In this document: piece by piece, positions 1 through 64,000 of the stretch
Layout: each line of letters begins with the position of its first letter
Numbering within the stretch: position 1 is the stretch's first letter
NCBI GenBank assembly: GCA_021513695.1
Contig: CP084166.1
Span: 2,464,001-2,528,000 of the forward strand
Reading direction: 5' to 3'
DNA: 64,000 nt
Origin: Candidatus Heimdallarchaeum aukensis
GTDB taxonomy: Archaea; Asgardarchaeota; Heimdallarchaeia; Heimdallarchaeales; Heimdallarchaeaceae
Made by a program: the position numbers and the translations under genes
Notes under the pieces: generated by a model
What the model saw: the letters and a program-made list of their open reading frames with translations, nothing else
What the model was told of the DNA's origin: nothing
The model's database searches: none

Positions 1-669
1 AAAGAAATAAGCGGATTAGTAGTTGCTTCTTTTCCTGTAAGAGATTTTGATAGAATGCAATCTTTTGTTAATGCAGGAAAAGAAAATGGTAGAGAACTTG
101 TAATAAGTACACGTCAAGCTTTTGCTTTGGATGTTTTAGAAAAAGAAAAAATAGATGATGTTCCTAATCTTGACGAAGTAAGAGTTTTTCTCCCCAGTAA
201 AAGTTGGGGAATATATGATAATCCTAACTATCCCATTGAAATTCAAATGCAAGATTATTCCACATGGGAAAGAAAAATAATTGAAAAGTCATCTACAATT
301 ACTGCTAATGAAATAAGAGAAGAGCAAGAAAGTTATATATTGAGAGTAGAACCTACAGAATTAAAATATTTGCTTGATATTAATCCAAAGATTGGTTCAA
401 GATACATTCGCTCTTTGACAGAACCTGTTGATGAAGAAATGGAAATACAGCAACAAAAAATGGATAATTGGTTAAAATTCTTCAGTCTTTATCCTTACAA
501 ACAACTACATTGCTCTGGTCATACATCTAGAAAAGAATTATTAGAAATGATAAATAAGATTAACCCCAAAAAAATTGTTCCAATACATACAGAGAATGCA
601 AAAGATTTTATGAGTGCATTTGAGAAAGTTATGATAGTAGAAGAAGGAGTGAAAATAACTTTAAAATAG
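1..669 (+). CDS. C-terminal fragment of an MBL-fold beta-CASP family nuclease/ribonuclease. The gene begins upstream of the window.
   Basis: The frame is open from position 1, and the first Met at 55 is internal. The C-terminal motifs HCSGHTSRKELLEMI and KKIVPIHTE match beta-CASP motifs B and C (SGH...VHGE-like). Confidence 0.6.
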   Translation, partial: KEISGLVVASFPVRDFDRMQSFVNAGKENGRELVISTRQAFALDVLEKEKIDDVPNLDEVRVFLPSKSWGIYDNPNYPIEIQMQDYSTWERKIIEKSSTITANEIREEQESYILRVEPTELKYLLDINPKIGSRYIRSLTEPVDEEMEIQQQKMDNWLKFFSLYPYKQLHCSGHTSRKELLEMINKINPKKIVPIHTENAKDFMSAFEKVMIVEEGVKITLK

Positions 670-783
670 ATTTGATTGAACTTTTCTTAATAATTTTTTT
701 CTTTTCGTTTTTAATATTCTTTTAAAAGATCTTCTATTAAATTTCTGCAAAAAAGTAATAAATGAGAAGTAATTTTTTCTTAT

Positions 784-2310
784 ATGACAAACCAATATGA
801 TATTATTGTTGTTGGTTCCGGATTAGGGGGTTTAGTTGCAGGAGCTAAGCTAGCTAAGGAAGGAAAAAAAGTATTATTGATTGAACAACATTCCGTTGTG
901 GGAGGTTGTTCTACAACCTTTACTCGAAAGGGATTTACAGTTGACGTTGGTTTGCACCAAATCGACGGAATAGATGAATATGATGAAAAGATGCATTATT
1001 TCGAGGAACTAGGCGTTTATGAAAGTATTGAGTTTGTTAAACATGGTGATGAGTTCTATCGATTTGTTAATGATAGGGTAGATATTATTGTCCCTGATAA
1101 TGTCGAAAAAGCAATTAAAGTTTTAACAGAACATTTTCCAGAAGATGAAAAAGGAATTAATAATTACTTCGAGACTTTGCTTGCACTATACAAAGAGATA
1201 CACTCTCTCCCCAAAAGGAAACTGAAATTTTTCCTAATTATGCCGTTATTTCCTCTGCTATATCCCTCAATTGTTAAGTGGTCTAAAAAAACTGTAGGAG
1301 AATTCATTGATAGTCTAGAAATAAAAAATGAAGATCTGAAATTGGTATTACTTGGAAATATTCAATATTATTCTGATGATCCATATAAATTATCAATGCT
1401 TTACTATTCTGCGGCACAAGGATCATATTATGTAAAAGGAGCTTATTATCTGAAAGGAGGATCACAAAAACTATCAAATCATTTTGCTAAAGTAATTACT
1501 GACAATAATGGTGAAATAATCCTTTCTCATATGGTAGATAAAATAATTGTCAAAGGAAAAAGAGCTATAGGTGTGGAATATTACCCAAAAAGAAACCCAG
1601 AAGAAAGAAAACAAGCATTTGCAAAACATATTGTTGCTAATGCAGCAGTACCTAATGTTATAAAAATGTTGCCTGAAAAACAAAAGAAGGTTTTGGAAAA
1701 AATTTTCGGTGGCATGGAAATTGCACAATCACATTATTCTCTTTATCTTGGATTCAGTAAACCATTGAAAGAAATTGGCAATAAATGCTACGCAACAATG
1801 ATATGGCCACCAGATATTAAAACACCCGCAGATATAAGAAAAAGTCTAGAGTGGTCTTTCACTAAAAGAAGAATGAGTATAACTGATTACAGTCAATTAG
1901 ACAGTGGAATGGCCGTTCTTGGAAAAAGTGTAGCAATTATCTCTGGAACAGATATACTAGAAGACTGGGAGAAACTTCCTGAAGAAGAGTATAAGAAAAG
2001 AAAAGAGCAAGCCACTGAAGAGCTAATTGAGAGGTTGGAAAAATTAATTCCTGGAGCAAAAGATCACATTGAATGGAAAAACTTTGCTACTCCTAGAACC
2101 ATTAAGCATTTCACTTTAAATCCAAATGGGACATCTTATGGATATTCTCAACTTCCTTCACAATCAACAAATAAAAGACCAGGAAATAAATCTCCAATAA
2201 AGGGTCTATGGTTTGCAAGTGCATGGGTTTTCCCAGGTGGAGGGTTTACGCCTTCAATGACTTCAGGATATAATTGTGCACTTAAAATTTTAAAAGAGAT
2301 GAAAAAATAA
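784..2310 (+). CDS. FAD/NAD(P)-binding oxidoreductase of the phytoene desaturase (CrtI) / amine-oxidase type
   Basis: N-terminal Rossmann dinucleotide motif IIVVGSGLGGLVAGAKLAKEGKKVLLIEQ...GGC. Length of 508 aa and layout are typical of the CrtI family. Confidence 0.7.
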   Translation: MTNQYDIIVVGSGLGGLVAGAKLAKEGKKVLLIEQHSVVGGCSTTFTRKGFTVDVGLHQIDGIDEYDEKMHYFEELGVYESIEFVKHGDEFYRFVNDRVDIIVPDNVEKAIKVLTEHFPEDEKGINNYFETLLALYKEIHSLPKRKLKFFLIMPLFPLLYPSIVKWSKKTVGEFIDSLEIKNEDLKLVLLGNIQYYSDDPYKLSMLYYSAAQGSYYVKGAYYLKGGSQKLSNHFAKVITDNNGEIILSHMVDKIIVKGKRAIGVEYYPKRNPEERKQAFAKHIVANAAVPNVIKMLPEKQKKVLEKIFGGMEIAQSHYSLYLGFSKPLKEIGNKCYATMIWPPDIKTPADIRKSLEWSFTKRRMSITDYSQLDSGMAVLGKSVAIISGTDILEDWEKLPEEEYKKRKEQATEELIERLEKLIPGAKDHIEWKNFATPRTIKHFTLNPNGTSYGYSQLPSQSTNKRPGNKSPIKGLWFASAWVFPGGGFTPSMTSGYNCALKILKEMKK

Positions 2311-2359
2311 AATTTTTTAAAAAAACTTTATTTACTTTTTTATTTTTTTTATTATAAAA

Positions 2360-3373
2360 TTAGTAGTCTTCGAATTTTAGTTTATATACTGTTAAGAAGT
2401 TATTTTCGCTTAGAAAACTGATTATTTCAATAAAATCGGCGAAGTTATCGACAGAATTTTGATCAATATATATATCTTTTATCGTTTTTGTAATGTTGTT
2501 TAAGCATAATTCTAATATTGTTCTTTGCTTTTTCACATCAAGAATATCGTTACTGTCCATTTTTTGATAACTTGTTTCAATATATTTAATGTAGTTCTGA
2601 ATCTGTTCTTCGTTACTTATTGGTAGTGATATTGTCATATTGAGAATGAGAGCTTGTTTTAATAAAGACATTTCATCAGGTTTTGTAGTGATATTAATGT
2701 CCAAGTAATCTGCAATATATGGCATTATTTCTTCATCTAATGTTACAACACTTTCTAATTCATTAGCTAGTTCCTGTATCCATCTACGTACGTCATCATA
2801 GGGAAAAGTACGAATTTTCTCTTTTTCCTTTTTCCTTCTCCACTGATTATAAACTTCTTGTGCAGTTTTCTTCTTGAGATATAAGTCGACTTCAACAAAA
2901 CCTAATCTAGATATTACATGTATTTGTTTGTCTCCTTCTTGTTTTGCAATTTTAAAAATTGTGTTTCTTAATCTGTCTTTGATTGTTAAGCCTTCTATTT
3001 TCTGAAAAGTAGACAAAAATGTTTTTACTACTTTTTCAACAAAAGTCTTTGATTGAGGTAGTGGAATATTGAAGAGAACAAAAGGATTTTCTCCATTATT
3101 TTTTTCTGTAAGATCTCTATCTGGTTCGTAACCAGCATGAGTGGCTTTTACACGTGCTTGAGAACGAACAACAAGATTGTTATCAATAAAGCAAATAATA
3201 GACGAAAATTCATCATTGATACAACGATGAATGTCAATATACTGAGTAAGTGCACCCTCTTTATTACTTTTAATTAGGAGTTTAGGAATTATTAATTTCC
3301 TTCTCTTTTGACAGTAGTTACATTGATAATGAATTAAGGTAATTGTTTTTGAAGCTTGATTCAATATTATCAA
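2360..3373 (-). CDS. hypothetical protein (337 aa) with an N-terminal Cys/His cluster CNYCQ...HRC
   Basis: Long ORF with protein-like composition and no recognisable catalytic motif. Confidence 0.45.
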   Translation of the reverse strand: MIILNQASKTITLIHYQCNYCQKRRKLIIPKLLIKSNKEGALTQYIDIHRCINDEFSSIICFIDNNLVVRSQARVKATHAGYEPDRDLTEKNNGENPFVLFNIPLPQSKTFVEKVVKTFLSTFQKIEGLTIKDRLRNTIFKIAKQEGDKQIHVISRLGFVEVDLYLKKKTAQEVYNQWRRKKEKEKIRTFPYDDVRRWIQELANELESVVTLDEEIMPYIADYLDINITTKPDEMSLLKQALILNMTISLPISNEEQIQNYIKYIETSYQKMDSNDILDVKKQRTILELCLNNITKTIKDIYIDQNSVDNFADFIEIISFLSENNFLTVYKLKFEDY

Positions 3374-3538
3374 TCAATTCTATATGACATTTATTTAAAA
3401 TTTTTTGGAAACTTTCAGCTTCATAACTTTTTATGACAAAAAAGCACTAGTTCATATAAAATCTCTCAATAAGTTTGGACGAAACGTGTTCTTGCAATAA
3501 TTGGAAAGAATTTTAAAAGATTAATTCTGTTCTTGTTT

Positions 3539-3676
3539 ATGTTTTGCCCTAGATGCAGAAAAGTTGAAAAAAAGATAATAAAGATGCAAGCTGTTAAACG
3601 AAAGGGTGGTTTTCACAAACATACAAAGTACATATGTCCTTCTTGTGGGCTTGTTCGTATGAAACAGAATAAATAG
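3539..3676 (+). CDS. small zinc-ribbon protein (45 aa), not in the supplied ORF track
   Basis: Hand translation gives MFCPRCRKVEKKIIKMQAVKRKGGFHKHTKYICPSCGLVRMKQNK, with two CPxC pairs 22 residues apart. It lies in the gap between two minus-strand genes. Confidence 0.4.
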   Translation: MFCPRCRKVEKKIIKMQAVKRKGGFHKHTKYICPSCGLVRMKQNK

Positions 3677-3740
3677 ATTTTAAGAACTATTTAAGAATAA
3701 GAAAAAAAGAGAAAAATTATTCTTTTTGAATTTTTTTTAT

Positions 3741-4469
3741 TTATCTTATAACTTTTCTGAACCAGTCTGGCATTATATATCCTAGATAGCCACTAGCCAA
3801 ACCAGCCAAGGCAAAGAACCACGATAAATAATAAAATGGAGAGTAACCTTTTCCTGTTCCTGAAACTATTGCAAGATCAATTCCAAATGATAGAAATAGT
3901 AACAAGATAAAAATCCCATATAGTGAAATTAGTAAGAAACCAGTTCGAGGAATAATCTCTTTTGTTTTCTTTCTCTCTTTTAAAGAAAGCCAGATAAGTA
4001 TTACCATTATTATTATTGAATTGAAAGCATGATAGAGAACAATTAAGAAAGCGTTTGCATAGCTCCCTTGTCTGATACTGATTTTTGGAATAAATAGCCC
4101 AATTGAAATACTGTTTAATATAGTTATAGGAATAAGGTACTTTAATTGATTTTTAAGAAATATTCCGTTTATAAAAGCAAAAAGAAAAACGTTAGATAGA
4201 GCCGTGAAAGTGTAAGCTAGTAAGATAAAAAAGTCTGCATAAGAAGTGACTTCAGGATCAATATCTACACTAAATTGTAACCATTTTCCTATTGCTGTGA
4301 GCAACATTCCTGTTGCATAAGTTGTAAAGCAAATAGCTAAATGAGCTGTTGCTTCTCTTTTTCTTTTTATATATCTCTGCCAGACACTAAAAACTAATAT
4401 AAACATTAAAGTAGCTACTATTGTTTCTACTATTGGTGCAAGAATAGGAACATTATTACGTGAAAGCAT
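3741..4469 (-). CDS. polytopic integral membrane protein (about 7 predicted TM helices), function unknown
   Basis: Repeated 20-25 aa hydrophobic segments. The stop is 12 bp upstream of the Roadblock gene start, so they form an operon pair. Confidence 0.55.
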   Translation of the reverse strand: MLSRNNVPILAPIVETIVATLMFILVFSVWQRYIKRKREATAHLAICFTTYATGMLLTAIGKWLQFSVDIDPEVTSYADFFILLAYTFTALSNVFLFAFINGIFLKNQLKYLIPITILNSISIGLFIPKISIRQGSYANAFLIVLYHAFNSIIIMVILIWLSLKERKKTKEIIPRTGFLLISLYGIFILLLFLSFGIDLAIVSGTGKGYSPFYYLSWFFALAGLASGYLGYIMPDWFRKVIR

Positions 4470-4480
4470 ATTATTTCATT

Positions 4481-4924
4481 TTACCAAAGCGAATCTCTTA
4501 AACGTTTTGTAGCTTCGGAGGTACTAAGAATTTGTTCACAATTATCTATAAACTCATCTGTAAGCTTATTTAGTATCATTTCTTCATTTCTGAGAAGGTT
4601 AGCATCAACAACATCTTTTATTTCAAAAGAGACTCTTGTGGTAAACCGTGTTAATTCTTCTCTTAATGAGATTTTATCACTTTCAATACATGGATCAATA
4701 ACAACGATTACTGCAAAACTAGTAGCTACTTCAAGCAGAATATCGTAAGCCTTAGTGGAAACTTCTGTAGCTTCTCCTATTTTCATATCTTTCAGCAAAC
4801 TTTGAATAGCAGAGATAACTCCTGAAAATAGAGTGGCTCGAGTTATGTCACTAGAATTCTCTTCTTTTTCTCTAAAGAAGAGAGGAATTCCAGAACGATC
4901 TATAATGTAAATTGCATGTATCAT
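4481..4924 (-). CDS. Roadblock/LC7 (MglB-like, longin-like) domain protein
   Basis: The N-terminus MIHAIYIIDRSGIPLF follows the Roadblock/LC7 pattern (h-h-h-D-x-x-G-x-P-h), and the size is about 150 aa. Confidence 0.55.
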   Translation of the reverse strand: MIHAIYIIDRSGIPLFFREKEENSSDITRATLFSGVISAIQSLLKDMKIGEATEVSTKAYDILLEVATSFAVIVVIDPCIESDKISLREELTRFTTRVSFEIKDVVDANLLRNEEMILNKLTDEFIDNCEQILSTSEATKRLRDSLW

Positions 4925-5017
4925 TATTTCAAAATATCATAGTAAAGGTAACATTTGAATTTTCCTATACATAAATTATAACCAAGTCAATTTTTGGACT
5001 ATCACTAGTTATATAAA

Positions 5018-8000
5018 GTGTGGAGAATGCAAACACATATAATGAGAAAATTTGTTTTTGTTTTTAACTTTATAATTATAATCATTTTTAGCAGTTTAAA
5101 TCCTTCAGTAAATGCTGTGAAAAATGATTATTATACAAAATCTTCTATTGAGGGAGAAACAGTTTCTATTACTTTCTCCGTTACAACACCATATGAAGTG
5201 TCTTCTTTAGAAATACAAATTTTATATCTAATAGACCCCTATTATTATTATAGTTATCAACTGTCAAAAAATAGTCAAGATCCAAACGTTTTCGAAATAA
5301 GTTTAGAGCTGACTGAAGGAAAACTTTTACGATATCGTTATAGTTTAGGTGGAAATCAATGGGAATATCTTTCAGATAAAAATCCTTCATTCAGAACAAT
5401 AGTTATCTCTAAAGGCAATACAAACATCGAAGATAATATTGTGGGTTTTTGTCCTTCTTTTGACCCTTCTACTATTACACGATTAAACGTGACTGGTAGA
5501 GTAGTGGAGCAGGAAACTGATAAACCCATAGAAGATGGTTTTGTTGCTATTGGTGGTGTCATAACTCCTTTAAGAGCTAATGGTTCTTTCTATGCACAGA
5601 ATGTTTTTTCTGGTTATCAACACATACTCGTTTTTTCTTATTCTCATCTGAATTTACAATCAATACAAAATTTGTCTCCAGATACAGACGATGATCCTTT
5701 AGAAATTGATTTAGGGACTTTTAGTCTTGAAAAAACTAGACTTATAAGAGTCACTTTTATTGTAAAAACACCTGAGAATACACAAGACAAACAAGTAAAA
5801 ATAGTAGGCGATCTTCCTCAACTAGGTTATATTTATCCTTATATGGTCTCAACCAGAAATATTCTATTACAACATGTCAAAGATAATTGGTTTATTCAAA
5901 CATTAGAAATTCCAGAACATGTTCCGTTTAACTATTTTTACACTTTAGGTTCATATAACACATATTATGAGGTTGATTCACCCAATCCAAATCCTTTTGT
6001 CCGTTCAATTTATCCAGAAAACAATTCAGTAATAGTTGATGAAGTAGGTGCATGGAAAAATAATGGTTATGTTCATATGAAATTTACAGTAAATGTGCCG
6101 GAAAATACTCCTCAAGAATTTGGAGTCTCGCTCGTAACTAGTAATTCTTTCCTCAAAATGAATAAATTTAGTTCAACAGAATGGTACACAGAACTTGACT
6201 ATCCCGAAGGTTGGGAGTTTAATTATTATTATGCTGTAGGACAAGTAGATCATTCAATTTGGGAGAGTGAATATAATAATTCCAATCCTAGAACTAAGAC
6301 TGCCTCAGAAGGAGAATTTGTGGATACAGTTTCTAAATGGAATTACATTAAAACTCCTCAAACATCTACAGAAAGCAGTGTAAATGTAAGTTTAGTTTTT
6401 ACTGTTCCTTCTTATACTCCAGACGTCTCACTTTATCTAGCAGGAGAACTGTTTGATAATTGGGTAAATCCGCAAGGACAATTATTGCAGAAACTTGACG
6501 CCCACTCTTATCGTACATTCATAGTTTTAAACAAAGATATTGAAACAAGTTTTACTGTAACTAGAGGAACATGGGCTAGTTCTGCAGAAAAAAACTTTAC
6601 TCTTATCCCCAAATTTGAGGGAGAAGAATTTTACTTTTCAGTTGATTCGTGGATAGATCTCTCTTCTCCTTGGAATAGAACTTCATTAATTACTGGAGTT
6701 ATGCCTATAGATTATTGGTCTTCTGATATGCGCACATCTTTAGATCCAGCATTTAAACACTTTGCAGAACTAGGTGGAAAATGGATAGAATATAGCCCTA
6801 TCTGGAATTATGATAGATTGAAACCCTTTCCTTATTTATCCTCTACGACAGGAGTATATACCCCTGATGAAGATCTGGCTTTTATAGTAGAAACAGCAAA
6901 AAAGTATGGTTTGAGAGTAGGTATATCTCTTCAGATAAATACAGAACAAACAGCAGATTCTTCTCAATGGGGAGATTTTACAGCTGAAAAAATTGATGTT
7001 TTGCTTGAAGGATTAAGAACATTCTATTTCCATTATGCAGAACTATCACAGAAATTAGGGATAGAATTCATGACCTTTGCACGTCTAAGTGGAGACTGGA
7101 TAAATGATGCTTATGATACATTTATGATTAACTTAATTCCAGAAATTAGAGAAATATATTCTGGAATGCTCACAACTCACCAAGGTTGGACAGATGATTT
7201 TCAATACTATGGATTACTTGATTTCATAGGTTTTTATTTCTGGGAATCAGTGTTAGCTGGCACTCCTGACCCTACAGTAGACGAATTAACTACTGCATTT
7301 GAAGAAGTTATTGATACACACTATAGGCCCTTTTATGTGAAGTATCAGAAACCAATTATCTTCACTCAAGTGGCTTATGCAGCAATGGAGGAAGCCAACG
7401 GCCAACCCACTATTCCGAGTATTTACGAGGGAACAACTGTTGAATATAGACCTGATATTCAAGCTAGAATCTACGAAGCACTATACAGAGCAATAGCTAA
7501 CAGAACATGGATTGAAGGACTATTTAGTTTTGGCTGGAAATATTGGCCTTCTCATTTTCCAGAATATTCAATCAGCTACACTCCTGCAGAAACAGTTGTT
7601 GCTAAATGGTCAAATATGGTTAACTACGGAAATGGTGTGATTGTTAATAATGAAAACAAAGTAAAAGTAGAACAAGAAGACTTTATTCTTCACCTTGAAG
7701 AATCAGGTTTTTACACTGATATAAGATTAAGAGATTCAGAAGGAAACAACTGGTCTTCTTGGAATATATATCAAACTACAATTGATCTCTCTACTATTCT
7801 CCCGGAGATAAGTACTGAAAAACAGTATGTAATCTGGTTACAAGCAAAAAATTCGACTTTTACAAGTAATCCTACAGCTGTTAAGGTTATAGTAGATTCT
7901 ACAGCTCCTAAAATAAGCACTCAACCAACAAGTTACAATTTTAATCTTAGTAGTTTTAACAGTCTTGGAAAAATAGTGGAAGAAACTAGTTTAAACTTGT

Positions 8001-8884
8001 TAACTTTTGTATTTGATGACACTAGCTCAATTAATGTTGAAGCTCAGGTTACAGGGGCAGAGAATTATACAATAAATACAACAGGAAACGTTTTCACGCT
8101 ACCTATAATATTGTTTACTGAAGGAGATTGGAAAATAAAGTTGAATGTCTATGATGAGTATAATCACTTAACAACTACGACTTTTGAGTTTAGCATTTTT
8201 TCTATAGAATCGACCACTCCTCCGAAATTTACTTCCATTCCCGATGATCTTATTTTTGAAGAAGGTTCGACTGGGCACACTTTAACTTGGATAGTTACAG
8301 ACACCAATCCTTCAACTTATACTATTTATTCAAACGGCACTGAAGTTACCAGCGGTTCTTGGTTATCTGATCAAGCTATTAGTTTCTCTGTAGATGATTT
8401 AACTATAGGTTCTTACAATATTACTATTTTAGTTAAAGATTCGACAGAATTGTCTGCAACTGACACTACATGGGTGGTCGTAAATAAGCCAGAACCACCG
8501 AAATTTACCTCTACTCCTGATGATCTTACTTTTGAAGAGGGTTCGACTGGGCACACTTTAACTTGGATAGTTACAGATACTAATCCTTCAACTTATACTA
8601 TTTATTCAAACGGCACTGAAGTTACCAGCGGTTCTTGGTTATCTGATCAAGTTATTAGTTTTTCTGTAGAAGATTTAGGCGTTGGTTCCTATAATATTAC
8701 TATTTTAGTTACGGATACAACTGGATTATCTACGACTGACACTGTAAATGTGACTGTATTGTCGTCAGACAACAATAGTAGTGGTGATACAACTAAAAAC
8801 CCATTTTCGCTATTTTCACTAATTATATCTTTGCTTGGAATAAGTTTTGTTGCTTTATGGGTGATAAAAAGGAAAAAAAGCTAA
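5018..8884 (+). CDS. large cell-surface protein (1288 aa) with signal peptide, central degenerate glycoside-hydrolase-like TIM-barrel region, C-terminal tandem Ig-like repeats, Ser/Thr-rich linker and C-terminal TM anchor
   Basis: - The N-terminus FVFVFNFIIIIIFSSLNPSVNA is a signal peptide, and the true start may be the Met at about 5042.
- The C-terminus FSLFSLIISLLGISFVALWVIKRKKS is a TM anchor with a basic tail.
- An internal region is similar to the 10497..11666 product (WIEGLFSFGWKYWP versus WIAGLYWWNWE). Confidence 0.8.
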   Translation: MWRMQTHIMRKFVFVFNFIIIIIFSSLNPSVNAVKNDYYTKSSIEGETVSITFSVTTPYEVSSLEIQILYLIDPYYYYSYQLSKNSQDPNVFEISLELTEGKLLRYRYSLGGNQWEYLSDKNPSFRTIVISKGNTNIEDNIVGFCPSFDPSTITRLNVTGRVVEQETDKPIEDGFVAIGGVITPLRANGSFYAQNVFSGYQHILVFSYSHLNLQSIQNLSPDTDDDPLEIDLGTFSLEKTRLIRVTFIVKTPENTQDKQVKIVGDLPQLGYIYPYMVSTRNILLQHVKDNWFIQTLEIPEHVPFNYFYTLGSYNTYYEVDSPNPNPFVRSIYPENNSVIVDEVGAWKNNGYVHMKFTVNVPENTPQEFGVSLVTSNSFLKMNKFSSTEWYTELDYPEGWEFNYYYAVGQVDHSIWESEYNNSNPRTKTASEGEFVDTVSKWNYIKTPQTSTESSVNVSLVFTVPSYTPDVSLYLAGELFDNWVNPQGQLLQKLDAHSYRTFIVLNKDIETSFTVTRGTWASSAEKNFTLIPKFEGEEFYFSVDSWIDLSSPWNRTSLITGVMPIDYWSSDMRTSLDPAFKHFAELGGKWIEYSPIWNYDRLKPFPYLSSTTGVYTPDEDLAFIVETAKKYGLRVGISLQINTEQTADSSQWGDFTAEKIDVLLEGLRTFYFHYAELSQKLGIEFMTFARLSGDWINDAYDTFMINLIPEIREIYSGMLTTHQGWTDDFQYYGLLDFIGFYFWESVLAGTPDPTVDELTTAFEEVIDTHYRPFYVKYQKPIIFTQVAYAAMEEANGQPTIPSIYEGTTVEYRPDIQARIYEALYRAIANRTWIEGLFSFGWKYWPSHFPEYSISYTPAETVVAKWSNMVNYGNGVIVNNENKVKVEQEDFILHLEESGFYTDIRLRDSEGNNWSSWNIYQTTIDLSTILPEISTEKQYVIWLQAKNSTFTSNPTAVKVIVDSTAPKISTQPTSYNFNLSSFNSLGKIVEETSLNLLTFVFDDTSSINVEAQVTGAENYTINTTGNVFTLPIILFTEGDWKIKLNVYDEYNHLTTTTFEFSIFSIESTTPPKFTSIPDDLIFEEGSTGHTLTWIVTDTNPSTYTIYSNGTEVTSGSWLSDQAISFSVDDLTIGSYNITILVKDSTELSATDTTWVVVNKPEPPKFTSTPDDLTFEEGSTGHTLTWIVTDTNPSTYTIYSNGTEVTSGSWLSDQVISFSVEDLGVGSYNITILVTDTTGLSTTDTVNVTVLSSDNNSSGDTTKNPFSLFSLIISLLGISFVALWVIKRKKS
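8216..8773 (+). repeat. two tandem copies of a 279-bp (93 aa) repeat, about 92% identical at nucleotide level, inside the surface-protein gene
   Basis: ccgaaatttac...ggttcgactgggcacactttaacttggatagttacaga...caaacggcactgaagttaccagcggttcttggttatctgatcaag occurs at about 8216-8494 and again at about 8497-8773. Further upstream there are more diverged copies at the protein level. Confidence 0.8.
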
Positions 8885-9101
8885 GCCTATTTCTCTAATT
8901 TTTTTACATCTAAATAGTTATAGGATTTGGTTTCGCTTTTTCTATTTTTTTGTATAACTCTTTTGTAATATCCTCTCTCCACTTAAAAAAAGTAAAACTA
9001 TCATCAGCATTTTTGATTTGATTTTACAATATCTTTTATGTATTCATAAGAAAAAATGTTACAAACAATTAATCTTTTAAATAAGTATTAGTTTAAATTT
9101 T

Positions 9102-10166
9102 TTGATGAAGGAAGGACTACTCAAATACTACTTCGCAAACATACAACAAAACCTTTCAAATGTAAAAGATTATTTTCAACCTTATCTAGTTGAATTTAGA
9201 GATCATGTAGAAAAAACAAAATTTGAAGGAAAAGCAATATATATGCTGGATTTTCTTTTTATTCTATATTTATTTGTTATAGCACTGTTGGGTAGAGTAT
9301 TTGTAGTAAGAATAAATATTATGACCATTTTATTAATATTTGGTATACTAATTATTTCAGTTATAATGTACAAAGTAGAGCCTATCAAATTTAAGAAACC
9401 ATTTTCTTTATTGCTAGACTTTAGTCCTTTTATTTTTATTTGGCTGAGTTATGATTCTCTGGCAATTGTACAAGAAAAACTCATTTATCCAAGAGTGCAT
9501 ACAACTGAATTATATAACCTCGATATGAAGCTTTTTTCTTGGATGCTTAGAGGATTATCACCTAATGAATGGTTTGCAACTACTTTCTCCTCTTTAACTG
9601 TGGATGTGTTTTTTGGCTTTACTTATATTCTCCATACAGTAATCCCGTTTATTATTATTGTTTTAATGCTCCTTGGAAAAGATAGAAAAAATATACGGTT
9701 TACAGTTTTGTCATTTTCAATTGTTTCACTGATCTCGTTTATCACCTATGTTGTTTTTCCTGCAGCAGCTCCGTGGTATATAGCACAATATGGGTTTAAT
9801 TCTCCCTCTCCAAACATTTCCTACAGTGAAAGTGTGACTGCAGGTTTAAGTAGAATAGATGAGTTATTAGGAATAAGTTTGTTTCAAACAGTTTATAGCT
9901 TTGAAAGTAACTCTTTTGCAAGTTTACCAAGCGTGCATGCAGCTTATGCTATGTCAGCAGCTCTTTGCGCATATAATAAGTGGAAGAAAAAATCCTTGAT
10001 ATTTACTGCTCCTTATGTTTTTGCTATTCTCTTTGGAGCAATTTATTTCTATCACCATTTTGTGATTGATTTAATAGTTGGAGTAGCATATTCTCTTATT
10101 GCTCATTTCCTAACCCAAAAAATTGTTAAAAAAGCTAGTAATAATGAAAAATTATTCCTAAAATAA
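9102..10166 (+). CDS. PAP2-superfamily (phosphatidic acid phosphatase type 2 / IPC-synthase-like) integral membrane protein
   Basis: The protein is polytopic. PSVHAAYAMSAA matches the PSGH-like motif, and YHHFVIDLIVG matches the SRx5Hx3D-like H...D motif. Confidence 0.5.
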   Translation: MMKEGLLKYYFANIQQNLSNVKDYFQPYLVEFRDHVEKTKFEGKAIYMLDFLFILYLFVIALLGRVFVVRINIMTILLIFGILIISVIMYKVEPIKFKKPFSLLLDFSPFIFIWLSYDSLAIVQEKLIYPRVHTTELYNLDMKLFSWMLRGLSPNEWFATTFSSLTVDVFFGFTYILHTVIPFIIIVLMLLGKDRKNIRFTVLSFSIVSLISFITYVVFPAAAPWYIAQYGFNSPSPNISYSESVTAGLSRIDELLGISLFQTVYSFESNSFASLPSVHAAYAMSAALCAYNKWKKKSLIFTAPYVFAILFGAIYFYHHFVIDLIVGVAYSLIAHFLTQKIVKKASNNEKLFLK

Positions 10167-10227
10167 GTTAAAGAAAGAAGAATACCAATAAAGTTAAAAA
10201 ACACCAATAAATAAAAAAATGGTTTAA

Positions 10228-10389
10228 ATGGAAAGTTTAATTTTGTTTGAGTTATCAAGAGAAGAAGCAATTACTTTGCACAAATTTCTTTTAAGAATTA
10301 ATAAACAAGGATCTATTATTTTTCAAAATCAGAAAGAAAAAGAGCTAATCTCAGAGCTAAGCAATCTATTAGAACAAGAGCTTAAGTAA
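10228..10389 (+). CDS. small hypothetical ORF (53 aa), not in the supplied track
   Basis: Hand translation gives MESLILFELSREEAITLHKFLLRINKQGSIIFQNQKEKELISELSNLLEQELK. It sits intergenic between the PAP2 gene and the GH-like gene. Confidence 0.2.
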   Translation: MESLILFELSREEAITLHKFLLRINKQGSIIFQNQKEKELISELSNLLEQELK

Positions 10390-10496
10390 GATTCATTTTT
10401 ATTTTGTTAAGAGCAGTTGTTAATTTCTTGAGCTTAATTGCTGATTTTTTAAATACGAAACAACTTTTATTTGTAAAAAGTTTCTAAATAATATGT

Positions 10497-11666
10497 ATGC
10501 AAAAAAGAAAGCCTTTTTCTTATGTCTTAATTATAATTTTACTTTCTTATAGTAATCCTACTTGCCAAATAAGTAAAAAAGTCTTATCCTTAAATGAGAA
10601 TAATTCCTTTCAACTGCTATCAAGTATACAGAAAGGTTTTTCTTTTACTCCTTGGGAAGAAAACTCCCTGAAAAAAATAGAAGCAAATAATTCGCTGTTA
10701 GAACTTAAAGAGACTGGAACAGAATGGGTAGTACTTTGTTTCTGGTATTTTCAAGATGAAAGAACTTCTACAGTTATAGAACCTGATTATAATCTATATA
10801 GTGTAAATATTTCAGATGTTATTTCTTACATTGACATAATTCACGAACAGAATATGAAGGTTGTATTAAAGCCGATGCTAGACCTTAGAACAGGAGAGTG
10901 GAGAGCTTATATAGAACCTTCTGAAGAATGGTTTAAAGCATACACCGAATTTATAACTTTCTGGGCTGAAATAGCACAAAGTAAAGGAGTAGAATTTTTT
11001 GTTGTTGGTTGTGAACTTGACGGCACAATTTCAGATACAAATAATTGGATAAAAACGATAAATGCTGTAAGAGAAGTTTACAAAGGACCAATAACTTATG
11101 CTGCAAACTACGATATTTACGAACAAATAGAATTTTGGGACTATTTAGATTATATTGGTATAAATGCTTATTTTCCTTTGTCAGATACAACTAATCCCAC
11201 TCTTGAACAATTAAAACTAGGGTGGGACAGTTATATTCCCCAACTACATTCATTTTCAATCCAACATAACAGAAGTATAATCTTTACAGAAATAGGTTAT
11301 AGAAGCTTAAACGGAGCGAACAAGGATCCTTGGAATTGGGAAAGAAAAGGGATCAAGGATGAAAGAGAGCAATATCTTTGTTACGAAGCAACTTTTGAGA
11401 CAATAGCAAATTTATCTTGGATAGCTGGTCTTTATTGGTGGAATTGGGAAGTTAACCCTGAAGATGAAAGTGCAACTGGTTATAGCCCCCACAATAAACT
11501 AGCAGAAAAAATTTTGAAACATTGGTATAAAGGAGAACCTCTTAAAGATCTTCCTAAAAGGAATGTCTATGTGTGGGTGATTACAGGTTCTGTGTTAATA
11601 ATGGCTGCTTTTTTTGTTGTTTTTCTCAAATATAGACGTAAACTATCTTTGTCTAAAAAAACATAA
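10497..11666 (+). CDS. secreted, membrane-anchored glycoside-hydrolase-like protein (TIM-barrel, clan GH-A-like) with signal peptide and C-terminal TM anchor
   Basis: FFVVGCELDG is a candidate acid/base Glu, and IIFTEIGYRS is a candidate nucleophile Glu in the hhTEhG context. The C-terminus VWVITGSVLIMAAFFVVFLKYRRK is a TM anchor. It is paralogous to part of 5018..8884. Confidence 0.5.
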   Translation: MQKRKPFSYVLIIILLSYSNPTCQISKKVLSLNENNSFQLLSSIQKGFSFTPWEENSLKKIEANNSLLELKETGTEWVVLCFWYFQDERTSTVIEPDYNLYSVNISDVISYIDIIHEQNMKVVLKPMLDLRTGEWRAYIEPSEEWFKAYTEFITFWAEIAQSKGVEFFVVGCELDGTISDTNNWIKTINAVREVYKGPITYAANYDIYEQIEFWDYLDYIGINAYFPLSDTTNPTLEQLKLGWDSYIPQLHSFSIQHNRSIIFTEIGYRSLNGANKDPWNWERKGIKDEREQYLCYEATFETIANLSWIAGLYWWNWEVNPEDESATGYSPHNKLAEKILKHWYKGEPLKDLPKRNVYVWVITGSVLIMAAFFVVFLKYRRKLSLSKKT

Positions 11667-11812
11667 TAAAAATATGGAAATTGTTAGTCAGTAAAAGAAA
11701 ATGTAAAATATTTATTCCTTTTTCTGATTTATTAGGAGCTCTTTAGAAAGCCTTTTATTACAAGTATTTTTTTTCTGTCATCAGATTATTGTTTATTAAA
11801 GAAGGCTTGTGA

Positions 11813-12568
11813 ATGGACTATTGGCTACTACTATTACTTACAGGTTTGATAGGTTTATTTTCAGGATTGCTCAGTGGGATGTTAGGAATAGGGGGAGGTT
11901 CAGTAAGAATACCTCTACTTTATCTTATTGGGATCCCTTTAATTAATGCTTATGGAATAAATTTGATTACAATTCCTCTAACATCTGTTTATGGAGTTTT
12001 TTTACATCGAAAAAATATAAAAGTTAAACAAGGCACATCCTTAATTATTGGCGGTATAGGTGGAACTGTTGCAGGAACTTTATTAGCCTTGCATTATTCA
12101 ATGGACACGCTAATTCTCGCTGTATTATTTGTCATTGTTTCAATACTTACAGTTATGGGATTAAATATGTACAAATTTGCGCCTAACCTTGCAGAAAAAT
12201 TCAATCCTACTCCCCTATCATTAATTGGTGGAGGAGCGATTATAAACTTTATTACTGGTTTAAGAGGAGGATCAGGGGGTTCATTATTTCCTCCCTTTCT
12301 TCGTTCGTTAAAATTTGATATTAGAGATGCAATAGGAACTTCTTTATTTGCAACAATTTTTACTTCCACAATTGGAGCATTAATATTCTGGAAAAGTGGA
12401 GATATTCTTTGGATAGAGAGCTTAGTTGTATTTTTAGGTTCTTTTATTGGCGTGAGAATAGGTAAATTAGCATCAATTAATACAAAATCTCGTATGCTTG
12501 AAATAATACTCTCCATAGTAGTAGTCATTTTCGCTTTTGTCACTTTGATAAAAGCATTGTTAAGCTAA
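11813..12568 (+). CDS. TauE/SafE (DUF81) family membrane transporter
   Basis: Two internal repeats, each with a Gly-rich motif (GMLGIGGGS and GLRGGSGGS), and 7-8 TM helices. Confidence 0.65.
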   Translation: MDYWLLLLLTGLIGLFSGLLSGMLGIGGGSVRIPLLYLIGIPLINAYGINLITIPLTSVYGVFLHRKNIKVKQGTSLIIGGIGGTVAGTLLALHYSMDTLILAVLFVIVSILTVMGLNMYKFAPNLAEKFNPTPLSLIGGGAIINFITGLRGGSGGSLFPPFLRSLKFDIRDAIGTSLFATIFTSTIGALIFWKSGDILWIESLVVFLGSFIGVRIGKLASINTKSRMLEIILSIVVVIFAFVTLIKALLS

Positions 12569-12662
12569 AATATGTATAAGCAAAAATTACGCGAAATTGA
12601 AATAAATCTCAAATTTCTTGATTTTAGAATAATTATTTAAAGGTTTAATCTTTTTTTGAATT

Positions 12663-13448
12663 ATGTCATTTGATAGGAAAACAATTTTGAAGCATAGGCG
12701 AATTTTAAAAGTTTTTGACGAAGATATTGAAAAATTTCCAGAAGGATTTCAAACGGATCAACAAAAAGGCGTTCCCAATCCACCTTTAGAAAAACCATAT
12801 CCCAAAGATGGAAAAATAATAGACCTAGTTCAAATAGAAAATATTACCCTGGGTAAAAATTATAGTTTAATTGACCTTCTGAAAAAAAGAAAAAGTCACA
12901 GATCTTATACAGATGAACCATTGTCGATTGAAGAGTTATCCTATTTACTGTGGGCAACCCAAGGAGTATTAGAATTAACTAAACACCACGGAGCAGGAAC
13001 AAGAAGAGTTGTTCCGTCTGGAGGTATGCGTCATCCTTACGAGACTTACCTAATTATCAATAGAGTAGATGGATTAACACCTGGGATTTATAGATATCTT
13101 CCTATAGAGCACAGATTGCTCTTTATCAAAGAAAAAACAGAGATAAACGAAAACAAATTGAACAAGTTAGTGGGTCAGAAATTTATCTTGAAAGGAGCCA
13201 TAATCTTTCTCTGGGCTGCTATACCTTACAGAATGGAGTGGAGGTACAGTATAACTTCAACTAAAGTAATAGCAATAGAAGCAGGACATATATGTCAGAA
13301 TCTATATCTCGCTTGCGAATCAATCGATATTGGAGCTTGCGCTATTGCTGCTTATAACCAACAAGTAGCTGATGAATTGTTAGAGTTAGACGGTGAAGAT
13401 GAATTTGTTGTTTATTTAGCCCCTGTCGGAAAGATAAAGAAAAATTAG
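12663..13448 (+). CDS. nitroreductase-family / SagB-type dehydrogenase domain protein
   Basis: KRKSHRSYTDEPLS is the RxS-R-x-F/Y nitroreductase N-motif. The mid-protein PSGGMRHPYETYL and the C-terminal YLAPVGK are typical of SagB/nitroreductase proteins. Confidence 0.6.
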   Translation: MSFDRKTILKHRRILKVFDEDIEKFPEGFQTDQQKGVPNPPLEKPYPKDGKIIDLVQIENITLGKNYSLIDLLKKRKSHRSYTDEPLSIEELSYLLWATQGVLELTKHHGAGTRRVVPSGGMRHPYETYLIINRVDGLTPGIYRYLPIEHRLLFIKEKTEINENKLNKLVGQKFILKGAIIFLWAAIPYRMEWRYSITSTKVIAIEAGHICQNLYLACESIDIGACAIAAYNQQVADELLELDGEDEFVVYLAPVGKIKKN

Positions 13449-13749
13449 GCCTAAAATTCTTTTTTTTACATACTATCAAAATCAGAACTTTATTTAGAAA
13501 CAGTTTTTACTTGAGATAAGAAAAAATTTTTAACTCTGGTTATGAAAAGTCATTTACTTTATGTTAAAAAATAGTATTCTGACTATAAAAATGTAGTTCT
13601 GCCTTAAGATATTTGCATATAACGAGGAAGAAAACATCTACAATCATCTTCAAAATTTTTGTAAACTTGACAAAATTGCAGTTAATAATAACAAATGAAA
13701 TAAGTATAATAAAAGAAAAAGAAAGAAATTTTTGCTAATAGCCACTTTA

Positions 13750-14502
13750 CTAAATAGTGATATTGTGAGTTTCTTTACTCAAATTGTAAAATCCCTTCGC
13801 TAAAAGAACTTGAGAAATAAATAGTATAATTCCGGCGATTAAAATCCAGATTAGAAAAGAATCGTTGAAAGTGCCAGTAAAAGCCTCTGTAATCATTTCT
13901 TCTAAAAACTTAACTCCACCATAAGCATAAAGGAAAAAAGCTGCAACTACACCTGTCCTAGAATATAAAATAAGATTGGTAAACTCACCATTGTAGAACT
14001 GATGCTTGCTCAATAGGCTAAATAACCTCTTTATTTCCATAAATCCTAAAGTAAGAAAAATAAATGGGACTAGAAATATGCTAAGAAAGAAAGGTAAAAG
14101 AAATACAGCAAAAATAGCTAGGGGGAAAAGAAAAGTAACGACTAATTCACTGATTACGCCAATTTTAATATATTTACTAACGTCTTTAGTTGCACTAGTC
14201 TGTAAATTTTCAACAGAAGAAAACTCAGAAGCAAGGTAATCATAACCTCGAGAGAGTTTAAAAAAGTAAATAGACTTGAAAACCACAAGAAACATGTAAA
14301 TAAGCAAAACTAATACAAGCGAAACAAAATAAAAATCCCAAATTTCAAGATTGTAAATTGCAAAGAAACCAAGATAAAAAAGTATAGTGGCTACAAGAAC
14401 AACAATACCTATTAAAATATAGGCGATTCCTAAAACCAAAGATGATCTGGAAATTTTTTGTTTAGCAATTTCCAACATGTTTTGATGGTTATCAGAATAC
14501 AT
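13750..14502 (-). CDS. polytopic membrane protein, paralog of 17517..18653
   Basis: Shares FKLxxGYxxLxxExS...ATKDVSKYIK...FLTLGF blocks with the 17517..18653 product. Confidence 0.55.
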   Translation of the reverse strand: MYSDNHQNMLEIAKQKISRSSLVLGIAYILIGIVVLVATILFYLGFFAIYNLEIWDFYFVSLVLVLLIYMFLVVFKSIYFFKLSRGYDYLASEFSSVENLQTSATKDVSKYIKIGVISELVVTFLFPLAIFAVFLLPFFLSIFLVPFIFLTLGFMEIKRLFSLLSKHQFYNGEFTNLILYSRTGVVAAFFLYAYGGVKFLEEMITEAFTGTFNDSFLIWILIAGIILFISQVLLAKGFYNLSKETHNITI

Positions 14503-14822
14503 AACAATACACTAAAACTAATTTAGCATTCGCTAAAATAAAAACCTTCTCTAATTATGTTTGACATCAACAGAAGCTATAGAAAATTGTTTATAGCTAG
14601 TATATAAACTCTTCAAGTTTCTTCAGATAACCTGATTTCTTTACGCATAACTGTGAAACAATTAAAATGAAAACTTTCCTGAAAAAGTAATAGAAAAACT
14701 AACTGACAAAGTATACTTAATGCTCCTATAGTTTTCTCGTTTTCCTTTCCATTACGCAAATTAAAATCAACTTTGTTATATTCATTTTATTTCTCACTTT
14801 TGTAAAATTGAGTGTTGTATTT

Positions 14823-15533
14823 TTACACGCAGTTTCTTAAGTATCTCTTAAACCTATTAGAATTGACGGTTTTTAAGTCAAAGTATTCAGGATCAAAATC
14901 TTCTCCATACCAATGCATTAATTCTATGTCTTTGCTCTGAGGATCTTTAAGCATTTTAAGAAATTCCATATAAGCACCTGGTCCTCCACAATCTTCTGGT
15001 GGGCATGCTCGCTTACCGGCTATACAGTTTGGATAATGAGTATTGTTTTCACGTGGTAAAATCTTTTCTAGTTTAACTTCATGCTCAAACCAATCACCAA
15101 AATCGTAAATATATATTGCCACATTATTATCAGTGGAAAACCAATCTGATATCTTTTCTTTTCGCTCATCAAAAACTGGTTCGCTATTCTCCATAATCAT
15201 TTTGTGCATATGCAAAAAAATATTTTTTTGTTCTTCAGTTAAATTCTGTTTTTCAGCAATTCGCTTGAATCCTTGTTCAAAACTGAAGCTATCAAATGCT
15301 TCTTCATCAGGATCAGTTACTACTCGTGCTTCTTTGCCAGTTTTTGGGTGAACTATCTGAAACTCATGAAGATGATAACAATTCCACCCCATAGCAGCTT
15401 GAATTGCAGCATGTAGCTCAAAAAAAGTATAGCTTTCTGGAACTTGTATTCGACGCCAGATAGGAGGTTCAATATCTATCAATCTAATCTTAAATTGATA
15501 TACTTTTTTAAACGATTTAGAGACCATCGACAT
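14823..15533 (-). CDS. pRiA4b ORF-3-like family protein (domain of unknown function)
   Basis: VYQFKIRLIDIEPPIWRRIQVPESYTFFELHAAIQAAMGWNCYHLHEFQI matches the conserved core of the pRiA4b ORF-3-like family (I.L....PPIWRR..VP...TL..LH..IQ..MGW...HLH.F.I). Confidence 0.6.
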   Translation of the reverse strand: MSMVSKSFKKVYQFKIRLIDIEPPIWRRIQVPESYTFFELHAAIQAAMGWNCYHLHEFQIVHPKTGKEARVVTDPDEEAFDSFSFEQGFKRIAEKQNLTEEQKNIFLHMHKMIMENSEPVFDERKEKISDWFSTDNNVAIYIYDFGDWFEHEVKLEKILPRENNTHYPNCIAGKRACPPEDCGGPGAYMEFLKMLKDPQSKDIELMHWYGEDFDPEYFDLKTVNSNRFKRYLRNCV

Positions 15534-16099
15534 AAAAAAAAATTCTTAACTATTTTAAAGTTTCGAGACGAAAATCAAGGTCTGTTCATTCAGTAACATA
15601 AATCAGACTTTGTGTAATAGAAAAATGTGAGAGTGCTTCATAAATTTTCTCCAAGATGAAGAAGTAACGGGTTGATGAAAGCAGTTAAAATTATAGTAAG
15701 AATGGCAGAATGAGAGATCAAAGCTGTATCATCTTAGACCAAATCTTCTCATTTCTCTAATAAAAAAGTATCATCTTAAAAAATGTTTTTTGTTGAAATA
15801 ATTAAGTAACAGAGCCCAAACTTCTCTGTTTTTAAAAAAAAGAAAAAAGTTATTTTATCTTTCTTCTTAGTCTACTTCGGGTAATTGATAATAGTCCAAT
15901 AAGTGTTAAGGCACCCATGAAATACTTTTTTACGTAAAAAGCTAAATTTTTAGTTTGTGGAGTTATTAGACCAATAACAACCAGAAACACATTTGCATTA
16001 ATAAAGAATACACGATATTGGGGAGTGTCACAACTTTTCTGCTGTCTTTATATATTCAATTCTCATTTATCTAGTGTCTTGATCTATATGCTTAAAGAC

Positions 16100-16275
16100 G
16101 TAAGTTTCATTCCTACGACACCCGGTCTTCCATGTGGGAGTGATGAGTGCCCGGGCTCAGGAGATGAACCCCTTAGAGAACTCACTTAAGACTGTGTCTT
16201 TCATGTTCTCTTAACCCAGTCCTCACAACTTTCGCTATGTTTGTTGACTGGTTGGGTAGAGTCCTGAAGAAATTA
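16100..16275. ncRNA. GC-rich island in an AT-rich intergenic region with several local stem-loops; candidate small structured RNA of unknown class
   Basis: Local GC is well above the 30% background. Three local hairpins can be drawn:
- CCCGG...CCGGG at 16121-16156;
- TTAGAGAAC...GTTCTCTTAA at about 16164-16216;
- CCAGTC...GACTGG at about 16219-16250.
No coding frame is open here, and I could not fit a tRNA cloverleaf. Confidence 0.2.
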
Positions 16276-16289
16276 AGTAAAATTTCAAC

Positions 16290-17141
16290 TCATGAGAAGA
16301 AACCTGTAAAGTCTCCCATTGAGATCTCAACTTCTTTTTCGTTAGAAGAATGTCCTCTTTCTTCGTCTTCTGTTTCTTCATCTATCTCTTTTTCTCCTTC
16401 CGATTCTATCTTAACTTTCATAGCTAAAGCAGAATTGGGTTCTATGTATGGGAATTTGTGTATTCCTATATCTATCTTTAATTCTACAGGAGTGATAAGA
16501 GAATCATTTACTATTGCAAATTCGCCACTAGCGTAAATCCTGCTGGTGAAAACTCCGTCTGATGTTTCAATATTAAGTATATGGACTAAATTTCCTGAAA
16601 TGTTATCAGTGGTATATTCTATAGGTAGGAAATTGTCGAAAAGATATGTTTGGACAAGCTGATCTACTGATTCATTGTACATTCCGTCAGCGTCTGTATC
16701 GATATATTCAACAATATTAGAGATTTTGACCTTAAATTCTAATTCTATTTCTTGAGTGCTAGTGTCTGAAGAAAATTCTAGTTTGAACTCTATGTCATTA
16801 CCATCAGAGTTACTAGGAACTTCAAGTTCTATTTTAAATTCGTTTTCTGTATCTCCAAATTCTCTTCTAGATTTAATCTCAGCACTATGTGTAGAAACCT
16901 CTATCTCTACTTCTCGCTCGTTAATCTTTTCTTCTTCATCGTCTATACCGTCGTCATCTTCATCGTGATCCTCTTCTGTTTCTATTTCAGTTTCTTCTTC
17001 ATCTTCAGGGGGATCAGTTTCATCTTCATCGTCATCTTCATTGGCAATTACAGGTACAACTATTAGAAAACTAGTTACCATTAAGAATATAATTACGCCA
17101 CTTACAAGAATTCGTTTCTGAATTTTTTGACTGATTTTCAT
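16290..17141 (-). CDS. secreted, highly acidic low-complexity protein (283 aa) with N-terminal signal/anchor
   Basis: N-terminus KRILVSGVIIFLMVTSFLIVVPVIA, followed by DDDEDETDPPEDEEETEIETEEDHDEDDDGIDDEEE and repeated EFK/ELE blocks. Confidence 0.55.
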   Translation of the reverse strand: MKISQKIQKRILVSGVIIFLMVTSFLIVVPVIANEDDDEDETDPPEDEEETEIETEEDHDEDDDGIDDEEEKINEREVEIEVSTHSAEIKSRREFGDTENEFKIELEVPSNSDGNDIEFKLEFSSDTSTQEIELEFKVKISNIVEYIDTDADGMYNESVDQLVQTYLFDNFLPIEYTTDNISGNLVHILNIETSDGVFTSRIYASGEFAIVNDSLITPVELKIDIGIHKFPYIEPNSALAMKVKIESEGEKEIDEETEDEERGHSSNEKEVEISMGDFTGFFS

Positions 17142-17516
17142 TTTTGTTTGACCTCCATTTTTTTCTGAACTAAAATTGGAAACAAATTATATATTGTTTA
17201 AGTCATACTAAAGTAGAGGTCGCCAGTTAGGGACTTTTTAGAAAGCAAATAATTCACCTTTTTCAGAATTTTTTGACATATATTTTTCTGTAACTTTTTG
17301 GTTTTAGGACCTATTTCTTATCTTAAACAAATAACCTAATTGTCAACAATAAAAACAAAACTCTGAAATCCTCTATTAACTGCCTTTATATGTTTTTAGA
17401 GCAATTTGTTAACATATAAATTGGTGAATAATCTGTGATTTAATTATCAATCGAAGAAAAATCAGGAAAACTTAGGAAAATAGGAGAGATAGCTCAAATA
17501 TTCTTTACTTCTTCAT

Positions 17517-18653
17517 CTATCTATTTACAAAGGATTTTCCGCAATTAGAGCAAAATCTAGCATCTATATCATTTTGAAATCCACAATTAGGACAATATTT
17601 GAATAATGGACGGTTAGGTATAACATTTCTATAAGCATTTCTGTTAGCATTATTTCTGTTAGCATTATTTCTGTTAGCATTTAGAGGATTAACTTGGTCG
17701 ATTTTTTTATCCCTTACTTCTAAAACCATTGAGTTAGGATTCCCAGAAGTAGGATTTTTCTTGAAAGCAATCCGAGTCTCATTATCAGCATAGATAACTT
17801 CTTCTGAGATAGCTGGATTTGGGTTATCAGTTCGTAAATTATTAGGTTGTACAAAGCTGCTTTGCATAGTAGAAGTTCCAAAAGTAAGACCTATCTTCTT
17901 TGCATCACTACTTAAACCATAAAAACCACCTACAAAGAAAATATAGCCTATAAGAGCAGAAATACCAGCAATTAAAAACCAAATCAAGAATGAAGCATCG
18001 AAATAACCAGTTAAGAAACCTTCAAGAATAGCACTTATCATTTTAATTGATCCAAAAACGCTAGAAAAAACAGAAATAATAATAATGTATCGAGAGTATA
18101 AGAGCCAATTAGTATACTGATCATAGAAAAGATTCATTTGTTTTAATTGATCAAAAGTGGAAGAAAGAGCTTTAAAACCTAAAGTGAGAAAAATAAAAGG
18201 AAGAAGAATTAATATTAATAAGATAAATGTAAAAGAAGGTAAAAAGAAAATCAAAGGAAACAAAAAAGGAGAAATAAAGGCTATAATCATCTCAGAAAAC
18301 ATACTCACTTTAATGTATTTGCTCACATCTTTAGCAGAATTAGTGTGAAAATTGTAGTAAAAAGAAAGCTCAGTAGAAAGGTCATTAAAACCACCTGCAA
18401 GTTTGAAAAAGAAAATATAACGAAAGATAACAAGAATAATAGGAAAAATAGAAACTAAAAAAAGAGAAACAAGACGATTATCAAGTTTTAAAAATTTAAC
18501 AAAAAGAGCAAAGCCCGTGTATAAAAATAAATAAGAAATGAATCCAGATAAAGCAATAATAATATAAATTATTCCTAAAGCTTTAGAAGAGCTAGATATT
18601 TTGTTTTTTATTATAGATAGTCTGCTTTGAGCTGTGTTTAGATGCATTTTCAA
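17517..18653 (-). CDS. polytopic membrane protein (paralog of 13750..14502) with C-terminal Asn/Arg-rich repeat and a C4 zinc ribbon
   Basis: The C-terminus has NANRNNANRNNANRNAYRN followed by YCPNCGFQNDIDARFCSNCGKSF. The membrane core is homologous to the 13750..14502 product. Confidence 0.6.
   Translation of the reverse strand: MKMHLNTAQSRLSIIKNKISSSSKALGIIYIIIALSGFISYLFLYTGFALFVKFLKLDNRLVSLFLVSIFPIILVIFRYIFFFKLAGGFNDLSTELSFYYNFHTNSAKDVSKYIKVSMFSEMIIAFISPFLFPLIFFLPSFTFILLILILLPFIFLTLGFKALSSTFDQLKQMNLFYDQYTNWLLYSRYIIIISVFSSVFGSIKMISAILEGFLTGYFDASFLIWFLIAGISALIGYIFFVGGFYGLSSDAKKIGLTFGTSTMQSSFVQPNNLRTDNPNPAISEEVIYADNETRIAFKKNPTSGNPNSMVLEVRDKKIDQVNPLNANRNNANRNNANRNAYRNVIPNRPLFKYCPNCGFQNDIDARFCSNCGKSFVNR
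17639..17686 (-). repeat. 3 copies of a 15-bp tandem repeat (tctgttagcattatt) encoding the NANRN repeats
   Basis: Directly visible at 17639-17686. Confidence 0.6.
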
Positions 18654-19086
18654 ACCCTCAAGGAAATTTCAAAAACAAAATAAAAATTTTTTTTTAAAGA
18701 AAAAACAAGTTTAAATTTAAAATCTAAATAGAATTAAAAGAACAAAAAACCAAGAGTTAGAATTAAAAAAATTGAGCTGTAAAGTATCTGTTTAACATTA
18801 AACCTAGAATTAAAAAAGGTAACATAGAATATGATTGTATTTTGAGACCTTATTACAACATTAAGATAAAAGTGGTTTAATTTTTTTCATTTTTTACTTT
18901 TTTTTTTATTTTTTTCATTCTTAAGATTTTGATTTTTTGTTGTAACTGTATTCACTTTTTATTTGTAAACATTTATATGTCTTAGATAATAATAAATAGT
19001 TACAATGTTCATTTATAACATAAATCTTTTTGTTTATTTGAACATGGGTCTAGTAATAGAATAGCATGATTTAGTTTGGTGATTAT

Positions 19087-19676
19087 ATGAAAAAAATTCA
19101 GTTTTTTTTGTTTTGTTGATAGTTTTGTCTGCTTTTACAGCACGACAAGTTTTTTCATCTACTGATGAAAATGAAACAGATGTTCAAGAATATTTCTTTG
19201 ATTTAACCTTAATTTTTGTTGAAGATACTACTTTTGAGGATTATGCTCCATATATACAAAAATATCTCAAAGAGATAGGTATTAATGTATCAATTCTTCC
19301 TCAGAATTATTGGGATTTTTATTTTTCTGTTGTTTATGATCGCGATTTTGAGATTGCTTTAGCTGGTTATTCTAACTCTCCTGATGCATATCTCGATGAT
19401 TTGTTAATTGAAGATTCTAACAGTAACTATTGTTCATTTAATAGTTCAATTCCTTATTATAATGAAACAAATGATTATATTGAAAAAATTAAGACTACAG
19501 TCGATCCTGATACTAAGCTAACTTATTATTACAAATTACAAGAATTAGTAATGGACAAGGTTTTACCAGTTATTCCTCTCTTTACTTCAAATGAGTATAC
19601 TATTGCTTGGTCAAACTTGAAAGGTTACGATATGTCTTGGGGATTAGTAAACAGTTTACATTACATGGTTTTGTAA
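19087..19676 (+). CDS. secreted protein homologous to only the C-terminal lobe of SBP_bac_5 (peptide/nickel-type) solute-binding proteins; the 5' end is frameshifted in a T8 homopolymer
   Basis: - The ATG at 19087 gives MKKIQFFLFC and then a stop.
- One extra T in the T-run at 19102-19109 would give MKKIQFFFVLLIVLSAFTARQVFSS, a canonical signal peptide, joined to the body IGINVS...FEIALAGYSNSPDAYLDDLL...YYKLQELVMDKVLPVIPLF.
- The ORF track instead starts at TTG 19113. Confidence 0.5.
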
Positions 19677-19706
19677 AGTCAAAACTTAAAATTTTTATTT
19701 TATATA

Positions 19707-20714
19707 AAGCATGTCCAAAAATTAATTTTTATTAATGTGGGGGTTTATGTCGGAATTATGAGTTTCTTTCAGATCATAGACCCCCACAAACTAAGAGAAT
19801 TCATAATTATGAATGAACCTTTCCTTAAGAAATTGGTGGATGAGAAAACGAGAGAAAGCAAGAAAGGAAGAAAAAAATAGCAGAAAGATGGGTAATATTA
19901 GCAATAACAATCATTGCAAGAATAGAAGGGATAGCCTGGAGGAAGTTAGAAGAAAAGTTGCCTCTATGCGATTTTTTGATAGAAGAGGGGTGGATGAGGA
20001 AGATTCCTTCTAAATCTACTTTTCATGCAGTGTGGGAAGCAACAGAAATTAAAATTTTAGAGCAGTGGATAATAGATTTAGGGGGAGAAATAGTGAGAAA
20101 AAAAGGGTTGAAAGCTATGGCAGTGGACAGTTCAGGGTTTAAAATTCGTTAAGCTTCTGTTTGGCGTTTTCTCAAGTGGTCAAGAGGGACACTAAAGAAA
20201 TCCTCCCAACTAAACTTTTCTGGAAGATACACCTTATAGTTGGTTTACCCTCCAGAGCTGTAGTCTCTCTAGCTCATTCAGCTAGTAACACTCACGATAG
20301 TAAAGTCTTCGGTTTACTATGGCAGAAACTTCCTTCTGCACTCTTAAGACCGTTCTTGAGATTCTATGATGACTGCGCCTACTGGACAGAAAATATCGTC
20401 GGTCTTCTTAGCCAACATTCTTTTTTCCCTGTTATTCCCCCAAAAAGTAATGCTCGTTATCCCTCTCCTCCTCCCCTCGGACCAATAGTTCAAGCTCATC
20501 GTCTCTACCCTGGTCTCTATCGTCGTAATCATCACCCCGAGTATCGTAGTAGTATTGAACATGTCTTTGGTCTTCTCAAACTCTCTCTTCCGCCCATCCT
20601 TGATCGTTTACCCTCTACTATTCTTTCTACGCTTTACAGTTCTCTTCTCTGTTACAACTACCTTTTACTCCTTCGGACCGTTTAGTAGGTGAAAAAGAAT
20701 TTTTGGACATGCTT
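19707..20714 (+). mobile_element. IS element of about 1008 bp (IS5/IS4 superfamily, DDE_Tnp_1 transposase), copy 1, with a decayed transposase
   Basis: Terminal inverted repeats AAGCATGTCCAAAAATT and AATTTTTGGACATGCTT. It is flanked by TATATA on both sides. It is about 95% identical to the copy at 56260..57268, but in opposite orientation. Confidence 0.8.
19813..20685 (+). pseudogene. transposase of the IS5/IS4 superfamily broken into at least three frames (19813..20013, 19958..20152, 20161..20685)
   Basis: The fragments match orfA and orfB of the copy at 56.3 kb (AVDSSGFKIR, FYDDCAYWTENIVG, SSIEHVFGLLK). There are additional indels relative to that copy. Confidence 0.7.
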
Positions 20715-20783
20715 TATATAAAACGAAATTATCGACACTTTTGTATGCAATATTTTATAATTTGTTATTTTTTGTTTTAGTTA

Positions 20784-22421
20784 ATGAGTGAAAAAGTAAC
20801 AAAAAAGAAATTACGTGAATTAACACTTTGGGGAAAGGAAGAACCTGAAAAGCTTAGTGAAGGATTAGTAAAAGAGCTTAGTTTACTTATTCCTTCTTGG
20901 AAAATTAAGGAATTAAAAGAAGAAGAATTAGAACAAGAAGTGAGTATACCTCCTAACAGTTTGTCAGAAAAACAAATAGCAGAGTTAAAAGAAATTGTAG
21001 GAGAGAATAATCTAAATTTGGATGCTATTACTAGAATCATGTATTCTCATGGAGGAGCAGGAGAAGATTTAATTAGAGTTAGAACAGCTAATTTTTCTTT
21101 GTTAACTGAAGCAGTTGTTCATCCAGAAACAGAAGAACAAATTATCGCTGTGATGAAATTCTGTGAAAAAAACAATCTTTCTCTGATAGTAGTGGGAGGA
21201 AGAACAGGAGTTACACGGGCTACAAATCTATCAAAAAAAGGAATAACAATAGATTTACGTCCACATTTTACAAAAATAATTCACTTTGATAAAGAACAGT
21301 TATTAGTTAGAGTTCAAACAGGAATCTTGGGGCCAGAGTTGGAGGATTATTTACAGAGAAGAGGATGTACTCTAGGTCATTTTCCCCAATCTTTTGAACA
21401 ATCTTCTGTTGGAGGATGGATCGCTTCAAGAAGTGCAGGACAAAATTCTTCTTTAGTAGGAAAAATAGAAGATATGGTTATTAGCCTTCGAGTTTGCACT
21501 CCTCAGGGTATAGTAGAATCACACCTTTCTCCTGCTAGAGCTACTGGTCCCCAGTGGTTCAGATATTTTATTGGCAGTGAAGGAACATTAGGAATTATTA
21601 CTGAAGCTGTGCTTAAAATCAGGACCGATGAAACAAGAAACAGAAAATTTGCTAGTTTTATGTTTCCTTCTTTTCAAGATGGAATAAACGCAATGAGAGA
21701 AATATATCAAGGAGAATTTATTCCAGCTATCGGTAGACTTTCATGTGGAAATGAAACACAAGCCTATTTGCTCTTAAATAGGGAAGGAAAGGTGAGATTA
21801 AAAGATAAACTAATAGAATTTATATTGAAAACCCTCAAATTTTACCCAATGCGACGAGCAGTATTTCTTACTGTCTTTGAAGGAAGTAAAGAATATGTAA
21901 AAAAAGCCAAAAAGAGAGTAAAAAAGATAGCTTTAAGACATAAAGGATTGCCTGCTGGAGGGAGTTATTCTAAAAAATGGTTTGAAGATCGATTTGAACA
22001 TCCACATTTAAGAGACAGCTTGCTAGATAAAGGACTTATAGTAGATACTCTTGAGACAGCTAGTACTTGGGATAATGTTCCTATATTAGAGAAAAAAGTG
22101 AAAGAAGCAGTAAAAGATATTTGCCCACTAACTATTGCTCATCTTTCTCATAGTTATCCATCTGGTTCAGCAATATACTTTACTTTCTTCATACCTTTAC
22201 AGAAAAACAAAGGATTAGAACAAATTAGAGAGTTGCAGAAGAGAGTAATTACTACTTTTCAAAAAAATGGAGGAGTAGTTTCTCACCACCATGGTATAGG
22301 TAAAGCATTCAAAGAGTGGGGAAAGAAAGAGTGGGGAGAAACAGCTTTAAAAATGGCTGAAGGAGTAAAAAAAGAACTAGATCCTGATAATATTCTTAAT
22401 CCTGATAATTTTCCTTTTTAA
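20784..22421 (+). CDS. FAD-linked oxidase of the PCMH/FAD_binding_4 type with a C-terminal HHH loop; alkyl-dihydroxyacetonephosphate synthase (AGPS)-like
   Basis: FAD_binding_4-like core LSLIVVGGRTGVTRA...GGWIASRSAG...GSEGTLGIITEAVLKI. The C-terminus has VVSHHHGIGKAFKEW, the His-His-His loop characteristic of alkyl-DHAP synthases. There is also an N-terminal extension of about 100 aa. Confidence 0.65.
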   Translation: MSEKVTKKKLRELTLWGKEEPEKLSEGLVKELSLLIPSWKIKELKEEELEQEVSIPPNSLSEKQIAELKEIVGENNLNLDAITRIMYSHGGAGEDLIRVRTANFSLLTEAVVHPETEEQIIAVMKFCEKNNLSLIVVGGRTGVTRATNLSKKGITIDLRPHFTKIIHFDKEQLLVRVQTGILGPELEDYLQRRGCTLGHFPQSFEQSSVGGWIASRSAGQNSSLVGKIEDMVISLRVCTPQGIVESHLSPARATGPQWFRYFIGSEGTLGIITEAVLKIRTDETRNRKFASFMFPSFQDGINAMREIYQGEFIPAIGRLSCGNETQAYLLLNREGKVRLKDKLIEFILKTLKFYPMRRAVFLTVFEGSKEYVKKAKKRVKKIALRHKGLPAGGSYSKKWFEDRFEHPHLRDSLLDKGLIVDTLETASTWDNVPILEKKVKEAVKDICPLTIAHLSHSYPSGSAIYFTFFIPLQKNKGLEQIRELQKRVITTFQKNGGVVSHHHGIGKAFKEWGKKEWGETALKMAEGVKKELDPDNILNPDNFPF

Positions 22422-22559
22422 TACTTTTTTCTCTACTTAACACATCTAATTTTAATATTAAGAAAATAGGGTTCGTTTATAATATAAATTAATAGATTAA
22501 AAATAGCGCTCGCTTGAAAAATTAGCTGTTATGAATTAGAAAAAACTAAATAACCTTTT

Positions 22560-24212
22560 ATGCAATGCGAAATTATGCATAGAAATAGACAAATACAAAA
22601 ACTTCAGACAGAAATTTTTGATATTATCGTCATCGGTGGAGGGATAAATGGGTTAGGAGTAGCTCGTGATGCAGCTTTAAGAGGGTTAAAGGTTGCTTTA
22701 ATTGAAAAAGGAGATTTTGGTTCAGGAACAAGCTCAGCTAGTGCTAAGTTAATCCATGGAGGATTGAGATATTTAGAAACTTATCAGTTTAAAATAGTAT
22801 TAGAAAGTGTGAAAGAACGTAATATCCAATTAAAGGTCGCTCCTCATATAGTAAAACCTATTCATTTTGTTATTCCCACTTTTAAGGGTGATAGAGTAAA
22901 GAAATGGTTGATATTGTTAGGTTTATATGTTTATGACCTTTTTTCTATGTTTAAGAGACCTAGACATAAAAATCTAAGCAAAAAAAGGATTTTGGAACTA
23001 GTTCCATGGCTAAAAAAGGAAAAACTGAACGGTGGAGGGTTATATTGCGACGCTATAACCGATGATGCTAGATTGTGTTTGATTAATGCCCAAGCTGCTT
23101 ATGAAAATGGTGCAGTTATATTAAATTATATTCAAGCAAAGGACATAGTAAGAGAAAAGGATAATTGGTTGGTTTGTGCAAAAGATAAGATAGAAAATAA
23201 AGAAATAGAAATAAGAGGACGTACTGTTGTTTCTGTTGCTGGAGTATGGACAAAAAATCTTCTCTATAAAGAGGAAAAAGTACCAAGTATTTTATTTTCA
23301 AAAGGTTCACATTTGGTTTTTCCACAAAAATTCAAAGACTTTGGAATAACTTACAGTTATCAATCTAGAAAAGGAGGAGGATATATTATTCCATGGAAAA
23401 ATGTGACCCTTATAGGTACAACAGATAATATTTGTGACAATATTGAGGAAGCTAATCTAACACCAAAAGAAGATATTGAATTCCTTCATAAGGAAGTAAA
23501 CAGACTATGTGGTAAGAGTTCGTTCTTCGCTAAGGATCAAATACAAGCAACTTTTGCTGGAATAAGACCTCTCTTTATTGATAAAAAGGAGAAAGAAAAA
23601 GAGATAACTGATATATCTCGTGAATACAAAATTACAGAATTAGAAAAAGGGTTAATCGTTGTTATAGGTGGAAAACTCACTACATATAGATTACTCGCTA
23701 AAAAAGTAGTAGATAAAATAACAAAGAAACATTTGAAAATTAGAAGAAAATGTTTAACTCATAAAGCAAAGTTACCAGGGTCAGACGTGGAAAACTATGA
23801 AAAAGAAGAAAAAAGAATTCTTAAAGAATTAGAGTCAATGAATATAGAACCAATTTGCGCTTCACACTTAATAAACACGTACGGTACAAGAGTAGATAAA
23901 ATAATAGAAATAGCAAAAGAAAAACCATCTTTAAAGGATAGAATCTCACAAAATAAACCAATCATTAAGGCAGAAATAGAATATATGCTTGCTAATGAGT
24001 TTGTTGAAACACTAGAAGATATAATGATTAGACGTACATGGTTAAACCTTGAACAAGATCACGGTTTTGATTGTCTTGATTATATTTCCAATTGTTTAAG
24101 AAAAGAATACGAGAAAAAGCATTCAAAAGAAAAAGCTACAGAGATGATTAATCAGCAACTTATAAGCTATAAGGAATATATATCAAAAATGGAGAAAAGA
24201 ATAAATTATTGA
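22560..24212 (+). CDS. FAD-dependent glycerol-3-phosphate dehydrogenase (GlpA/GlpD family)
   Basis: N-terminal FDIIVIGGGINGLGVARDAALRGLKVALIEKGDFGSGTSSASAKLIHGGLRYLE is the DAO-family G3P dehydrogenase signature. The C-terminal region is consistent with DAO_C. Confidence 0.7.
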   Translation: MQCEIMHRNRQIQKLQTEIFDIIVIGGGINGLGVARDAALRGLKVALIEKGDFGSGTSSASAKLIHGGLRYLETYQFKIVLESVKERNIQLKVAPHIVKPIHFVIPTFKGDRVKKWLILLGLYVYDLFSMFKRPRHKNLSKKRILELVPWLKKEKLNGGGLYCDAITDDARLCLINAQAAYENGAVILNYIQAKDIVREKDNWLVCAKDKIENKEIEIRGRTVVSVAGVWTKNLLYKEEKVPSILFSKGSHLVFPQKFKDFGITYSYQSRKGGGYIIPWKNVTLIGTTDNICDNIEEANLTPKEDIEFLHKEVNRLCGKSSFFAKDQIQATFAGIRPLFIDKKEKEKEITDISREYKITELEKGLIVVIGGKLTTYRLLAKKVVDKITKKHLKIRRKCLTHKAKLPGSDVENYEKEEKRILKELESMNIEPICASHLINTYGTRVDKIIEIAKEKPSLKDRISQNKPIIKAEIEYMLANEFVETLEDIMIRRTWLNLEQDHGFDCLDYISNCLRKEYEKKHSKEKATEMINQQLISYKEYISKMEKRINY

Positions 24213-24355
24213 AAAGATAAACTTAATTTTGCACAAAGTAACTGTAATCCAATCTTGTTGTCAGTACGACAGAAGTAAATCAGTTTTATATAGTAAATTG
24301 AAATGTTTACTGATGTTTACTATATCTTTATTAAGTCATTAGCATAAATTTCTCT

Positions 24356-24901
24356 TTGATGAAAAAAGCAGTATATTTAACTAAGTTTGTATTTATAGTT
24401 TTAATTCTATCTTATTCAGCAATAATCACCTTTTCAGAAAATACAAATGAAAATGATTATTTCTTTTCTATAAACTTACTATCTCCTAATCCTTCTTGCT
24501 GTCCTAATGAATATGCCTACCAAATGGAAGAAGAATTACCAAAAATTGGTATTAATATTAGTCACCATGAATCAACCGGTTGGGGTAATATTATGCCCAG
24601 AACATGGGGTTATCCCGTTGGTGAAGAAGGTAAGTTTGATTATATACCCACCTATGAAGAAGGAGGATACGATATCCTCTTTGTAGGTTGGTGTTGGAAA
24701 CTAGATTGGGATCCAACAGGACTGTTTGATTCACCAAGTATAGTGCCGAACGGAGATAATGTATACCAATATAACAATCCTGAATTTGATACAAAGCTTG
24801 TTGAGTATACGACTGAACTAAATGATGAAGAACGTATTGAAAAAGCAAAAGAATTACAAGCTATTATTTATGAAGACCTGCCAGCTATAACCATGACTTA
24901 A
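24356..24901 (+). CDS. signal peptide plus C-terminal-lobe segment of an SBP_bac_5 solute-binding protein, truncated at an inversion junction
   Basis: - Signal peptide MMKKAVYLTKFVFIVLILSYSAIITFSE.
- IGINIS...DILFVGWCWKLDWDPTGLF...YNNPEFDTKLVE...KAKELQAIIYEDLPAI corresponds to the C-lobe and C-terminus of the family.
- It ends at LPAITMT*, about 30 aa short of the paralog at 19087..19676. Confidence 0.5.
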   Translation: MMKKAVYLTKFVFIVLILSYSAIITFSENTNENDYFFSINLLSPNPSCCPNEYAYQMEEELPKIGINISHHESTGWGNIMPRTWGYPVGEEGKFDYIPTYEEGGYDILFVGWCWKLDWDPTGLFDSPSIVPNGDNVYQYNNPEFDTKLVEYTTELNDEERIEKAKELQAIIYEDLPAITMT

Positions 24902-25417
24902 TGCACTTAAGGCGAAGCCATAAGGTTTTTTGAATTTAAATTCTACTGTATCATTATCTATCGCCTTAATTGAATCGTTATTTTCGAACAAGCTTGTTAG
25001 TTCTTTGTAAAATGGTGTGTTTAGCGCTTTTGTCATAAACAGTTCATACGTATAATCTACATCATAAGCTGTTACTTTATCCCCATTAGAGAAATAGGCG
25101 TTGGGATTAATATCTACTCTAATTACTTTCTTATCTTCGCTAATGGTGTAATTTTTAGCTATAACTGGTTCCATCAGATGAGTTTCCTGAGAACGTTCAA
25201 AAAGTCCATAATAGACACAATTCATCCATAGTTTATCATAATATGATTCTTGTATAAAAATGCTGTATTCTGTTAACTCTGCGGGGATAGTCCAACTAAT
25301 ATTATCTCCACCTATTTTTTCCCAATTTTCTGAACGATGAGCACTGTTAATTAATAAAGTAGGATCAATACCTTTGACACTCTTATTGCACAGATAAATT
25401 TCTTCGAAGTAAAGCAT
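24854..25417 (-). pseudogene. inverted segment encoding the N-terminal lobe of an SBP_bac_5 protein (no signal peptide)
   Basis: Minus-strand translation ...YYGLFERSQETHLMEPVIAKNYTISEDKKVIRVDINPNAYFSNGDKVTAYDVDYTYELF...TVEFKFKKPYGFA matches the SBP_bac_5 N-lobe, including the DG.x.TA.DV.ys.e motif. It lies between two plus-strand SBP_bac_5 pieces. Confidence 0.5.
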
Positions 25418-25516
25418 GGTATAATAAACAAAAAACTAGTAAGTCAATATATAGAAGAAAATGGATACAAACTTACAGTCCTAGATCAAGCTCTGGTAAC
25501 AAGCACAGGACCATAC

Positions 25517-26128
25517 ATGCTAAATGTTTCTGAGTTTAATACAAGTAAAAGTATAGTAACACTCAGACCAAATCCATATTGGTCTATTACAGAAAAAAAA
25601 CCAGTAAACAAACTAATATTCCAGTACATAAGTGGTAAAGATACAGCAATTAGTGCTTTAGCAAATGGTACAATAGATATAGTTGATTCAAGTTATTGCA
25701 CAAAAGAAACAGATTTTGAAAATGTAGAAGTGAATATCCTAATAGCTAAAAGTATGAATACAGAAGAAATGGCTATAAATATGAAACACCCAATAATAGG
25801 AACAGGAGAACTTACACCTCTAGGAACGGCAGAAGCAGCAAAAAAAATACGCCAAGCGATAAGTCATGCAGTACCAAGAGAAACACTAGTAGAAAAAATA
25901 TTTTATGGAACAGCTATCCCAGGAGTGACTCCAATGCCAGAAGGATGTATAGGTTTTGATTCGTCATTAGAACCCTTTACTTATGACATATATCTAGCTA
26001 TTCAACTAATTGAGGAAGCAGGATTTACAAGAAATATTACAACAGACACAACAGGAAATGCTACATTAATAGTAGTAACATTGATTTCTATTTGTTATGC
26101 TGTAATCTTAAAAAGGAAAAAGAAATAA
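25517..26128 (+). CDS. middle segment of an SBP_bac_5 protein with C-terminal TM anchor
   Basis: - TLRPNPYW...LIFQYISGKDTAISALANGTIDIV...AISHAVPRETLVEKIFYGTAIPG matches the central part of the family.
- The frame is actually open from 25358, and SBP homology starts near 25430 with KKLVSQYIEENGYKL.
- It ends in the TM anchor GNATLIVVTLISICYAVILKRKKK.
- It has no signal peptide and no C-lobe. Confidence 0.5.
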   Translation: MLNVSEFNTSKSIVTLRPNPYWSITEKKPVNKLIFQYISGKDTAISALANGTIDIVDSSYCTKETDFENVEVNILIAKSMNTEEMAINMKHPIIGTGELTPLGTAEAAKKIRQAISHAVPRETLVEKIFYGTAIPGVTPMPEGCIGFDSSLEPFTYDIYLAIQLIEEAGFTRNITTDTTGNATLIVVTLISICYAVILKRKKK

Positions 26129-26262
26129 ATTAAATCCTTCTATTAGATAACACAGCAATGAAACAATATCTCATATATATAAAGGGATTTAGGGATATTA
26201 TTCATAATTTCATATTTTCCTCTTCTATAAATATGCTCTATGTTTGTTGAACAATAAATCTA

Positions 26263-26988
26263 CTAATCATCATCTTGTAATTTTTTTTCATCTTTTTTTC
26301 TTACCCTATCTGTGAATTTAGCCAATCTGTTGTATATAAAATTGCCAAAAAGTTTCTCGATTATTGCTGGAGGAAGACCTTCTTTTTTCCTATTTAGTAT
26401 AAGTTGAGAATAGATATCATCAAAAGAATTAACAAAACCTTTATCCTCAACTATCCAGTGTTGTAAGACAACAAGGTCGTTTTTCCCATCCCAGTCAATG
26501 GTGGGAATTTGCTCTTTTGTTATTTTACCTTGTTTAAGCAAAGATTCATACAAAGCTTTGTCTAAAAGTGATTCACAAGAAATCCACAGGTTGTCCAAAA
26601 AACATTCACACCAAAAGTGGCTAGCTTGATTAGAAATTTTATTGTAAACAAAATTAGGAACAAGTGGTTTTAGAAATTCCTTTAAAGCTGATGATACTCT
26701 GAGCCTAGAAGGAATACCAACAGCTCGAAGAAAAGCCATATGAAGAGAAGTCTTATTTGCACATTCACCATAACCTTTTTTCAAAGTCCTAGAAGCTCGA
26801 GCATCAACATTTGAAATGCCAAACTTAATATTATCTCTTACCCAATAAAAAATCCTTAAAGCTTTATCAAGTTGAGTAGTTGCTCCCTCTACAATCTCAA
26901 TAACTTTATCTTGGATAACAGGATTGTTAAAATCACAACTTCGTGTGGGTTGGAGAAAAAGTTCTAGATCATTGTTAATTTTATGCAT
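26263..26988 (-). CDS. transglutaminase-like cysteine protease superfamily protein
   Basis: GYGECANKTSLHMAFLRAVGIPSRL matches the transglutaminase core G.C..fA.....lRa.GIPaR with the catalytic Cys. A downstream His (ASHFWCE) and Asp are present. Confidence 0.65.
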   Translation of the reverse strand: MHKINNDLELFLQPTRSCDFNNPVIQDKVIEIVEGATTQLDKALRIFYWVRDNIKFGISNVDARASRTLKKGYGECANKTSLHMAFLRAVGIPSRLRVSSALKEFLKPLVPNFVYNKISNQASHFWCECFLDNLWISCESLLDKALYESLLKQGKITKEQIPTIDWDGKNDLVVLQHWIVEDKGFVNSFDDIYSQLILNRKKEGLPPAIIEKLFGNFIYNRLAKFTDRVRKKDEKKLQDDD

Positions 26989-27247
26989 ATCTAGTCATCT
27001 TTTCTGTAAAAAAGTATGCGTTCCTATTCTTATATCTTTTGAAAAATTTAAAGATGTTTGGAAGGTTTAAAGAGACGCAAGCCTAAAAAAATTCTTCTGT
27101 GCTAATTTAAATTAAAATAAGAAGTCTTCTATAAATTTTTTTTGCCAATGGGTACTTTTCCGATTATCTCTCTTCGATAGCTGAAGTTTAAGTATTAAGT
27201 TTAAATTGATAAAATTGAAAAGAAAAAATGGAAAATACTATAAACAT

Positions 27248-27376
27248 TCATCTTTTATTTTTAGCTGCTGCACGTTGAGCTCTGGATTTAAAAGCTTGGT
27301 TTTTTCCTGTCTTATCTGCATGGCTTTGTATTCGTCTCGCAGCTTTACTGGTCATAGGTTTTGTTTTCTTTGTCAT
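27248..27376 (-). CDS. small basic protein (43 aa), hand-called
   Basis: Hand translation gives MTKKTKPMTSKAARRIQSHADKTGKNQAFKSRAQRAAAKNKR, and it overlaps a probably spurious plus-strand ORF at 27206..27406. There is no database support, so it could equally be noise. Confidence 0.25.
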   Translation of the reverse strand: MTKKTKPMTSKAARRIQSHADKTGKNQAFKSRAQRAAAKNKR

Positions 27377-27462
27377 GTTATCACCTTTTTAATAATGTCT
27401 TTGTAAAAAAAGTAAAAAAATATTCTCTCTTAAAGTAAAAATTGCTTTTTTATTATAAAAAT

Positions 27463-28110
27463 TTAATTTGCAATTGTAAAGTATTTAGCAGCGAATCTGC
27501 CTGCATTTGTTAATTTAATAATATTATTTCTTCCTTCTTTTTTATTTTCAATGAGATTCTCTTTTTCAAGTTTATTTATATAATAACTTACAAGTTGAGG
27601 TCTTATATTCAGAACATCACTGATCTCTGAATTAGCTGAACAAATTTTTCCTCCTCTTTCAAGTATGAGTGTAAGTATTTTTTTGGCATTATCTTTTATG
27701 TCATCTAATTGGACTTTTGGAATGGGAAGCTTAATTATTCTATCACTTAATGGATCATTATTTTTTGGTTCTTTAATATAATAAATCTCTGAACCAGAAA
27801 AAAATCCTGCTATTACACCAGCTGATGACATGATTTTTGTACCTCCTGTAATGTTTATGTGGATTCTATTACCAATGTTCTTCTTGATAATACTAAGAAT
27901 TTTAACTACAACATCTTCTAAATCAAATTTATCAACTTCAACTAATGTACAATTAATAAATAGTTTTTCAGTTAGTGCTCTAATTGAATTAGCCTCTGTT
28001 TTTGATCCTTCATTGTAAAGAAGAAATATATCATCAATTTGATATGCATTTATTCCTTCAATTATTGGTTTTGGTGTCAATCCAACTGTCATAATATGTA
28101 CATTTCGCAT
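27463..28110 (-). CDS. Csa3-like transcriptional regulator: CARF (CRISPR-associated Rossmann fold) sensor domain plus C-terminal winged HTH
   Basis: N-terminal MTVGLTPKPIIEGI...HINITGGTKIMSSAGVIAG carries the CARF D/N-x-T-G-G-T-K signature. The C-terminal wHTH is SEISDVLNIRPQLVSYYINKLEKENLIE. It is divergent from the viperin gene. Confidence 0.7.
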   Translation of the reverse strand: MRNVHIMTVGLTPKPIIEGINAYQIDDIFLLYNEGSKTEANSIRALTEKLFINCTLVEVDKFDLEDVVVKILSIIKKNIGNRIHINITGGTKIMSSAGVIAGFFSGSEIYYIKEPKNNDPLSDRIIKLPIPKVQLDDIKDNAKKILTLILERGGKICSANSEISDVLNIRPQLVSYYINKLEKENLIENKKEGRNNIIKLTNAGRFAAKYFTIAN

Positions 28111-28119
28111 GATTTAGAT

Positions 28120-28216
28120 AATGAAAAAATATTTAAAAATATATGGTTGTATAATACAAAATTTTTTTTAATTATAAAAATAAAATTTTTAATATTGGGT
28201 TATTATAACATTATCT
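28120..28216. promoter_or_regulatory. divergent AT-rich promoter region between the CARF-wHTH regulator and viperin; TATA-like box aattataaaaataaaa about 40 bp upstream of the viperin ATG
   Basis: Sequence only. TTTAWA-type elements sit about 25-45 bp upstream of both divergent starts. No experimental support. Confidence 0.25.
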
Positions 28217-29095
28217 ATGAATTCCGGATTAATCGATAGGGAAACAATAAGAATGCAATCTCGTAAGTTAGTAAGTGTTAACTGGCATCTGTGGCCAAGA
28301 TGCATGAATAATTGTTCTTTTTGTTTTGGAAGATTTAATGAGATTAAAACGACCTTAAATAGAGAAAATGCGCTAAGAATTTTAAGAATCCTAGTAGATA
28401 GTGGAACTGAAAAAATTTCTTTTACAGGAGGAGAACCATTATTATGCCCTCATTTGGGAGAGTTGATAAAAGAAAGTCATAATTTAGGCTTAACAACAAT
28501 GTTGATAACAAGTGGTACAATTCTAAATACAAAATTTATTGAAGAACATCATAGGTATTTAGATTGGATCGCCTTGAGTGTTGATAGTTCAAATGAGCAT
28601 ATCCAAAAACAATTAGGAAGAGGAAACGGAAATCATGTTCACAAGATTAAAAAATTATCAAAAGATATACATTCCTATAATATCAATTTAAAAATTAATA
28701 CAGTAGTAACAAAACTTAACTGGAATGAGGACATGACTGAATTTATAGAAGAAATTGCCCCTGTTAGATGGAAAGTTTTTCAAGTCCTAAAGATTGTGGG
28801 ACAAAATGATGGTACAATAGATCAGTTGCTTATTTCTGAAGAAGAATTCAATGTTTTCGTTAAAACCCACAATCATCTGAAACCAGTAGTAGAATCTAAT
28901 AAAGATATGAAAGGCTCTTATATAATGTTAGATGCATTAGGTAGATTCTTTCAAAATTCTAATGGTTACTTACAATATAGTCAATCTATATTGGAAATTG
29001 ATCCAATAAAGGCTATTATACAGGTGGGTTGGGATTATAACAAATTTATAAAAAGAGGTGGATTATACAATTGGAATATAAAAGGGGGAGGTTAA
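28217..29095 (+). CDS. prokaryotic viperin (pVip), radical-SAM antiviral nucleotide-modifying enzyme
   Basis: - Radical-SAM motif CMNNCSFCFG, CxxxCxxC.
- Strong identity to the viperin core: SVNWHLWPRCMNNCSFCFGRF...ISFTGGEPLL, KINTVVTKLNWNEDMTEFIEEIAPVRWKVFQVLKI (compare NPVRWKVFQCL in human viperin), and C-terminal FIKRGGLYNW. Confidence 0.9.
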   Translation: MNSGLIDRETIRMQSRKLVSVNWHLWPRCMNNCSFCFGRFNEIKTTLNRENALRILRILVDSGTEKISFTGGEPLLCPHLGELIKESHNLGLTTMLITSGTILNTKFIEEHHRYLDWIALSVDSSNEHIQKQLGRGNGNHVHKIKKLSKDIHSYNINLKINTVVTKLNWNEDMTEFIEEIAPVRWKVFQVLKIVGQNDGTIDQLLISEEEFNVFVKTHNHLKPVVESNKDMKGSYIMLDALGRFFQNSNGYLQYSQSILEIDPIKAIIQVGWDYNKFIKRGGLYNWNIKGGG

Positions 29096-29101
29096 ATATC
29101 T

Positions 29102-31888
29102 ATGTCAGTTCTTTATTATGAAAACCTGGAGGAAAAATTACCCGAAAAAGTAGTAGAATCAATTATGTGGTCTACTTTGCACGGTATTAAACCTTATTTA
29201 GAGTTTATTGATAGAATTGTCCGTTCTGCTATTGAAGAAAGAATTAGTATAGAAATAGAAAAGTATGATATAACTGAATTAATTTTAGAAGAGACAGAAA
29301 TTAACAAAAATATAGATAAAATTAATGAAGAAGTTATTGCGGATTATAAAGTATTACTGAAAGAAAAGAGATTAAGTAGGCAATTAAGAAAAGTTATTAA
29401 ATTAGTTGAAAAAGGTGTTGGTGTCTTATATCGCTTTGTTGAACCAAATAATGATATGGAATTGGAAAATTATGACCTAATCAAAGAACGTTTTTTGGAT
29501 GCTGATAAAGTTTTTCCACACAGAAAACTTGAATATCAGCATACTATTCGTGTTTTAGATACTTATCCTCCTCTTGATTTACTTGTGTTAAAAAAGAAGG
29601 ATATTAAAAAAAGCAAGCAGAAAATGAGAATATACCAAAGAGCAAATCTTTATCAGTATGGTGTAATAAAAGAATCGCTGGAACAACTATTAAACAGACC
29701 TTTAAAGCACAATAGAAATTTAATAAGATTATTTGAAAATGTCAAACATGTCCGTTTTGGTGATGTAATTCCTCACAAAATAAAAGAAGATGAGTGGTTA
29801 TTTCTTACGGATAAAAATCGTGTAGGAAGCCAAGATCAAAGAAAATTTGTTCAAATTGCCTTGGGGACGCCTGATCTGGCAATATTAGAAGGGCCTCCAG
29901 GTTCAGGAAAAACTACAACTATTTGTGAATTAATTTATCAAGGATTAAGACGTGGTTTAAAAATTCTATTGGTTGCATCAACTCATGTGGCTGTAGATAA
30001 TGTTTTAGAAAAATTAATGGATGAAAATTCTCCTATCTATGATGAAATAAAAAAAGTAGTCTTACCTGTTCGAATTGGAAAAACAGATAGAATATCTGAT
30101 CTAGCTACCATGTATCAAGTAGACACCTACTGGGAATCTGAAAAGGAGAAATTAAAAGATAAATTGCGTAAATTAAAAAATAAAACAGAATCTCAAAAAA
30201 TGCTGTTAGATCTATTAGATGATAAGGAAAAAGGCACATCTGATTATATGAAAAGAGTTTTCATAAAAGCTGCTAATTTAGTATGTGGAACAACAATAGG
30301 TATTCTTCGACATCCTGAAATAGAAAAAAGAAAAAAAGATAGAAAAATTACATCTACGAAACCTTATGACCTTCTTATTTTAGATGAAGCTAGTAAAACA
30401 ACCTTTCAAGAGTTTATTGTACCTGCTTTGTTAGCTAAGAAATATATTATAGTTGGGGATATTAGACAATTACCTCCTTATGTTGATGAGGATGGTATAA
30501 TTAGTAATATCCCCTCGATAACAGATTTAGAAAGCAAATTTGCTACATTGATTCATAATCTTAAAGAAGCTCAGAAGCGCAATTTATTCCCTGTTAAATG
30601 TATATTACAAATAAGTAATGACCTAAAAGATAATGATTTAGAAATAATTGAAAAGTTTACGATTAATAATGTACCATTTTATTATCTAAAAAAAGAGAAG
30701 AAAGTAGACTTATACAAACTTATGGGTTCCTCTTTGTTAATAGGAACGAAAGAAAATTTACAAAAACAAGAATCTCTGTTACCTTTAGGAATAAATTGTG
30801 TGTGCGAAGGAAACTCCTCTGCATTAGTTCCATTAAATGAATCTAAGACATTTGTAGATTTTACAATTTGGAAGAGAAAACATAATGCGATTTCATCTTT
30901 GAGGCAACCAATAAACTTACGATTTTACAATGATGAATCTTTAACTGAAGCAATAGGCTGGCGCTTAATAAGGGATTTTGAATTAAGATATGTTGATAAT
31001 GATAGATATTGGAAACAAATAGAAACATTTATCCCAGAGTACTGGGATGAAAAAAGAAAGAGAGATTTTATTAACAGACTATTTCAAATAAAGAGGTTAG
31101 CTTTTCCATCGATAATTGAATTATTGCAAAAAGGTTTCCAAAGAAGCAAAAAACAAAAAGAATTAGATATCGGTTTGATTATAACTGATGGATTACCTAA
31201 AAAAATATTACAAGAACGCCATGTTATATTAAAATATCAACAAAGGATGCATCCTGAGATATCTGCATTTCCTAGAAACAATTTTTATAATAATGAAGCA
31301 CTCCGTGATCTGCCTGAAATTGAGAAAAACAGAGTTTTTGAATATCCAAATTATAAAAATAGAACAATCTGGGTAGATGTTCGGTTAAACAAAGAAGAAC
31401 AAAAAGAAATGAAAAAAAATATGAATAGAAATAAAAAAGAGGCTAAAGTAATTATTGATGAGCTAAAAGATTTACTTGATTGGATGTCTAAAAATAGGAA
31501 ACGTGATGGAAAACCATGGATTATAGCTATTCTTCCGTTTTATAAAGGTCAAGAAAAACTAATTAGAAAAAAACTTCAATCTTATTTTAAAAGTAAACGA
31601 GTAAGAACATTTTATTGTATAGAAAAAAATGCAATAGTTGAGCTTTGTGCTGTTGATAGGTTCCAAGGGCATGAAGCTGATATTATTTTTCTATCTTTTG
31701 TAAGGAATCGTAGCACTGGTATTGGTTTTTTGGATACTCCAAATAGACTTAATGTTGCGCTAACAAGAGCTAAATATCAGTTGGTGATAGTAGGAGACAA
31801 ACAATACTTCGAAAAATTTCAAAAGAGATCAGAAATCTTGCAAAAACTTGCAGAAGAAACACCTCTAAAAGCAAAGTATAGGATCTGA
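29102..31888 (+). CDS. UPF1-like SF1 helicase (AAA_11/AAA_12, COG1112 type) with a 250-aa N-terminal region of unknown function; Mokosh MkoA-like
   Basis: Walker A ILEGPPGSGKTTTICELIYQG. Motif LLVASTHVAVDNVLEKL. Walker B LLILDEASKT. The C-terminal AAA_12 signature is VDRFQGHEADIIFLSFVRN...LNVALTRAKYQLVIVGD. Its start is 6 nt after the viperin stop. Confidence 0.8.
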   Translation: MSVLYYENLEEKLPEKVVESIMWSTLHGIKPYLEFIDRIVRSAIEERISIEIEKYDITELILEETEINKNIDKINEEVIADYKVLLKEKRLSRQLRKVIKLVEKGVGVLYRFVEPNNDMELENYDLIKERFLDADKVFPHRKLEYQHTIRVLDTYPPLDLLVLKKKDIKKSKQKMRIYQRANLYQYGVIKESLEQLLNRPLKHNRNLIRLFENVKHVRFGDVIPHKIKEDEWLFLTDKNRVGSQDQRKFVQIALGTPDLAILEGPPGSGKTTTICELIYQGLRRGLKILLVASTHVAVDNVLEKLMDENSPIYDEIKKVVLPVRIGKTDRISDLATMYQVDTYWESEKEKLKDKLRKLKNKTESQKMLLDLLDDKEKGTSDYMKRVFIKAANLVCGTTIGILRHPEIEKRKKDRKITSTKPYDLLILDEASKTTFQEFIVPALLAKKYIIVGDIRQLPPYVDEDGIISNIPSITDLESKFATLIHNLKEAQKRNLFPVKCILQISNDLKDNDLEIIEKFTINNVPFYYLKKEKKVDLYKLMGSSLLIGTKENLQKQESLLPLGINCVCEGNSSALVPLNESKTFVDFTIWKRKHNAISSLRQPINLRFYNDESLTEAIGWRLIRDFELRYVDNDRYWKQIETFIPEYWDEKRKRDFINRLFQIKRLAFPSIIELLQKGFQRSKKQKELDIGLIITDGLPKKILQERHVILKYQQRMHPEISAFPRNNFYNNEALRDLPEIEKNRVFEYPNYKNRTIWVDVRLNKEEQKEMKKNMNRNKKEAKVIIDELKDLLDWMSKNRKRDGKPWIIAILPFYKGQEKLIRKKLQSYFKSKRVRTFYCIEKNAIVELCAVDRFQGHEADIIFLSFVRNRSTGIGFLDTPNRLNVALTRAKYQLVIVGDKQYFEKFQKRSEILQKLAEETPLKAKYRI

Positions 31889-31892
31889 AATT

Positions 31893-32993
31893 ATGAAAAT
31901 ACTATTAAGAAAAAAAATATCTATAGAATCGTATTGTGTGCAAATGAGCGTTTTTGTTAGCGAAGAACGACCAGAAATAATCCCACTATTAAAAGGAGTG
32001 GAAGAAGCTGAGAAAAAAAGTGTTGAAACTGCAACTTATTTTGAAGAAAAACTTTTTCCCGGATTTTCTATGAAATTTGTTGAAAATATACTGGAAGAGT
32101 TACGTCTACTAGGATTAGTTGATAATGGACATAAATTAACACAGAAAGGAATAGAAACAATAGAAGAAGAAGATGTTACTGTACCAGATGAAGGAACTTT
32201 TGAAATACACGTTGTTAATGATGTTCTAATACCACAAGTTATTATTGATATCAAACCCCTTGAACCAAATTTATCAAGTGAACTAGCCATAAAAAGAAAG
32301 CAAGGTAAACAATCAAAATTAGAGTTACCTGAATTAATCTTAAAAACAAAGGGAAGCACATTTAACATTTTTGACGACAAAAGGCGTAAAGTTACAATTC
32401 ACGAAATACAAAAAGTAGGTTTAAAAAATAAAAATAATGAAAAATTAGACGTTGAATTAGCATTTGACGAAAAAAAATGGACACTCAAAGTTACTTTTAA
32501 TAAAGAAAAGTTTGATCTGCACTTACCACAATGGTTTAATCAAACTGATGTTGTTGATAAAGTACTTACGTTATTCTCAGCAAAGGCTGATTTAAAACAA
32601 TGGAGGTTACCGCAAGATCCGACTAAGCTAGAAAAAAAAGAAATTACTAGTTTTAATAAAAATTTCCAAAAAGATAATGTAAAACTTTCTTCATTAGGCA
32701 AATTTAACATAGTTAGACTAATTGGCGTTCCCATTTTTCCGGATAGTCAAAAAAGTGCAGAAAAATGGTCAAAGAAATTATTTATTGAAAAAAAACTTTC
32801 TAATTATATGACAACAAAAGATTTTGAGACTGAATGGCGACAAATGATCAAAGAATATAGTGGAAAGTTTGATAAGTTTGACCTACCACCTCCAAAAATT
32901 ATGGATTTGTTAGATGAGATAACTTATGCTTCACAAAAATATTGGTTTCTGCAAGCACCATTAGATATGAATATTGAGGAGTTTGTCATATGA
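31893..32993 (+). CDS. hypothetical protein (366 aa), possible N-terminal winged-helix; operonic between the helicase and the PLD nuclease
   Basis: The start is 4 nt after the helicase stop, and the stop overlaps the PLD start (ATGA). ILEELRLLGLVDNGHKLTQKG is wH-like. Confidence 0.45.
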   Translation: MKILLRKKISIESYCVQMSVFVSEERPEIIPLLKGVEEAEKKSVETATYFEEKLFPGFSMKFVENILEELRLLGLVDNGHKLTQKGIETIEEEDVTVPDEGTFEIHVVNDVLIPQVIIDIKPLEPNLSSELAIKRKQGKQSKLELPELILKTKGSTFNIFDDKRRKVTIHEIQKVGLKNKNNEKLDVELAFDEKKWTLKVTFNKEKFDLHLPQWFNQTDVVDKVLTLFSAKADLKQWRLPQDPTKLEKKEITSFNKNFQKDNVKLSSLGKFNIVRLIGVPIFPDSQKSAEKWSKKLFIEKKLSNYMTTKDFETEWRQMIKEYSGKFDKFDLPPPKIMDLLDEITYASQKYWFLQAPLDMNIEEFVI

Positions 32994-34522
32994 TTAAACA
33001 AAAAGAACAGACTAACACTTATTTAAATGATAAAGAAGTTCCATCGCATTGGAGAAGTTTAATAAAAGAACAACCTGTTTTTAAAGATACCAACAAAATT
33101 ATTCCAATAGATAAAAAAAATAATCGATTTCGTACTCTTTTATTGAACTCTATAAAAAACGCAAAACAAACGATTATGATGTGTTCTTTTATTCTTAGTG
33201 ATCCTGATATTATTGATTCGTTATTAAAAGCTTCAGAAAGGGGGGTTAGGTGTTATCTATTATTTTCTACAGAAGCTCAATTGTCAAAGGAATATAAAAA
33301 AGAACAATCAGAGTTTGATGAAAAGACCCTAGAAGAACATAAGCAGATGTTAGATAGACTTGCTGGAAAAATTTTAGCTAGAACGTGTGATCATTTACAT
33401 GCTAAATTTTTGTTAGTCGATTATGGCAATCCAGAACAGAAGGGTTTCATTTCAACTGCGAATTTTACAAAAGAAGCGCTTACAAGAAATCAGGAACTAG
33501 GTGTAATTCTTAGTGATTCTGAAATAAATTTTCTATTTAATTTCTTTGTATTAGGTTTTTGGGTCGAAAGTAAAAATGAACTAGTAAGAAAAAATAATTG
33601 GGACGCTGTTAAATTAATTAATCTTAAACCACTAAAAGGAAATAATCAAATTTTTTATACTACTAGTTCCAACCAAACCCTAAAAAACGAATTAGAAAAA
33701 ATAATCGAGAATGAAACAAAAGAATTAGTGGTCTCAAGTTATGGGTTTGATGATGAACATCCTATTGTAGAGTTACTAATAAATAAAGCACAAAATATTA
33801 ACTTGACCATAATTACAAGACCAAGAGAAAAAAATCATAAAGTCATAGAAAAATTTACAAATGCTGGAGCAAAGGTTGTTGCTTATGATTATCTACATGC
33901 AAAGTTTATTCTTTCGCCTTCAACAAATCAAGGAATAATTATGACTGCAAATTTAGAGAGTAAAGGTCTAGAAACTGGTTATGAGGTTGGTATTAAAATT
34001 ACAAGAAAATATTTTGATGAACTGTTAACAATCTCAAGAGTCTGGATCGATTCTGCACCATTAATTTGGTATAATAAGACTTCTATTAAAAATTTGGAAC
34101 CTGGTACAATCAAAATTCCTAAAGGGAAGGATTATGATACCATAGAAATTATTGATGAGTTTATAGATGAGCAAAAGATAGAGCCACAAGATTTGCATAA
34201 AATGGAGAAGTTATTAAAAGAAGAACCTAAATTAAAGAAAAATCTGGATAACAAACTTCCAAAAAAGATTATTGTTAAGAGAACAATTATTCCTCCAGTA
34301 CTTCCAAAGGATGCAGTAAAAGTAGAGTCTAAGCAACTATTTACTAGTAAGAAAAGTAGAAGAAGAGAAGCTGACGTAAAAGATAAGGAAATAAAGTTTC
34401 CCTTTGAAACTTATCGTTTAAAGAATATATATTATGTTGTTGTTAAGTCATTAAAAGATTTAGAAAAACTTAAGGAATTCCCTAAATTTAGACAAACTGT
34501 ACGTATTGTAACTAAAGGCTAA
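32990..34522 (+). CDS. phospholipase-D-family nuclease with two HKD motifs; Mokosh MkoB-like
   Basis: HKD motif 1 is DHLHAKFLLVDYGNPEQKGFISTANFT. HKD motif 2 is YLHAKFILSPSTNQGIIMTANLESKG. Confidence 0.75.
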   Translation: MIKQKEQTNTYLNDKEVPSHWRSLIKEQPVFKDTNKIIPIDKKNNRFRTLLLNSIKNAKQTIMMCSFILSDPDIIDSLLKASERGVRCYLLFSTEAQLSKEYKKEQSEFDEKTLEEHKQMLDRLAGKILARTCDHLHAKFLLVDYGNPEQKGFISTANFTKEALTRNQELGVILSDSEINFLFNFFVLGFWVESKNELVRKNNWDAVKLINLKPLKGNNQIFYTTSSNQTLKNELEKIIENETKELVVSSYGFDDEHPIVELLINKAQNINLTIITRPREKNHKVIEKFTNAGAKVVAYDYLHAKFILSPSTNQGIIMTANLESKGLETGYEVGIKITRKYFDELLTISRVWIDSAPLIWYNKTSIKNLEPGTIKIPKGKDYDTIEIIDEFIDEQKIEPQDLHKMEKLLKEEPKLKKNLDNKLPKKIIVKRTIIPPVLPKDAVKVESKQLFTSKKSRRREADVKDKEIKFPFETYRLKNIYYVVVKSLKDLEKLKEFPKFRQTVRIVTKG

Positions 34523-34568
34523 AACTGCAACTCAATAGATTTATAAATTGTAAAATGGAGCTAAAAAA

Positions 34569-35108
34569 GTGTCATACGATTTACTATATATTTCATTAAT
34601 GGGCTCATCAGAAAAAGCTGTAGCAAATTCAATATATGCTTCTTTAAAGAATTTAGTTAAAACTGATAAGAAAAATTGGGTTCTGGTGTTTGCAAAATCT
34701 AAATCAACACCAATAAATGGAGAAAGAATTGTTGAAATATTAGATGAGTATAAAAACACTTATACTAAAGCTAAATGGTACAACGCTCCTGTTGATTTTG
34801 ATGAGTTTGAAATTGAAGAATCCAACCTTCTTAAATCAATGGAACAGATAATAAATTATGTGGAAGAAACAGAAAAGAACTACTCTGACATCTTTATAGA
34901 TATAACACCAGGTAGAAAAGTAATGTCTGTTGCAGCCACTCTAGCCGCAATAAATCTCTGTAAATCATCAGAGTTCAATGATATCAAAATAATATACTAT
35001 TTGTTGAAAAATGTTGATGAACATAAAGATAAAGACGCACCTGAACTATATCCTGATGAGTACAAAGTGTCGAGTTGGTCTGTTAAAGATATAAGTAAAA
35101 GAATTTAG
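34569..35108 (+). CDS. standalone CARF-domain protein (179 aa)
   Basis: Core IFIDITPGRKVMSVAATLAAI is parallel to the Csa3-like HINITGGTKIMSSAGVIAG (the D/N-I-T-x-G-x-K signature). The N-terminal beta strand is LLYISLMGSS. There is no fused effector. Confidence 0.5.
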   Translation: MSYDLLYISLMGSSEKAVANSIYASLKNLVKTDKKNWVLVFAKSKSTPINGERIVEILDEYKNTYTKAKWYNAPVDFDEFEIEESNLLKSMEQIINYVEETEKNYSDIFIDITPGRKVMSVAATLAAINLCKSSEFNDIKIIYYLLKNVDEHKDKDAPELYPDEYKVSSWSVKDISKRI

Positions 35109-35118
35109 AGGAAAAAGA

Positions 35119-36219
35119 ATGTCTGAAAAGCCAGTAATTTTGGAGTTTAGTGAGTTTTTTGAGAGTTATTTGTCAGAAAAACCTTTCATTATTCGAGGTT
35201 GGGATGAAGATGAGAATCAAGAATTTAGAATTGAATATAATGAAGGTATTACAACATTTGATAAAAATTTAAAACCCTTAGATATAAAGAATTATCTCTT
35301 TAATATTGGTATCTTCCCTTCTGATGAAAAATGGTGGAGAGAAAAAGCATTTAAAAAATTGGAAAAACGATATAATGAAGCAATTGAAGAAGAAGAGGTT
35401 CCTGCTCTGGGTTTAGATACAAATATAATAATAAATGGCGTTTTTATCAACAGGTTAAGAGGATTATTAAAAAGGAAACTTAAATGGGAAAATCCTCTCC
35501 TTCTACTGTCTCTTGCTTCATCTCACGAGCTTCACTATGGAGCAGAATCAAAATATAATGACTCGTTTTATAACAAATCAAAATTGGACAATATATGGGA
35601 ATTTATTTTATCACTAGATTCTCAAACACAGGAACTAGCTAAGACTGTTTTTGGCACCTATAAACCTATAGAAAACAAAAACATTTTGAGTTCTTTACAT
35701 TGTAAAAGAGGAAGAATAGGGCTTATAGGTTCATATAACTATTATAAACATAAGAAACTACCAAATACTCTCATCATAAAATCGATTCATCCTTATAATG
35801 TTGCAAAGTTTGATTCAGATGGGCATAAATATAAAGGAATTGATGCAATTTACGACACTTTAATTGCTTATGAGTTCACTCAGTTTATGACCTTTACAAA
35901 TACAAAAGTAACGATTTTAACAATGGATAATTCTTTAGCAAGTTTATTACAAAATGCATCAGTGGATGTAGTTTATATACCACCTCCAAGTAAATTTCAA
36001 TTACCAAAAGAAATAATTATCCCTCAAAGAAATTGTTCTATCCTTCTGAGAGAACTATTAGTAAGATCTCCTTTTATCGTTATTGAGGATGAAAATAAAA
36101 AAATAGTATTATCAATGATTTGGATAGGACAAACAGATGAAGAAAAAGCAAAAGGAGTAATTCATGGAGTAGTGAAAGAAAAAAATAAAACTAGATATTT
36201 ATTAATAAAGAGCCAATAA
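35119..36219 (+). CDS. hypothetical protein with a possible PIN-like nuclease core
   Basis: ALGLDTNIIING is a PIN first-strand h-h-D-T-N-h-h motif. SSHELHY gives the downstream acidic residue and ILTMDNSLASLL the last (T-x-D). The spacing is longer than in a canonical PIN domain. Confidence 0.35.
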   Translation: MSEKPVILEFSEFFESYLSEKPFIIRGWDEDENQEFRIEYNEGITTFDKNLKPLDIKNYLFNIGIFPSDEKWWREKAFKKLEKRYNEAIEEEEVPALGLDTNIIINGVFINRLRGLLKRKLKWENPLLLLSLASSHELHYGAESKYNDSFYNKSKLDNIWEFILSLDSQTQELAKTVFGTYKPIENKNILSSLHCKRGRIGLIGSYNYYKHKKLPNTLIIKSIHPYNVAKFDSDGHKYKGIDAIYDTLIAYEFTQFMTFTNTKVTILTMDNSLASLLQNASVDVVYIPPPSKFQLPKEIIIPQRNCSILLRELLVRSPFIVIEDENKKIVLSMIWIGQTDEEKAKGVIHGVVKEKNKTRYLLIKSQ

Positions 36220-36305
36220 ATTCTTATCATCTTTTTGTAATTCGCTTAATTGCTTCTTAAGTATTGAATAGATAAATTAAAGCAAGCTGATGCTAAAATA
36301 TTTAA

Positions 36306-37127
36306 GTGAAAAACACTTTTACTGTTATGGAAAATTGCTCTCTTTCTTCTAAAGATATGATTAAATTATACCTAGAAGTTGAAAAGGTTGCACGGTTTTA
36401 TGGAAAAATAAGACTTGTAGTCAATGATAAATTAAAGGCTGATCTTAAGGGAGAAGAGAAGACGAATTGTGGGCAGTTTCCTGCAAATAGTAAAAAGTTC
36501 CAAAAGTATTGGGGACTATTTAAAGAATTAAATATGAATACAAAGAAAATAAACAAATCCTATAAAACAATTAGTATTCCTAAAGAAGAATATAATAATT
36601 TAAAGAATAACAATAATAAATTAAAATATCAACGTTTTAATGTTCTTCGAGACTATTTTGCAATAAAAAGAATTCAAACTCTTCCACCAGAAAAAAAAGA
36701 ACAAATAATAATTACACTAGGATATAGAGATATCTTGCCACCAAACGTAGAAATGAAAACTTCAAATGAAAACCTAATCAAAATAATTGAAAATACAGAA
36801 GATTATTTAATTTATTTTAATTTGGAATCAGAGTTTGCGTTTCGTATGATATTTAGACATTTTTTGTGTTCGTTTTTGTTTAATGAACTTAACCTTTTTC
36901 CTGATAAAGAGATTCATATTTTAAAAAGAAATAGTTTGAAAAGCAAAAATAAGAATAATAAAGCTATTTCTAATCGTCTAATTATTTATAAGAGTGACAA
37001 GAAAAACTTTGAACTTATTTCAGAAACTACTTATCAAAACTTATTGAAACTTGTGGATGATACACAACTACACCAAAAACTTATGAAAATTCATTTAGAT
37101 TTTGAAAGAAATAAAGAAGGAATATAG
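36306..37127 (+). CDS. hypothetical protein (273 aa)
   Basis: ORF with protein-like composition and no recognisable motif. Confidence 0.4.
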   Translation: MKNTFTVMENCSLSSKDMIKLYLEVEKVARFYGKIRLVVNDKLKADLKGEEKTNCGQFPANSKKFQKYWGLFKELNMNTKKINKSYKTISIPKEEYNNLKNNNNKLKYQRFNVLRDYFAIKRIQTLPPEKKEQIIITLGYRDILPPNVEMKTSNENLIKIIENTEDYLIYFNLESEFAFRMIFRHFLCSFLFNELNLFPDKEIHILKRNSLKSKNKNNKAISNRLIIYKSDKKNFELISETTYQNLLKLVDDTQLHQKLMKIHLDFERNKEGI

Positions 37128-37172
37128 GACTAAAGAAATTAGTTAACAAGTTTTTATCATTAGATAAAATCA

Positions 37173-37949
37173 TTAATAATCATTAATGCAAATATCTTTG
37201 ATTTTAAAATTCTCTTTGCCTTCTTTAATTGGATACAAAAACCACCAACGCTTTGACAGCTCTTTTTCAGATATATTCTCTATGAGATTCGAAATAAAGT
37301 AAGAAAATGACAAGTTCTCTATTTTGTAGATAGAATACACATCATTAAGTTTGTCTTGCATTTCTCTTTCTAGCCATAATTTAATAAATAGATTTTCACC
37401 CATGCAAATATGATTTACAAACCCTTGACTATTTTTTAATGCTGCAATAATGTGTCCTTGAATTAATCCTTCATTTAAACTATTAGATCCACTATAAGCG
37501 AAAATTCCATTAAACTTGCTTTTTCCAATTATTTTTCCATTAAAAGACGCATTATCCATAATTTCTTTAATGTTGCTATTGTTTACTTTTGTTTTGACTT
37601 CAATGATACCTTTAACATTATCTGGTGTTGTAATTACAAAATCTCCTTCTACAAATAACGCTGGATATGTATTATCGTATAGAATTATATCTATTTGTTT
37701 TGATATTTCAGTTCCGAAATTCTCACAATTATGTTTATAATTAATTATGAATCCTGTTCCTATGCTTATGTTAGAAGGCAAAAAACGTTTAATAACATTT
37801 TTTAATATAGCTTCCTTAAATCTTCCTTCTTCTCCCCAGTGTCTATTTCCTATAAGATTTCTTACTCTATTTTGAACAATTTTCAACTCTCTTGTAATAG
37901 AACTATGAAATTCTTTAGGGTTTATATCCCATCTATTCCTCTGATTCAT
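37173..37949 (-). CDS. hypothetical protein with a putative PD-(D/E)xK (restriction-endonuclease-fold) core
   Basis: QIDIILYDNTYPALFVEGDFVITTPDNVKGIIEVKTK follows the hhhD...hhE-h-K pattern. It lies downstream, on the same strand, of the helicase operon, but is separated from it by an IS6 insertion. Confidence 0.4.
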   Translation of the reverse strand: MNQRNRWDINPKEFHSSITRELKIVQNRVRNLIGNRHWGEEGRFKEAILKNVIKRFLPSNISIGTGFIINYKHNCENFGTEISKQIDIILYDNTYPALFVEGDFVITTPDNVKGIIEVKTKVNNSNIKEIMDNASFNGKIIGKSKFNGIFAYSGSNSLNEGLIQGHIIAALKNSQGFVNHICMGENLFIKLWLEREMQDKLNDVYSIYKIENLSFSYFISNLIENISEKELSKRWWFLYPIKEGKENFKIKDICINDY

Positions 37950-38346
37950 ATGATTTATTCTTTTTGATGTTGAGTATATATTATTTACTACGTGTAATGC
38001 TTTACTGCTTATTCTTCCTACATTGATAACAGATAAATAAGTGGTTATGAGAGCAAATGATGTAGAATGATTAATCTTAATCGTAGTCTAGTGAGACTAA
38101 GGAAAATGTAGTAAAAAACTTAGGAAGAAGAACAGGTAGATAACAAAGTGGATAGTTCACAAAAACACAGATCTATTGGTAAAAAATGAACTGTTAGGAC
38201 ATAAAAGAAAAAAAGATAAATTAAGTAATCCATGATGACGAAATAAAACGGTGATATTAAACATATTTAAAAAATATAATTTAAAGATATACAATAATGA
38301 TTCGATTCATGAATTCTCAAGCAAGAATAATAGTAATATATAAAGC

Positions 38347-39109
38347 GGTAGTGTCTAGTTTTTTTCCGACAAAAATATTTGTGGGGACTCTAATAGTAAG
38401 ATATGAAAACACAAAAACTATCTGCTCTTTTTAAGAGATGCAGAGTCCCCAAAAAAATAATAATAAAAGCTATTTATGAATATATTGGTTCAAAGAATGG
38501 TTTGAGGACAGTAGCATGGAAGAATGGTTTAACGCATCAAACATTATTGTATTGGGTAAAGAAGTTCAGGCTCTTTAGGGAAAGTTTACATAGAGTTGTA
38601 GCAGAGAGAGGGGGAATACCAGAGATTATAGTAGTAGATGAAACAGAGATTAGGACCTCTCAAGGCTCAATATATCTGTGGTTCGCGTTAGATCCTTACA
38701 ACAAGACTTTACTGGGTTTTAGTATTACTAAAGGACGGAGTAATCTTGAATGTTTACTAACTTTCCGTTATTGGCTCAAATGTTGGGGTTTTAAGCCTCG
38801 TATTGTCGTTACAGATGCAGGGGTATGGTATCCTGTCTTACTTCGTCTAGGTATCAAAATCTCCGTTATCAAAGGTGGTTTACGCTCCTATATTGAACGT
38901 TTTAATGCTACTCTTAAGAGTTATCGTTGGTTTCATTCTATTCTCCACTGCACTTGTCCTATCCGTGCCGTCTATGGCTCTACTCATCTTTCTGGTTTTC
39001 TTACTCTCTTTATGCTCCATTATAATTTCGTTCGTCCTCATCAGAGCTTGGGACATCCTCCCCTTAGTTCCTTTTTACCTAGGAGGTGGTATAAAAACTA
39101 GACACTACC
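38347..39109 (+). mobile_element. IS6-family insertion sequence (763 bp), copy 1, with 17-bp terminal inverted repeats and a 9-bp direct repeat
   Basis: Inverted repeats GGTAGTGTCTAGTTTTT at 38347 and AAAAACTAGACACTACC ending at 39109. It is flanked on both sides by ATATAAAGC, which looks like a target-site duplication. Confidence 0.85.
38403..39101 (+). CDS. IS6-family DDE transposase (232 aa)
   Basis: DDE triad in IIVVDETEI, RIVVTDAGVWYP and YIERFNATLK. Overall similarity to IS26-type transposases. Confidence 0.85.
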   Translation: MKTQKLSALFKRCRVPKKIIIKAIYEYIGSKNGLRTVAWKNGLTHQTLLYWVKKFRLFRESLHRVVAERGGIPEIIVVDETEIRTSQGSIYLWFALDPYNKTLLGFSITKGRSNLECLLTFRYWLKCWGFKPRIVVTDAGVWYPVLLRLGIKISVIKGGLRSYIERFNATLKSYRWFHSILHCTCPIRAVYGSTHLSGFLTLFMLHYNFVRPHQSLGHPPLSSFLPRRWYKN

Positions 39110-39408
39110 ATATAAAGCATTGGCAATAGTTTTATCAATAAATTTTACTGTACAATCAGCTGGAGGACAAAGTTGGGAAGCTAAAATGGTGACATAGATC
39201 ATATCGCTGTGGAAGATTGTTATTAACTCAATATTAAGCCTAATAGAAAGAAGAGATTCAATAGAAGTATAATTAAGATATCTCGTGATAATAATTAACT
39301 GTTTATTACGTACGAAGCAGTGTTACTTTATCAAAATTACAAATAAATTGACGCTTCAATATTAAATTCTTGACATTCGTGGAGAAAGATTGATTTATCA
39401 ATTGATTA

Positions 39409-41922
39409 TTATTTATCTCTATTTATGAAATTCATTAAAACCTTTAAGCAAGAATATTCTTCTAATTTACCAATATAAACATTCTTGAATTCACCATTGA
39501 TTTTTTCTCTTAAAATTAAATGTTTCTGTTTATTTATTATCAGGCGCCCACCAGTTGGTTTAAATTTTCTAAAAATAAACCACAAACTTTGAGCTTCTGG
39601 AAAAGTAATTTTTTCTGCTAATTCTTTTGGTTTGTTCAATAATAATTTTCCATTTGATTTAAAACTCAGAGTAATTATTGCTTTAGTATCTCCTAGGTAA
39701 AAATCTCCAATCTCTAGTTTTTGCAAATCTTCTTCTTCAATTTCCTCTTTTTTCTTATATTCCTTTTCTAGCGGCTTTTCTGATATAAACTCTCCAAATT
39801 CTGACCACAAACGATATTCAATATTGCTTTCACCAATCACCTCATTCCAATTTAATTTATAGAATATTTTTTCATCTGTTGTGTTTTTTACATAAATATT
39901 GAACAATGTTGTGTGAGTTTTTCCTTTTGCTTTTCGGAGTATTCTTCCCAAGGATTGAATTCTTTGTATTTTTGAAGACGATGATGCCATTATAATTCCT
40001 ATATTTGTTGAAGGGATATCTACTCCTTCAATTAGTGCCTTAGCTGATAATAGAACTCTGGTTATTCCTCTTCTATACAAAGTTAAACCAATCCTATTAA
40101 GTGATGAAGGAAATCCTGAATGATAAATGCTTACATAGGGAGAATCTAATTCAACAAAAACTCTATTTATCTCCCCTATAAGTTCATGAAATAAAATAAC
40201 TCTATCGTTTCTTGAAATTGTATATAAAGGACTAGTTTCATCGCTATATTCTTGAATATTTTTTGAAATCACTCTATTTAATATTTTTAATGTGAGTTTT
40301 TTTCTATTTTCTGACTGATATACTAAGTCCTTCCTTTCCTTTATTTTTTTGAAGTATTGGTTAATAAGTGGATCTTTTTTTTCTTTACTCATTTTCTGTA
40401 GAACGGGATAAATATTTATCATGTCAAGTGATAGTTGAGGATATTTGTAATTTAATGCATCAATAATTTTACTTATTTCTTTAGTTAAATTTTCATATTT
40501 TCTTTTTTCATGATTTGTAAGGACTACTCCATAGTTGTAAATATTGTATTTTGGTATTATTCCATCATCAAATGCATTTTTGTAAGTATAATTTCCTATT
40601 ATTTCTCCTAATTCTCGAATAATAACTTCATTAAAAGCATCATCCGATTCTCTTTCTGGTGTAGCTGATAGTCCTAAAGTGTAAGATCTCTTAGCTTTAT
40701 ATATCTCACGAAACTTCGGGGCGCCAGATTTGTGACACTCATCTACAATTAAAAGATTTGCTTGTAATTTTTCTGTAACTTTTCCTATTAGATTGTTTTC
40801 TATTGCAGAATTAATGACAAAAATGAAAATTTCTTTTTGATCAAAACTGTCTGAATAATCACCACCTTTTAATGCAATTTTTGACGGTTCAACGTGTAGT
40901 TTTTCTATAAGATTATCATACCATTGTTCTAGAAGTACTATTGTTGGGACAACTATAGTAACTGTCAAATTTGGTTCAATTTTCTTCATTTCTTGAATAA
41001 TTGCCATGGCTAAGTGTGTTTTCCCAGCTCCAGTAACTACTTTAGCAATACCTCTTTTCTGTTTCATCCATCGTTCAAGGAATTTTGATTGCCATGAATA
41101 AAGAGAATCTTGCAATTGCCATTCTAGTCCTTTAGTTTTTTTTATCTCTTTTTTCATGTCAATAATTGGGTTTTTCATGAATTCATCAAAATCGTTTTGA
41201 TGTTTAAGTATTTGATATCTCCACTTTCGATTAGGGAGATGGGCTTTAATTGTTAAGTGATATAGTTTTCTCAATTCTCTTATTGGTACATCTCTTCTAT
41301 TTAGTTTCTGTAATCGAGTAAGTAATTCTTTACTTAAATTGTGGGCGTAGGATAAAATTTCTTTTCTATCTCTCTCTCCTAAACTAATAGTTCCTTGATA
41401 GTAGTGGATCACTCCACATAAATCTAATACTTTCAAAATTTCTGACAAATATCTTCTGATTGTGTCTACATTCTCAATTTCATAATCATTTGCTTTAAGT
41501 AAGGTAATAAACTTAGAAAGTTTCAATCCTGAATTGTTTTTGCAAACGATATCATAAACATCTGGTAAAAAGTAAGCCCATTCTAAATTTCGACAAAGGC
41601 ATTTTAAAATATAGTTTTTATATTTAATTTTTCCGTCTAAATATTGGACAGAAAGATCAGAGAGAAAATAAAATTCATCTAAATATAGCATTTTATATGT
41701 AACTAAGCTGCCCAAATATCTTTTTGCCGTAGTGACTTTTATCTTTCCTTCTAATGTGTTACATAGTAGTAGCTTTGCTTCTTCTTCTGTAACTTTTTTA
41801 TCACGCAATTGCTTTAGAAAATTCTTCATTTTTTCTTCTGACTCAAGAATTGGATAAATTAGAGTCATATGGGGAACTTTCTTTTTTGTATCAATCAAAC
41901 CATCTGTCATAATTATCATCAA
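39409..41922 (-). CDS. SF2 DExH-box helicase (ResIII/DEAD-like core) with a 290-aa N-terminal unknown domain and a C-terminal repeat module shared with the two upstream genes
   Basis: Motif I VVTGAGKTHLAMAII, motif II LLIVDECHKSG, motif III LGLSATPER and motif VI QRIQSLGRILR. The C-terminus GDFYLGDTKAIITLSF...TGGRLIINKQKHLILREKINGEFKNVYIGKL is repeat-like. Confidence 0.8.
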   Translation of the reverse strand: MMIIMTDGLIDTKKKVPHMTLIYPILESEEKMKNFLKQLRDKKVTEEEAKLLLCNTLEGKIKVTTAKRYLGSLVTYKMLYLDEFYFLSDLSVQYLDGKIKYKNYILKCLCRNLEWAYFLPDVYDIVCKNNSGLKLSKFITLLKANDYEIENVDTIRRYLSEILKVLDLCGVIHYYQGTISLGERDRKEILSYAHNLSKELLTRLQKLNRRDVPIRELRKLYHLTIKAHLPNRKWRYQILKHQNDFDEFMKNPIIDMKKEIKKTKGLEWQLQDSLYSWQSKFLERWMKQKRGIAKVVTGAGKTHLAMAIIQEMKKIEPNLTVTIVVPTIVLLEQWYDNLIEKLHVEPSKIALKGGDYSDSFDQKEIFIFVINSAIENNLIGKVTEKLQANLLIVDECHKSGAPKFREIYKAKRSYTLGLSATPERESDDAFNEVIIRELGEIIGNYTYKNAFDDGIIPKYNIYNYGVVLTNHEKRKYENLTKEISKIIDALNYKYPQLSLDMINIYPVLQKMSKEKKDPLINQYFKKIKERKDLVYQSENRKKLTLKILNRVISKNIQEYSDETSPLYTISRNDRVILFHELIGEINRVFVELDSPYVSIYHSGFPSSLNRIGLTLYRRGITRVLLSAKALIEGVDIPSTNIGIIMASSSSKIQRIQSLGRILRKAKGKTHTTLFNIYVKNTTDEKIFYKLNWNEVIGESNIEYRLWSEFGEFISEKPLEKEYKKKEEIEEEDLQKLEIGDFYLGDTKAIITLSFKSNGKLLLNKPKELAEKITFPEAQSLWFIFRKFKPTGGRLIINKQKHLILREKINGEFKNVYIGKLEEYSCLKVLMNFINRDK

Positions 41923-42712
41923 TTGAGTAGATTATTTTGGGCTCTCTTGGTCTGTCAATTTGTATTTGATGCTCATATTTTCCCAGATAGATAGGATACC
42001 AACTTATTTCTTTATCTTTGTTTCGACGATCTTTTTGAGGTTTTGTATACTCATTTAACAAATTTTTTTGGAGATTAGAAAAATCACGCCATTGTTGATC
42101 AATTATATCGCTTTTTAATACATCTTTTTTTATTAGATACTTCATTCTATCTTGAGTAATGGCTGTCCACATGTGCCCATATTCATTTATCCAAATAGAA
42201 CCTGCATTAAGCCAATTATATGAATTCTGCATTCTTCCTCTTAATTGGCATATCCTTTTCAGAAAACTGTTATTAAAATTTTGTACATAATAAGTTATTG
42301 AAGTACTTTTTGTATTACTTTGAATTTTTTCTAGAAAATAAATTCGTCCTTCTCTAGAAAATTTATACTTTGAACCGTGCTTTCTTAAAAATCCTGTCCA
42401 TAAAGAGCCAATTTCTAGATTTCTGGGGTTAATCTCAATATCTTCAAAAACTAACTCCTTATTTAATTGTCCAACATAAACTGGCAACCATTCATTCTTC
42501 TTTTTTCTAATATAAGTAATAATCTCTCTTTCTTCATTAATTATTATTCGACCACTATTCTCCTTTCTGACATCAATTATGTCTTCTATAATCTTTGAGA
42601 CGTCAGTGGTTGTTGGAATTTTTATATCTCTATCTTTGTAGTAAATGCCATCAATATTATAAACATATTTTGACCCTCGAACATGCTTGTCATAAATATC
42701 TCCTTTTTTCAT
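41891..42712 (-). CDS. 273-aa protein made of two copies of the shared repeat module (possibly WGR-like)
   Basis: GDIYDKHVRGSKYVYNIDGIYY...NSGRIIINEEREIITYIRKKKNEWLPVYVGQL and GSLWTGFLRKHGSKYKFSREGRIYF...ISWYPIYLGKYEHQIQID. Both gene junctions in the operon overlap. Confidence 0.5.
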   Translation of the reverse strand: MKKGDIYDKHVRGSKYVYNIDGIYYKDRDIKIPTTTDVSKIIEDIIDVRKENSGRIIINEEREIITYIRKKKNEWLPVYVGQLNKELVFEDIEINPRNLEIGSLWTGFLRKHGSKYKFSREGRIYFLEKIQSNTKSTSITYYVQNFNNSFLKRICQLRGRMQNSYNWLNAGSIWINEYGHMWTAITQDRMKYLIKKDVLKSDIIDQQWRDFSNLQKNLLNEYTKPQKDRRNKDKEISWYPIYLGKYEHQIQIDRPREPKIIYSIDDNYDRWFD

Positions 42713-44403
42713 TTTAATACACCAATTCTCGATAAAAATTCATTATCATCTTCTTCTGACCATTCTTTCTCTAAATCATAAGGAGGTTTGAATTTTATAT
42801 TTCCTGAAAATTTACCTAAATAAATTGGAATCATTCCGTCTCTATCGGTTTTTTTCCTAATATCAATCAAATTTTTTTCAAAATTTGATAACTTTGATAT
42901 TTGGTTTAATATTCTTCTAGGATAAGGAGCAGAGTACATTAATGTCAATATTGCTCCATTCTCGTTTATTTTTATTCTTCCACCTTGTGGTTTAAATTGT
43001 AAAACTGTTTCCACTATCTTTTCATGCCCTTCAACAGCATAAAATTTCCTGCCAGATACTTTTATGAATAATTGTCGATTAGCATTAATTCCAAAAGTGG
43101 TTCCATCATATATACTTGGCCATAAATCTCCTTTTTTTAACTTTAAAGGTTTCCAGGAAATTTTATTTTCTTTGAAAATTATTTCTCCAGTTAACATTGT
43201 AACAAATATCTGTTTGTATTCGCCATTTACTTCTTTTTTAGTGATTATTTCTCCGCTTTCAGTGATACGAAAACTACCACCTAGTGGTCTACAATTAAGA
43301 AGTTTGTTTTTTACTCTATTATCAGAAAATTCTATCTCAAGTTTTGTGTCTGTACCACTCAAAGACCACCAAAAACGACCATCAGAATTAAAATGATATT
43401 TAGTTCCACGATAGATACTGTGGTAGGTTTCATTCTCTTTGGAGTCCAAAGGAGCTAACCAAAAATCAGAGCGATAAAGATATTGATCATGAGATTTTGT
43501 GGTGTTTATTTCTTCTCGTTTTTTTAATAGTTCTTTCCAGTTTTCTTGCAAAGATATTTTGCCGTCTTTTACTGTATTCACTAGTTTAAGTTCTTTTAAT
43601 GTTTCTAGCAATCTTAATCCGTTTTCTTCACCAATTAAAATCAAAATTTCATTTAATTTTAACTCCAGTTTATTATTGAATAAGAGCAAAATTAATTTTT
43701 CTAGTTCATATGGTGATGGATCAATAAGATCAATTTCATTGATTATATTTTGTAAAGTAAATTTGTTATCATCTTTTAAATTATCTATTTCAAATAGTTC
43801 ATCAATACTGTACTCAACTACGCCAAATTTTTCAATAATTAAAGATAGCTCTGATTGTTTAAAAACAAATTCATTTGATGAAGTATTAGATAAAAATTGA
43901 GTGAGATTAATTTCATTTAGAACATTAAACCATAGATGTTTATCTCTTTCAATTTGATTGGTATCGTAAGAACTATCTCCTTTAAAACAAACAATAGAAC
44001 TAATATGCCTAACTGGTTGTTGTATAAAGCGGGCTGAAATAGATTTTAATACTTCATTAATGTAGTTCATTAATTCATATCTCTGTGATCTAACTTGCCT
44101 GAAAATGTTTTTTCCTCCATTAATAGGCAATTTTTTATTTTGGTCAGTTACAACATACCATTCACTGTTTTCGGATCCAATTACTTTTCCTTCATAATTT
44201 TTGACTTCAACACTAATAATAGCTTTATCTTTGAGGATAATTAAGTCATACTGGTGTTTTCCAATAATATAATCTAAAATTATGTGAATTGTTTGCTTAC
44301 TATTTTGAAATTCATCATAGATATTTTTTAATATCTTAGTAATTTGTTTTTTTTCATTTTCTTCAAAATCTAAAAAACCTGAATAATATGCCTTCACAGT
44401 CAT
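42709..44403 (-). CDS. NERD (nuclease-related domain, PD-(D/E)xK-like) protein with a C-terminal tandem repeat module
   Basis: N-terminal HQYDLIILKDKAIISVEVKNYEGKVIG matches the NERD core (D-hhhh...hh-EVK-N-xxG-x-h). The C-terminal half has about 3 copies of the Y.G.kY.f...G.f + GG.hrI.e.GeIhT....nGE...hYhG module. Confidence 0.6.
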   Translation of the reverse strand: MTVKAYYSGFLDFEENEKKQITKILKNIYDEFQNSKQTIHIILDYIIGKHQYDLIILKDKAIISVEVKNYEGKVIGSENSEWYVVTDQNKKLPINGGKNIFRQVRSQRYELMNYINEVLKSISARFIQQPVRHISSIVCFKGDSSYDTNQIERDKHLWFNVLNEINLTQFLSNTSSNEFVFKQSELSLIIEKFGVVEYSIDELFEIDNLKDDNKFTLQNIINEIDLIDPSPYELEKLILLLFNNKLELKLNEILILIGEENGLRLLETLKELKLVNTVKDGKISLQENWKELLKKREEINTTKSHDQYLYRSDFWLAPLDSKENETYHSIYRGTKYHFNSDGRFWWSLSGTDTKLEIEFSDNRVKNKLLNCRPLGGSFRITESGEIITKKEVNGEYKQIFVTMLTGEIIFKENKISWKPLKLKKGDLWPSIYDGTTFGINANRQLFIKVSGRKFYAVEGHEKIVETVLQFKPQGGRIKINENGAILTLMYSAPYPRRILNQISKLSNFEKNLIDIRKKTDRDGMIPIYLGKFSGNIKFKPPYDLEKEWSEEDDNEFLSRIGVLK

Positions 44404-44800
44404 AATTTTTCCTCATTATGATAAATTAAGACAACTTAAAAATATTATATCTGAATTTCTTAAAAGCTTTGCTTTAAAAATGCAAAAAATTGCTATTTAT
44501 GTAGATCAAATAAAATTAATTTTTTAATAATGACGAAATTCTGTAAAAAAATAAGTTTATCCTCTCTTTAAATGATAAAATTAAATAATTCCTTTTGTTA
44601 TTTAAAGAGAGATTCAATTTAGTTTAAAAAAGGAATCCTAGAATTGATGTTTTACTGATAAAAGCACTTCCTTAATTCCAAGTTATATTATTTTAAACAA
44701 ATTTAATATAGATAATAATTAAAAAAGAATCTTGTGAGTTCGATATATTTATTCCTTCTTGATGACATTATTTTTATAATCTCTATTTAAATCATGAATT

Positions 44801-45994
44801 ATGGATGTTCTTCTTGCAATAGAATCTGTTCTTTTTGATGAGAAGAAAACTAGTACATACAAATTTGCTTTGGTAACTGCAATTATTGATTATGTCATAG
44901 AAAATCCAAACGAGTTTCCAGAAAACGGTTTTCACTATATACCAATTATTTATCTAGCAAAAAGGTGGTTATATTATTATTATCCATTGATGGTTTATGG
45001 GGAGAGAGGAGTTAGACAAGGATCAACACAGATATCTTTGCATCGATTTATTAGAGAATTTGTTGAAAAGCAAAGGGATAAGTCAATAAATTATTTTGAA
45101 CCTGAAGCAATTCTTAAAATTAAAGAAAGAATAGAAGATAATGAAATATTGGATAAGGAACTGATTTCTTTACTAATAAAGATAAGAAGAGTTATAATAA
45201 GCCAACCTTTACAATTCATTAAAATTGCCAGTAATAGTTTTATTCAAGAAGAGTTAGTAGAAGGAATAAAATTTAAAGATGAAACCTTTTCTCTCTTTGG
45301 ACTATATAACAGTTTACTAAAATATAATGAAAAAGAAAACTATCAAAGTATTAGATCGAAATCAACTAATTGGGAAGGAGAAAGAGGAGAACAAACTTGG
45401 TTGGAATTGGAAGCTGAAGAGACATTATTTATACAAATGGGACATTATACTTACAAAGAATTAGCAGAATCAAGATTTTTTATAAAAGATGCAATAATAA
45501 AAAGATGGTTAGAATATTCAGTAGAAAAGTATCTGCAAGCAGATGCTAAAGCAATTTATGCATTATTTTACGGACTAAAACTACATGAAAAAAGACTGGA
45601 AAGAGAATCAGGAAAAATACAGAAGATGAGAAAAATAGCCTTAACAGTTTTTAAACCGATGAAATGTATTTACTGTGGAAAAGAAATAAGAAAATTTGAA
45701 CTAGATCACCTAATACCTTGGTCAAAGTTTCCAGTTGATAGATTCTGGAATCTCTTTCCAGCATGCGAAAGTTGCAATAGAAAAAAATCAGATAAGATCA
45801 TAAGTATAGAAAGAAATATTCAAAGTAAAATAGCTGAATATTTAAAAGCGTGGCTGGAATATTTTATAGAAAATAAGGAAGAATTGGCAGTCCTAGGAGG
45901 AAAAGAAACTCACAATCTAAATATGGAAAATATAGAATCTTCAATTCATCTGTTATTAGAACAAATAAAAGAAATAAATCAGAATTTAATTTAG
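44801..45994 (+). CDS. HNH endonuclease with an uncharacterised N-terminal domain of about 280 aa
   Basis: C-terminal CIYCGKEI...ELDHLIPWSKFPVDRFWNLFPACESCNRKKSDK is the HNH His-Me finger with Zn-binding Cys pairs. The N-terminal region starts STYKFALVTAIIDYV. It is divergent from the NERD/helicase operon. Confidence 0.7.
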   Translation: MDVLLAIESVLFDEKKTSTYKFALVTAIIDYVIENPNEFPENGFHYIPIIYLAKRWLYYYYPLMVYGERGVRQGSTQISLHRFIREFVEKQRDKSINYFEPEAILKIKERIEDNEILDKELISLLIKIRRVIISQPLQFIKIASNSFIQEELVEGIKFKDETFSLFGLYNSLLKYNEKENYQSIRSKSTNWEGERGEQTWLELEAEETLFIQMGHYTYKELAESRFFIKDAIIKRWLEYSVEKYLQADAKAIYALFYGLKLHEKRLERESGKIQKMRKIALTVFKPMKCIYCGKEIRKFELDHLIPWSKFPVDRFWNLFPACESCNRKKSDKIISIERNIQSKIAEYLKAWLEYFIENKEELAVLGGKETHNLNMENIESSIHLLLEQIKEINQNLI

Positions 45995-46610
45995 ACAGAA
46001 GAATTCAGCTTGACTAATAGTCATCTGTTTCTTCTAAACAAATATAATTAAACAACTCAAATCCTTTTTCAGTTAAATTGTTGTTTGTTACCAGCTCTAA
46101 AGACAAAAGAAGATTCAGTAAATCAACAATTGCCTTTTGATTTAAAAAAGAATATTTTCTATGTAATTCAAGAAATAATCTTTTGTATATTTTTGCTTTG
46201 AGTATTTAGTGAGATTTTTGAAAATAAATAGCTAATAATATTTTATACTCTTCTAGATTGATACTAGCTGGAGAAAAAATTTGTAATGAACTTGTATAAA
46301 GATAATTCAATAGCTGTTCATTTTTGATTTTTATTTGATTCTTTTTTTCTATTTTCAAAAGCATTCTATTTTTGTAATTAAGAAAATTATACAAAAACAA
46401 AAGGAAATTTATGATATATGGTTAACTTTTTCCACCGAACTTCTACTTATAAAATATACCAGATAATTATCGTTCACAATAACATTAATGAAAATTTTAT
46501 CCTCTTACAAAAATTTGCTAAAATCTTTTTACAAAAATATTTTAAGGTATCACTGTATGTTTTTCTCATCTCTTTAATGTGTGGGAAAGAAATAGGGTAT
46601 ATAGAAAACC

Positions 46611-47372
46611 GGTAGTGTCTAGTTTTTATACCACCTCCTAGGCAAAAAGGAACTAAGGGGAGGATGTCCCAAGCTCTGATGAGGACGAACGAAATTATAA
46701 TAGAGCATAAAGAGTGTAAGGAAACCAGAAAGATGGGTAGAGCCATAGACGGCACGGATAGAACATGTGCAGTGGAGAATAGAATGAAACCAACGATAGC
46801 TCTTAAGGGTAGCATTAAAACGTTCAATATAGGAGCGTAAACCACCTTTGATAACGGAGATTTTAATACCGAGACGACGTAATACAGGATACCATACCCC
46901 TGCATCTGTAACGACAATACGAGGCTTAGAACCCCAACATTTGAACCAATAACGAAAAGTTAGTAAACATTCAAGATTACTCCGTCCTTTAGTAATACTA
47001 AAACCCAGTAAAGTCTTGTTGTAAGGATCTAACGCGAACCACATGTACATTGAGCCTTGAGAGGTCTTAATCTCTGTTTCATCAACTACTATAATCTCTG
47101 GTATTCCCCCTCTCTCTGCTACAACTCTATGTAAACTTTCCCTAAAGAGCCTGAATTTCTTTACCCAATACCATAGTGCCTGGTGTGTTAAACCATTCTT
47201 CCATGCTACTGTCCTCAAACCATTCTTTGAACCGATATATTCATAAATAGCTCTTATGATTATTTTCTTGGGGATTCTGCTCCCTTTAAAAAGGGAGTAT
47301 ATTCTTAGTTTGTTCATATTTTCACATTAGAATCCCCAATAATATTTTTGTCGGGAGAAACTAGACACCACC
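46611..47372 (-). mobile_element. IS6-family insertion sequence (762 bp), copy 2, inverted relative to copy 1, with its own 10-bp flanking direct repeat
   Basis: Ends are GGTAGTGTCTAGTTTTTATACCACC at 46611 and CTAGACACCACC ending at 47372. It is flanked on both sides by ATAGAAAACC. Confidence 0.85.
46619..47317 (-). CDS. IS6-family DDE transposase (232 aa), about 90% identical to the 38403..39101 product
   Basis: Same DDE blocks as the 38403..39101 product (VVDETEI, VVTDAGVWYP, YIERFNATLK). Confidence 0.85.
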   Translation of the reverse strand: MNKLRIYSLFKGSRIPKKIIIRAIYEYIGSKNGLRTVAWKNGLTHQALWYWVKKFRLFRESLHRVVAERGGIPEIIVVDETEIKTSQGSMYMWFALDPYNKTLLGFSITKGRSNLECLLTFRYWFKCWGSKPRIVVTDAGVWYPVLRRLGIKISVIKGGLRSYIERFNATLKSYRWFHSILHCTCSIRAVYGSTHLSGFLTLFMLYYNFVRPHQSLGHPPLSSFLPRRWYKN

Positions 47373-47423
47373 ATAGAAAACCATTAGAAAAAATTTTAAT
47401 ATGATAACGTAGGAAGAAAAGAA

Positions 47424-48245
47424 ATGAAAAAAGAGAAAGAGGACGCAATTAAAAAATTTGCGAATATTTTTTCAATGACAGCGGGAAATAGAAGTATATA
47501 TAAACACCTGGATTTTCTATTTAAAGATGATTATAATGGTTCAACAAAGAGAGATCAAATTATCTATTTATTAAAGAAATATTATCCTGATAATAAAAAA
47601 CTTATGTACATCTTAAGAGAGATTTTTGCAGTTCATAATGTTTCTTTTGTTAAACGTAATATTGATAAAATCAATGAATGCCTTATAAATTTTAATCTAT
47701 ATGTTGATGAAAATTTAAAACTTAATGTAATTGATTCTGTGATTATGTGTCTTAATGAGGCTGAATTCATAGTCAATTCTCAATTAGACAATATTCCGAA
47801 AAACTTACCCCAAATGCCAGAAGATATCCTGGAAAAAGGAAAAAATATGGCTTATGCATATTTACTTTTATATATCCTTGAAAATTATTTGAGGTTATTC
47901 ATAAGCCAAGCTAATAAGAATAAAAAATTAGAATACAGCGCTGGACAGAAAAAGAAAATAGAAAATAGAAAAAATCAAGAAGAAAAAAACACGTATCACG
48001 CTGTAAGAGGTACAAATGATCTCTTTTATCTTGATCTTAGTGATTTATGTTCTATAATTGTAAATAATTGGAATAGTTTTATTAAATATTTTCCAAATCA
48101 AAATTTCATCAAAACTAGGCTTGAGGAATTAGTAATAACACGGAATCACGTTGCTCATAATAGTATCATTTCTGACAATGATTTCAGGAGATTAATAACA
48201 TATTTTGAAGATATCCTTAATCAAATAGCCTTTTACTTTCATTAA
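47424..48245 (+). CDS. hypothetical protein with a C-terminal HEPN-like R-x4-H motif (Abi/Swt1-type)
   Basis: C-terminal ELVITRNHVAHNSIISDNDF. R-N-H-V-A-H matches the R-x4-6-H HEPN RNase motif. It is convergent with the HerA-like gene. Confidence 0.4.
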   Translation: MKKEKEDAIKKFANIFSMTAGNRSIYKHLDFLFKDDYNGSTKRDQIIYLLKKYYPDNKKLMYILREIFAVHNVSFVKRNIDKINECLINFNLYVDENLKLNVIDSVIMCLNEAEFIVNSQLDNIPKNLPQMPEDILEKGKNMAYAYLLLYILENYLRLFISQANKNKKLEYSAGQKKKIENRKNQEEKNTYHAVRGTNDLFYLDLSDLCSIIVNNWNSFIKYFPNQNFIKTRLEELVITRNHVAHNSIISDNDFRRLITYFEDILNQIAFYFH

Positions 48246-48317
48246 GATCTGTGTATGTTGTTTGATATATGTGTAGTCTAAGTTTAGATATTGAACAGAC
48301 TTCTTTTTGATTATTCT

Positions 48318-49919
48318 TTATTTCTCAAGTTCTTCTTTTATAGATGGAGTTACCCCCCCATGTTTCATTCTACGTTTCTTAATATTAACTAAAAGTGTAA
48401 AAGGAACAGATAATCCTGTAACCATAGCTTCACCAGTAGCTAGCCCTTTAATTGCTTCGAAATCTTCTTTTGTCATATGTTCTGCAATGTTTTGTACATA
48501 ATTTTGGTCTTTTGGATTCATCATTCTTAGTATAAAATGGGTGTTACATTGGCTTAAAATGTCTGCATCAACTTTAGAAGGTCTTTGTGATACAATACAC
48601 AATCCCATACCAAATTTTCTTCCTTCAGAAGCAACTCTTGCAATTATCTGTTTAGAAGCAGAAGGGCTTGTTCCTGGAGGAATGAAATTATGTGCTTCTT
48701 CAATAATTGTTAAAAATGGCTTTATTTTTGATTCATAACTTGTTTTCCTCAAATCAAAGAGTTTTCTTAGAATTAATCCTACTAAAGCTTGTTGATCAAA
48801 AGCTTCAATTCCTCCTAAGTCTAATATTGATATTTGCCCTTTCTTTACAAATTCTGAAACATCAGTTCCTTTTCCAAAAGTAAAATATGGTCTTTTCAAT
48901 AGTGCTCTCATTTTATTTTCAAGTGCTCTTCTTGTTCCTTTGTGTTCTATTCTTTCTATTGACTTTTCTATTAATTCCTCAATGCTGGTTGGAGGATTTC
49001 CATCAAGTGCTTCCATATGTATTTCATCCCAACCTCGATCTAATGATGCACTCTGAGCCTCTGAAATACCATAGTACTGTGAAAGTAAAGTCTTGATTTG
49101 CCATGTCTCTAACTCTGCTGGATGAAACTTAACACTAATTGTTACTCTTTTTCTTCCATGAACATCTTCAAACTTCTTTTCAAGTAAATAATTAAATTCT
49201 CCAGGAACAAATGTTAGTACTGACTTTGAGATTTCACGTGCTTCTCTTGAATCTTCATTAGGAATAAGTGTTGAAGAATATTCGCTATGAGGATCAATAA
49301 GAATGATGGGTAGTTTGAGATTATCTATTAAATATAATTCTTCGAGAATAACACCAACAGTATAACTTTTTCCTGCTCCTGTCATTGCTAAAACTGAAAA
49401 ATGATGTGTTACAAGTTTTTCATAATCTATATATGCTGGAACATTATGATTATCTCTCAAATTACCAATAATAATTGTTCTATCCTTAATGAAAAAAGAA
49501 GAAACAAATTCATCATCGGCCATATAAATAATTGTACCAGGATTAAGAGGGATTCGAGGTCTGACAAAGGCATTTCCTATTTTTCTTCCAATTATTAAAA
49601 CTGAAAATCCCATCATTCCAGCAATTTCAGAAGCTAATCCTAAATGTTCAATAGTCATAGAACTTGCCTCTAAGTCTTTTGTTCTAAGTTTTGGCATCAT
49701 ATTTTCATCTAATAGTAATCTGTTTTTTGTCCAAACAGATATAACTCTCCCTAGTAAAAATTCTTGTTTTTTATTTTCATCTAGATATTGTATTTTTACT
49801 AGTCTACCAATACCAATACTTGGCGAGTCTTTCAGAGCAATTGCTTCTACCAAGTATGGTGTTGTTTTTCCATAAACTATTCCAACAGGTATGTTTTTTT
49901 TCTCTCTATTTTGTTCCAT
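48318..49919 (-). CDS. HerA-like FtsK/HerA-superfamily ATPase (DUF87 type)
   Basis: Walker A HFSVLAMTGAGKSYTVGVILEEL. LPIILIDPHSEYSS matches the hDPHGEY HerA motif. Walker B FLTIIEEAHNFIP. Confidence 0.8.
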   Translation of the reverse strand: MEQNREKKNIPVGIVYGKTTPYLVEAIALKDSPSIGIGRLVKIQYLDENKKQEFLLGRVISVWTKNRLLLDENMMPKLRTKDLEASSMTIEHLGLASEIAGMMGFSVLIIGRKIGNAFVRPRIPLNPGTIIYMADDEFVSSFFIKDRTIIIGNLRDNHNVPAYIDYEKLVTHHFSVLAMTGAGKSYTVGVILEELYLIDNLKLPIILIDPHSEYSSTLIPNEDSREAREISKSVLTFVPGEFNYLLEKKFEDVHGRKRVTISVKFHPAELETWQIKTLLSQYYGISEAQSASLDRGWDEIHMEALDGNPPTSIEELIEKSIERIEHKGTRRALENKMRALLKRPYFTFGKGTDVSEFVKKGQISILDLGGIEAFDQQALVGLILRKLFDLRKTSYESKIKPFLTIIEEAHNFIPPGTSPSASKQIIARVASEGRKFGMGLCIVSQRPSKVDADILSQCNTHFILRMMNPKDQNYVQNIAEHMTKEDFEAIKGLATGEAMVTGLSVPFTLLVNIKKRRMKHGGVTPSIKEELEK

Positions 49920-49928
49920 TTTCCTTCC

Positions 49929-51053
49929 TCAATGTAGTAATTTTCTCATTTTTGAATTAATCAAATCTCTGGCAATATCTGGTGCAATATCTCGTATCTC
50001 ATAAATTAGTTGGGTAAAGACTTTGGATGAAAATGATTTTGTTACTCTTGTAAGTTCGTCTACAAAAACTAAAGGATAAGGATATCCAACAACAGGTGAA
50101 ATCCGACATAAGTCATTAAATAATTCAAATAGTGAGTCCAATTTGGATAAATCCCATTTTGGAAATTCTAGATATAGTGCATGAGATGAATTAGGATACA
50201 AATAATAGGTACTACAAACACCTTCTCTTTTTAAGATTGAAATTGGGATTTCACCATGGGTGATACCAGCGACTGAAACATCTAAAGGTTCAAAATAAGC
50301 TGGTTTATCAGGCGAATATTTTCGTATTATATGTTGTAAAGCTATTCTTTCTCTCCAAGATTCATTTTCAATTAAATTTCGAAGAATTTCTAACTTTTCT
50401 TTATTAATATTTAATTTATCCATTACTTCCTTATCACACTTTAAAGCTCTTAGATATTTAGCTCTTCTCGCATCTTTTGATACTGCAATTACACTCACTT
50501 TACTCTTTTTTAAAGCTAAATTAAAAAAATCATTAGCATTTTTTTGATACTTTAGGAAAGCATCTGACAATTCTCTTATGTTAGTAACATTTACAGAAGT
50601 ATCAGGAAATGTGATAGCTCCATCAAGTAAAACAAGAGTTGGAATATCATCATCTATTTCATTAATTGCTTTTTTTGCAACATAATATTCTAAAGACTTC
50701 ATGAAAGTGGATGAAACTATTGAAGCTATATCTGAAGCTGGAGTATCAAAAAGTTGAATATCATTAAAATCAGTAATTTTTGCCTTTCCAAGTGTAATCA
50801 TAAAGGCTCGAGCAGAAGCAACAGCAAATCCCACTCCTTCTAAAGATGTATGATCCATCCCCCCATCAACGGCTATAACTCTCCAATTTTCATCTGAAAA
50901 TGATTTATATTTTGGAATATTTATGATAAGATCTTTTAAAATTTTGAAGTTATTGGCCTGTCTTCTAACTTTTGCAACAAGTTTTGGTACTTCTATTCTT
51001 CTATATCTATCAATTTCTTTCATAATAAGATTGAAATTATCCATTATCTTCAC
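49929..51053 (-). CDS. NurA-like nuclease domain protein
   Basis: WRVIAVDGGMDHTS matches the NurA first motif h-A-h-D-G-S/G. TLVLLDGAITFPD, and VIAVSKDARRAKY matches the NurA GhSKDS motif. Its stop is 10 nt before the HerA start. Confidence 0.55.
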   Translation of the reverse strand: MKIMDNFNLIMKEIDRYRRIEVPKLVAKVRRQANNFKILKDLIINIPKYKSFSDENWRVIAVDGGMDHTSLEGVGFAVASARAFMITLGKAKITDFNDIQLFDTPASDIASIVSSTFMKSLEYYVAKKAINEIDDDIPTLVLLDGAITFPDTSVNVTNIRELSDAFLKYQKNANDFFNLALKKSKVSVIAVSKDARRAKYLRALKCDKEVMDKLNINKEKLEILRNLIENESWRERIALQHIIRKYSPDKPAYFEPLDVSVAGITHGEIPISILKREGVCSTYYLYPNSSHALYLEFPKWDLSKLDSLFELFNDLCRISPVVGYPYPLVFVDELTRVTKSFSSKVFTQLIYEIRDIAPDIARDLINSKMRKLLH

Positions 51054-51783
51054 ATTCTTTTAGCTTGTTATCTAATTCTGGCCATTTCAGCCTTAGTTGA
51101 TGTAATCTGTCATTAAAATCTGTAGCACATCCAATTTTTTCGTCTTTAATCTCTAAAATGCCTTTTTCAATAAAAATTTCCATCCATTCTGATATTTCAT
51201 CAATCTCAGCTAATCTGTAAAAATCGCTTAGGGATATTGATTCTCCGAAACTCATCAAAAAGGTTAATGAACGTTGAATTCCATCCCATACTCTTTTAGA
51301 GAATTTTGGAAATGCAGCTTCAGATACTGTGATATTTTTGAATATCTCTTTAAATATGTTTTTTATCAGTTCTGTTTCAAGTTTTCTGTGATACTCTGTA
51401 AAGTATGGCAAACAATAGATAAAGTTGTCTCGAATGATAGCAATAATGTGTTTTTGGAATTTAATTGTTTTGTCTTTAGCTTCTATTCCAACGTTTCCAA
51501 CTTTCAAGATTTCTCTCTGATTTTCAAATTTGATTGAATCTAAAGTAACCTCACAACTTTTTATCGTTTTACAAAAATGTTCAATATCTATTTTAGAAAG
51601 AGCGATTATTATTCCTATGCGGTTACTAGTTATTTCTTTTTTATAGTCTTCAATTAATGAGTAAGTAATTAAGATACAATTTGATTGTTTAATATCATCT
51701 GTTCTTGAAAATTCAGTGTCTTCTAAAATAAATTTTAGAGGATTATATATTTGAGGAGGAATGAACATCTTCATACTTAACAC
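51037..51783 (-). CDS. hypothetical protein (248 aa), operonic between the large NTPase and the NurA-like gene
   Basis: Overlaps the NurA-like start by 17 nt and abuts the NTPase stop. Confidence 0.45.
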   Translation of the reverse strand: MLSMKMFIPPQIYNPLKFILEDTEFSRTDDIKQSNCILITYSLIEDYKKEITSNRIGIIIALSKIDIEHFCKTIKSCEVTLDSIKFENQREILKVGNVGIEAKDKTIKFQKHIIAIIRDNFIYCLPYFTEYHRKLETELIKNIFKEIFKNITVSEAAFPKFSKRVWDGIQRSLTFLMSFGESISLSDFYRLAEIDEISEWMEIFIEKGILEIKDEKIGCATDFNDRLHQLRLKWPELDNKLKECEDNG

Positions 51784-54700
51784 CTATGTAGAAATTGTTT
51801 TAATAATTAGTTTTCTATTAATTAGATCTTCTATACAATTATCTACTTTATTTTTACCAAACTTTTCGTACAATTTTTCTAACTCTATTGCTCTCTTTGG
51901 TCCCTCTTTTCCTATCTCAAAGGCTATATCTTTATATTTAGTGAAATGTTCTTCTAAAAATTTATCTGTTACTTGTTTAAGATTGTACAAATCGTCAATA
52001 ACATTAAAAGATATTTCACGTTTTGAATCAACTTTATTAAGTAAACTAGGGATTTCATTAATACTTTTTACATCTTGATTTGATAGGATTAGATCTATAT
52101 TTCGTTCCTTTATCCAATTAAAAAAATTTGAAATTTGATTTAGAATTTTTTGTACATTGCGAAGCAGTATAGTTTGAATATCCTTATAAAAAGTTTCAAT
52201 TTCAGCACAAATTCGTGCAAACCAATCTAAGTATTTGTTAGCAAAAAACGGATCCTCTGGTAGTTCTGCTTTTAAGACATCATTTTCTAATTCTCTAAAC
52301 TCTCTCTCACCAATTTTATCTATGATTGATGAAATTTCAGTACTATTCTCAAAAACATAATCCCATTTTTTAATATCAACCAATTTTAGATTTTTTAAAG
52401 TGCTTAAGTATTTGTTAATAATTTCTGTTTGTTTTTCTAGTTTGGAATACAATGAAGATATTTGACTTTTAGCTTCAATGTGCTTGTTAAGTTCCTTCTT
52501 TATATTCTCAATTTTTACAATAGCTTTGTTTATTTCATTAATTTTCTTTATTGAATTTAATACACTAATGATTTTTTGAACAATATTATTAATTTTCGGA
52601 TCTGATTTTTTACTATGTTTATTACATTCTGCACTTATCTGTTTTAACAAAATTCTTAAGCTTTCTAGCTCACTTGTCACTTTTGAATAATCTTCTTCAT
52701 ATGCTTCAACTACTTCTGAAAAATCCCTCAATTTTTCATGTAATTTGCTTCTTTCATTGTAAATTTCAACTAATAATTCTCCTGTAATGTCAATAAAGTT
52801 TTTAGGTACTATTTCTTCAATATCTTTAGCATTTTTCTCAATTTCAGAAAGTTCATTTTCTAAATTCTTCAACTCTTGTAAAGTTTCAATTTCTAAATTG
52901 ATTGTGTGAGTATTTTCAGAAAAATCGACTCTAATAGTTTCTAACTCTGTAAACTTCTCAACTAAATTTAAATATTGTTTGGTTACCTCGTTAAGGTAAG
53001 TTCTATCCAATTTAGGATTGTAAAAATCAAATTTAAATTTCTTTTTTGCCTTTGGTGCTTGATCTATTAGAATACCTTTTACTGTTAGGAGTCTGAGGAT
53101 CTCTATTTCTTCTAAAATTGAACATGAAAGAGCATATCGTCTTCTTAATCTTATTCTTGCCAATTCAGGATCAATAGAATGAGCAAAAACAGAAAACAGT
53201 TCTATTATATCACGTTCTATTAAACTTAATTTTTGTACTTTATTGAACTTGAAAAGGCTACCAAAGCGTTCAAGTTTAGTTTTTAATTCGTTTATTTTTT
53301 GGTTGTTGGGTTCTTCTGAAACAATTTCTTCCCATAATTCATAATAAGTATCTAGTAGATCGTTAAAATCTCTTTTTTGGAAAATTCTATTGTCAAGAGG
53401 TATTCTATCCATTTTGTCAAATTCAGTTCTTATTTCCTTTTGAGTGTTGGTAAGCCAAGTAATGAAATTGTTTTTTATATCATCATGATTTTTCTCTTGA
53501 TGTGTTTCTTTTGGATATAAAATGTGAATTAGATCTTTTTTAGGAATTCCATACACTTTAATTAAAGGACTGTCTCTAGGTTTTAAATCCACTATTCCAG
53601 TTAATTCTTGTGATAGTTTTTCATGTTTGATTATTTCGTCTGTTTCTTCAGGCACCAAAAATGTAATTGCTTCAAAAAGTTCTGAACTTTTTACACATAA
53701 CTTTAGGTAGGTTTTAAGAATATCTTTTATATCCTTCTCTATTGATGGCTTAGCAAGCATGATTGCATTTTTTGGAGAGTCAATTGCACATACCAAATCG
53801 TTAATATTCTTATCTTTAGTTCCTAAAACGGAAATATAATGCATTTTTAGTATTTCTTTTAGATTTTTTGAGAATTTAACTGATATTTTTCTAGAAGATT
53901 CATTATCAAATTGCTGTAATGCTTTTCTCTCACCACTTATTTCTATACCTCTTATCTGTTTTTCTTTAATTTCATTTTTCCATCTTTGTTCAGAAATAAG
54001 TATATATGATTTTGCTTTGTTTTCAAACAATTCTCTTAATTCTTCATTTAACGTTTTCAGATTTTTTTTCTTAACTGCAATATAAGTGTTATATTCGCTA
54101 ACTGGAACTGTAGTAGGATCGTAATTATTCTTTACTAAATCATTATCAATATATGTTGCATACTTTTTAATAAGTCTGATATTTCTGTATTGACTGTCTT
54201 TTTCGCTGTATTCGATGTCTTTAACTATTTCTTCGTAATTTTCTATATTATCTTCATAATTAATAATTAATAAATCATCAACAAGACCTGAATCGATTAA
54301 CCGGTTTTTAAAGAATTCTACCAAATTTTGATCGATGTAATTTTTAAGTTCAGCATCAGAAATTGCAGAGTGGTCAAAATAAATTCGAAAAAGTAATTTG
54401 TAGATTGTTTCTTCATTAATGTTTATTTCTTTTGCAAACTTTCTTGCTACCTCAATTAACGAGGAATTAATCTTTCTTAACGCATTTTCAAAATTCTCAT
54501 TATTTAATCCTAAGATTTCAGGTTTTTTTATTATCTCTTCAAAATGTTCTAAGGTGAATTGAATTATTATTTCTTCTTTTCTTTCTAAGGTTTTTTTTGC
54601 TAAATACACCACTAGTCTATCCATCAATTTTATTAACATTCTTGTATTAACATAGGTATATTCATGTACTAAGGCAGAAAGCTTAGCTAAAGCTAAAGCA

Positions 54701-55458
54701 GTTCCTTCACTAAATGGATAATAAGGGTTTTTTAAATTAATTAAATTCCTTAAATCTTGATTTGCGTAAAAGTAAATGTAGCGACGAACTAATCCAGCCA
54801 TCTTCCAATCTTCAGGCTCTGGAATTATTATTTTGAATCCAATTAATCTATTATCACTTATATCCGGGTGGTAACTTAAGACATAATTCCAAGATGGAAC
54901 ACCAAAACCTAAAACTAGCATAATATTTTTGAAATCACTAAACCTATCATTTCTTTCTAAAAATCTCCTAAAATCTTTAAAGAATCGATCCGCATCGTTT
55001 CTTGATATCTGATTATTTGAAATCATTCTAGGAATATCATCTATTTCATCGATAAAAATAATAACTCGTTTTGAGGTATTTTCATCTTTTAAATTTCTAG
55101 ATAATTGTTTTTTTAAAAAAGAGTATAAATTTAGTGTGTCTCTACTAAATTGAGTGAAAATTGATATTATACCTATACTTTTAGTATATCTAGCAAGATA
55201 TTTCATAAGTTCAGATTTTCCTGAACCATATTCACCAATTACTGCTAAAGCAATATTGTCCCTATAATTAGTTGATTCTTCTAGTTTTCCGATAGCTCGT
55301 ATTAAAGCATTTCTTACCCCTACTGGAGGTGGAACATCTTCGTCCAATCCTTTAGTAACCCCCATTGGATTAAAAGGATTACTTGTAAAACCAACCTTTT
55401 TGAATAAATTCATTTCGTTACTCATATTTAAAATCCTCCTTAATTTCAGTAATCCCAT
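51784..55458 (-). CDS. large (1224 aa) P-loop NTPase: N-terminal AAA_16/STAND-like NTPase domain followed by about 900 aa of alpha-helical, coiled-coil-rich sequence
   Basis: Walker A IALAVIGEYGSGKSELMKYL and Walker B RVIIFIDEIDDI 60 aa later. The C-terminal half is rich in heptad-like K/E/L/I runs, for example LENELSEIEKNAKDIEEI...LESLRILLKQISAECNK. Confidence 0.75.
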   Translation of the reverse strand: MGLLKLRRILNMSNEMNLFKKVGFTSNPFNPMGVTKGLDEDVPPPVGVRNALIRAIGKLEESTNYRDNIALAVIGEYGSGKSELMKYLARYTKSIGIISIFTQFSRDTLNLYSFLKKQLSRNLKDENTSKRVIIFIDEIDDIPRMISNNQISRNDADRFFKDFRRFLERNDRFSDFKNIMLVLGFGVPSWNYVLSYHPDISDNRLIGFKIIIPEPEDWKMAGLVRRYIYFYANQDLRNLINLKNPYYPFSEGTALALAKLSALVHEYTYVNTRMLIKLMDRLVVYLAKKTLERKEEIIIQFTLEHFEEIIKKPEILGLNNENFENALRKINSSLIEVARKFAKEININEETIYKLLFRIYFDHSAISDAELKNYIDQNLVEFFKNRLIDSGLVDDLLIINYEDNIENYEEIVKDIEYSEKDSQYRNIRLIKKYATYIDNDLVKNNYDPTTVPVSEYNTYIAVKKKNLKTLNEELRELFENKAKSYILISEQRWKNEIKEKQIRGIEISGERKALQQFDNESSRKISVKFSKNLKEILKMHYISVLGTKDKNINDLVCAIDSPKNAIMLAKPSIEKDIKDILKTYLKLCVKSSELFEAITFLVPEETDEIIKHEKLSQELTGIVDLKPRDSPLIKVYGIPKKDLIHILYPKETHQEKNHDDIKNNFITWLTNTQKEIRTEFDKMDRIPLDNRIFQKRDFNDLLDTYYELWEEIVSEEPNNQKINELKTKLERFGSLFKFNKVQKLSLIERDIIELFSVFAHSIDPELARIRLRRRYALSCSILEEIEILRLLTVKGILIDQAPKAKKKFKFDFYNPKLDRTYLNEVTKQYLNLVEKFTELETIRVDFSENTHTINLEIETLQELKNLENELSEIEKNAKDIEEIVPKNFIDITGELLVEIYNERSKLHEKLRDFSEVVEAYEEDYSKVTSELESLRILLKQISAECNKHSKKSDPKINNIVQKIISVLNSIKKINEINKAIVKIENIKKELNKHIEAKSQISSLYSKLEKQTEIINKYLSTLKNLKLVDIKKWDYVFENSTEISSIIDKIGEREFRELENDVLKAELPEDPFFANKYLDWFARICAEIETFYKDIQTILLRNVQKILNQISNFFNWIKERNIDLILSNQDVKSINEIPSLLNKVDSKREISFNVIDDLYNLKQVTDKFLEEHFTKYKDIAFEIGKEGPKRAIELEKLYEKFGKNKVDNCIEDLINRKLIIKTIST

Positions 55459-56176
55459 AAGTGCCAGGTATGATGTTCTCGACTCCTACACCAAATTTAA
55501 ATTGAATCTGAAGATCATCTTTCAGTGTTTTTAATAGATTAAAAGCAGTTTCTAACGTCATTACTTTATTTGATTCTAGCACCTTCTGGGTAAAGCACTC
55601 TATGATGTCATATGTTCTCAATTGCTTTATTTTGGCTTCTTTTGAGATAATTCCTATACATTTTTTAAACAAACTAACATATGTTCTTGTTGTCATCTTG
55701 CTTTCATAATAAATTCCTTCTGATTCCTTTTTTAGTAATGAGCTCATTATTGCTAATGCTGTTAAAGTGTTAAATGTAGGTTCAGGAAGATTCCAACCAT
55801 AACTGAACTGTTTCTCCTTGATTAAATTAAAAAGGGATTTTTTACTTTCAAAAAATTTATCACTACTTTCATCTAAAAAATCAGTTAAAACTCTATATTG
55901 AGGTATCTGACTCATTAAAATGTTATGAAGCAAATCTGAAAACTTATCTTTTTCATTACGAAATTCAAACAATTTTTGACCATTTTGTGTGAATTTTAGA
56001 TATTTATTTTTCTCTTCTTCAATAATTCCAAGCTGTTTCATGAGTCTTCTAACATCATTACCTGATGTATCAAATTGTTTAAACTGTTCTACTGGAATTT
56101 TCCCTTTATATAGACCTATGGCTGTTAAACACCTCATAAATGAACCTTCAGTAACTTGAGGTAATGATTTAATCAT
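55418..56176 (-). CDS. hypothetical protein (252 aa), first gene of the five-gene operon
   Basis: Overlaps the NTPase start by 41 nt. Its start is 84 bp downstream of the IS insertion. Confidence 0.45.
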   Translation of the reverse strand: MIKSLPQVTEGSFMRCLTAIGLYKGKIPVEQFKQFDTSGNDVRRLMKQLGIIEEEKNKYLKFTQNGQKLFEFRNEKDKFSDLLHNILMSQIPQYRVLTDFLDESSDKFFESKKSLFNLIKEKQFSYGWNLPEPTFNTLTALAIMSSLLKKESEGIYYESKMTTRTYVSLFKKCIGIISKEAKIKQLRTYDIIECFTQKVLESNKVMTLETAFNLLKTLKDDLQIQFKFGVGVENIIPGTYGITEIKEDFKYE

Positions 56177-56259
56177 CGAGTGTTTATTTAATTTTTATTA
56201 TATTTATTTTATGGAAAAAGTATGTTTTTTTTAAAAAAATATTATCTCTTTTAAGAAAA

Positions 56260-57268
56260 AAGCATGTCCAAAAATTCTTTTTCACCAACTATACAGTCCG
56301 AAGGAGTAAACGGTAGTTATAACAGAGGAGAGAACTGTACAAGGTAGAAAGGATGGTAGAGGGTAAGCGATCAAGTATCGGGGGAAGAGAGAGTTTGAGG
56401 AGACCAAAGACATGTTCAATACTACTACGATACTCGGGGTGGTGATTATGACGATAGAGACCAGGGTAGAGACGATGAGCTTGAACTATTGGTCCAAGAG
56501 GAGGAGGAGAGGGATAACGAGCATTACTTTTTGGGGGAATAACAGGAAAAAAGGAATGTTGGCTAAGAAGACCGACGATATTTTCTGTCCAGTAGGCACA
56601 GTCTCCATAGAATCGCAAGAAAGGTCTCAAGAGTGCAGAAGGAAGTTTCTGCCATAACAAACCGAAGACTTTACTATCGTGAGTGTTACTAGCAGAATGA
56701 GTAAGAGAGACTATAGCTCGAGAGGGTAAACCAACTATAAGGTGTATCTTCCAGAAAAGTTTAGTTTGGAGGTTTTCTTTAGTCCTCCTCTTGCCCACTT
56801 GAGAAAACGCCAAACAGAAGCTTGACGGATTTTAAACCCTGAACTATCCACCGCCATAGCTTTCAACCCTTTTTTCCTCACTATTTTCCTACCTAAATCT
56901 ATTATCCACCGCTCCAGCAACTCACTTTCTGTCGCTCTCCACACTGCATGAAAAGTAGATTTGGAAGGAATCTTCTTCATCCACCCCTCTTCTATCAAAA
57001 AAGCGCATAAAGACAACTTTTCCTCTAACTTCCTCCAAGCAATTCCTTCTATTCTAGCAATGATCGCTAAAGCCAGTATCACCCATCTTTCTGCTATTCT
57101 CTTTCTCCCTCTCTTGCTTTCTCTCGGTTCCTCTTTCACCAGTTTCTTAAGGAAAGGTTCATTAATGATTATGAATTCTCTTGCTTTGTGGGGGTCTATG
57201 ATCTGAAAGAAATTCATACTTCCGACATAAACCCCCACATTAATAAAAATTAATTTTTGGACATGCTT
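56260..57268 (-). mobile_element. IS element of about 1009 bp (IS5/IS4 superfamily), copy 2, with orfA/orfB arranged for a -1 frameshift and flanked by an 8-bp direct repeat TAAGAAAA
   Basis: Same terminal inverted repeats as the copy at 19707..20714 (AAGCATGTCCAAAAATT). TAAGAAAA sits immediately on both sides, at 56252-56259 and 57269-57276. Confidence 0.85.
56289..57238 (-). CDS. IS5/IS4-superfamily DDE transposase encoded as orfA (56735..57238) and orfB (56289..56813) with a 79-nt overlap in the -1 frame
   Basis: orfA has MAVDSSGFKIR (first D). orfB has FYGDCAYWTENIVG (second D) and SSIEHVFGLLK (E). The overlap contains cta aag aaa acc. Confidence 0.75.
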
Positions 57269-57282
57269 TAAGAAAATTTAAA

Positions 57283-58515
57283 TTAGTTTATTTTGTTTAT
57301 ATCTTCATTTTCTAAATAGTAATCTTGAATTATGTCAGAAAGATTGTAATTTTTAAAATATCCATTATTTAACTCTATTATGAATGGAATATATTTTCTT
57401 AATGGAGAGGTCTTTAAATACGTTTTTAACTGTTCTAACTTATCGCTAGTAAAGGGTAACATATTTTTTATTCGTTCAAATTCGTTTAAATAAACGTAAG
57501 CATTATGTAAAGCTCTTAAGTTAAAGCTTTTATCTAAATTCTCTCTTGTATGAGGATTCACTCCGCATTCGCATTTTAAAAATTCTTCTTCATGTTCTTC
57601 TTCGAGAACTTTTCTTGATTTATTTTTTCTAGGAAATAGAAATCTATCTGACAGTCCTGGTAATTGTATCGCGCCATGAGCAGCTTTTAATCTCCATCCA
57701 ACAGAATCAACAGAATCAGCTCCCGCTCCATAAATGAGATTCATTGTTGTAGTTCCTCCAATGCCAAATACATGAAGTTTACTTTTAGGAAACAATTTTT
57801 TGACTAATGCCGTTGCAGCAAAAACGAACATTGGGGCATTTAACCTTTTATCTTTTGAATGTGTTGGAATATTCTTTGAACCTTTGCTATATTTTAATAA
57901 TGGAACCATTGAACCTAATCCTATCCACTTTGGATACGAATTAGTATAATCTTTGTAAATCTCTAGGATTTTTTTAGAATAATTAATAATTTTTCTAAAT
58001 GAATGACCGTGAACGACAGGTATTAACGTTGTATCCAGATTTGCTTGTAACATCTTTTCTAAATTATCTAGTGTTTTTTTTTGCCTGTAATAGTTTTTGG
58101 AATATGTGGCTGTAGGATCTAAAGGATGATCTAAAACTACTGCATAATCCGGTGATGCCTTATTATACAATTTTATTAGATCTTCAACTTTAATTGAGAT
58201 ACCTTGTTTTTTTTGAAAAATAAAACCTCCACTATCCATCATAACATTAGAATTAATTTCTAAAAAATTTTTTAATCCTTTTTTCTCAATTTTTTCTCTA
58301 ATTTTTGGCTTGAAAATAATTTCTGCTCCATTTACTAAAATTCCTACATTTTTTGAAGTAAACTTGGCTATACTTTTGACTTTAGGTTGTGGATTTATAG
58401 GTGTTCCAAACCAAAAAAAAAGGTCATTTTTACCAGAGTTATTATCGAATATGTCACTTACTATCTGTTGCTCAGTTTTTTCATCATCAGAAGAAATTTT
58501 ACATGTAGTAATCAT
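57283..58515 (-). CDS. tRNA-guanine transglycosylase (TGT) superfamily protein of 410 aa without a PUA domain; possibly a DpdA-like DNA 7-deazaguanine transglycosylase
   Basis: - NVMMDSGGFIF is the TGT LxxDSGGFQ motif with the catalytic Asp.
- VVLDHPLD.
- HVFGIGG is the hhMGVG block.
- The zinc site is CECGVNPH...LRALHNAY (CxCxxC...H). Confidence 0.7.
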   Translation of the reverse strand: MITTCKISSDDEKTEQQIVSDIFDNNSGKNDLFFWFGTPINPQPKVKSIAKFTSKNVGILVNGAEIIFKPKIREKIEKKGLKNFLEINSNVMMDSGGFIFQKKQGISIKVEDLIKLYNKASPDYAVVLDHPLDPTATYSKNYYRQKKTLDNLEKMLQANLDTTLIPVVHGHSFRKIINYSKKILEIYKDYTNSYPKWIGLGSMVPLLKYSKGSKNIPTHSKDKRLNAPMFVFAATALVKKLFPKSKLHVFGIGGTTTMNLIYGAGADSVDSVGWRLKAAHGAIQLPGLSDRFLFPRKNKSRKVLEEEHEEEFLKCECGVNPHTRENLDKSFNLRALHNAYVYLNEFERIKNMLPFTSDKLEQLKTYLKTSPLRKYIPFIIELNNGYFKNYNLSDIIQDYYLENEDINKIN

Positions 58516-59122
58516 TTATGACCCAACAAGTTAGTTGTTAATTGGTAATATAATAAATCTTACTTAGATACTTTCATTCATACAATAATAAATATTTTTA
58601 TCTATAATAGTACTTCCGCAATAAGTTGACTGATTTCTATAGGTTAAAATTATAGGAGTTCATACTATCATTGGCGTGTTCTCAATTCATACTTTTTGAG
58701 ATAATTCGGAAGTACTACTATAAATCAAAAACGTTTTGTTTTTATTTTTTCTTCTATAGGTGAATTTGCTAAAATTGTTAGTTTTTTCACAGTAGAATTG
58801 GGTTACGCTTTTGTATGATTGAAGCATAAGGCTGATTCTTAATTTTTTTATATTCTATAAGCGTAAGTCAAAGCTTTTGAGTTATTATTTATTAATGAAT
58901 TATAAATTATACTGCATAAATAACCAGTACTTGCTGTAACAATACAAGCAATATGTTAATAAATAACAAAATCATAAATTCAAAAAAATAAAGTAGATTT
59001 AAAAACCTGTATAATAAATAAACTTAAGGAATAGAATTTAGATTAGGTTATTTTATAATAGGTATTTAATAATCATCAAATATTAACAAAACGTTTAAGT
59101 ATCGTTATTATTCCCTTTCTTT

Positions 59123-61267
59123 ATGGTTCAACCGAAGAAGCTTTATAGTTTTTTAGATTCAGAATTAAAAACTTATCAGTTTCCAGAATTTCAAAGACCA
59201 TATGTATGGGGCCAAAATGAGATATATGATTTAATTGATACAGTAGTAAGGGGATATTCTGTTGGATTGATACTACTTTGGGAAGGAGATAGTAATGCTC
59301 TGAATTATTCTCTTCGAGATTGGGTATCTCCTCCAAGCAATAGTGATCGTTTAAGACTAAAGTACATTCTAGATGGACAACAAAGAATAAAAACACTTTC
59401 AAGAACCTTCGGAATTGATTTTTTAGTCAATAATGGTTTTATGTCAGAAGTAAAAACTGATTCAATTCCAAGAGCACTCTCCAAATACCCATATTTTATT
59501 TTTCCATCTCGATCAAATTTCTTAAATGTTACAAAAAACAAAAAAAATCGCTGGGTTAGTTTCGATATTTTCTTAGATTTAGCTAAAGTTGACTTAAGTA
59601 AAGAAAAATGGTATGAACGCATATCTCCTGATTGCTGGGTTTCTTTATTGGATATTATGAGGATGAATTGGAAGAAGGAAGAAATAGCAGAATTTAGCAT
59701 ATTAACTGAGAAAAAAGGTCCACTTAATAATTTAGAATTTTTTATTGTTGAGTATAAAAATGGTAAAATTGAAAGAGATAACCCAAACAACAAGTGGTAC
59801 AAAAAACAAGAGGATGGTGTTCAAGATACAAACTTAGTAAAACCAATTAGATTCATTTACATTAACTCATTAGAAAATATAGAAGATATAATTAAATATT
59901 TTAGATTATATTACCAGTTAAACGGAAGTATTCAAATTTCTCAAGATAAAAATTTTCTACATTTAGAACTTAGGCGAGAATTGATTTCACTACTAAAAAT
60001 AAAGCCAACAGATATAGATTTATTATTTCAAGAAACAGAATCAGCAGAACTTACACAGTTAACGCATTACTTTTCTAGGTTAAATAGAGCTGGTGTGTTA
60101 CTGGATGTAGTTGATTTGCTTATAGCAAAAATTTATGGTGAGAGAAATGAGCCGTTTCCTTTGCGCAATATCTTACAGAACACCTTTAGCGATGATACTC
60201 TTCGAAATTTTTTTAATCTAAAAGATGATGATGACCCAAGTACAAAATTTAAACTATTATTACAAGTAGTTTCTCTTTACTTTTATAACAAACTATCTGA
60301 TGATGCAATATTAAAAATAACGCAGCAAAATTTGTTAGATTTTGAGTTTGAGAAATTCTCGATGACATCTATTCCAATAAATAAGAAAGTATTAATACGT
60401 GAATCATGGAGAAAAACAATAGAATTTTTGAGAGAGAAACTTGCTATAAATTCTATTTCTAAATTAAGGTATGACCGGTTGTTTGTTATATTAATGGCAC
60501 TTAATTATCATGTTTATAAAGAAGAAATACTAAACAAAAGCTATAGAGACTTATTTGAGAATGAGTTTGATGAGATTCTCAAAGTTTGGATACTAAGGGA
60601 ATCTATATCGTTCAATCTAGCAACTGGAAGTAATAAACCTCCTGAAAGATATAAAACATTTATAAATAAGAGTATACCTTCTATAATACGATGCATTGAA
60701 AATGAAGAAGAAATAAGTAGAAAAGAAATATTAGATGAAATATTCGTTCCCACTTTGTCAGATGAAAACTTATCAGATAAGGAGTTTGGAAAAGCTCTAA
60801 TGAGTATTTTGTTGAAAGAAAATGGGATTTACGATTTCTACGATAAAACATTGTCAAAAAAGATCACAACTTGTTCTCAAGTTATTGAAGATACAATAGA
60901 GCTACATCATATTTTTCCAAAAAATATGGTTAATGATGCCAATTTAAAGAGGGTATTTGATATAGGATTAAACTTGACACCTTTAAAGAAAAAGACTAAT
61001 AGTGATAAACTTGGTAATAAACACCCATTTAAATATATTCAAGAAATGATGGGGGAGATTCAAGATGAAGCTATATTCAACGAAATAATGAACTCTCATT
61101 GGTTGCCAGAATTAGAATGGTGGCGTGATATTATGCAAAAATACGATTATCCAGATAATGAAGATGCAATAAAAAATGTTGAGAAAATAAAAGAGCAATT
61201 TGATTTATTTATTGAAAAAAGAAAAGAAATTGTTTTAGATAAAATCAAACCCCTCTTATACTTATAG
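59123..61267 (+). CDS. DUF262 (ParB-like) plus DUF1524 (His-Me finger) protein; GmrSD-family type IV restriction endonuclease-like
   Basis: N-terminal YQFPEFQRPYVWGQNEIYDLIDTVVRGYSVGLILLW is the DUF262 (I/V)PxFQRxYxW signature. C-terminal IELHHIFPKNM...NLTPLKKKTN is DUF1524/HNH-like. Confidence 0.7.
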   Translation: MVQPKKLYSFLDSELKTYQFPEFQRPYVWGQNEIYDLIDTVVRGYSVGLILLWEGDSNALNYSLRDWVSPPSNSDRLRLKYILDGQQRIKTLSRTFGIDFLVNNGFMSEVKTDSIPRALSKYPYFIFPSRSNFLNVTKNKKNRWVSFDIFLDLAKVDLSKEKWYERISPDCWVSLLDIMRMNWKKEEIAEFSILTEKKGPLNNLEFFIVEYKNGKIERDNPNNKWYKKQEDGVQDTNLVKPIRFIYINSLENIEDIIKYFRLYYQLNGSIQISQDKNFLHLELRRELISLLKIKPTDIDLLFQETESAELTQLTHYFSRLNRAGVLLDVVDLLIAKIYGERNEPFPLRNILQNTFSDDTLRNFFNLKDDDDPSTKFKLLLQVVSLYFYNKLSDDAILKITQQNLLDFEFEKFSMTSIPINKKVLIRESWRKTIEFLREKLAINSISKLRYDRLFVILMALNYHVYKEEILNKSYRDLFENEFDEILKVWILRESISFNLATGSNKPPERYKTFINKSIPSIIRCIENEEEISRKEILDEIFVPTLSDENLSDKEFGKALMSILLKENGIYDFYDKTLSKKITTCSQVIEDTIELHHIFPKNMVNDANLKRVFDIGLNLTPLKKKTNSDKLGNKHPFKYIQEMMGEIQDEAIFNEIMNSHWLPELEWWRDIMQKYDYPDNEDAIKNVEKIKEQFDLFIEKRKEIVLDKIKPLLYL

Positions 61268-61699
61268 TTTCATTTTCATTTTTTTATACTTTATAAGATC
61301 AGTGTTTACTCAATAAAACTGTGTTACAGTTTTTTGCATTAGATAAACATCCTTTATTAGCTTGAATATAAGTTTTCATTTTCTTTAAATTTGAAGAATT
61401 ATTACCTAATAAAGGTTTTTTCACTTTTTACATGTGATCTTTTAAATATCTCTATTAAATGTTTAAAATAATATTTTTGAAGCTTTGCAATTCTTTGTAA
61501 ATGATTTTATTTAATCCTTCATTTATTTCAGTTTTAAAAATTCAAAACAATACTATTCTTGGTGTAAGCGAAATATAAAATTGAAAAAGCAGACTCTTTA
61601 ACTTGTGTAACCACATCTTAAAATCAATAGATGTAACTGTATACATATGAAATTGCTCTATACAAATCCAAAAAGAAGGATAATATGGATGCTTTTAGA

Positions 61700-62275
61700 C
61701 TATGCAAAAACGCTGTTAGGCTGTTTTTTATGTTGTTCGTATACACTTGGTAGAGTCTTTAATAGCCATTGATATAATTTCAGGAATTCTTTTGCCTCTG
61801 TTTCAATATATTCTATTATTTCATCATATTTTTTATCTTTATATAAATCAAGTATATCCTCTCCTGTTTTCTTTTTTTTGGTAAAAGTATCTAATCTAGC
61901 ACCTTTAAATGATCCTTTATTTAGTATAAATAAGGTAGAACTAATATCTACGTGGGGATGAGTTAATAATTTCTCTAATTCAATATTTAGACCATATTTT
62001 TTAGCTCTTTTAGACAATACGATAAAATCATATTTTAAATTGGAACCAACAGGTGTAAAATTCCATTTATCTTTTATGTTTAATTTTCTAAGAAATTTTT
62101 TTATTATTTCTTCTTCAGAATTTTCCCAACTTTTAAGAATAGTTAAAGGCTCTCCACTTAATTTTTTTCCTGTTTGCTGCAATATTTTTTGGTATTGTAT
62201 AGTGATAATTTCATAATTGTAAGAATCTTCTTCTTTTTTACCATATGTTTCAATATCAAAATAATATGTTGTCAT
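61700..62275 (-). CDS. DnaQ-like (DEDD, RNase-H-fold) 3'-5' exonuclease domain protein
   Basis: YYFDIETYG is Exo I D-x-E. GSNLKYDFIVL is Exo II. YKDKKYDEIIEY is an Exo III Y-x3-D candidate. Confidence 0.5.
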   Translation of the reverse strand: MTTYYFDIETYGKKEEDSYNYEIITIQYQKILQQTGKKLSGEPLTILKSWENSEEEIIKKFLRKLNIKDKWNFTPVGSNLKYDFIVLSKRAKKYGLNIELEKLLTHPHVDISSTLFILNKGSFKGARLDTFTKKKKTGEDILDLYKDKKYDEIIEYIETEAKEFLKLYQWLLKTLPSVYEQHKKQPNSVFA

Positions 62276-62499
62276 ATTATCATTATTTAATTTGAGAATA
62301 TTTAAATTAGTTGGTTTTAGTTGATAAACCTAGAAGAAAAAAGTAAATTTAACCTAAATTTAATAGAAAAGAAAGAATCAACAGAAGCAGAATTGGTTAG
62401 ATATAACTTATACTATAAAGGTTTGAATGTTTATTTTAAGTTAACACTGAAATTCAATTTTTCTTATTTCTCTTGTCTTTTATATTTTTCTTTATTTTT

Positions 62500-64000
62500 T
62501 CATTCTTCACAAGGCCCACCTACTATTTTTGAGTATGGGCAAGTTCTACATCTACTATACTCATCATCCTTATTTGGGTTTTTCACAAAGCCTTGTTCCA
62601 CATCAATTTTTATTCTGTTTTTAATAGCATCTTCAACTTGAGATTTGAAAGATTCAAGGTTATGATTTATTTTTACAACTTTGAATTGGGGATGTACAAA
62701 AACAATCAATGTTCCAATATCTTTGATATTTGGATAATTTTGTTTTAAAAGCCAAGCATATGTTGTTAGTTGATTCTCATACATTGTGTAGAGATCGCTG
62801 CTTTCATTTGGTGGATTTCCAGTTTTATAGTCAATGATTATCCATTTTTCTTCTTCAATTTTAAATAAAAGATCTATAGTTCCTGTTATTATAACGGGTT
62901 TATAATCATCGTAGGAAAATTTTGCTTGTAACTGATATTCTGTGAAAAAATCGGATGTTCTCTTATTGAAAAGATTTGAAATTGTTTTGTCTTTTAGATA
63001 AGAATTTATTATTTGTATAAGATGTTGTTTCGCATTATCAACTTGAATTTTACTAAGAATATTTAAAATAAGTTCAGAATCTATTTTTTCTTCTGAATTT
63101 ATTGCTTTATGAAATGATTCCATGAACAAATGGACTATATCTCCCCATTCTGCTGCTGAATTGATCCCCTTTGGAGGTGTTGTTCCTGGGGGTAAATGTT
63201 CCTCTCCAAATTTGCCAGATAAATAATAATTATCCACTTTATTTAAAACTGCATAGGCATATCTTCGGGGACAGAAAAGTAGATTGTAAAGTTCTTTTGC
63301 TGCAATAGATATGGGTACAAATTGTATATTTGCTAGTGTATTTAGTTTTTTAATTTTACTTCTTTTAACTTCTTTCTCATAATCTTTTTCTCTAAAAGAT
63401 AGAGGTTGATCTTCTTTAGGTGATGGCTTAATGATCTCTATTTTAATCTCTTCAACAATTTCTTTTTCTTCTAAACTATCGATAACTAGATTCTGTTCAT
63501 TCCAATTTAATGTTACATAAAAACAATCTCCTTCTGGGTTAAAATCTCTATTATTTAAAACTCCAAGTTTGTTTTGAATAGTATACATCCACCTAGTATA
63601 TTTATTTCCCTTAGGTTCTATAAGACCAAGATGAAAAATAAGATGATCTCTTGCTCTTGTAGTCGCAACATAAAAAAGGCGCCAAAATTCAGCAATATCT
63701 TTTTTGATAAATTGATTTAAAGGGTTGTTAAACTTAAAAACACCATTGTCTTCTCTTTTGTTACTAACCCAAAAGATTCCAGACGATAGATTACCAGGTA
63801 TTAATCTCTCTCCTGGGCCATTAATATCTTCTACTGTTTCTACATTAATATCAATTGGTTTAATAGCCACACCAATCTCTCTATCTAAAAATATTCTTTC
63901 CCTATAAGGGTCTCTTAATACATCTTTCACAAGCAGATCTGGAATAATTACTATTGGGAATTCAAGTCCTTTGCTTCTATGTATTGTCATTATTTTTACG
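62500..64000 (-). CDS. C-terminal part of a UvrD/PcrA-like SF1 helicase fused to a Cas4/AddB-type PD-(D/E)xK nuclease domain; the 5' end lies beyond the window
   Basis: - VKIMTIHRSKGLEFPIVII is helicase motif V/VI region, and LFYVATTRARDHLIF is motif VI.
- The nuclease domain has Cys in CPRRYAY plus a C-terminal CRTCPYSKIVGGPCEE cluster.
- The frame is still open at position 64000. Confidence 0.7.
   Translation of the reverse strand, partial: VKIMTIHRSKGLEFPIVIIPDLLVKDVLRDPYRERIFLDREIGVAIKPIDINVETVEDINGPGERLIPGNLSSGIFWVSNKREDNGVFKFNNPLNQFIKKDIAEFWRLFYVATTRARDHLIFHLGLIEPKGNKYTRWMYTIQNKLGVLNNRDFNPEGDCFYVTLNWNEQNLVIDSLEEKEIVEEIKIEIIKPSPKEDQPLSFREKDYEKEVKRSKIKKLNTLANIQFVPISIAAKELYNLLFCPRRYAYAVLNKVDNYYLSGKFGEEHLPPGTTPPKGINSAAEWGDIVHLFMESFHKAINSEEKIDSELILNILSKIQVDNAKQHLIQIINSYLKDKTISNLFNKRTSDFFTEYQLQAKFSYDDYKPVIITGTIDLLFKIEEEKWIIIDYKTGNPPNESSDLYTMYENQLTTYAWLLKQNYPNIKDIGTLIVFVHPQFKVVKINHNLESFKSQVEDAIKNRIKIDVEQGFVKNPNKDDEYSRCRTCPYSKIVGGPCEE

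Follow-up and report, generated by a model that had tools for sequence, protein, structure and literature searches.

A three-gene operon of the archaeon Candidatus Heimdallarchaeum aukensis belongs to a conserved unit made up of two paralogous two-module proteins and an XPB-like SF2 helicase that carries one further copy of the same module. Since this trio recurs in approximately 57 archaeal and apparently bacterial loci, it probably represents a helicase-nuclease system against viruses that has so far not been described. For the full proposal, in which the trio would be a self-contained, horizontally mobile system directed against viruses or plasmids and held together by its modules, we consider the balance to be about even.

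Gene layout and domain content

All positions refer to the window, the whole stretch of 64,000 nucleotides that was analyzed (contig CP084166.1). We verified three minus-strand ORFs, 42709-44403 (564 aa, protein A), 41891-42712 (273 aa, protein B) and 39409-41922 (837 aa, protein C, the helicase), exactly where a preliminary description of the sequence had placed overlapping genes for a NERD protein, a repeat-only protein and a helicase. The genes for proteins A and B overlap by 4 nt and those for protein B and the helicase by ~29-32 nt, depending on the start codon chosen for the latter. Genes are tightly packed or overlapping in the orthologous loci as well. In RefSeq, such genes are annotated as "hypothetical protein" or "DEAD/DEAH box helicase family protein". 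Scanning the window for Rfam families and tRNAs returned no match. The operon contains the following features, from protein A to the helicase:

43804-44403, minus strand: NERD (restriction-endonuclease-fold) putative nuclease domain, protein A aa 1-200 (Pfam, PADLOC, orthologue alignment, motif positions)
43453-43803, minus strand: acidic helical linker domain, protein A aa 201-317 (pI 4.7; conserved in NERD-type orthologues by its own HMM)
43144-43452, minus strand: module copy 1 of protein A, aa 318-420, motifs YRGT and GGSFRITE (hhalign 97.5-99.3%; AF2 pLDDT 91.7)
42769-43143, minus strand: module copy 2 of protein A with a two-helix insert, aa 421-545, motifs GDLWPS, YDGT, GGRIKINE and PIYLG (hhalign, AF2 secondary structure)
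42709-42768, minus strand: conserved acidic C-terminal tail of protein A (EWSEEDDNEFLSRIG), predicted helix, and stop codon (alignments; helix 233-242 of the AF2 model)
41891-42712, minus strand: protein B, 273 aa, comprising only module copies aa 1-95 and 96-255 and an acidic tail (BLASTP, hhalign)
41173-41922, minus strand: N-terminal helical domain of the helicase, aa 1-250 (conserved in archaeal orthologues by its own HMM)
39823-41172, minus strand: SF2 core of XPB / PbeA (dnd_restrict_1) type, aa 251-700 (Pfam, PADLOC, PDB, motifs)
39409-39822, minus strand: acidic linker aa 701-740, single module aa 741-830 with motifs TGGRLIIN and VYIGK, and stop codon (hhalign 86-97.5%, 69% against one copy)

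Protein A begins with a NERD domain, which is matched by Pfam PF08378 at aa 34-140 (E 1.3e-10, 42.2 bits against a gathering cutoff of 22.1) and by the PADLOC PDC-M16A profile at aa 1-210 (E 5.6e-22). The residues expected of a PD-(D/E)xK-type active site in this putative nuclease, E17, D53 and E66-x-K68, are present and kept in five orthologues. Similar NERD domains are found at the N-termini of PDC-M16 and of the NERD-headed PglW, MkoA and MAD6 proteins. The PDC-M16A-type profiles span ~900 residues, however, and only their first ~200 match, the linker and modules of protein A being unrelated to them. The linker (aa 201-317) gave no family match and is, we infer, possibly winged-helix-like. 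Protein B is a paralogue of the C-terminal half of protein A; its second module copy contains a long helical insert, a word-index search with it retrieved only 5 homolog clusters, and its AF2 model has a pLDDT of 73.

The helicase core retains motifs I, II, III and VI intact (GAGKT at 298, DECH at 394, SAT at 419 and QRIQSLGRILR at 653), and Pfam identifies ResIII (E 2.7e-25) and Helicase_C. Its nearest solved structure is archaeal XPB/Rad25 (E 2e-29 against the PDB). As the NCBIfam repair_heli_XPB profile scores 58 bits against a cutoff of 610, we describe the protein as XPB-like and not as an XPB orthologue. The N-terminal domain matched nothing in Pfam or the PDB other than faint winged-helix scores (E 0.5-1.4); it possibly consists of two winged helices, and hhalign found it unrelated to the linker of protein A. 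The haloarchaeal helicases end in the same terminal module as the one described here.

The shared module

The recurring module that had been noticed in all three translations is neither low-complexity sequence nor a chance resemblance. It occurs twice in protein A, twice in protein B and once at the C-terminus of the helicase. By BLASTP, residues 322-553 of protein A align with the entire protein B (E 1e-12), and the C-terminus of the helicase aligns with both. When seven module-instance profiles built with orthologues were compared by hhalign, 20 of the 21 pairs had probabilities of 86-99.5% (E 5e-6 to 2e-22); the weakest pair, the helicase module against one other, reached 69%. The recurrence thus holds, while the size first given for the unit, about 60 aa, does not: it extends over ~85-95 aa with a beta-beta-beta-alpha-beta-beta-beta pattern. 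In both protein A and protein B, a helical insert lies within the second copy. The AF2 model of the two-module unit shows a single compact body (pLDDT 91.7, pTM 0.84).

A Pfam search with protein B and 10 other two-module proteins gave no match at E ≤ 0.1, the suggested WGR, SH3-like and KTSC families included, and a profile-versus-PDB sequence search with the module was likewise negative. The module showed no similarity to known nucleic-acid-binding folds, nor any significant structural superposition on the sliding-clamp (PCNA / beta-clamp) fold. No Pfam, PADLOC or NCBIfam family contains this domain, and it has no solved structural relative.

Alternatively, the modules could let every subunit recognize one and the same ligand on its own (a viral protein, a modified base, or a DNA end or structure), and the helicase and nuclease would act after binding; a common module would in that case mirror a common specificity. 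A basic pI of ~9.9 was calculated for three of the modules (copy 2 of protein A, copy 2 of protein B and that of the helicase), which could equally bind nucleic acid; each adjoins an acidic tail or linker, which could be autoinhibitory. Furthermore, two-module units elsewhere are fused to output or regulatory domains (HTH, ParE toxin or TPR), and one pair, in Haloferax, has no helicase nearby and lies beside HEPN-like and HNH genes, neither of which is related to those in the window. These fusions and the helicase-less pair fit a sensor or ligand-binding role and a role as glue alike. Against a sensor speak the lack of likeness to nucleic-acid-binding folds and the invariant residues of the module. 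These are for the most part Gly, Pro, Trp and Tyr and look like determinants of the fold, not like a clear binding or catalytic constellation. With the co-inheritance described below also taken into account, we hold this explanation to be possible but unlikely.

Distribution and relation to known systems

The trio was found in 57 of ~90 loci, and most of the remaining loci are too short to judge. A downstream flank of at least 2.5 kb is available for 64 loci, and 59 of these encode the helicase together with at least two two-module genes. The hosts are mostly Halobacteria, along with Thermoplasmata, Methanomassiliicoccales, Asgard archaea and a bacterial-looking branch. The classifiable loci fall into four architectures: NERD-type A, B and helicase (n=6); A without NERD, B and helicase (n=34); A and helicase with B ~7 kb away (n=15); and a helicase-X-Y order (n=2). 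Recurrence in other genomes therefore holds for the trio but not for NERD as its defining part, which is an N-terminal add-on in ~9 loci. A haloarchaeal variant instead encodes Mrr as a nuclease of its own, along with an SNF2 helicase. A PD-(D/E)xK nuclease thereby recurs in a different form: Mrr_cat occupies the third place of an accessory operon, after the genes for the SNF2 helicase and an 1125-aa protein and before the one for B. We found this operon at seven genome loci (L011, L013, L014, L016, L017, L019 and L020).

Pairwise distances of proteins A, B and C are strongly correlated (r = 0.97-0.98, Mantel p = 0.001, 37 trios), although shared phylogeny partly accounts for this mirror-tree signal. 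Such co-divergence, together with the strict 2 + 2 + 1 co-occurrence of modules, is more typical of obligate partners than of independent sensors. The family is rare and very patchy; a search of 1.84 billion representatives yielded 243 clusters at E ≤ 0.001. Its carriers include five haloarchaeal plasmids, and a search of viral contigs found no relative. We found no account of this trio in the literature; as our coverage of it is incomplete, this absence is not proof of novelty.

The preliminary description had judged the operon not to fit Hachiman or other described systems, and indeed no PADLOC v2 system fits: PbeA is matched by the helicase core only, and PDC-M16A by the N-terminus of the NERD protein only. 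Hachiman consists of the DUF1837 nuclease HamA and the helicase HamB. Neither Pfam nor PADLOC detected DUF1837 / HamA in any operon protein, and HamB models match only aa 257-400 of the helicase (E 1e-7 to 4e-4), far more weakly than PbeA does. As in Hachiman and Gabija-type systems, a nuclease of the restriction-endonuclease fold is encoded together with an SF2 or SF1 helicase and a single DNA-acting complex is expected. Those systems have two subunits, whereas here there are three, and to our knowledge a repeated module common to the subunits is not a feature of them.

Archaeal XPB works with the partner nuclease Bax1. The trio follows the same logic of an XPB-type translocase and a separately encoded nuclease, and the proximity of the helicase core to archaeal XPB/Rad25, as well as SbcCD-like genes behind the trio in two loci, would be in keeping with a DNA-repair or replication-restart machine and not with immunity. 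However, the nuclease here is NERD and not Bax1, and there are a third subunit and a common module. XPB-Bax1 is conserved housekeeping machinery, while the trio is rare and patchy, includes plasmid-borne cases, and lies within defence islands with variable flanks and a synteny break at the operon border. The SbcCD association is not recurrent either: the two gene pairs are mutually unrelated and absent from the other loci, so we rejected SbcCD as a partner. A repair function therefore appears very unlikely to us.

The closest described relative of the helicase is PbeA, whose PADLOC profile matches aa 237-682 (E 8.5e-62), together with TIGR04095 dnd_restrict_1 (165 bits, E 3e-48); these are its best PADLOC and NCBIfam matches. 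PbeA and the helicase belong to one SF2 core subfamily, and both occur in archaeal and bacterial defence loci. The trio might be a modification-dependent restriction module, for example one that senses phosphorothioates. PbeABCD and trio loci sometimes lie side by side. A PbeA-like helicase gene is located within 10 kb in several haloarchaeal loci, and in one Haloferax locus (L010) it belongs to a complete cluster that also encodes an ABC ATPase of the SMC_N type and a DndE cognate (PF27807). As these Pbe-like neighbours have a helicase of their own, they are separate systems. Moreover, only the SF2 core matches, with the 165 bits standing against a cutoff of 600. PbeA combines an HKD (PLD) endonuclease and an SF2 helicase in one fusion protein (PMC10853773), whereas the 837-aa helicase has no PLDc domain and, unlike PbeA, carries its own N-terminal domain and a C-terminal module. 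PbeABCD further comprises a CxC-type ABC ATPase (PbeC) and a DndE-cognate (PbeD) (PMC6459918, PMC10853773) besides the small PbeB. The partners here are two two-module proteins, in which PADLOC found no match to PbeB, PbeC or PbeD. No CxC ABC ATPase, DndE or dnd modification gene was found among the larger ORFs of the window, to which the scan was directed. With the HKD domain and the partners missing, identity with the Pbe system was ruled out, and we regard it as highly improbable that the trio is a Pbe / dnd_restrict_1-type restriction module.

Genomic setting and proposed function

From 28 to 64 kb, the window is a defence island that contains CARF, DUF6602, HEPN, HerA/NurA, PLD, BrxC-like and GmrSD genes. 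Homologous operons, too, were found in defence contexts, namely near DpnI-like genes, a DpnII restriction-modification pair, pAgo, Pbe-like clusters and a HipA toxin, and on plasmids. We take this setting as suggestive of a defence role. In a 96%-identical relative, synteny stops 24 nt past the helicase stop codon.

The immediate neighbours do not belong to the system. The HNH gene at 44801-45994 on the plus strand (HNH domain at aa 289-332), initially counted as part of it, has no homolog in any of ~97 other loci; L001 does have a divergent gene upstream, but this one is unrelated. The gene at 37173-37949 encodes a complete DUF6602 protein (E 1.5e-19) and occurs in none of the other loci. The position first given for the insertion sequence downstream of the helicase was correct:

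38347-39109, plus strand: IS element outside the system; simple insertion into the intergenic spacer that follows the helicase gene; 9-bp target duplication (ATATAAAGC)

It had been suspected of having cut off a fourth gene. This idea fails, because the element has its own 9-bp duplication, its removal in silico restores a 687-bp spacer whose longest ORF has ≤77 codons, and the DUF6602 gene is complete. A second, inverted copy of the element, 92.5% identical, lies at 46611-47372; as each copy has its own target-site duplication, a composite transposon was ruled out.

A helicase-plus-nuclease defence system, as originally proposed but now without the HNH gene, remains the best reading of the trio. 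We infer that its modules assemble the three chains into a complex that acts on DNA. The helicase would serve as an XPB-like SF2 ATPase, probably a translocase on or an opener of double-stranded DNA, and its N-terminal helical domain would probably bind DNA. Protein A would supply the NERD nuclease, while protein B would contribute no enzymatic domain. The five homologous modules (2 + 2 + 1) would act as the glue of the three chains: in proteins A and B, the module pairs would each pack as one compact unit, onto which the lone module of the helicase would dock to form an A-B-C complex. ATP-driven tracking of the helicase along DNA may then deliver the nuclease of protein A to foreign DNA or license it there. 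Relatives without the NERD fusion would either use a separate Mrr-type nuclease or act without cleavage. Most family members have no fused nuclease, so the core activity may be something other than cleavage.

A more far-reaching picture, which we think rather unlikely, is that of an immune system dispersed among archaea and possibly bacteria, in which a new fold serves as a pseudo-symmetric assembly device. The five modules would form one DNA-engaging platform, possibly ring- or clamp-like, that links the XPB-like motor with nucleases that can replace one another: a fused NERD, an Mrr in trans, or no nuclease at all.

The candidate system spans Asgard archaea, Thermoplasmata, many Halobacteria, megaplasmids included, and a bacterial-looking branch, and its haloarchaeal versions reside in genetically tractable hosts with known viruses (Haloferax, Natrinema). 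If the trio is a defence system, it would represent a new multi-subunit helicase-nuclease architecture. Distributing one module 2 + 2 + 1 over three chains is an unusual principle, amenable to testing, by which an immune complex might be assembled or regulated.

A module shared by three operon products

The three minus-strand ORFs drawn in the preliminary description agree with ours in their coordinates:

42709-44403, minus strand: protein A (564 aa), NERD domain plus two modules
41891-42712, minus strand: protein B (273 aa), two modules only
39409-41922, minus strand: protein C (837 aa), XPB-like SF2 helicase with one C-terminal module

The A and B genes overlap by 4 nt and the B and C genes by ~29-32 nt, the exact figure being set by the helicase start codon chosen. 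Pfam places the NERD domain at aa 34-140 of A (E 1.3e-10), and the NERD residues E17, D53 and E66-x-K68 are kept across orthologues. Protein C matches ResIII, DEAD and Helicase_C, with intact motifs I (GAGKT), II (DECH), III (SAT) and VI (QRIQSLGRILR). Its core is nearest to PbeA in PADLOC (E 8.5e-62, core only), to dnd_restrict_1 in NCBIfam (165 bits vs a 600-bit cutoff) and, among solved structures, to archaeal XPB/Rad25 (E 2e-29). A Pbe-type modification-dependent restriction module is nevertheless an improbable reading of the trio, as the defining features of that type are absent (the HKD domain from protein C, and CxC ABC ATPase and DndE from the larger ORFs of the window). No family matched aa 1-250 of C or the linker of A (aa 201-317); the former gave faint winged-helix matches at most, and the two regions are unrelated to each other. 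Protein B had no match across Pfam, PADLOC and NCBIfam. Acidic C-terminal tails are conserved in both A and B.

Using BLASTP, residues 322-553 of A aligned with the entire B (E 1e-12), and the helicase C-terminus (aa 788-822) aligned with both A and B. One profile per module instance was then made from orthologues, and comparison by hhalign gave probabilities of 86-99.5% in 20 of 21 pairs, the lowest pair reaching 69%. One module is thus common to all three products, as had been proposed, but its unit is ~85-95 residues rather than ~60. It follows a beta-beta-beta-alpha-beta-beta-beta pattern with the hallmarks GD-x-W, Y-(R/D)-G, GG-(S/R)-F-x-I-(N/T)-E and P-x-Y-x-G, and occurs twice in A, twice in B and once at the end of C. 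Module 1 of A aligns with module 2 of haloarchaeal relatives, and vice versa (E 1e-8 to 1e-11), which proves that an internal duplication took place. The second copy in A and B bears a helical insert. Both second copies have a basic pI (~9.9), as does the helicase module; the tails and linkers adjoining them are acidic.

Given 24 aligned sequences of the two-module unit, AlphaFold2 predicted a single compact body formed by both copies (pLDDT 91.7, pTM 0.84). Foldseek with this model found no match at E ≤ 0.001, the best-ranked entries being PCNAs (probability ≤ 0.23, TM ~0.2), and profile searches of PDB sequences with the module returned none either. Pfam, where WGR, SH3-like and KTSC families had been suggested as relatives, matched neither B nor 10 additional family members. 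Because these searches were without match, we treat the module as an undescribed domain, which may have distant kinship to a known small alpha+beta fold.

In representative proteins from the profile search, the two-module unit is also fused to other domains, which suggests that it is portable: a ParE-like toxin (P0168) or an HTH (P0082) precedes it at the N-terminus, or TPR repeats follow it at the C-terminus (P0058). Together with the basic pI, these fusions would suit a sensor or nucleic-acid-binding domain, a possible reading that we consider the lesser one.

Conservation of the trio

A word-index search with B found only five homolog clusters, all inside A-B-C operons. The search with A yielded ~20 NERD-type orthologues, one labelled Thermoplasmata, and haloarchaeal proteins of 311-337 aa consisting of two modules and an acidic tail, nothing more. 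An exhaustive profile search covering 1.84 billion representatives gave 243 clusters at E ≤ 0.001 (96 at E ≤ 1e-10); among the best 150 of the 243, NERD was present in no more than about six, and the majority were two-module proteins standing alone, 220-340 aa in length.

Genome and metagenome scans provided 14 and 68 loci, respectively, which were mapped with custom HMMs. A helicase with at least two two-module genes was present in 59 of the 64 loci whose downstream flank measured 2.5 kb or more. The trio-locus helicases share the N-terminal domain and the single module at the C-terminus, as in Haloferax L010:11841-14789. The NERD-helicase pair with the module, sought in other genomes as had been proposed, was recovered as part of full trios.

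Architectures of loci long enough for classification
NERD-A + B + C: 6 loci
A + B + C without NERD: 34 loci
A + C, with B ~7 kb distant: 15 loci
C, X, Y in that order (X and Y, two-module genes), bacterial-looking contigs, helicase without N-domain: 2 loci

Across 37 complete trios, the pairwise distances for the three proteins correlate at r = 0.97-0.98 (Mantel p = 0.001), partly as a reflection of shared phylogeny; the three genes travel and diverge jointly. What is conserved is the trio, with NERD as an optional part.

Seven genome loci (L011, L013, L014, L016, L017, L019, L020) contain a conserved haloarchaeal accessory operon, divergent from the A + helicase pair. In L016:2743-9826 (minus strand) it comprises a DrmD/BrxH-like SNF2 helicase (594 aa), a 1125-aa protein that matches no family, an Mrr nuclease (Mrr_cat, 321 aa) and B, which is the sole B copy in five of the seven loci. 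The 15 distant-B loci include these five as well as metagenome loci of equal spacing. With the accessory operon, the system may take an extended form.

A second locus of Haloferax sp. DFSO52 (L023:9947-14123), 17 kb from its full trio, holds a two-module pair with no adjacent helicase, then a weak HEPN-like gene and an HNH_2 nuclease, and a Dam/DpnII restriction-modification pair adjoins. RefSeq names the haloarchaeal trio genes hypothetical proteins and "DEAD/DEAH box helicase family protein".

Mobility and defence context

The trio is mobile and lies in a defence context. In Natrinema pellirubrum pNATPE02 its genes adjoin a pAgo gene. The window has a GC content of ~30%, and a 95%-identical protein carries the label Candidatus Helarchaeota, which makes an Asgard archaeon the probable host. 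Housekeeping-like genes fill 1-27 kb, and 28-64 kb is a dense defence island:

from 28217: radical SAM protein
from 29102: SF1 helicase, 928 aa, AAA_11/AAA_12
between SF1 helicase and PLD-like gene: 366-aa protein without assigned family
from 32990: PLD-like protein
from 34569: small CARF protein, then two uncharacterised proteins
37173-37949, minus strand: DUF6602/NucC-like PD-(D/E)xK nuclease
within 47424-58515: Swt1-like HEPN (PADLOC PDC-M34B, E 2.5e-31)
48318-51053: HerA-NurA pair
51784-55458: AAA/BrxC-like ATPase, 1224 aa
57283-58515: TGT-family protein, possibly DpdA-like
59123-61267: GmrSD
62500-63990: UvrD-C/PD-(D/E)xK Cas4-like protein

The stretch 28217-37949 is possibly a separate defence cluster, where the pairing of CARF with a NucC-like nuclease suggests signalling through cyclic oligonucleotides; neither cas10 nor a CRISPR array was seen. 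Further defence genes occupy 47424-58515.

Neither the HNH gene (44801-45994), previously assigned to the defence module, nor the DUF6602 gene has a homolog in any of the other loci, and the divergent upstream gene of L001 is unrelated to the HNH gene; both were ruled out as members. Collinearity of the window with L007, a 96%-identical relative, is confined to positions 42926-39385 and stops 24 nt past the helicase stop. There, in the place of the window's IS and DUF6602 gene, lies an unrelated 589-aa metallo-beta-lactamase (L007:3838-5607) with an Anti-Pycsar Apyc1 Pfam match.

The helicase operon and the HNH gene lie between two ~763-bp IS copies with rve_3/IS6-like transposases:

38347-39109, plus strand: IS1, flanked by 9-bp direct repeat ATATAAAGC
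46611-47372, minus strand: IS2, inverted, 92.5% identical to IS1, flanked by ATAGAAAACC

Since each has its own target-site duplication, they are independent simple insertions, and a composite transposon is ruled out. With IS1 removed in silico, the restored spacer measures 687 bp and its ORFs do not exceed 77 codons, which rules out the severed fourth gene that had been suspected.

In the haloarchaeal loci L010, L021, L022, L045, L083 and L095, a PbeA-like helicase gene is found no more than ~10 kb from the trio; the one in L010:4034-8276 clusters with genes for an SMC_N-type ABC ATPase and a DndE cognate (PF27807) and with a small ORF. Inheritance within a common island could explain this proximity, as could a functional connection.

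Proposed function and relation to known systems

The best-supported model, to which we give an even chance, is that A, B and C assemble into a complex through their homologous modules, which would couple the XPB-like motor to the NERD nuclease and act on invading DNA; other branches would have their nuclease supplied separately (Mrr) or possibly lack one. The trio itself, the homology of its modules, the intact motifs, the co-divergence and the mobility with defence context are shown, whereas physical association, DNA as the target and immunity are what we infer here. A repair role resembling XPB-Bax1 is improbable given the system's rarity, plasmid carriage and variable flanks.

As a helicase-nuclease system, its function being read from genes, the trio resembles Hachiman, Gabija, Pbe and XPB-Bax1, but by membership tests it belongs to none, in line with the preliminary description, which found no fit to Hachiman or other described systems. 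Full-text literature searches, incomplete in coverage, returned no description of the trio or module. The module is probably a new domain within what would be helicase-nuclease immunity of a known kind. A new fold whose five modules, spread over three chains, serve as a platform for assembly or for DNA is unlikely, and would be of high interest if true.

Follow-up and report, generated by a model that had tools for sequence, protein, structure and literature searches.

The window analysed here is a 64,000 nt stretch of the Candidatus Heimdallarchaeum aukensis genome. On its minus strand, five ORFs, designated here genes A, B and C and the genes of a NurA-family nuclease and a HerA-family translocase, were found at exactly the coordinates of the original prediction (Table 1). 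The predicted junctions were also found (a 41 nt overlap, no gap and a 17 nt overlap), except that NurA and HerA are separated by 9 nt instead of 10. The 41 nt overlap between A and B is likely artificial, stemming from the use of the longest ORF, because all homologues of the large protein start at its Met12; with this probable start, at position 55425, gene B would encode 1213 aa and the overlap would be reduced to 8 nt. The probable start of gene C is likewise a few codons into its ORF. The order of the five genes was found again in diverged relatives, with 24-76% identity depending on the protein, showing that the arrangement is not due to chance. As had been described, the surroundings are a defence island, with GmrSD, HEPN, NERD, a viperin, CARF proteins and IS elements in the window. 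An HNH gene of this island encodes a protein with 33% identity (E=5e-49) to the product of an HNH gene of one related locus (L003), in which the latter gene immediately precedes A on the same strand; no such gene adjoined loci other than these two.

Table 1. Features of the TGT-HerA region in the window.
Feature	Position	Strand	Length	Assignment
TGT gene	57283-58515	-	410 aa	TGT-family base-exchange enzyme
IS between TGT and gene A	56259-57269		~1 kb	Frameshifted DDE transposase
Gene A	55418-56176	-	252 aa	Three wHTH units
Gene B	51784-55458	-	1224 aa (ORF)	AAA+ ATPase
Gene C	51037-51783	-	248 aa	Flavodoxin-like/GATase1-ThuA-like domain and wHTH
NurA gene	49929-51053	-	374 aa	NurA-family nuclease (Pfam NurA)
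HerA gene	48318-49919	-	533 aa	HerA-family translocase (Pfam DUF87, PADLOC HerA)
HNH-domain gene	44801-45994	+	397 aa	Possible accessory, membership uncertain (Pfam HNH, 2.6e-9)

The description of these genes as a five-gene operon had to be revised, given that the TGT-family gene is a sixth member, split off only by an IS. This element has 24 nt inverted repeats at its termini (56259-56282 and 57246-57269, 92% complementary), is bordered at both ends by a direct repeat with a TTTCTT core (target-site duplication) and contains two transposase ORFs (56289-56813 and 56735-57238; Pfam DDE_Tnp_1, 3.6e-8). Without it, the TGT stop codon would lie approximately 100 nt upstream of gene A; in the related locus L001 the counterpart distance is 120 nt, with both genes on the same strand. 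A separate, independent IS was found between TGT and gene A in L002, the sister of the IS-free L001. The presence of an IS in the window and in L002 could mean that TGT can be detached from the rest, or that silencing of the operon is under way.

The neighbourhood sample comprised approximately nine independent lineages reached via HerA or TGT matches, so that the TGT co-occurrence found in it is not an unbiased statistic: a TGT gene adjoined the unit in every related lineage having a contig that reached both flanks (four of four beyond the window). Its position varied, being upstream of gene A in the window, L001/L002 and L006, and downstream of HerA in L003/L007 and L008-L010. The adjacency persisted through several rearrangements and while HerA identity fell from 76% to 26%, and TGT identities (57, 42, 34 and 27%) descended in step with those of HerA (76, 67, 55 and 43%) and NurA (60, 55, 36 and 30%). 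Among the diverged loci, L011 contained DUF5591, a weak TGT-like gene, an A-like gene, a 1292-aa ATPase (hhalign 97% to gene B), NurA and HerA; L013/L014 showed the order TGT-NurA-HerA-1400-aa ATPase, with DUF6884; and L015, from the cultured Thermococcus argininiproducens, which carries the unit as an island, had HerA-1561-aa ATPase-NurA-DUF5591-TGT-DUF6884.

It might still be argued, as the original prediction implied, that the five genes form a complete HerA-NurA defence operon of the "capture" type on their own, with TGT as a separate DNA-modification or anti-restriction cassette that tends to land in the same islands. The IS that parts TGT from the operon in the window and L002, the variable position and neighbours of TGT, and the occurrence of the TGT clade without HerA or NurA in L016/L017 would agree with such an arrangement; we nevertheless consider it unlikely in view of the adjacency in every locus with enough flank despite rearrangements, the divergence of TGT in step with that of the other genes and the intact arrangement of L001, and considering that the co-location by chance of one specific rare family in some nine lineages is improbable. 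With TGT as a conserved sixth gene, the locus is better read as a 7-deazaguanine-linked system than as an orphan HerA-NurA effector operon.

The TGT protein matched Pfam TGT (3e-15), NCBIfam arcTGT (3e-20) and PADLOC DpdA (2e-8), and its closest solved structure was P. horikoshii ArcTGT (1iq8), over residues 40-323 only. It corresponds to the arcTGT catalytic domain alone, the C-terminal tRNA-binding and PUA domains being absent. The family as a whole keeps the two catalytic Asp and a CxCxx[C/H]...H zinc motif, with the third zinc Cys substituted in the window, L002, L003 and L007 lineages. The NCBIfam score was higher for tRNA ArcTGT (72 bits) than for DpdA (29 bits), the latter score being well under the 200-bit DpdA cut-off. 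The conservation of the Asp pair and the zinc motif, together with the loss of the PUA and C-terminal domains, suggests a nucleic-acid enzyme, and we propose that it is a DpdA-like 7-deazaguanine transglycosylase whose substrate would be DNA.

Several related loci add genes for DUF6884 (YaaA/DpdC-like), DUF5591 (ArcS-type), QueT and QueC. QueT and a QueC fragment adjoin TGT in L008-L010, and L016 contains a TGT-DUF6884-QueC cassette. DUF6884 is related to the YaaA fold, and YaaA/DUF328 is the DpdC family (PMC11701544; PMC12839542). The window locus had no DUF6884/DpdC-like, QueC or QueT gene, and its TGT alone would thus depend on host preQ0. In one defence system, enzymes of the TGT and QueC families have taken on a new task, the deazaguanylation of protein (bioRxiv 10.1101/2025.04.06.647259). 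The present TGT, together with QueC-like partners in the loci that have them, might instead conjugate or read 7-deazaguanine on a protein component or on tRNA, as a switch for A-B-C and HerA-NurA comparable to Cap9/Cap10 and the CD-NTase in type IV CBASS. The QueC fragment of L008-L010 and the greater proximity of TGT to tRNA ArcTGT than to DpdA speak for this possibility. We assign it a low probability, however, because the protein-modifying Cap10 is devoid of the zinc site (bioRxiv 10.1101/2025.04.06.647259), whereas the present family keeps both this motif and the two Asp; because the recurring DUF6884, of a DNA-binding fold, and DUF5591 point to nucleic-acid base chemistry (PMC11701544); and because full-length QueC-like genes were absent from the window locus and most of the loci, as were the tRNA-binding domains from the TGT.

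The protein encoded by gene A models as three winged helices, a fold from which we propose, as a guess, that it may be the DNA-recognition subunit. In the product of gene B, the AAA+ ATPase precedes a conserved globular part and a helical part; the latter includes a short coiled coil, and the protein probably ends in a wHTH. Its Walker A (GSGKS) and Walker B (FIDEID) motifs are kept in relatives, and the distance of ~57 aa between K81 and D137-E138 agreed with the ~60 aa originally predicted. On the other hand, the assignment as an AAA_16 or STAND-like protein was not supported, given that Pfam gave weak AAA, AAA_22 and BrxC_BrxD matches instead. The ~900 heptad-like residues proposed for this protein were reduced to ~180 when a crude heptad score was compared with the 99th percentile of shuffled sequences; these were in short patches at ~835-1005, with isolated patches also near 150, 320 and 1115, and residues 1-520 are a conserved globular region. 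The sole coiled-coil-type match, PADLOC LmuB at residues 858-1024, agreed with the heptad patches. A profile of B compared with PDB sequences matched only AAA+ Walker regions, such as that of ClpX. The family is extremely rare, with 22 matches in an exhaustive HMMER search of 1.84 billion representatives and two relatives among 5.8 billion clusters. Several remote matches (~620-1140 aa) were themselves matched N-terminally by BrxC_BrxD, at best with 3.4e-8 and in two cases over the gathering score. Among the remote matches and the family member P0125, some showed sub-threshold wHTH matches after the ATPase and C-terminally. The sensor or scaffold function suggested earlier for B is plausible. 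Gene C encodes an N-terminal flavodoxin-like/GATase1-ThuA-like alpha/beta domain, in which no active site was recognisable, and a C-terminal wHTH; no P-loop was found. The roles given to the three proteins are guesses from their folds.

The NurA protein matched Pfam PF09376 (E=1.5e-11) over profile positions 2-254 of 254. HerA matched DUF87 (6e-36), PADLOC HerA (4e-56) and HerA_C (25 bits, over its 22-bit cutoff), while HAS-barrel scored 21.3 bits, under its 25.2-bit cutoff. The IAVDGG, VSKD, GAGKS, DPHSEY and IIEEAH motifs previously noted were present in the window and kept in relatives, as were the further NurA motifs KSLEY and LLDGA (acidic, like IAVDGG) and GYPYPL, and the Walker A, Walker B and SQRPS of HerA; thus the catalytic motifs of both proteins, like the Walker motifs of B, are intact. 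We propose that NurA is the effector nuclease and HerA the hexameric motor that feeds DNA into it. A HerA hexamer feeding a NurA dimer is very likely a type of machine common to the present pair and the archaeal HerA-NurA repair pair, and the T. kodakarensis HerA-NurA digests both dsDNA strands, for which destruction of foreign DNA has been suggested (PMC12977600).

In NCBIfam, HerA matched the double-strand-break-repair HerA models best (2.9e-61 and 5.5e-50) and the anti-phage HerA models less well, and NurA adjoins HerA as in repair operons. It is highly improbable, though, that the locus represents housekeeping end-resection machinery with lineage-specific accessory proteins: the scores were well under the repair equivalog cut-offs (208 versus 970 bits for HerA and 23 versus 400 bits for NurA), no Mre11 or Rad50 gene was found in the window locus or related loci, the B family is exceedingly rare, and the unit lies in a defence island containing IS elements here and forms an island in the Thermococcus carrier. 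The original prediction had rightly separated this locus from the canonical herA-mre11-rad50-nurA cluster, and also from Sir2-HerA and DUF4297-HerA, neither partner gene being present.

The patchy distribution of the unit and the IS elements flanking the locus would also be expected of genes of an integrated virus, a plasmid or a transposon-like island, serving DNA processing, packaging or partition of the element itself, with HerA as a pump, NurA as a processing nuclease and TGT guarding the element's DNA against host restriction. Viruses and conjugative elements use HerA/FtsK ATPases, and a TGT of distant relationship (29% identity) is present in the archaeal viruses STSV1/2. This origin seems quite improbable, given that no capsid, integrase, replication-initiator or conjugation gene was conserved beside the unit in any locus, that the flanks were wholly different from locus to locus and that the neighbours were typical defence genes (GmrSD, HEPN, NERD and HNH). 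Moreover, gene B had no match in 72,556 plasmids, and in 50,697 phage records the only matches came from the STSV TGTs.

The explanation that we prefer, and to which we give roughly an even chance, is that TGT, A, B, C, NurA and HerA form a six-gene, horizontally mobile archaeal defence system, restriction-modification-like and split by an IS in the window. The defence-island context and the patchy, very rare distribution of the unit speak for this explanation. An Asgard archaeon would thus probably pair 7-deazaguanine DNA marking with HerA-NurA DNA shredding, from which we infer an antiviral function. In the DNA of the host itself, the arcTGT-derived transglycosylase would replace guanine with preQ0 or a derivative, a 7-deazaguanine base that the archaeosine pathway of the cell would provide. 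Protein A with its three winged helices, B as a BrxC-like AAA+ ATPase, and C, a small protein with a wHTH, may form an ATP-driven DNA-bound complex, which would either read the modification status or target sites, or assist base insertion by TGT as the DpdB ATPase assists DpdA. On unmarked (foreign) DNA, this complex would permit HerA to act, with the hexamer passing the duplex into a NurA dimer for digestion of both strands. As an antiviral system, such a TGT-linked HerA-NurA unit is apparently undescribed.

The closest known systems are the BREX-related capture (BRC) system, a computational prediction (NAR 2026, PMC12839542), and the bacterial Dpd system, but the unit fails membership of both. 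The earlier statement that the operon does not match any known system has to be qualified. BRC has the same overall logic and several analogous parts: a translocase of the HerA superfamily and a large ATPase with an N-terminal AAA+ domain of the BrxC/ORC-Cdc6 type occur with two small proteins, one of them a DNA-binding multi-(w)HTH protein, and with a nuclease-type effector. A stand-alone TGT is also present, for which labelling of self DNA with 7-deazaguanine has been proposed. Both BRC and the present unit are rare, occur in archaea and are known from computation alone. They differ in that the BRC effector PglZ is absent here, with NurA, a protein not named anywhere in the BRC paper, in its place; in that the small protein of BRC has a Walker A and belongs to the active STAND NTPases, whereas gene C has another fold without a P-loop (hhalign probability 0.2%); in that the BRC HerA resembles the DndH-type HerA/FtsK, whereas the present one is of the archaeal repair type and paired with NurA; and in the absence of a GNAT. 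Neither A nor B matched Pfam DUF4007 or DUF6079.

Dpd (dpdA-K), the bacterial 7-deazaguanine restriction-modification system, also has a TGT-family enzyme in a multi-gene defence island with ATPases and nucleases, and relatives of the present locus hold DUF6884, of the YaaA fold, as a DpdC analogue, and the preQ0 supply genes QueC and QueT. In contrast, the window has no DpdB (ParB-like ATPase), DpdC (DUF328) or DpdD-K, its TGT derives from archaeal ArcTGT and misses the DpdA cut-off, and the restriction side consists of HerA-NurA and A-B-C. With the archaeal HerA-NurA/Mre11-Rad50 end-resection complex, the unit has two adjacent families in common, with intact catalytic motifs; it differs in having no Mre11 or Rad50 gene, in the low equivalog scores and in that a mobile defence island houses HerA-NurA alongside TGT and genes A, B and C.

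Finally, coupling of an effector to a HerA-superfamily motor is shared with Sir2-HerA, DUF4297-HerA and the HerA/FtsK "capture systems", which consist of an Orc/Cdc6 AAA+ ATPase, a multi-wHTH protein and a REase (NAR 2024, PMC10853773). The capture systems also resemble the unit in their Orc/Cdc6-type ATPase and in their fast-evolving DNA-binding multi-wHTH protein, a relative of DndG, SspB and the FokI recognition domain. In the present unit the effector is NurA, and not a REase, Sir2 or DUF4297 protein; no inserted inactive REase was detected in B; and TGT linkage is not among the features of these three systems. Taken together, the capture systems and BRC with its TGT provide an architectural precedent for the present unit (PMC10853773, PMC12839542).

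The five minus-strand ORFs of the original prediction were recovered at the coordinates proposed, with overlaps of 41, 0 and 17 nt, whereas the ORF listing gave a last gap of 9 nt and not 10. The motifs quoted for the NurA-like protein (IAVDGG and VSKD) and for the HerA-like ATPase (Walker A, DPHSEY and IEEAH) were found in the translations. The 374-aa protein matched the whole NurA profile (E=1.5e-11) and the 533-aa protein matched DUF87 (6e-36) and PADLOC HerA (4e-56), with a weaker HerA_C match (25 bits, above the 22-bit cutoff) and a HAS-barrel match of 21.3 bits, below the 25.2-bit cutoff. The acidic motifs of NurA as well as the Walker A, Walker B and SQRPS motifs of HerA were conserved in relatives. 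The 252-aa (A) and 248-aa (C) proteins, which had been called unknowns, showed no Pfam, NCBIfam or PADLOC match, even at E<=10.

A HerA-NurA pair with such profile matches could be housekeeping repair machinery. The canonical DSB-repair operon contains mre11 and rad50, and neither gene was found at the window locus or at related loci; the equivalog scores against the repair proteins were 208 vs 970 bits for HerA and 23 vs 400 bits for NurA. A repair function is thus the less likely explanation, and the proposal of a non-canonical, defence-type operon is supported. The defence island setting was also confirmed, with HEPN_Swt1/PDC-M34B, NERD, ResIII helicase, HNH, GmrSD and CARF proteins, viperin, an SF1 helicase with a PLD nuclease and several insertion sequences (ISs) in the surroundings. 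These ISs would be compatible with a unit that serves the function of a mobile element, which we consider less likely; B, the 1224-aa ATPase, had no match in plasmids. The G+C content was about 30% across the whole window.

The five-gene operon itself is real and conserved in relatives, but its key feature had been missed: a sixth member, a TGT-family (arcTGT/DpdA-like transglycosylase) gene on the same strand (see table). Only two relatives of B were found among 5.8 billion protein clusters, and on the contigs of both, the same five genes were found in the same order together with an adjoining TGT-family gene. When the IS located between TGT and A was excised in silico, TGT was left upstream of A at a distance of about 100 nt, an arrangement also seen in the related locus L001, which has no IS. 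The latter is a near-identical sister contig of L002, in which a second, unrelated IS of rve type has independently hit the same TGT-A spacer. Such repeated insertion may point to a hotspot, or the uncoupling or silencing of the two halves may have been selected for.

Features of the window and of related loci on other contigs (L001-L017)
Locus	Feature	Position	Strand	Remarks
Window	Csa3-like CARF regulator	27463-28110	opposite to viperin	just upstream of viperin
Window	Viperin	28217-29095	+	heads cluster
Window	Viperin cluster	29102-36219	same as viperin	SF1 helicase (AAA_11/AAA_12, 928 aa), two unknown 366-aa genes, PLD-nuclease protein, Csx14/CARF-like gene
Window	HNH-domain protein	44801-45994	+
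Window	rve-type IS	46619-47317
Window	HerA, 533 aa	48318-49919	-
Window	NurA, 374 aa	49929-51053	-
Window	C, 248 aa	51037-51783	-
Window	B, 1224 aa	51784-55458	-
Window	A, 252 aa	55418-56176	-
Window	IS, about 1 kb	56259-57269		24-nt inverted repeats, frameshifted DDE transposase (DDE_Tnp_1 type), TTTCTT-core direct repeat at flanks
Window	TGT	57283-58515	-	sixth member of unit
Window	GmrSD-type enzyme	59123-61267	+	adjoins unit
Window	UvrD-type helicase and PD-(D/E)XK genes	62500-63990 (191-aa gene beside it: 61700-62275)	-	near TGT side
L001/L002	UvrD-type helicase and PD-(D/E)XK genes	L001 770-3947		near TGT side
L002	rve IS	2220-3131		in TGT-A spacer
L002	DUF2400 protein	11186-11746		directly downstream of HerA
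L003	HNH gene	4994-6211		directly upstream of A
L006	Unit			two TGT genes and DUF6884 gene, then A-B-C-NurA-HerA
L006	Two TGTs	98-3614		on either side of DUF6884 gene
L007	Unit			end of gene in NurA position (cut by contig end), HerA, TGT
L008-L010	Unit			A-B-C-NurA-HerA-TGT, then PCNA-like gene, QueT, QueC fragment
L008 (also L009, L010)	PCNA-like protein, 364 aa	L008 12630-13724		directly after TGT
L008	DUF2400 protein	14900-16156		beyond TGT, QueT, QueC
L008/L009	GmrSD-type enzyme	L008 1-1799		adjoins unit
L010	NurA-like gene (312 aa) and adjoining 486-aa gene	1-1410	-	upstream of unit, opposite strand
L011	Unit			DUF5591, weak TGT-like gene, A-sized gene, 1292-aa ATPase, NurA, HerA
L012	OGG-like glycosylase-type gene	3231-4301		weak match, after HerA
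L013/L014	Unit			three HEAT-repeat genes, TGT, NurA, HerA, 1400-aa ATPase, DUF6884
L013	UvrD-type helicase and PD-(D/E)XK genes	16610-end		near TGT side
L015	Unit			isolate Thermococcus argininiproducens (CP080572.1, about 1.395-1.416 Mb): HerA, 1561-aa AAA_16 protein, NurA, DUF5591, TGT, DUF6884
L016	TGT-DUF6884-QueC and adjoining genes	1898-12312		Acidobacteria, Pyrinomonadaceae

The TGT gene was present in every lineage with a contig covering both flanks, located either upstream of A or downstream of HerA, and its identity to the window copy (57, 42, 34 and 27%) ranked the lineages just as HerA (76, 67, 55 and 43%) and NurA (60, 55, 36 and 30%) did. A bacterial TGT of the same short-TGT clade belonged to a TGT-DUF6884-QueC cassette with caspase-like genes alongside and without HerA or NurA, which shows the TGT cassette to be a module able to join different partners. 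This freedom would also be expected if TGT were independent of the A-B-C-NurA-HerA operon, which the recurrent linkage and the parallel identities make less likely.

The best solved relative of TGT was ArcTGT (1iq8), the alignment being confined to the catalytic domain. Both catalytic aspartates (equivalents of D95 and D249) and the CxCxx[C/H]...H zinc motif were conserved in all seven family members, and no PUA or C-terminal tRNA-binding region was present in TGT. The main rival to a role on DNA is a regulatory one, with protein or tRNA as the substrate of TGT, comparable to Cap10 in type IV CBASS; however, the zinc site is kept in this TGT family, whereas Cap10 is without it (bioRxiv 10.1101/2025.04.06.647259).

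The model of A (pLDDT 89) contained three wHTH units. Its whole-chain Foldseek matches were weak (FokI, E=3e-3; SspB/DUF4007 6LB9, E=0.17, TM 0.35) and no Pfam DUF4007 or BrxA match was obtained even at E<=10. The model of C (pLDDT 79) consisted of a flavodoxin-like/GATase1-ThuA-like alpha/beta domain and a winged helix, and neither model had a specific whole-protein match in the PDB fold libraries. We discarded the possibility that C is a BrxB-like or STAND NTPase, a Walker A motif being found in no C-family member.

The large ATPase B had been somewhat mischaracterised. Instead of the STAND/AAA_16 assignment proposed, only weak AAA, AAA_22 and BrxC_BrxD matches were found over the Walker region, and of the roughly 900 residues described as heptad-like, only short patches (around 835-1005) had a significant crude heptad score. 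The N-terminal 520 or so residues, including Walker A and B, were strongly conserved, and when a profile of B was compared with PDB sequences, only the Walker region found matches, all of the generic AAA+ kind (ClpX, for example). An exact-sequence look-up of the 1224-aa ORF returned no match, probably an effect of the annotated start, which would be Met12 as in all homologues. An exhaustive HMMER search gave 22 hits in 1.84 billion representatives. The BrxC_BrxD match of B itself was weak (E=0.003, below the gathering score) and limited to the P-loop region, and no DUF6079 or DUF499 match was detected; several remote hits (about 620-1140 aa) had BrxC_BrxD at the N-terminus, two of them exceeding the gathering score (3.4e-8 and 2.4e-6). 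Among these remote hits and the B-family member P0125, some showed sub-threshold wHTH matches behind the ATPase and at the C-terminal end.

The only loci from a metagenome scan were L004 and L005, both short and partial, and a scan with B patterns of a genome collection without the H. aukensis genome yielded no relative. Further loci were reached outward from HerA relatives (L006-L010) and then from distant HerA and TGT relatives. The distant variants retained a core of TGT, NurA, HerA and a giant AAA+ ATPase, and in L011 the AAA+ domain of the 1292-aa ATPase was homologous to that of B (hhalign 97%). DUF5591, carried by L011 and L015, is presumably the ArcS/ArcTGT-associated domain. The two TGTs of L006 were diverged (29% identical to each other), the distal one being nearer to the window TGT (39%) than the copy adjoining A (34%). 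In L008-L010, the protein directly after TGT matched PCNA_N (9e-6) and Hus1 (5e-4), and after it came QueT and a 92-aa fragment of QueC; for a DNA base-exchange enzyme, it would be unusual to have a partner resembling a sliding clamp. In L016, four caspase-like (Peptidase_C14) and two Y4kD_C-domain genes adjoin the cassette, which may represent a different conflict system with the same 7-deazaguanine module. According to Pfam curators, DUF6884 and YaaA (PF03883) are distantly related and have a DNA-binding cleft in common (PMC11701544), and YaaA/DUF328 is the DpdC family of Dpd, the bacterial 7-deazaguanine restriction-modification system (PMC12839542).

Several neighbours were also recorded. 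The radical-SAM gene at 28217 was rejected as QueE; with viperin_w_prok of NCBIfam, it scored 286 bits (2.4e-85) vs a 180-bit cut-off and is a prokaryotic viperin. Between the HNH-domain protein of the window and the HNH gene of L003, identity was 33% (E=5e-49); the former may be an accessory gene displaced via IS activity. UvrD-type helicase and PD-(D/E)XK genes lay near the TGT side in several loci; between those of the window and L001, tblastn detected no similarity at 1e-5, meaning that the association is a recurrent one without orthology. A faint PolB-exonuclease-like match was obtained for the 191-aa gene at 61700, which was rejected as DUF6884. The DUF2400 proteins found near the unit in two lineages were 40% identical to each other; these and the OGG-like gene of L012 may be extra base-recognition components. 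The adjoining GmrSD-type modification-dependent restriction enzyme fits the defence-island setting, possibly with cross-talk over modified DNA. The second, weak NurA-like gene of L010 implies that some genomes have two NurA-containing pairs side by side.

The best-supported reading of the unit is that of a restriction-modification-like system. TGT would mark self DNA with a 7-deazaguanine; A as reader, B as ATP-driven scaffold or loader, and C would act on DNA; and HerA-NurA, a machine digesting both strands of dsDNA (PMC12977600), would destroy unmarked DNA. Alternatively, A-B-C might aid base insertion, as DpdB does for DpdA. We regard it as possible, at somewhat less than even chances, that archaea (Asgard and cultivable Thermococcus) write 7-deazaguanine into their own chromosomal DNA by means of an ArcTGT-derived DNA transglycosylase, with HerA-NurA, the end-resection machine, as restriction arm, guided by a BrxC-like ATPase together with a triple-winged-helix reader.

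If true, the restriction-modification reading would give the first cellular archaeal 7-deazaguanine system of this kind and a direct example of immunity drawing on a motor-nuclease pair from DNA repair. It would add NurA, treated so far as a repair nuclease, to the dedicated immune effectors, and would show a second, independent recruitment of TGT into defence, from the archaeal ArcTGT line and not from bacterial DpdA. It predicts 7-deazaguanine bases in archaeal genomic DNA, which to our knowledge have been reported only for bacteria and viruses, and the prediction is directly testable because one variant is present in cultured T. argininiproducens (CP080572.1). The BREX-related capture (BRC) and 'capture system' ideas, which are purely computational, would gain a simpler archaeal relative with biochemically tractable parts; homologues of the HerA6-NurA2 machine have been solved. 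For Asgard biology, a closed Heimdallarchaeum genome would gain one more system in a defence island that already contains viperin. The occurrence in Asgard archaea and Thermococcus, the recruitment of the repair pair and the sharp, testable prediction make the unit notable.

The proposal that no known HerA-containing antiphage system is matched was supported for Sir2-HerA and DUF4297-HerA, and the unit could be placed in none of BRC, Dpd and BREX either, but its logic is shared with the predicted BRC. TGT scored 2.3e-8 with PADLOC DpdA, the DNA-specific TGT paralogue of Dpd, and 29 bits with NCBIfam DpdA (200-bit cut-off), and better, 72 bits, with arcTGT. DpdB (ParB-like ATPase), DpdC (DUF328) and DpdD-K were not detected at the window locus, and therefore the unit is not Dpd; the distantly DpdC-like DUF6884 was carried by some relatives only. 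The genes of the window locus contained no Sir2 or DUF4297 domain. BREX (types 1-6) combines PglZ and a PglX-type methyltransferase (or PT module) with BrxC, and the unit gave no PglZ, methyltransferase, BrxL, BrxA or BrxB match. Nor is it among the Orc/Cdc6-REase capture systems of PMC10853773. In the openly searchable, non-subscription literature, we found no link of NurA to TGT, transglycosylase, 7-deazaguanine or such a defence system, and NurA is mentioned in neither comparative paper (PMC12839542; PMC10853773).

BRC, the closest described entity, is a computational prediction in 45 taxa that comprises PglZ, DUF6079/BrxC, an active STAND NTPase, DUF4007 and HerA/FtsK and, in part of the loci, GNAT and TGT (PMC12839542). 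The PglZ effector, with its inactive Swi2/Snf2 N-terminal domain, had no match at the window locus or among the Pfam matches listed for related loci, and the nuclease role held by PglZ in BRC corresponds to NurA in the present unit. The active STAND NTPase (BrxB homologue) and GNAT were absent from the unit, and A and B gave no sequence match to DUF4007 and DUF6079, respectively. HerA and TGT are both present in the unit; this HerA is repair-like and paired with NurA, in contrast to the DndH-like type described for BRC. The unit was rated as a 7-deazaguanine-linked, HerA-driven, BREX-like defence variant.
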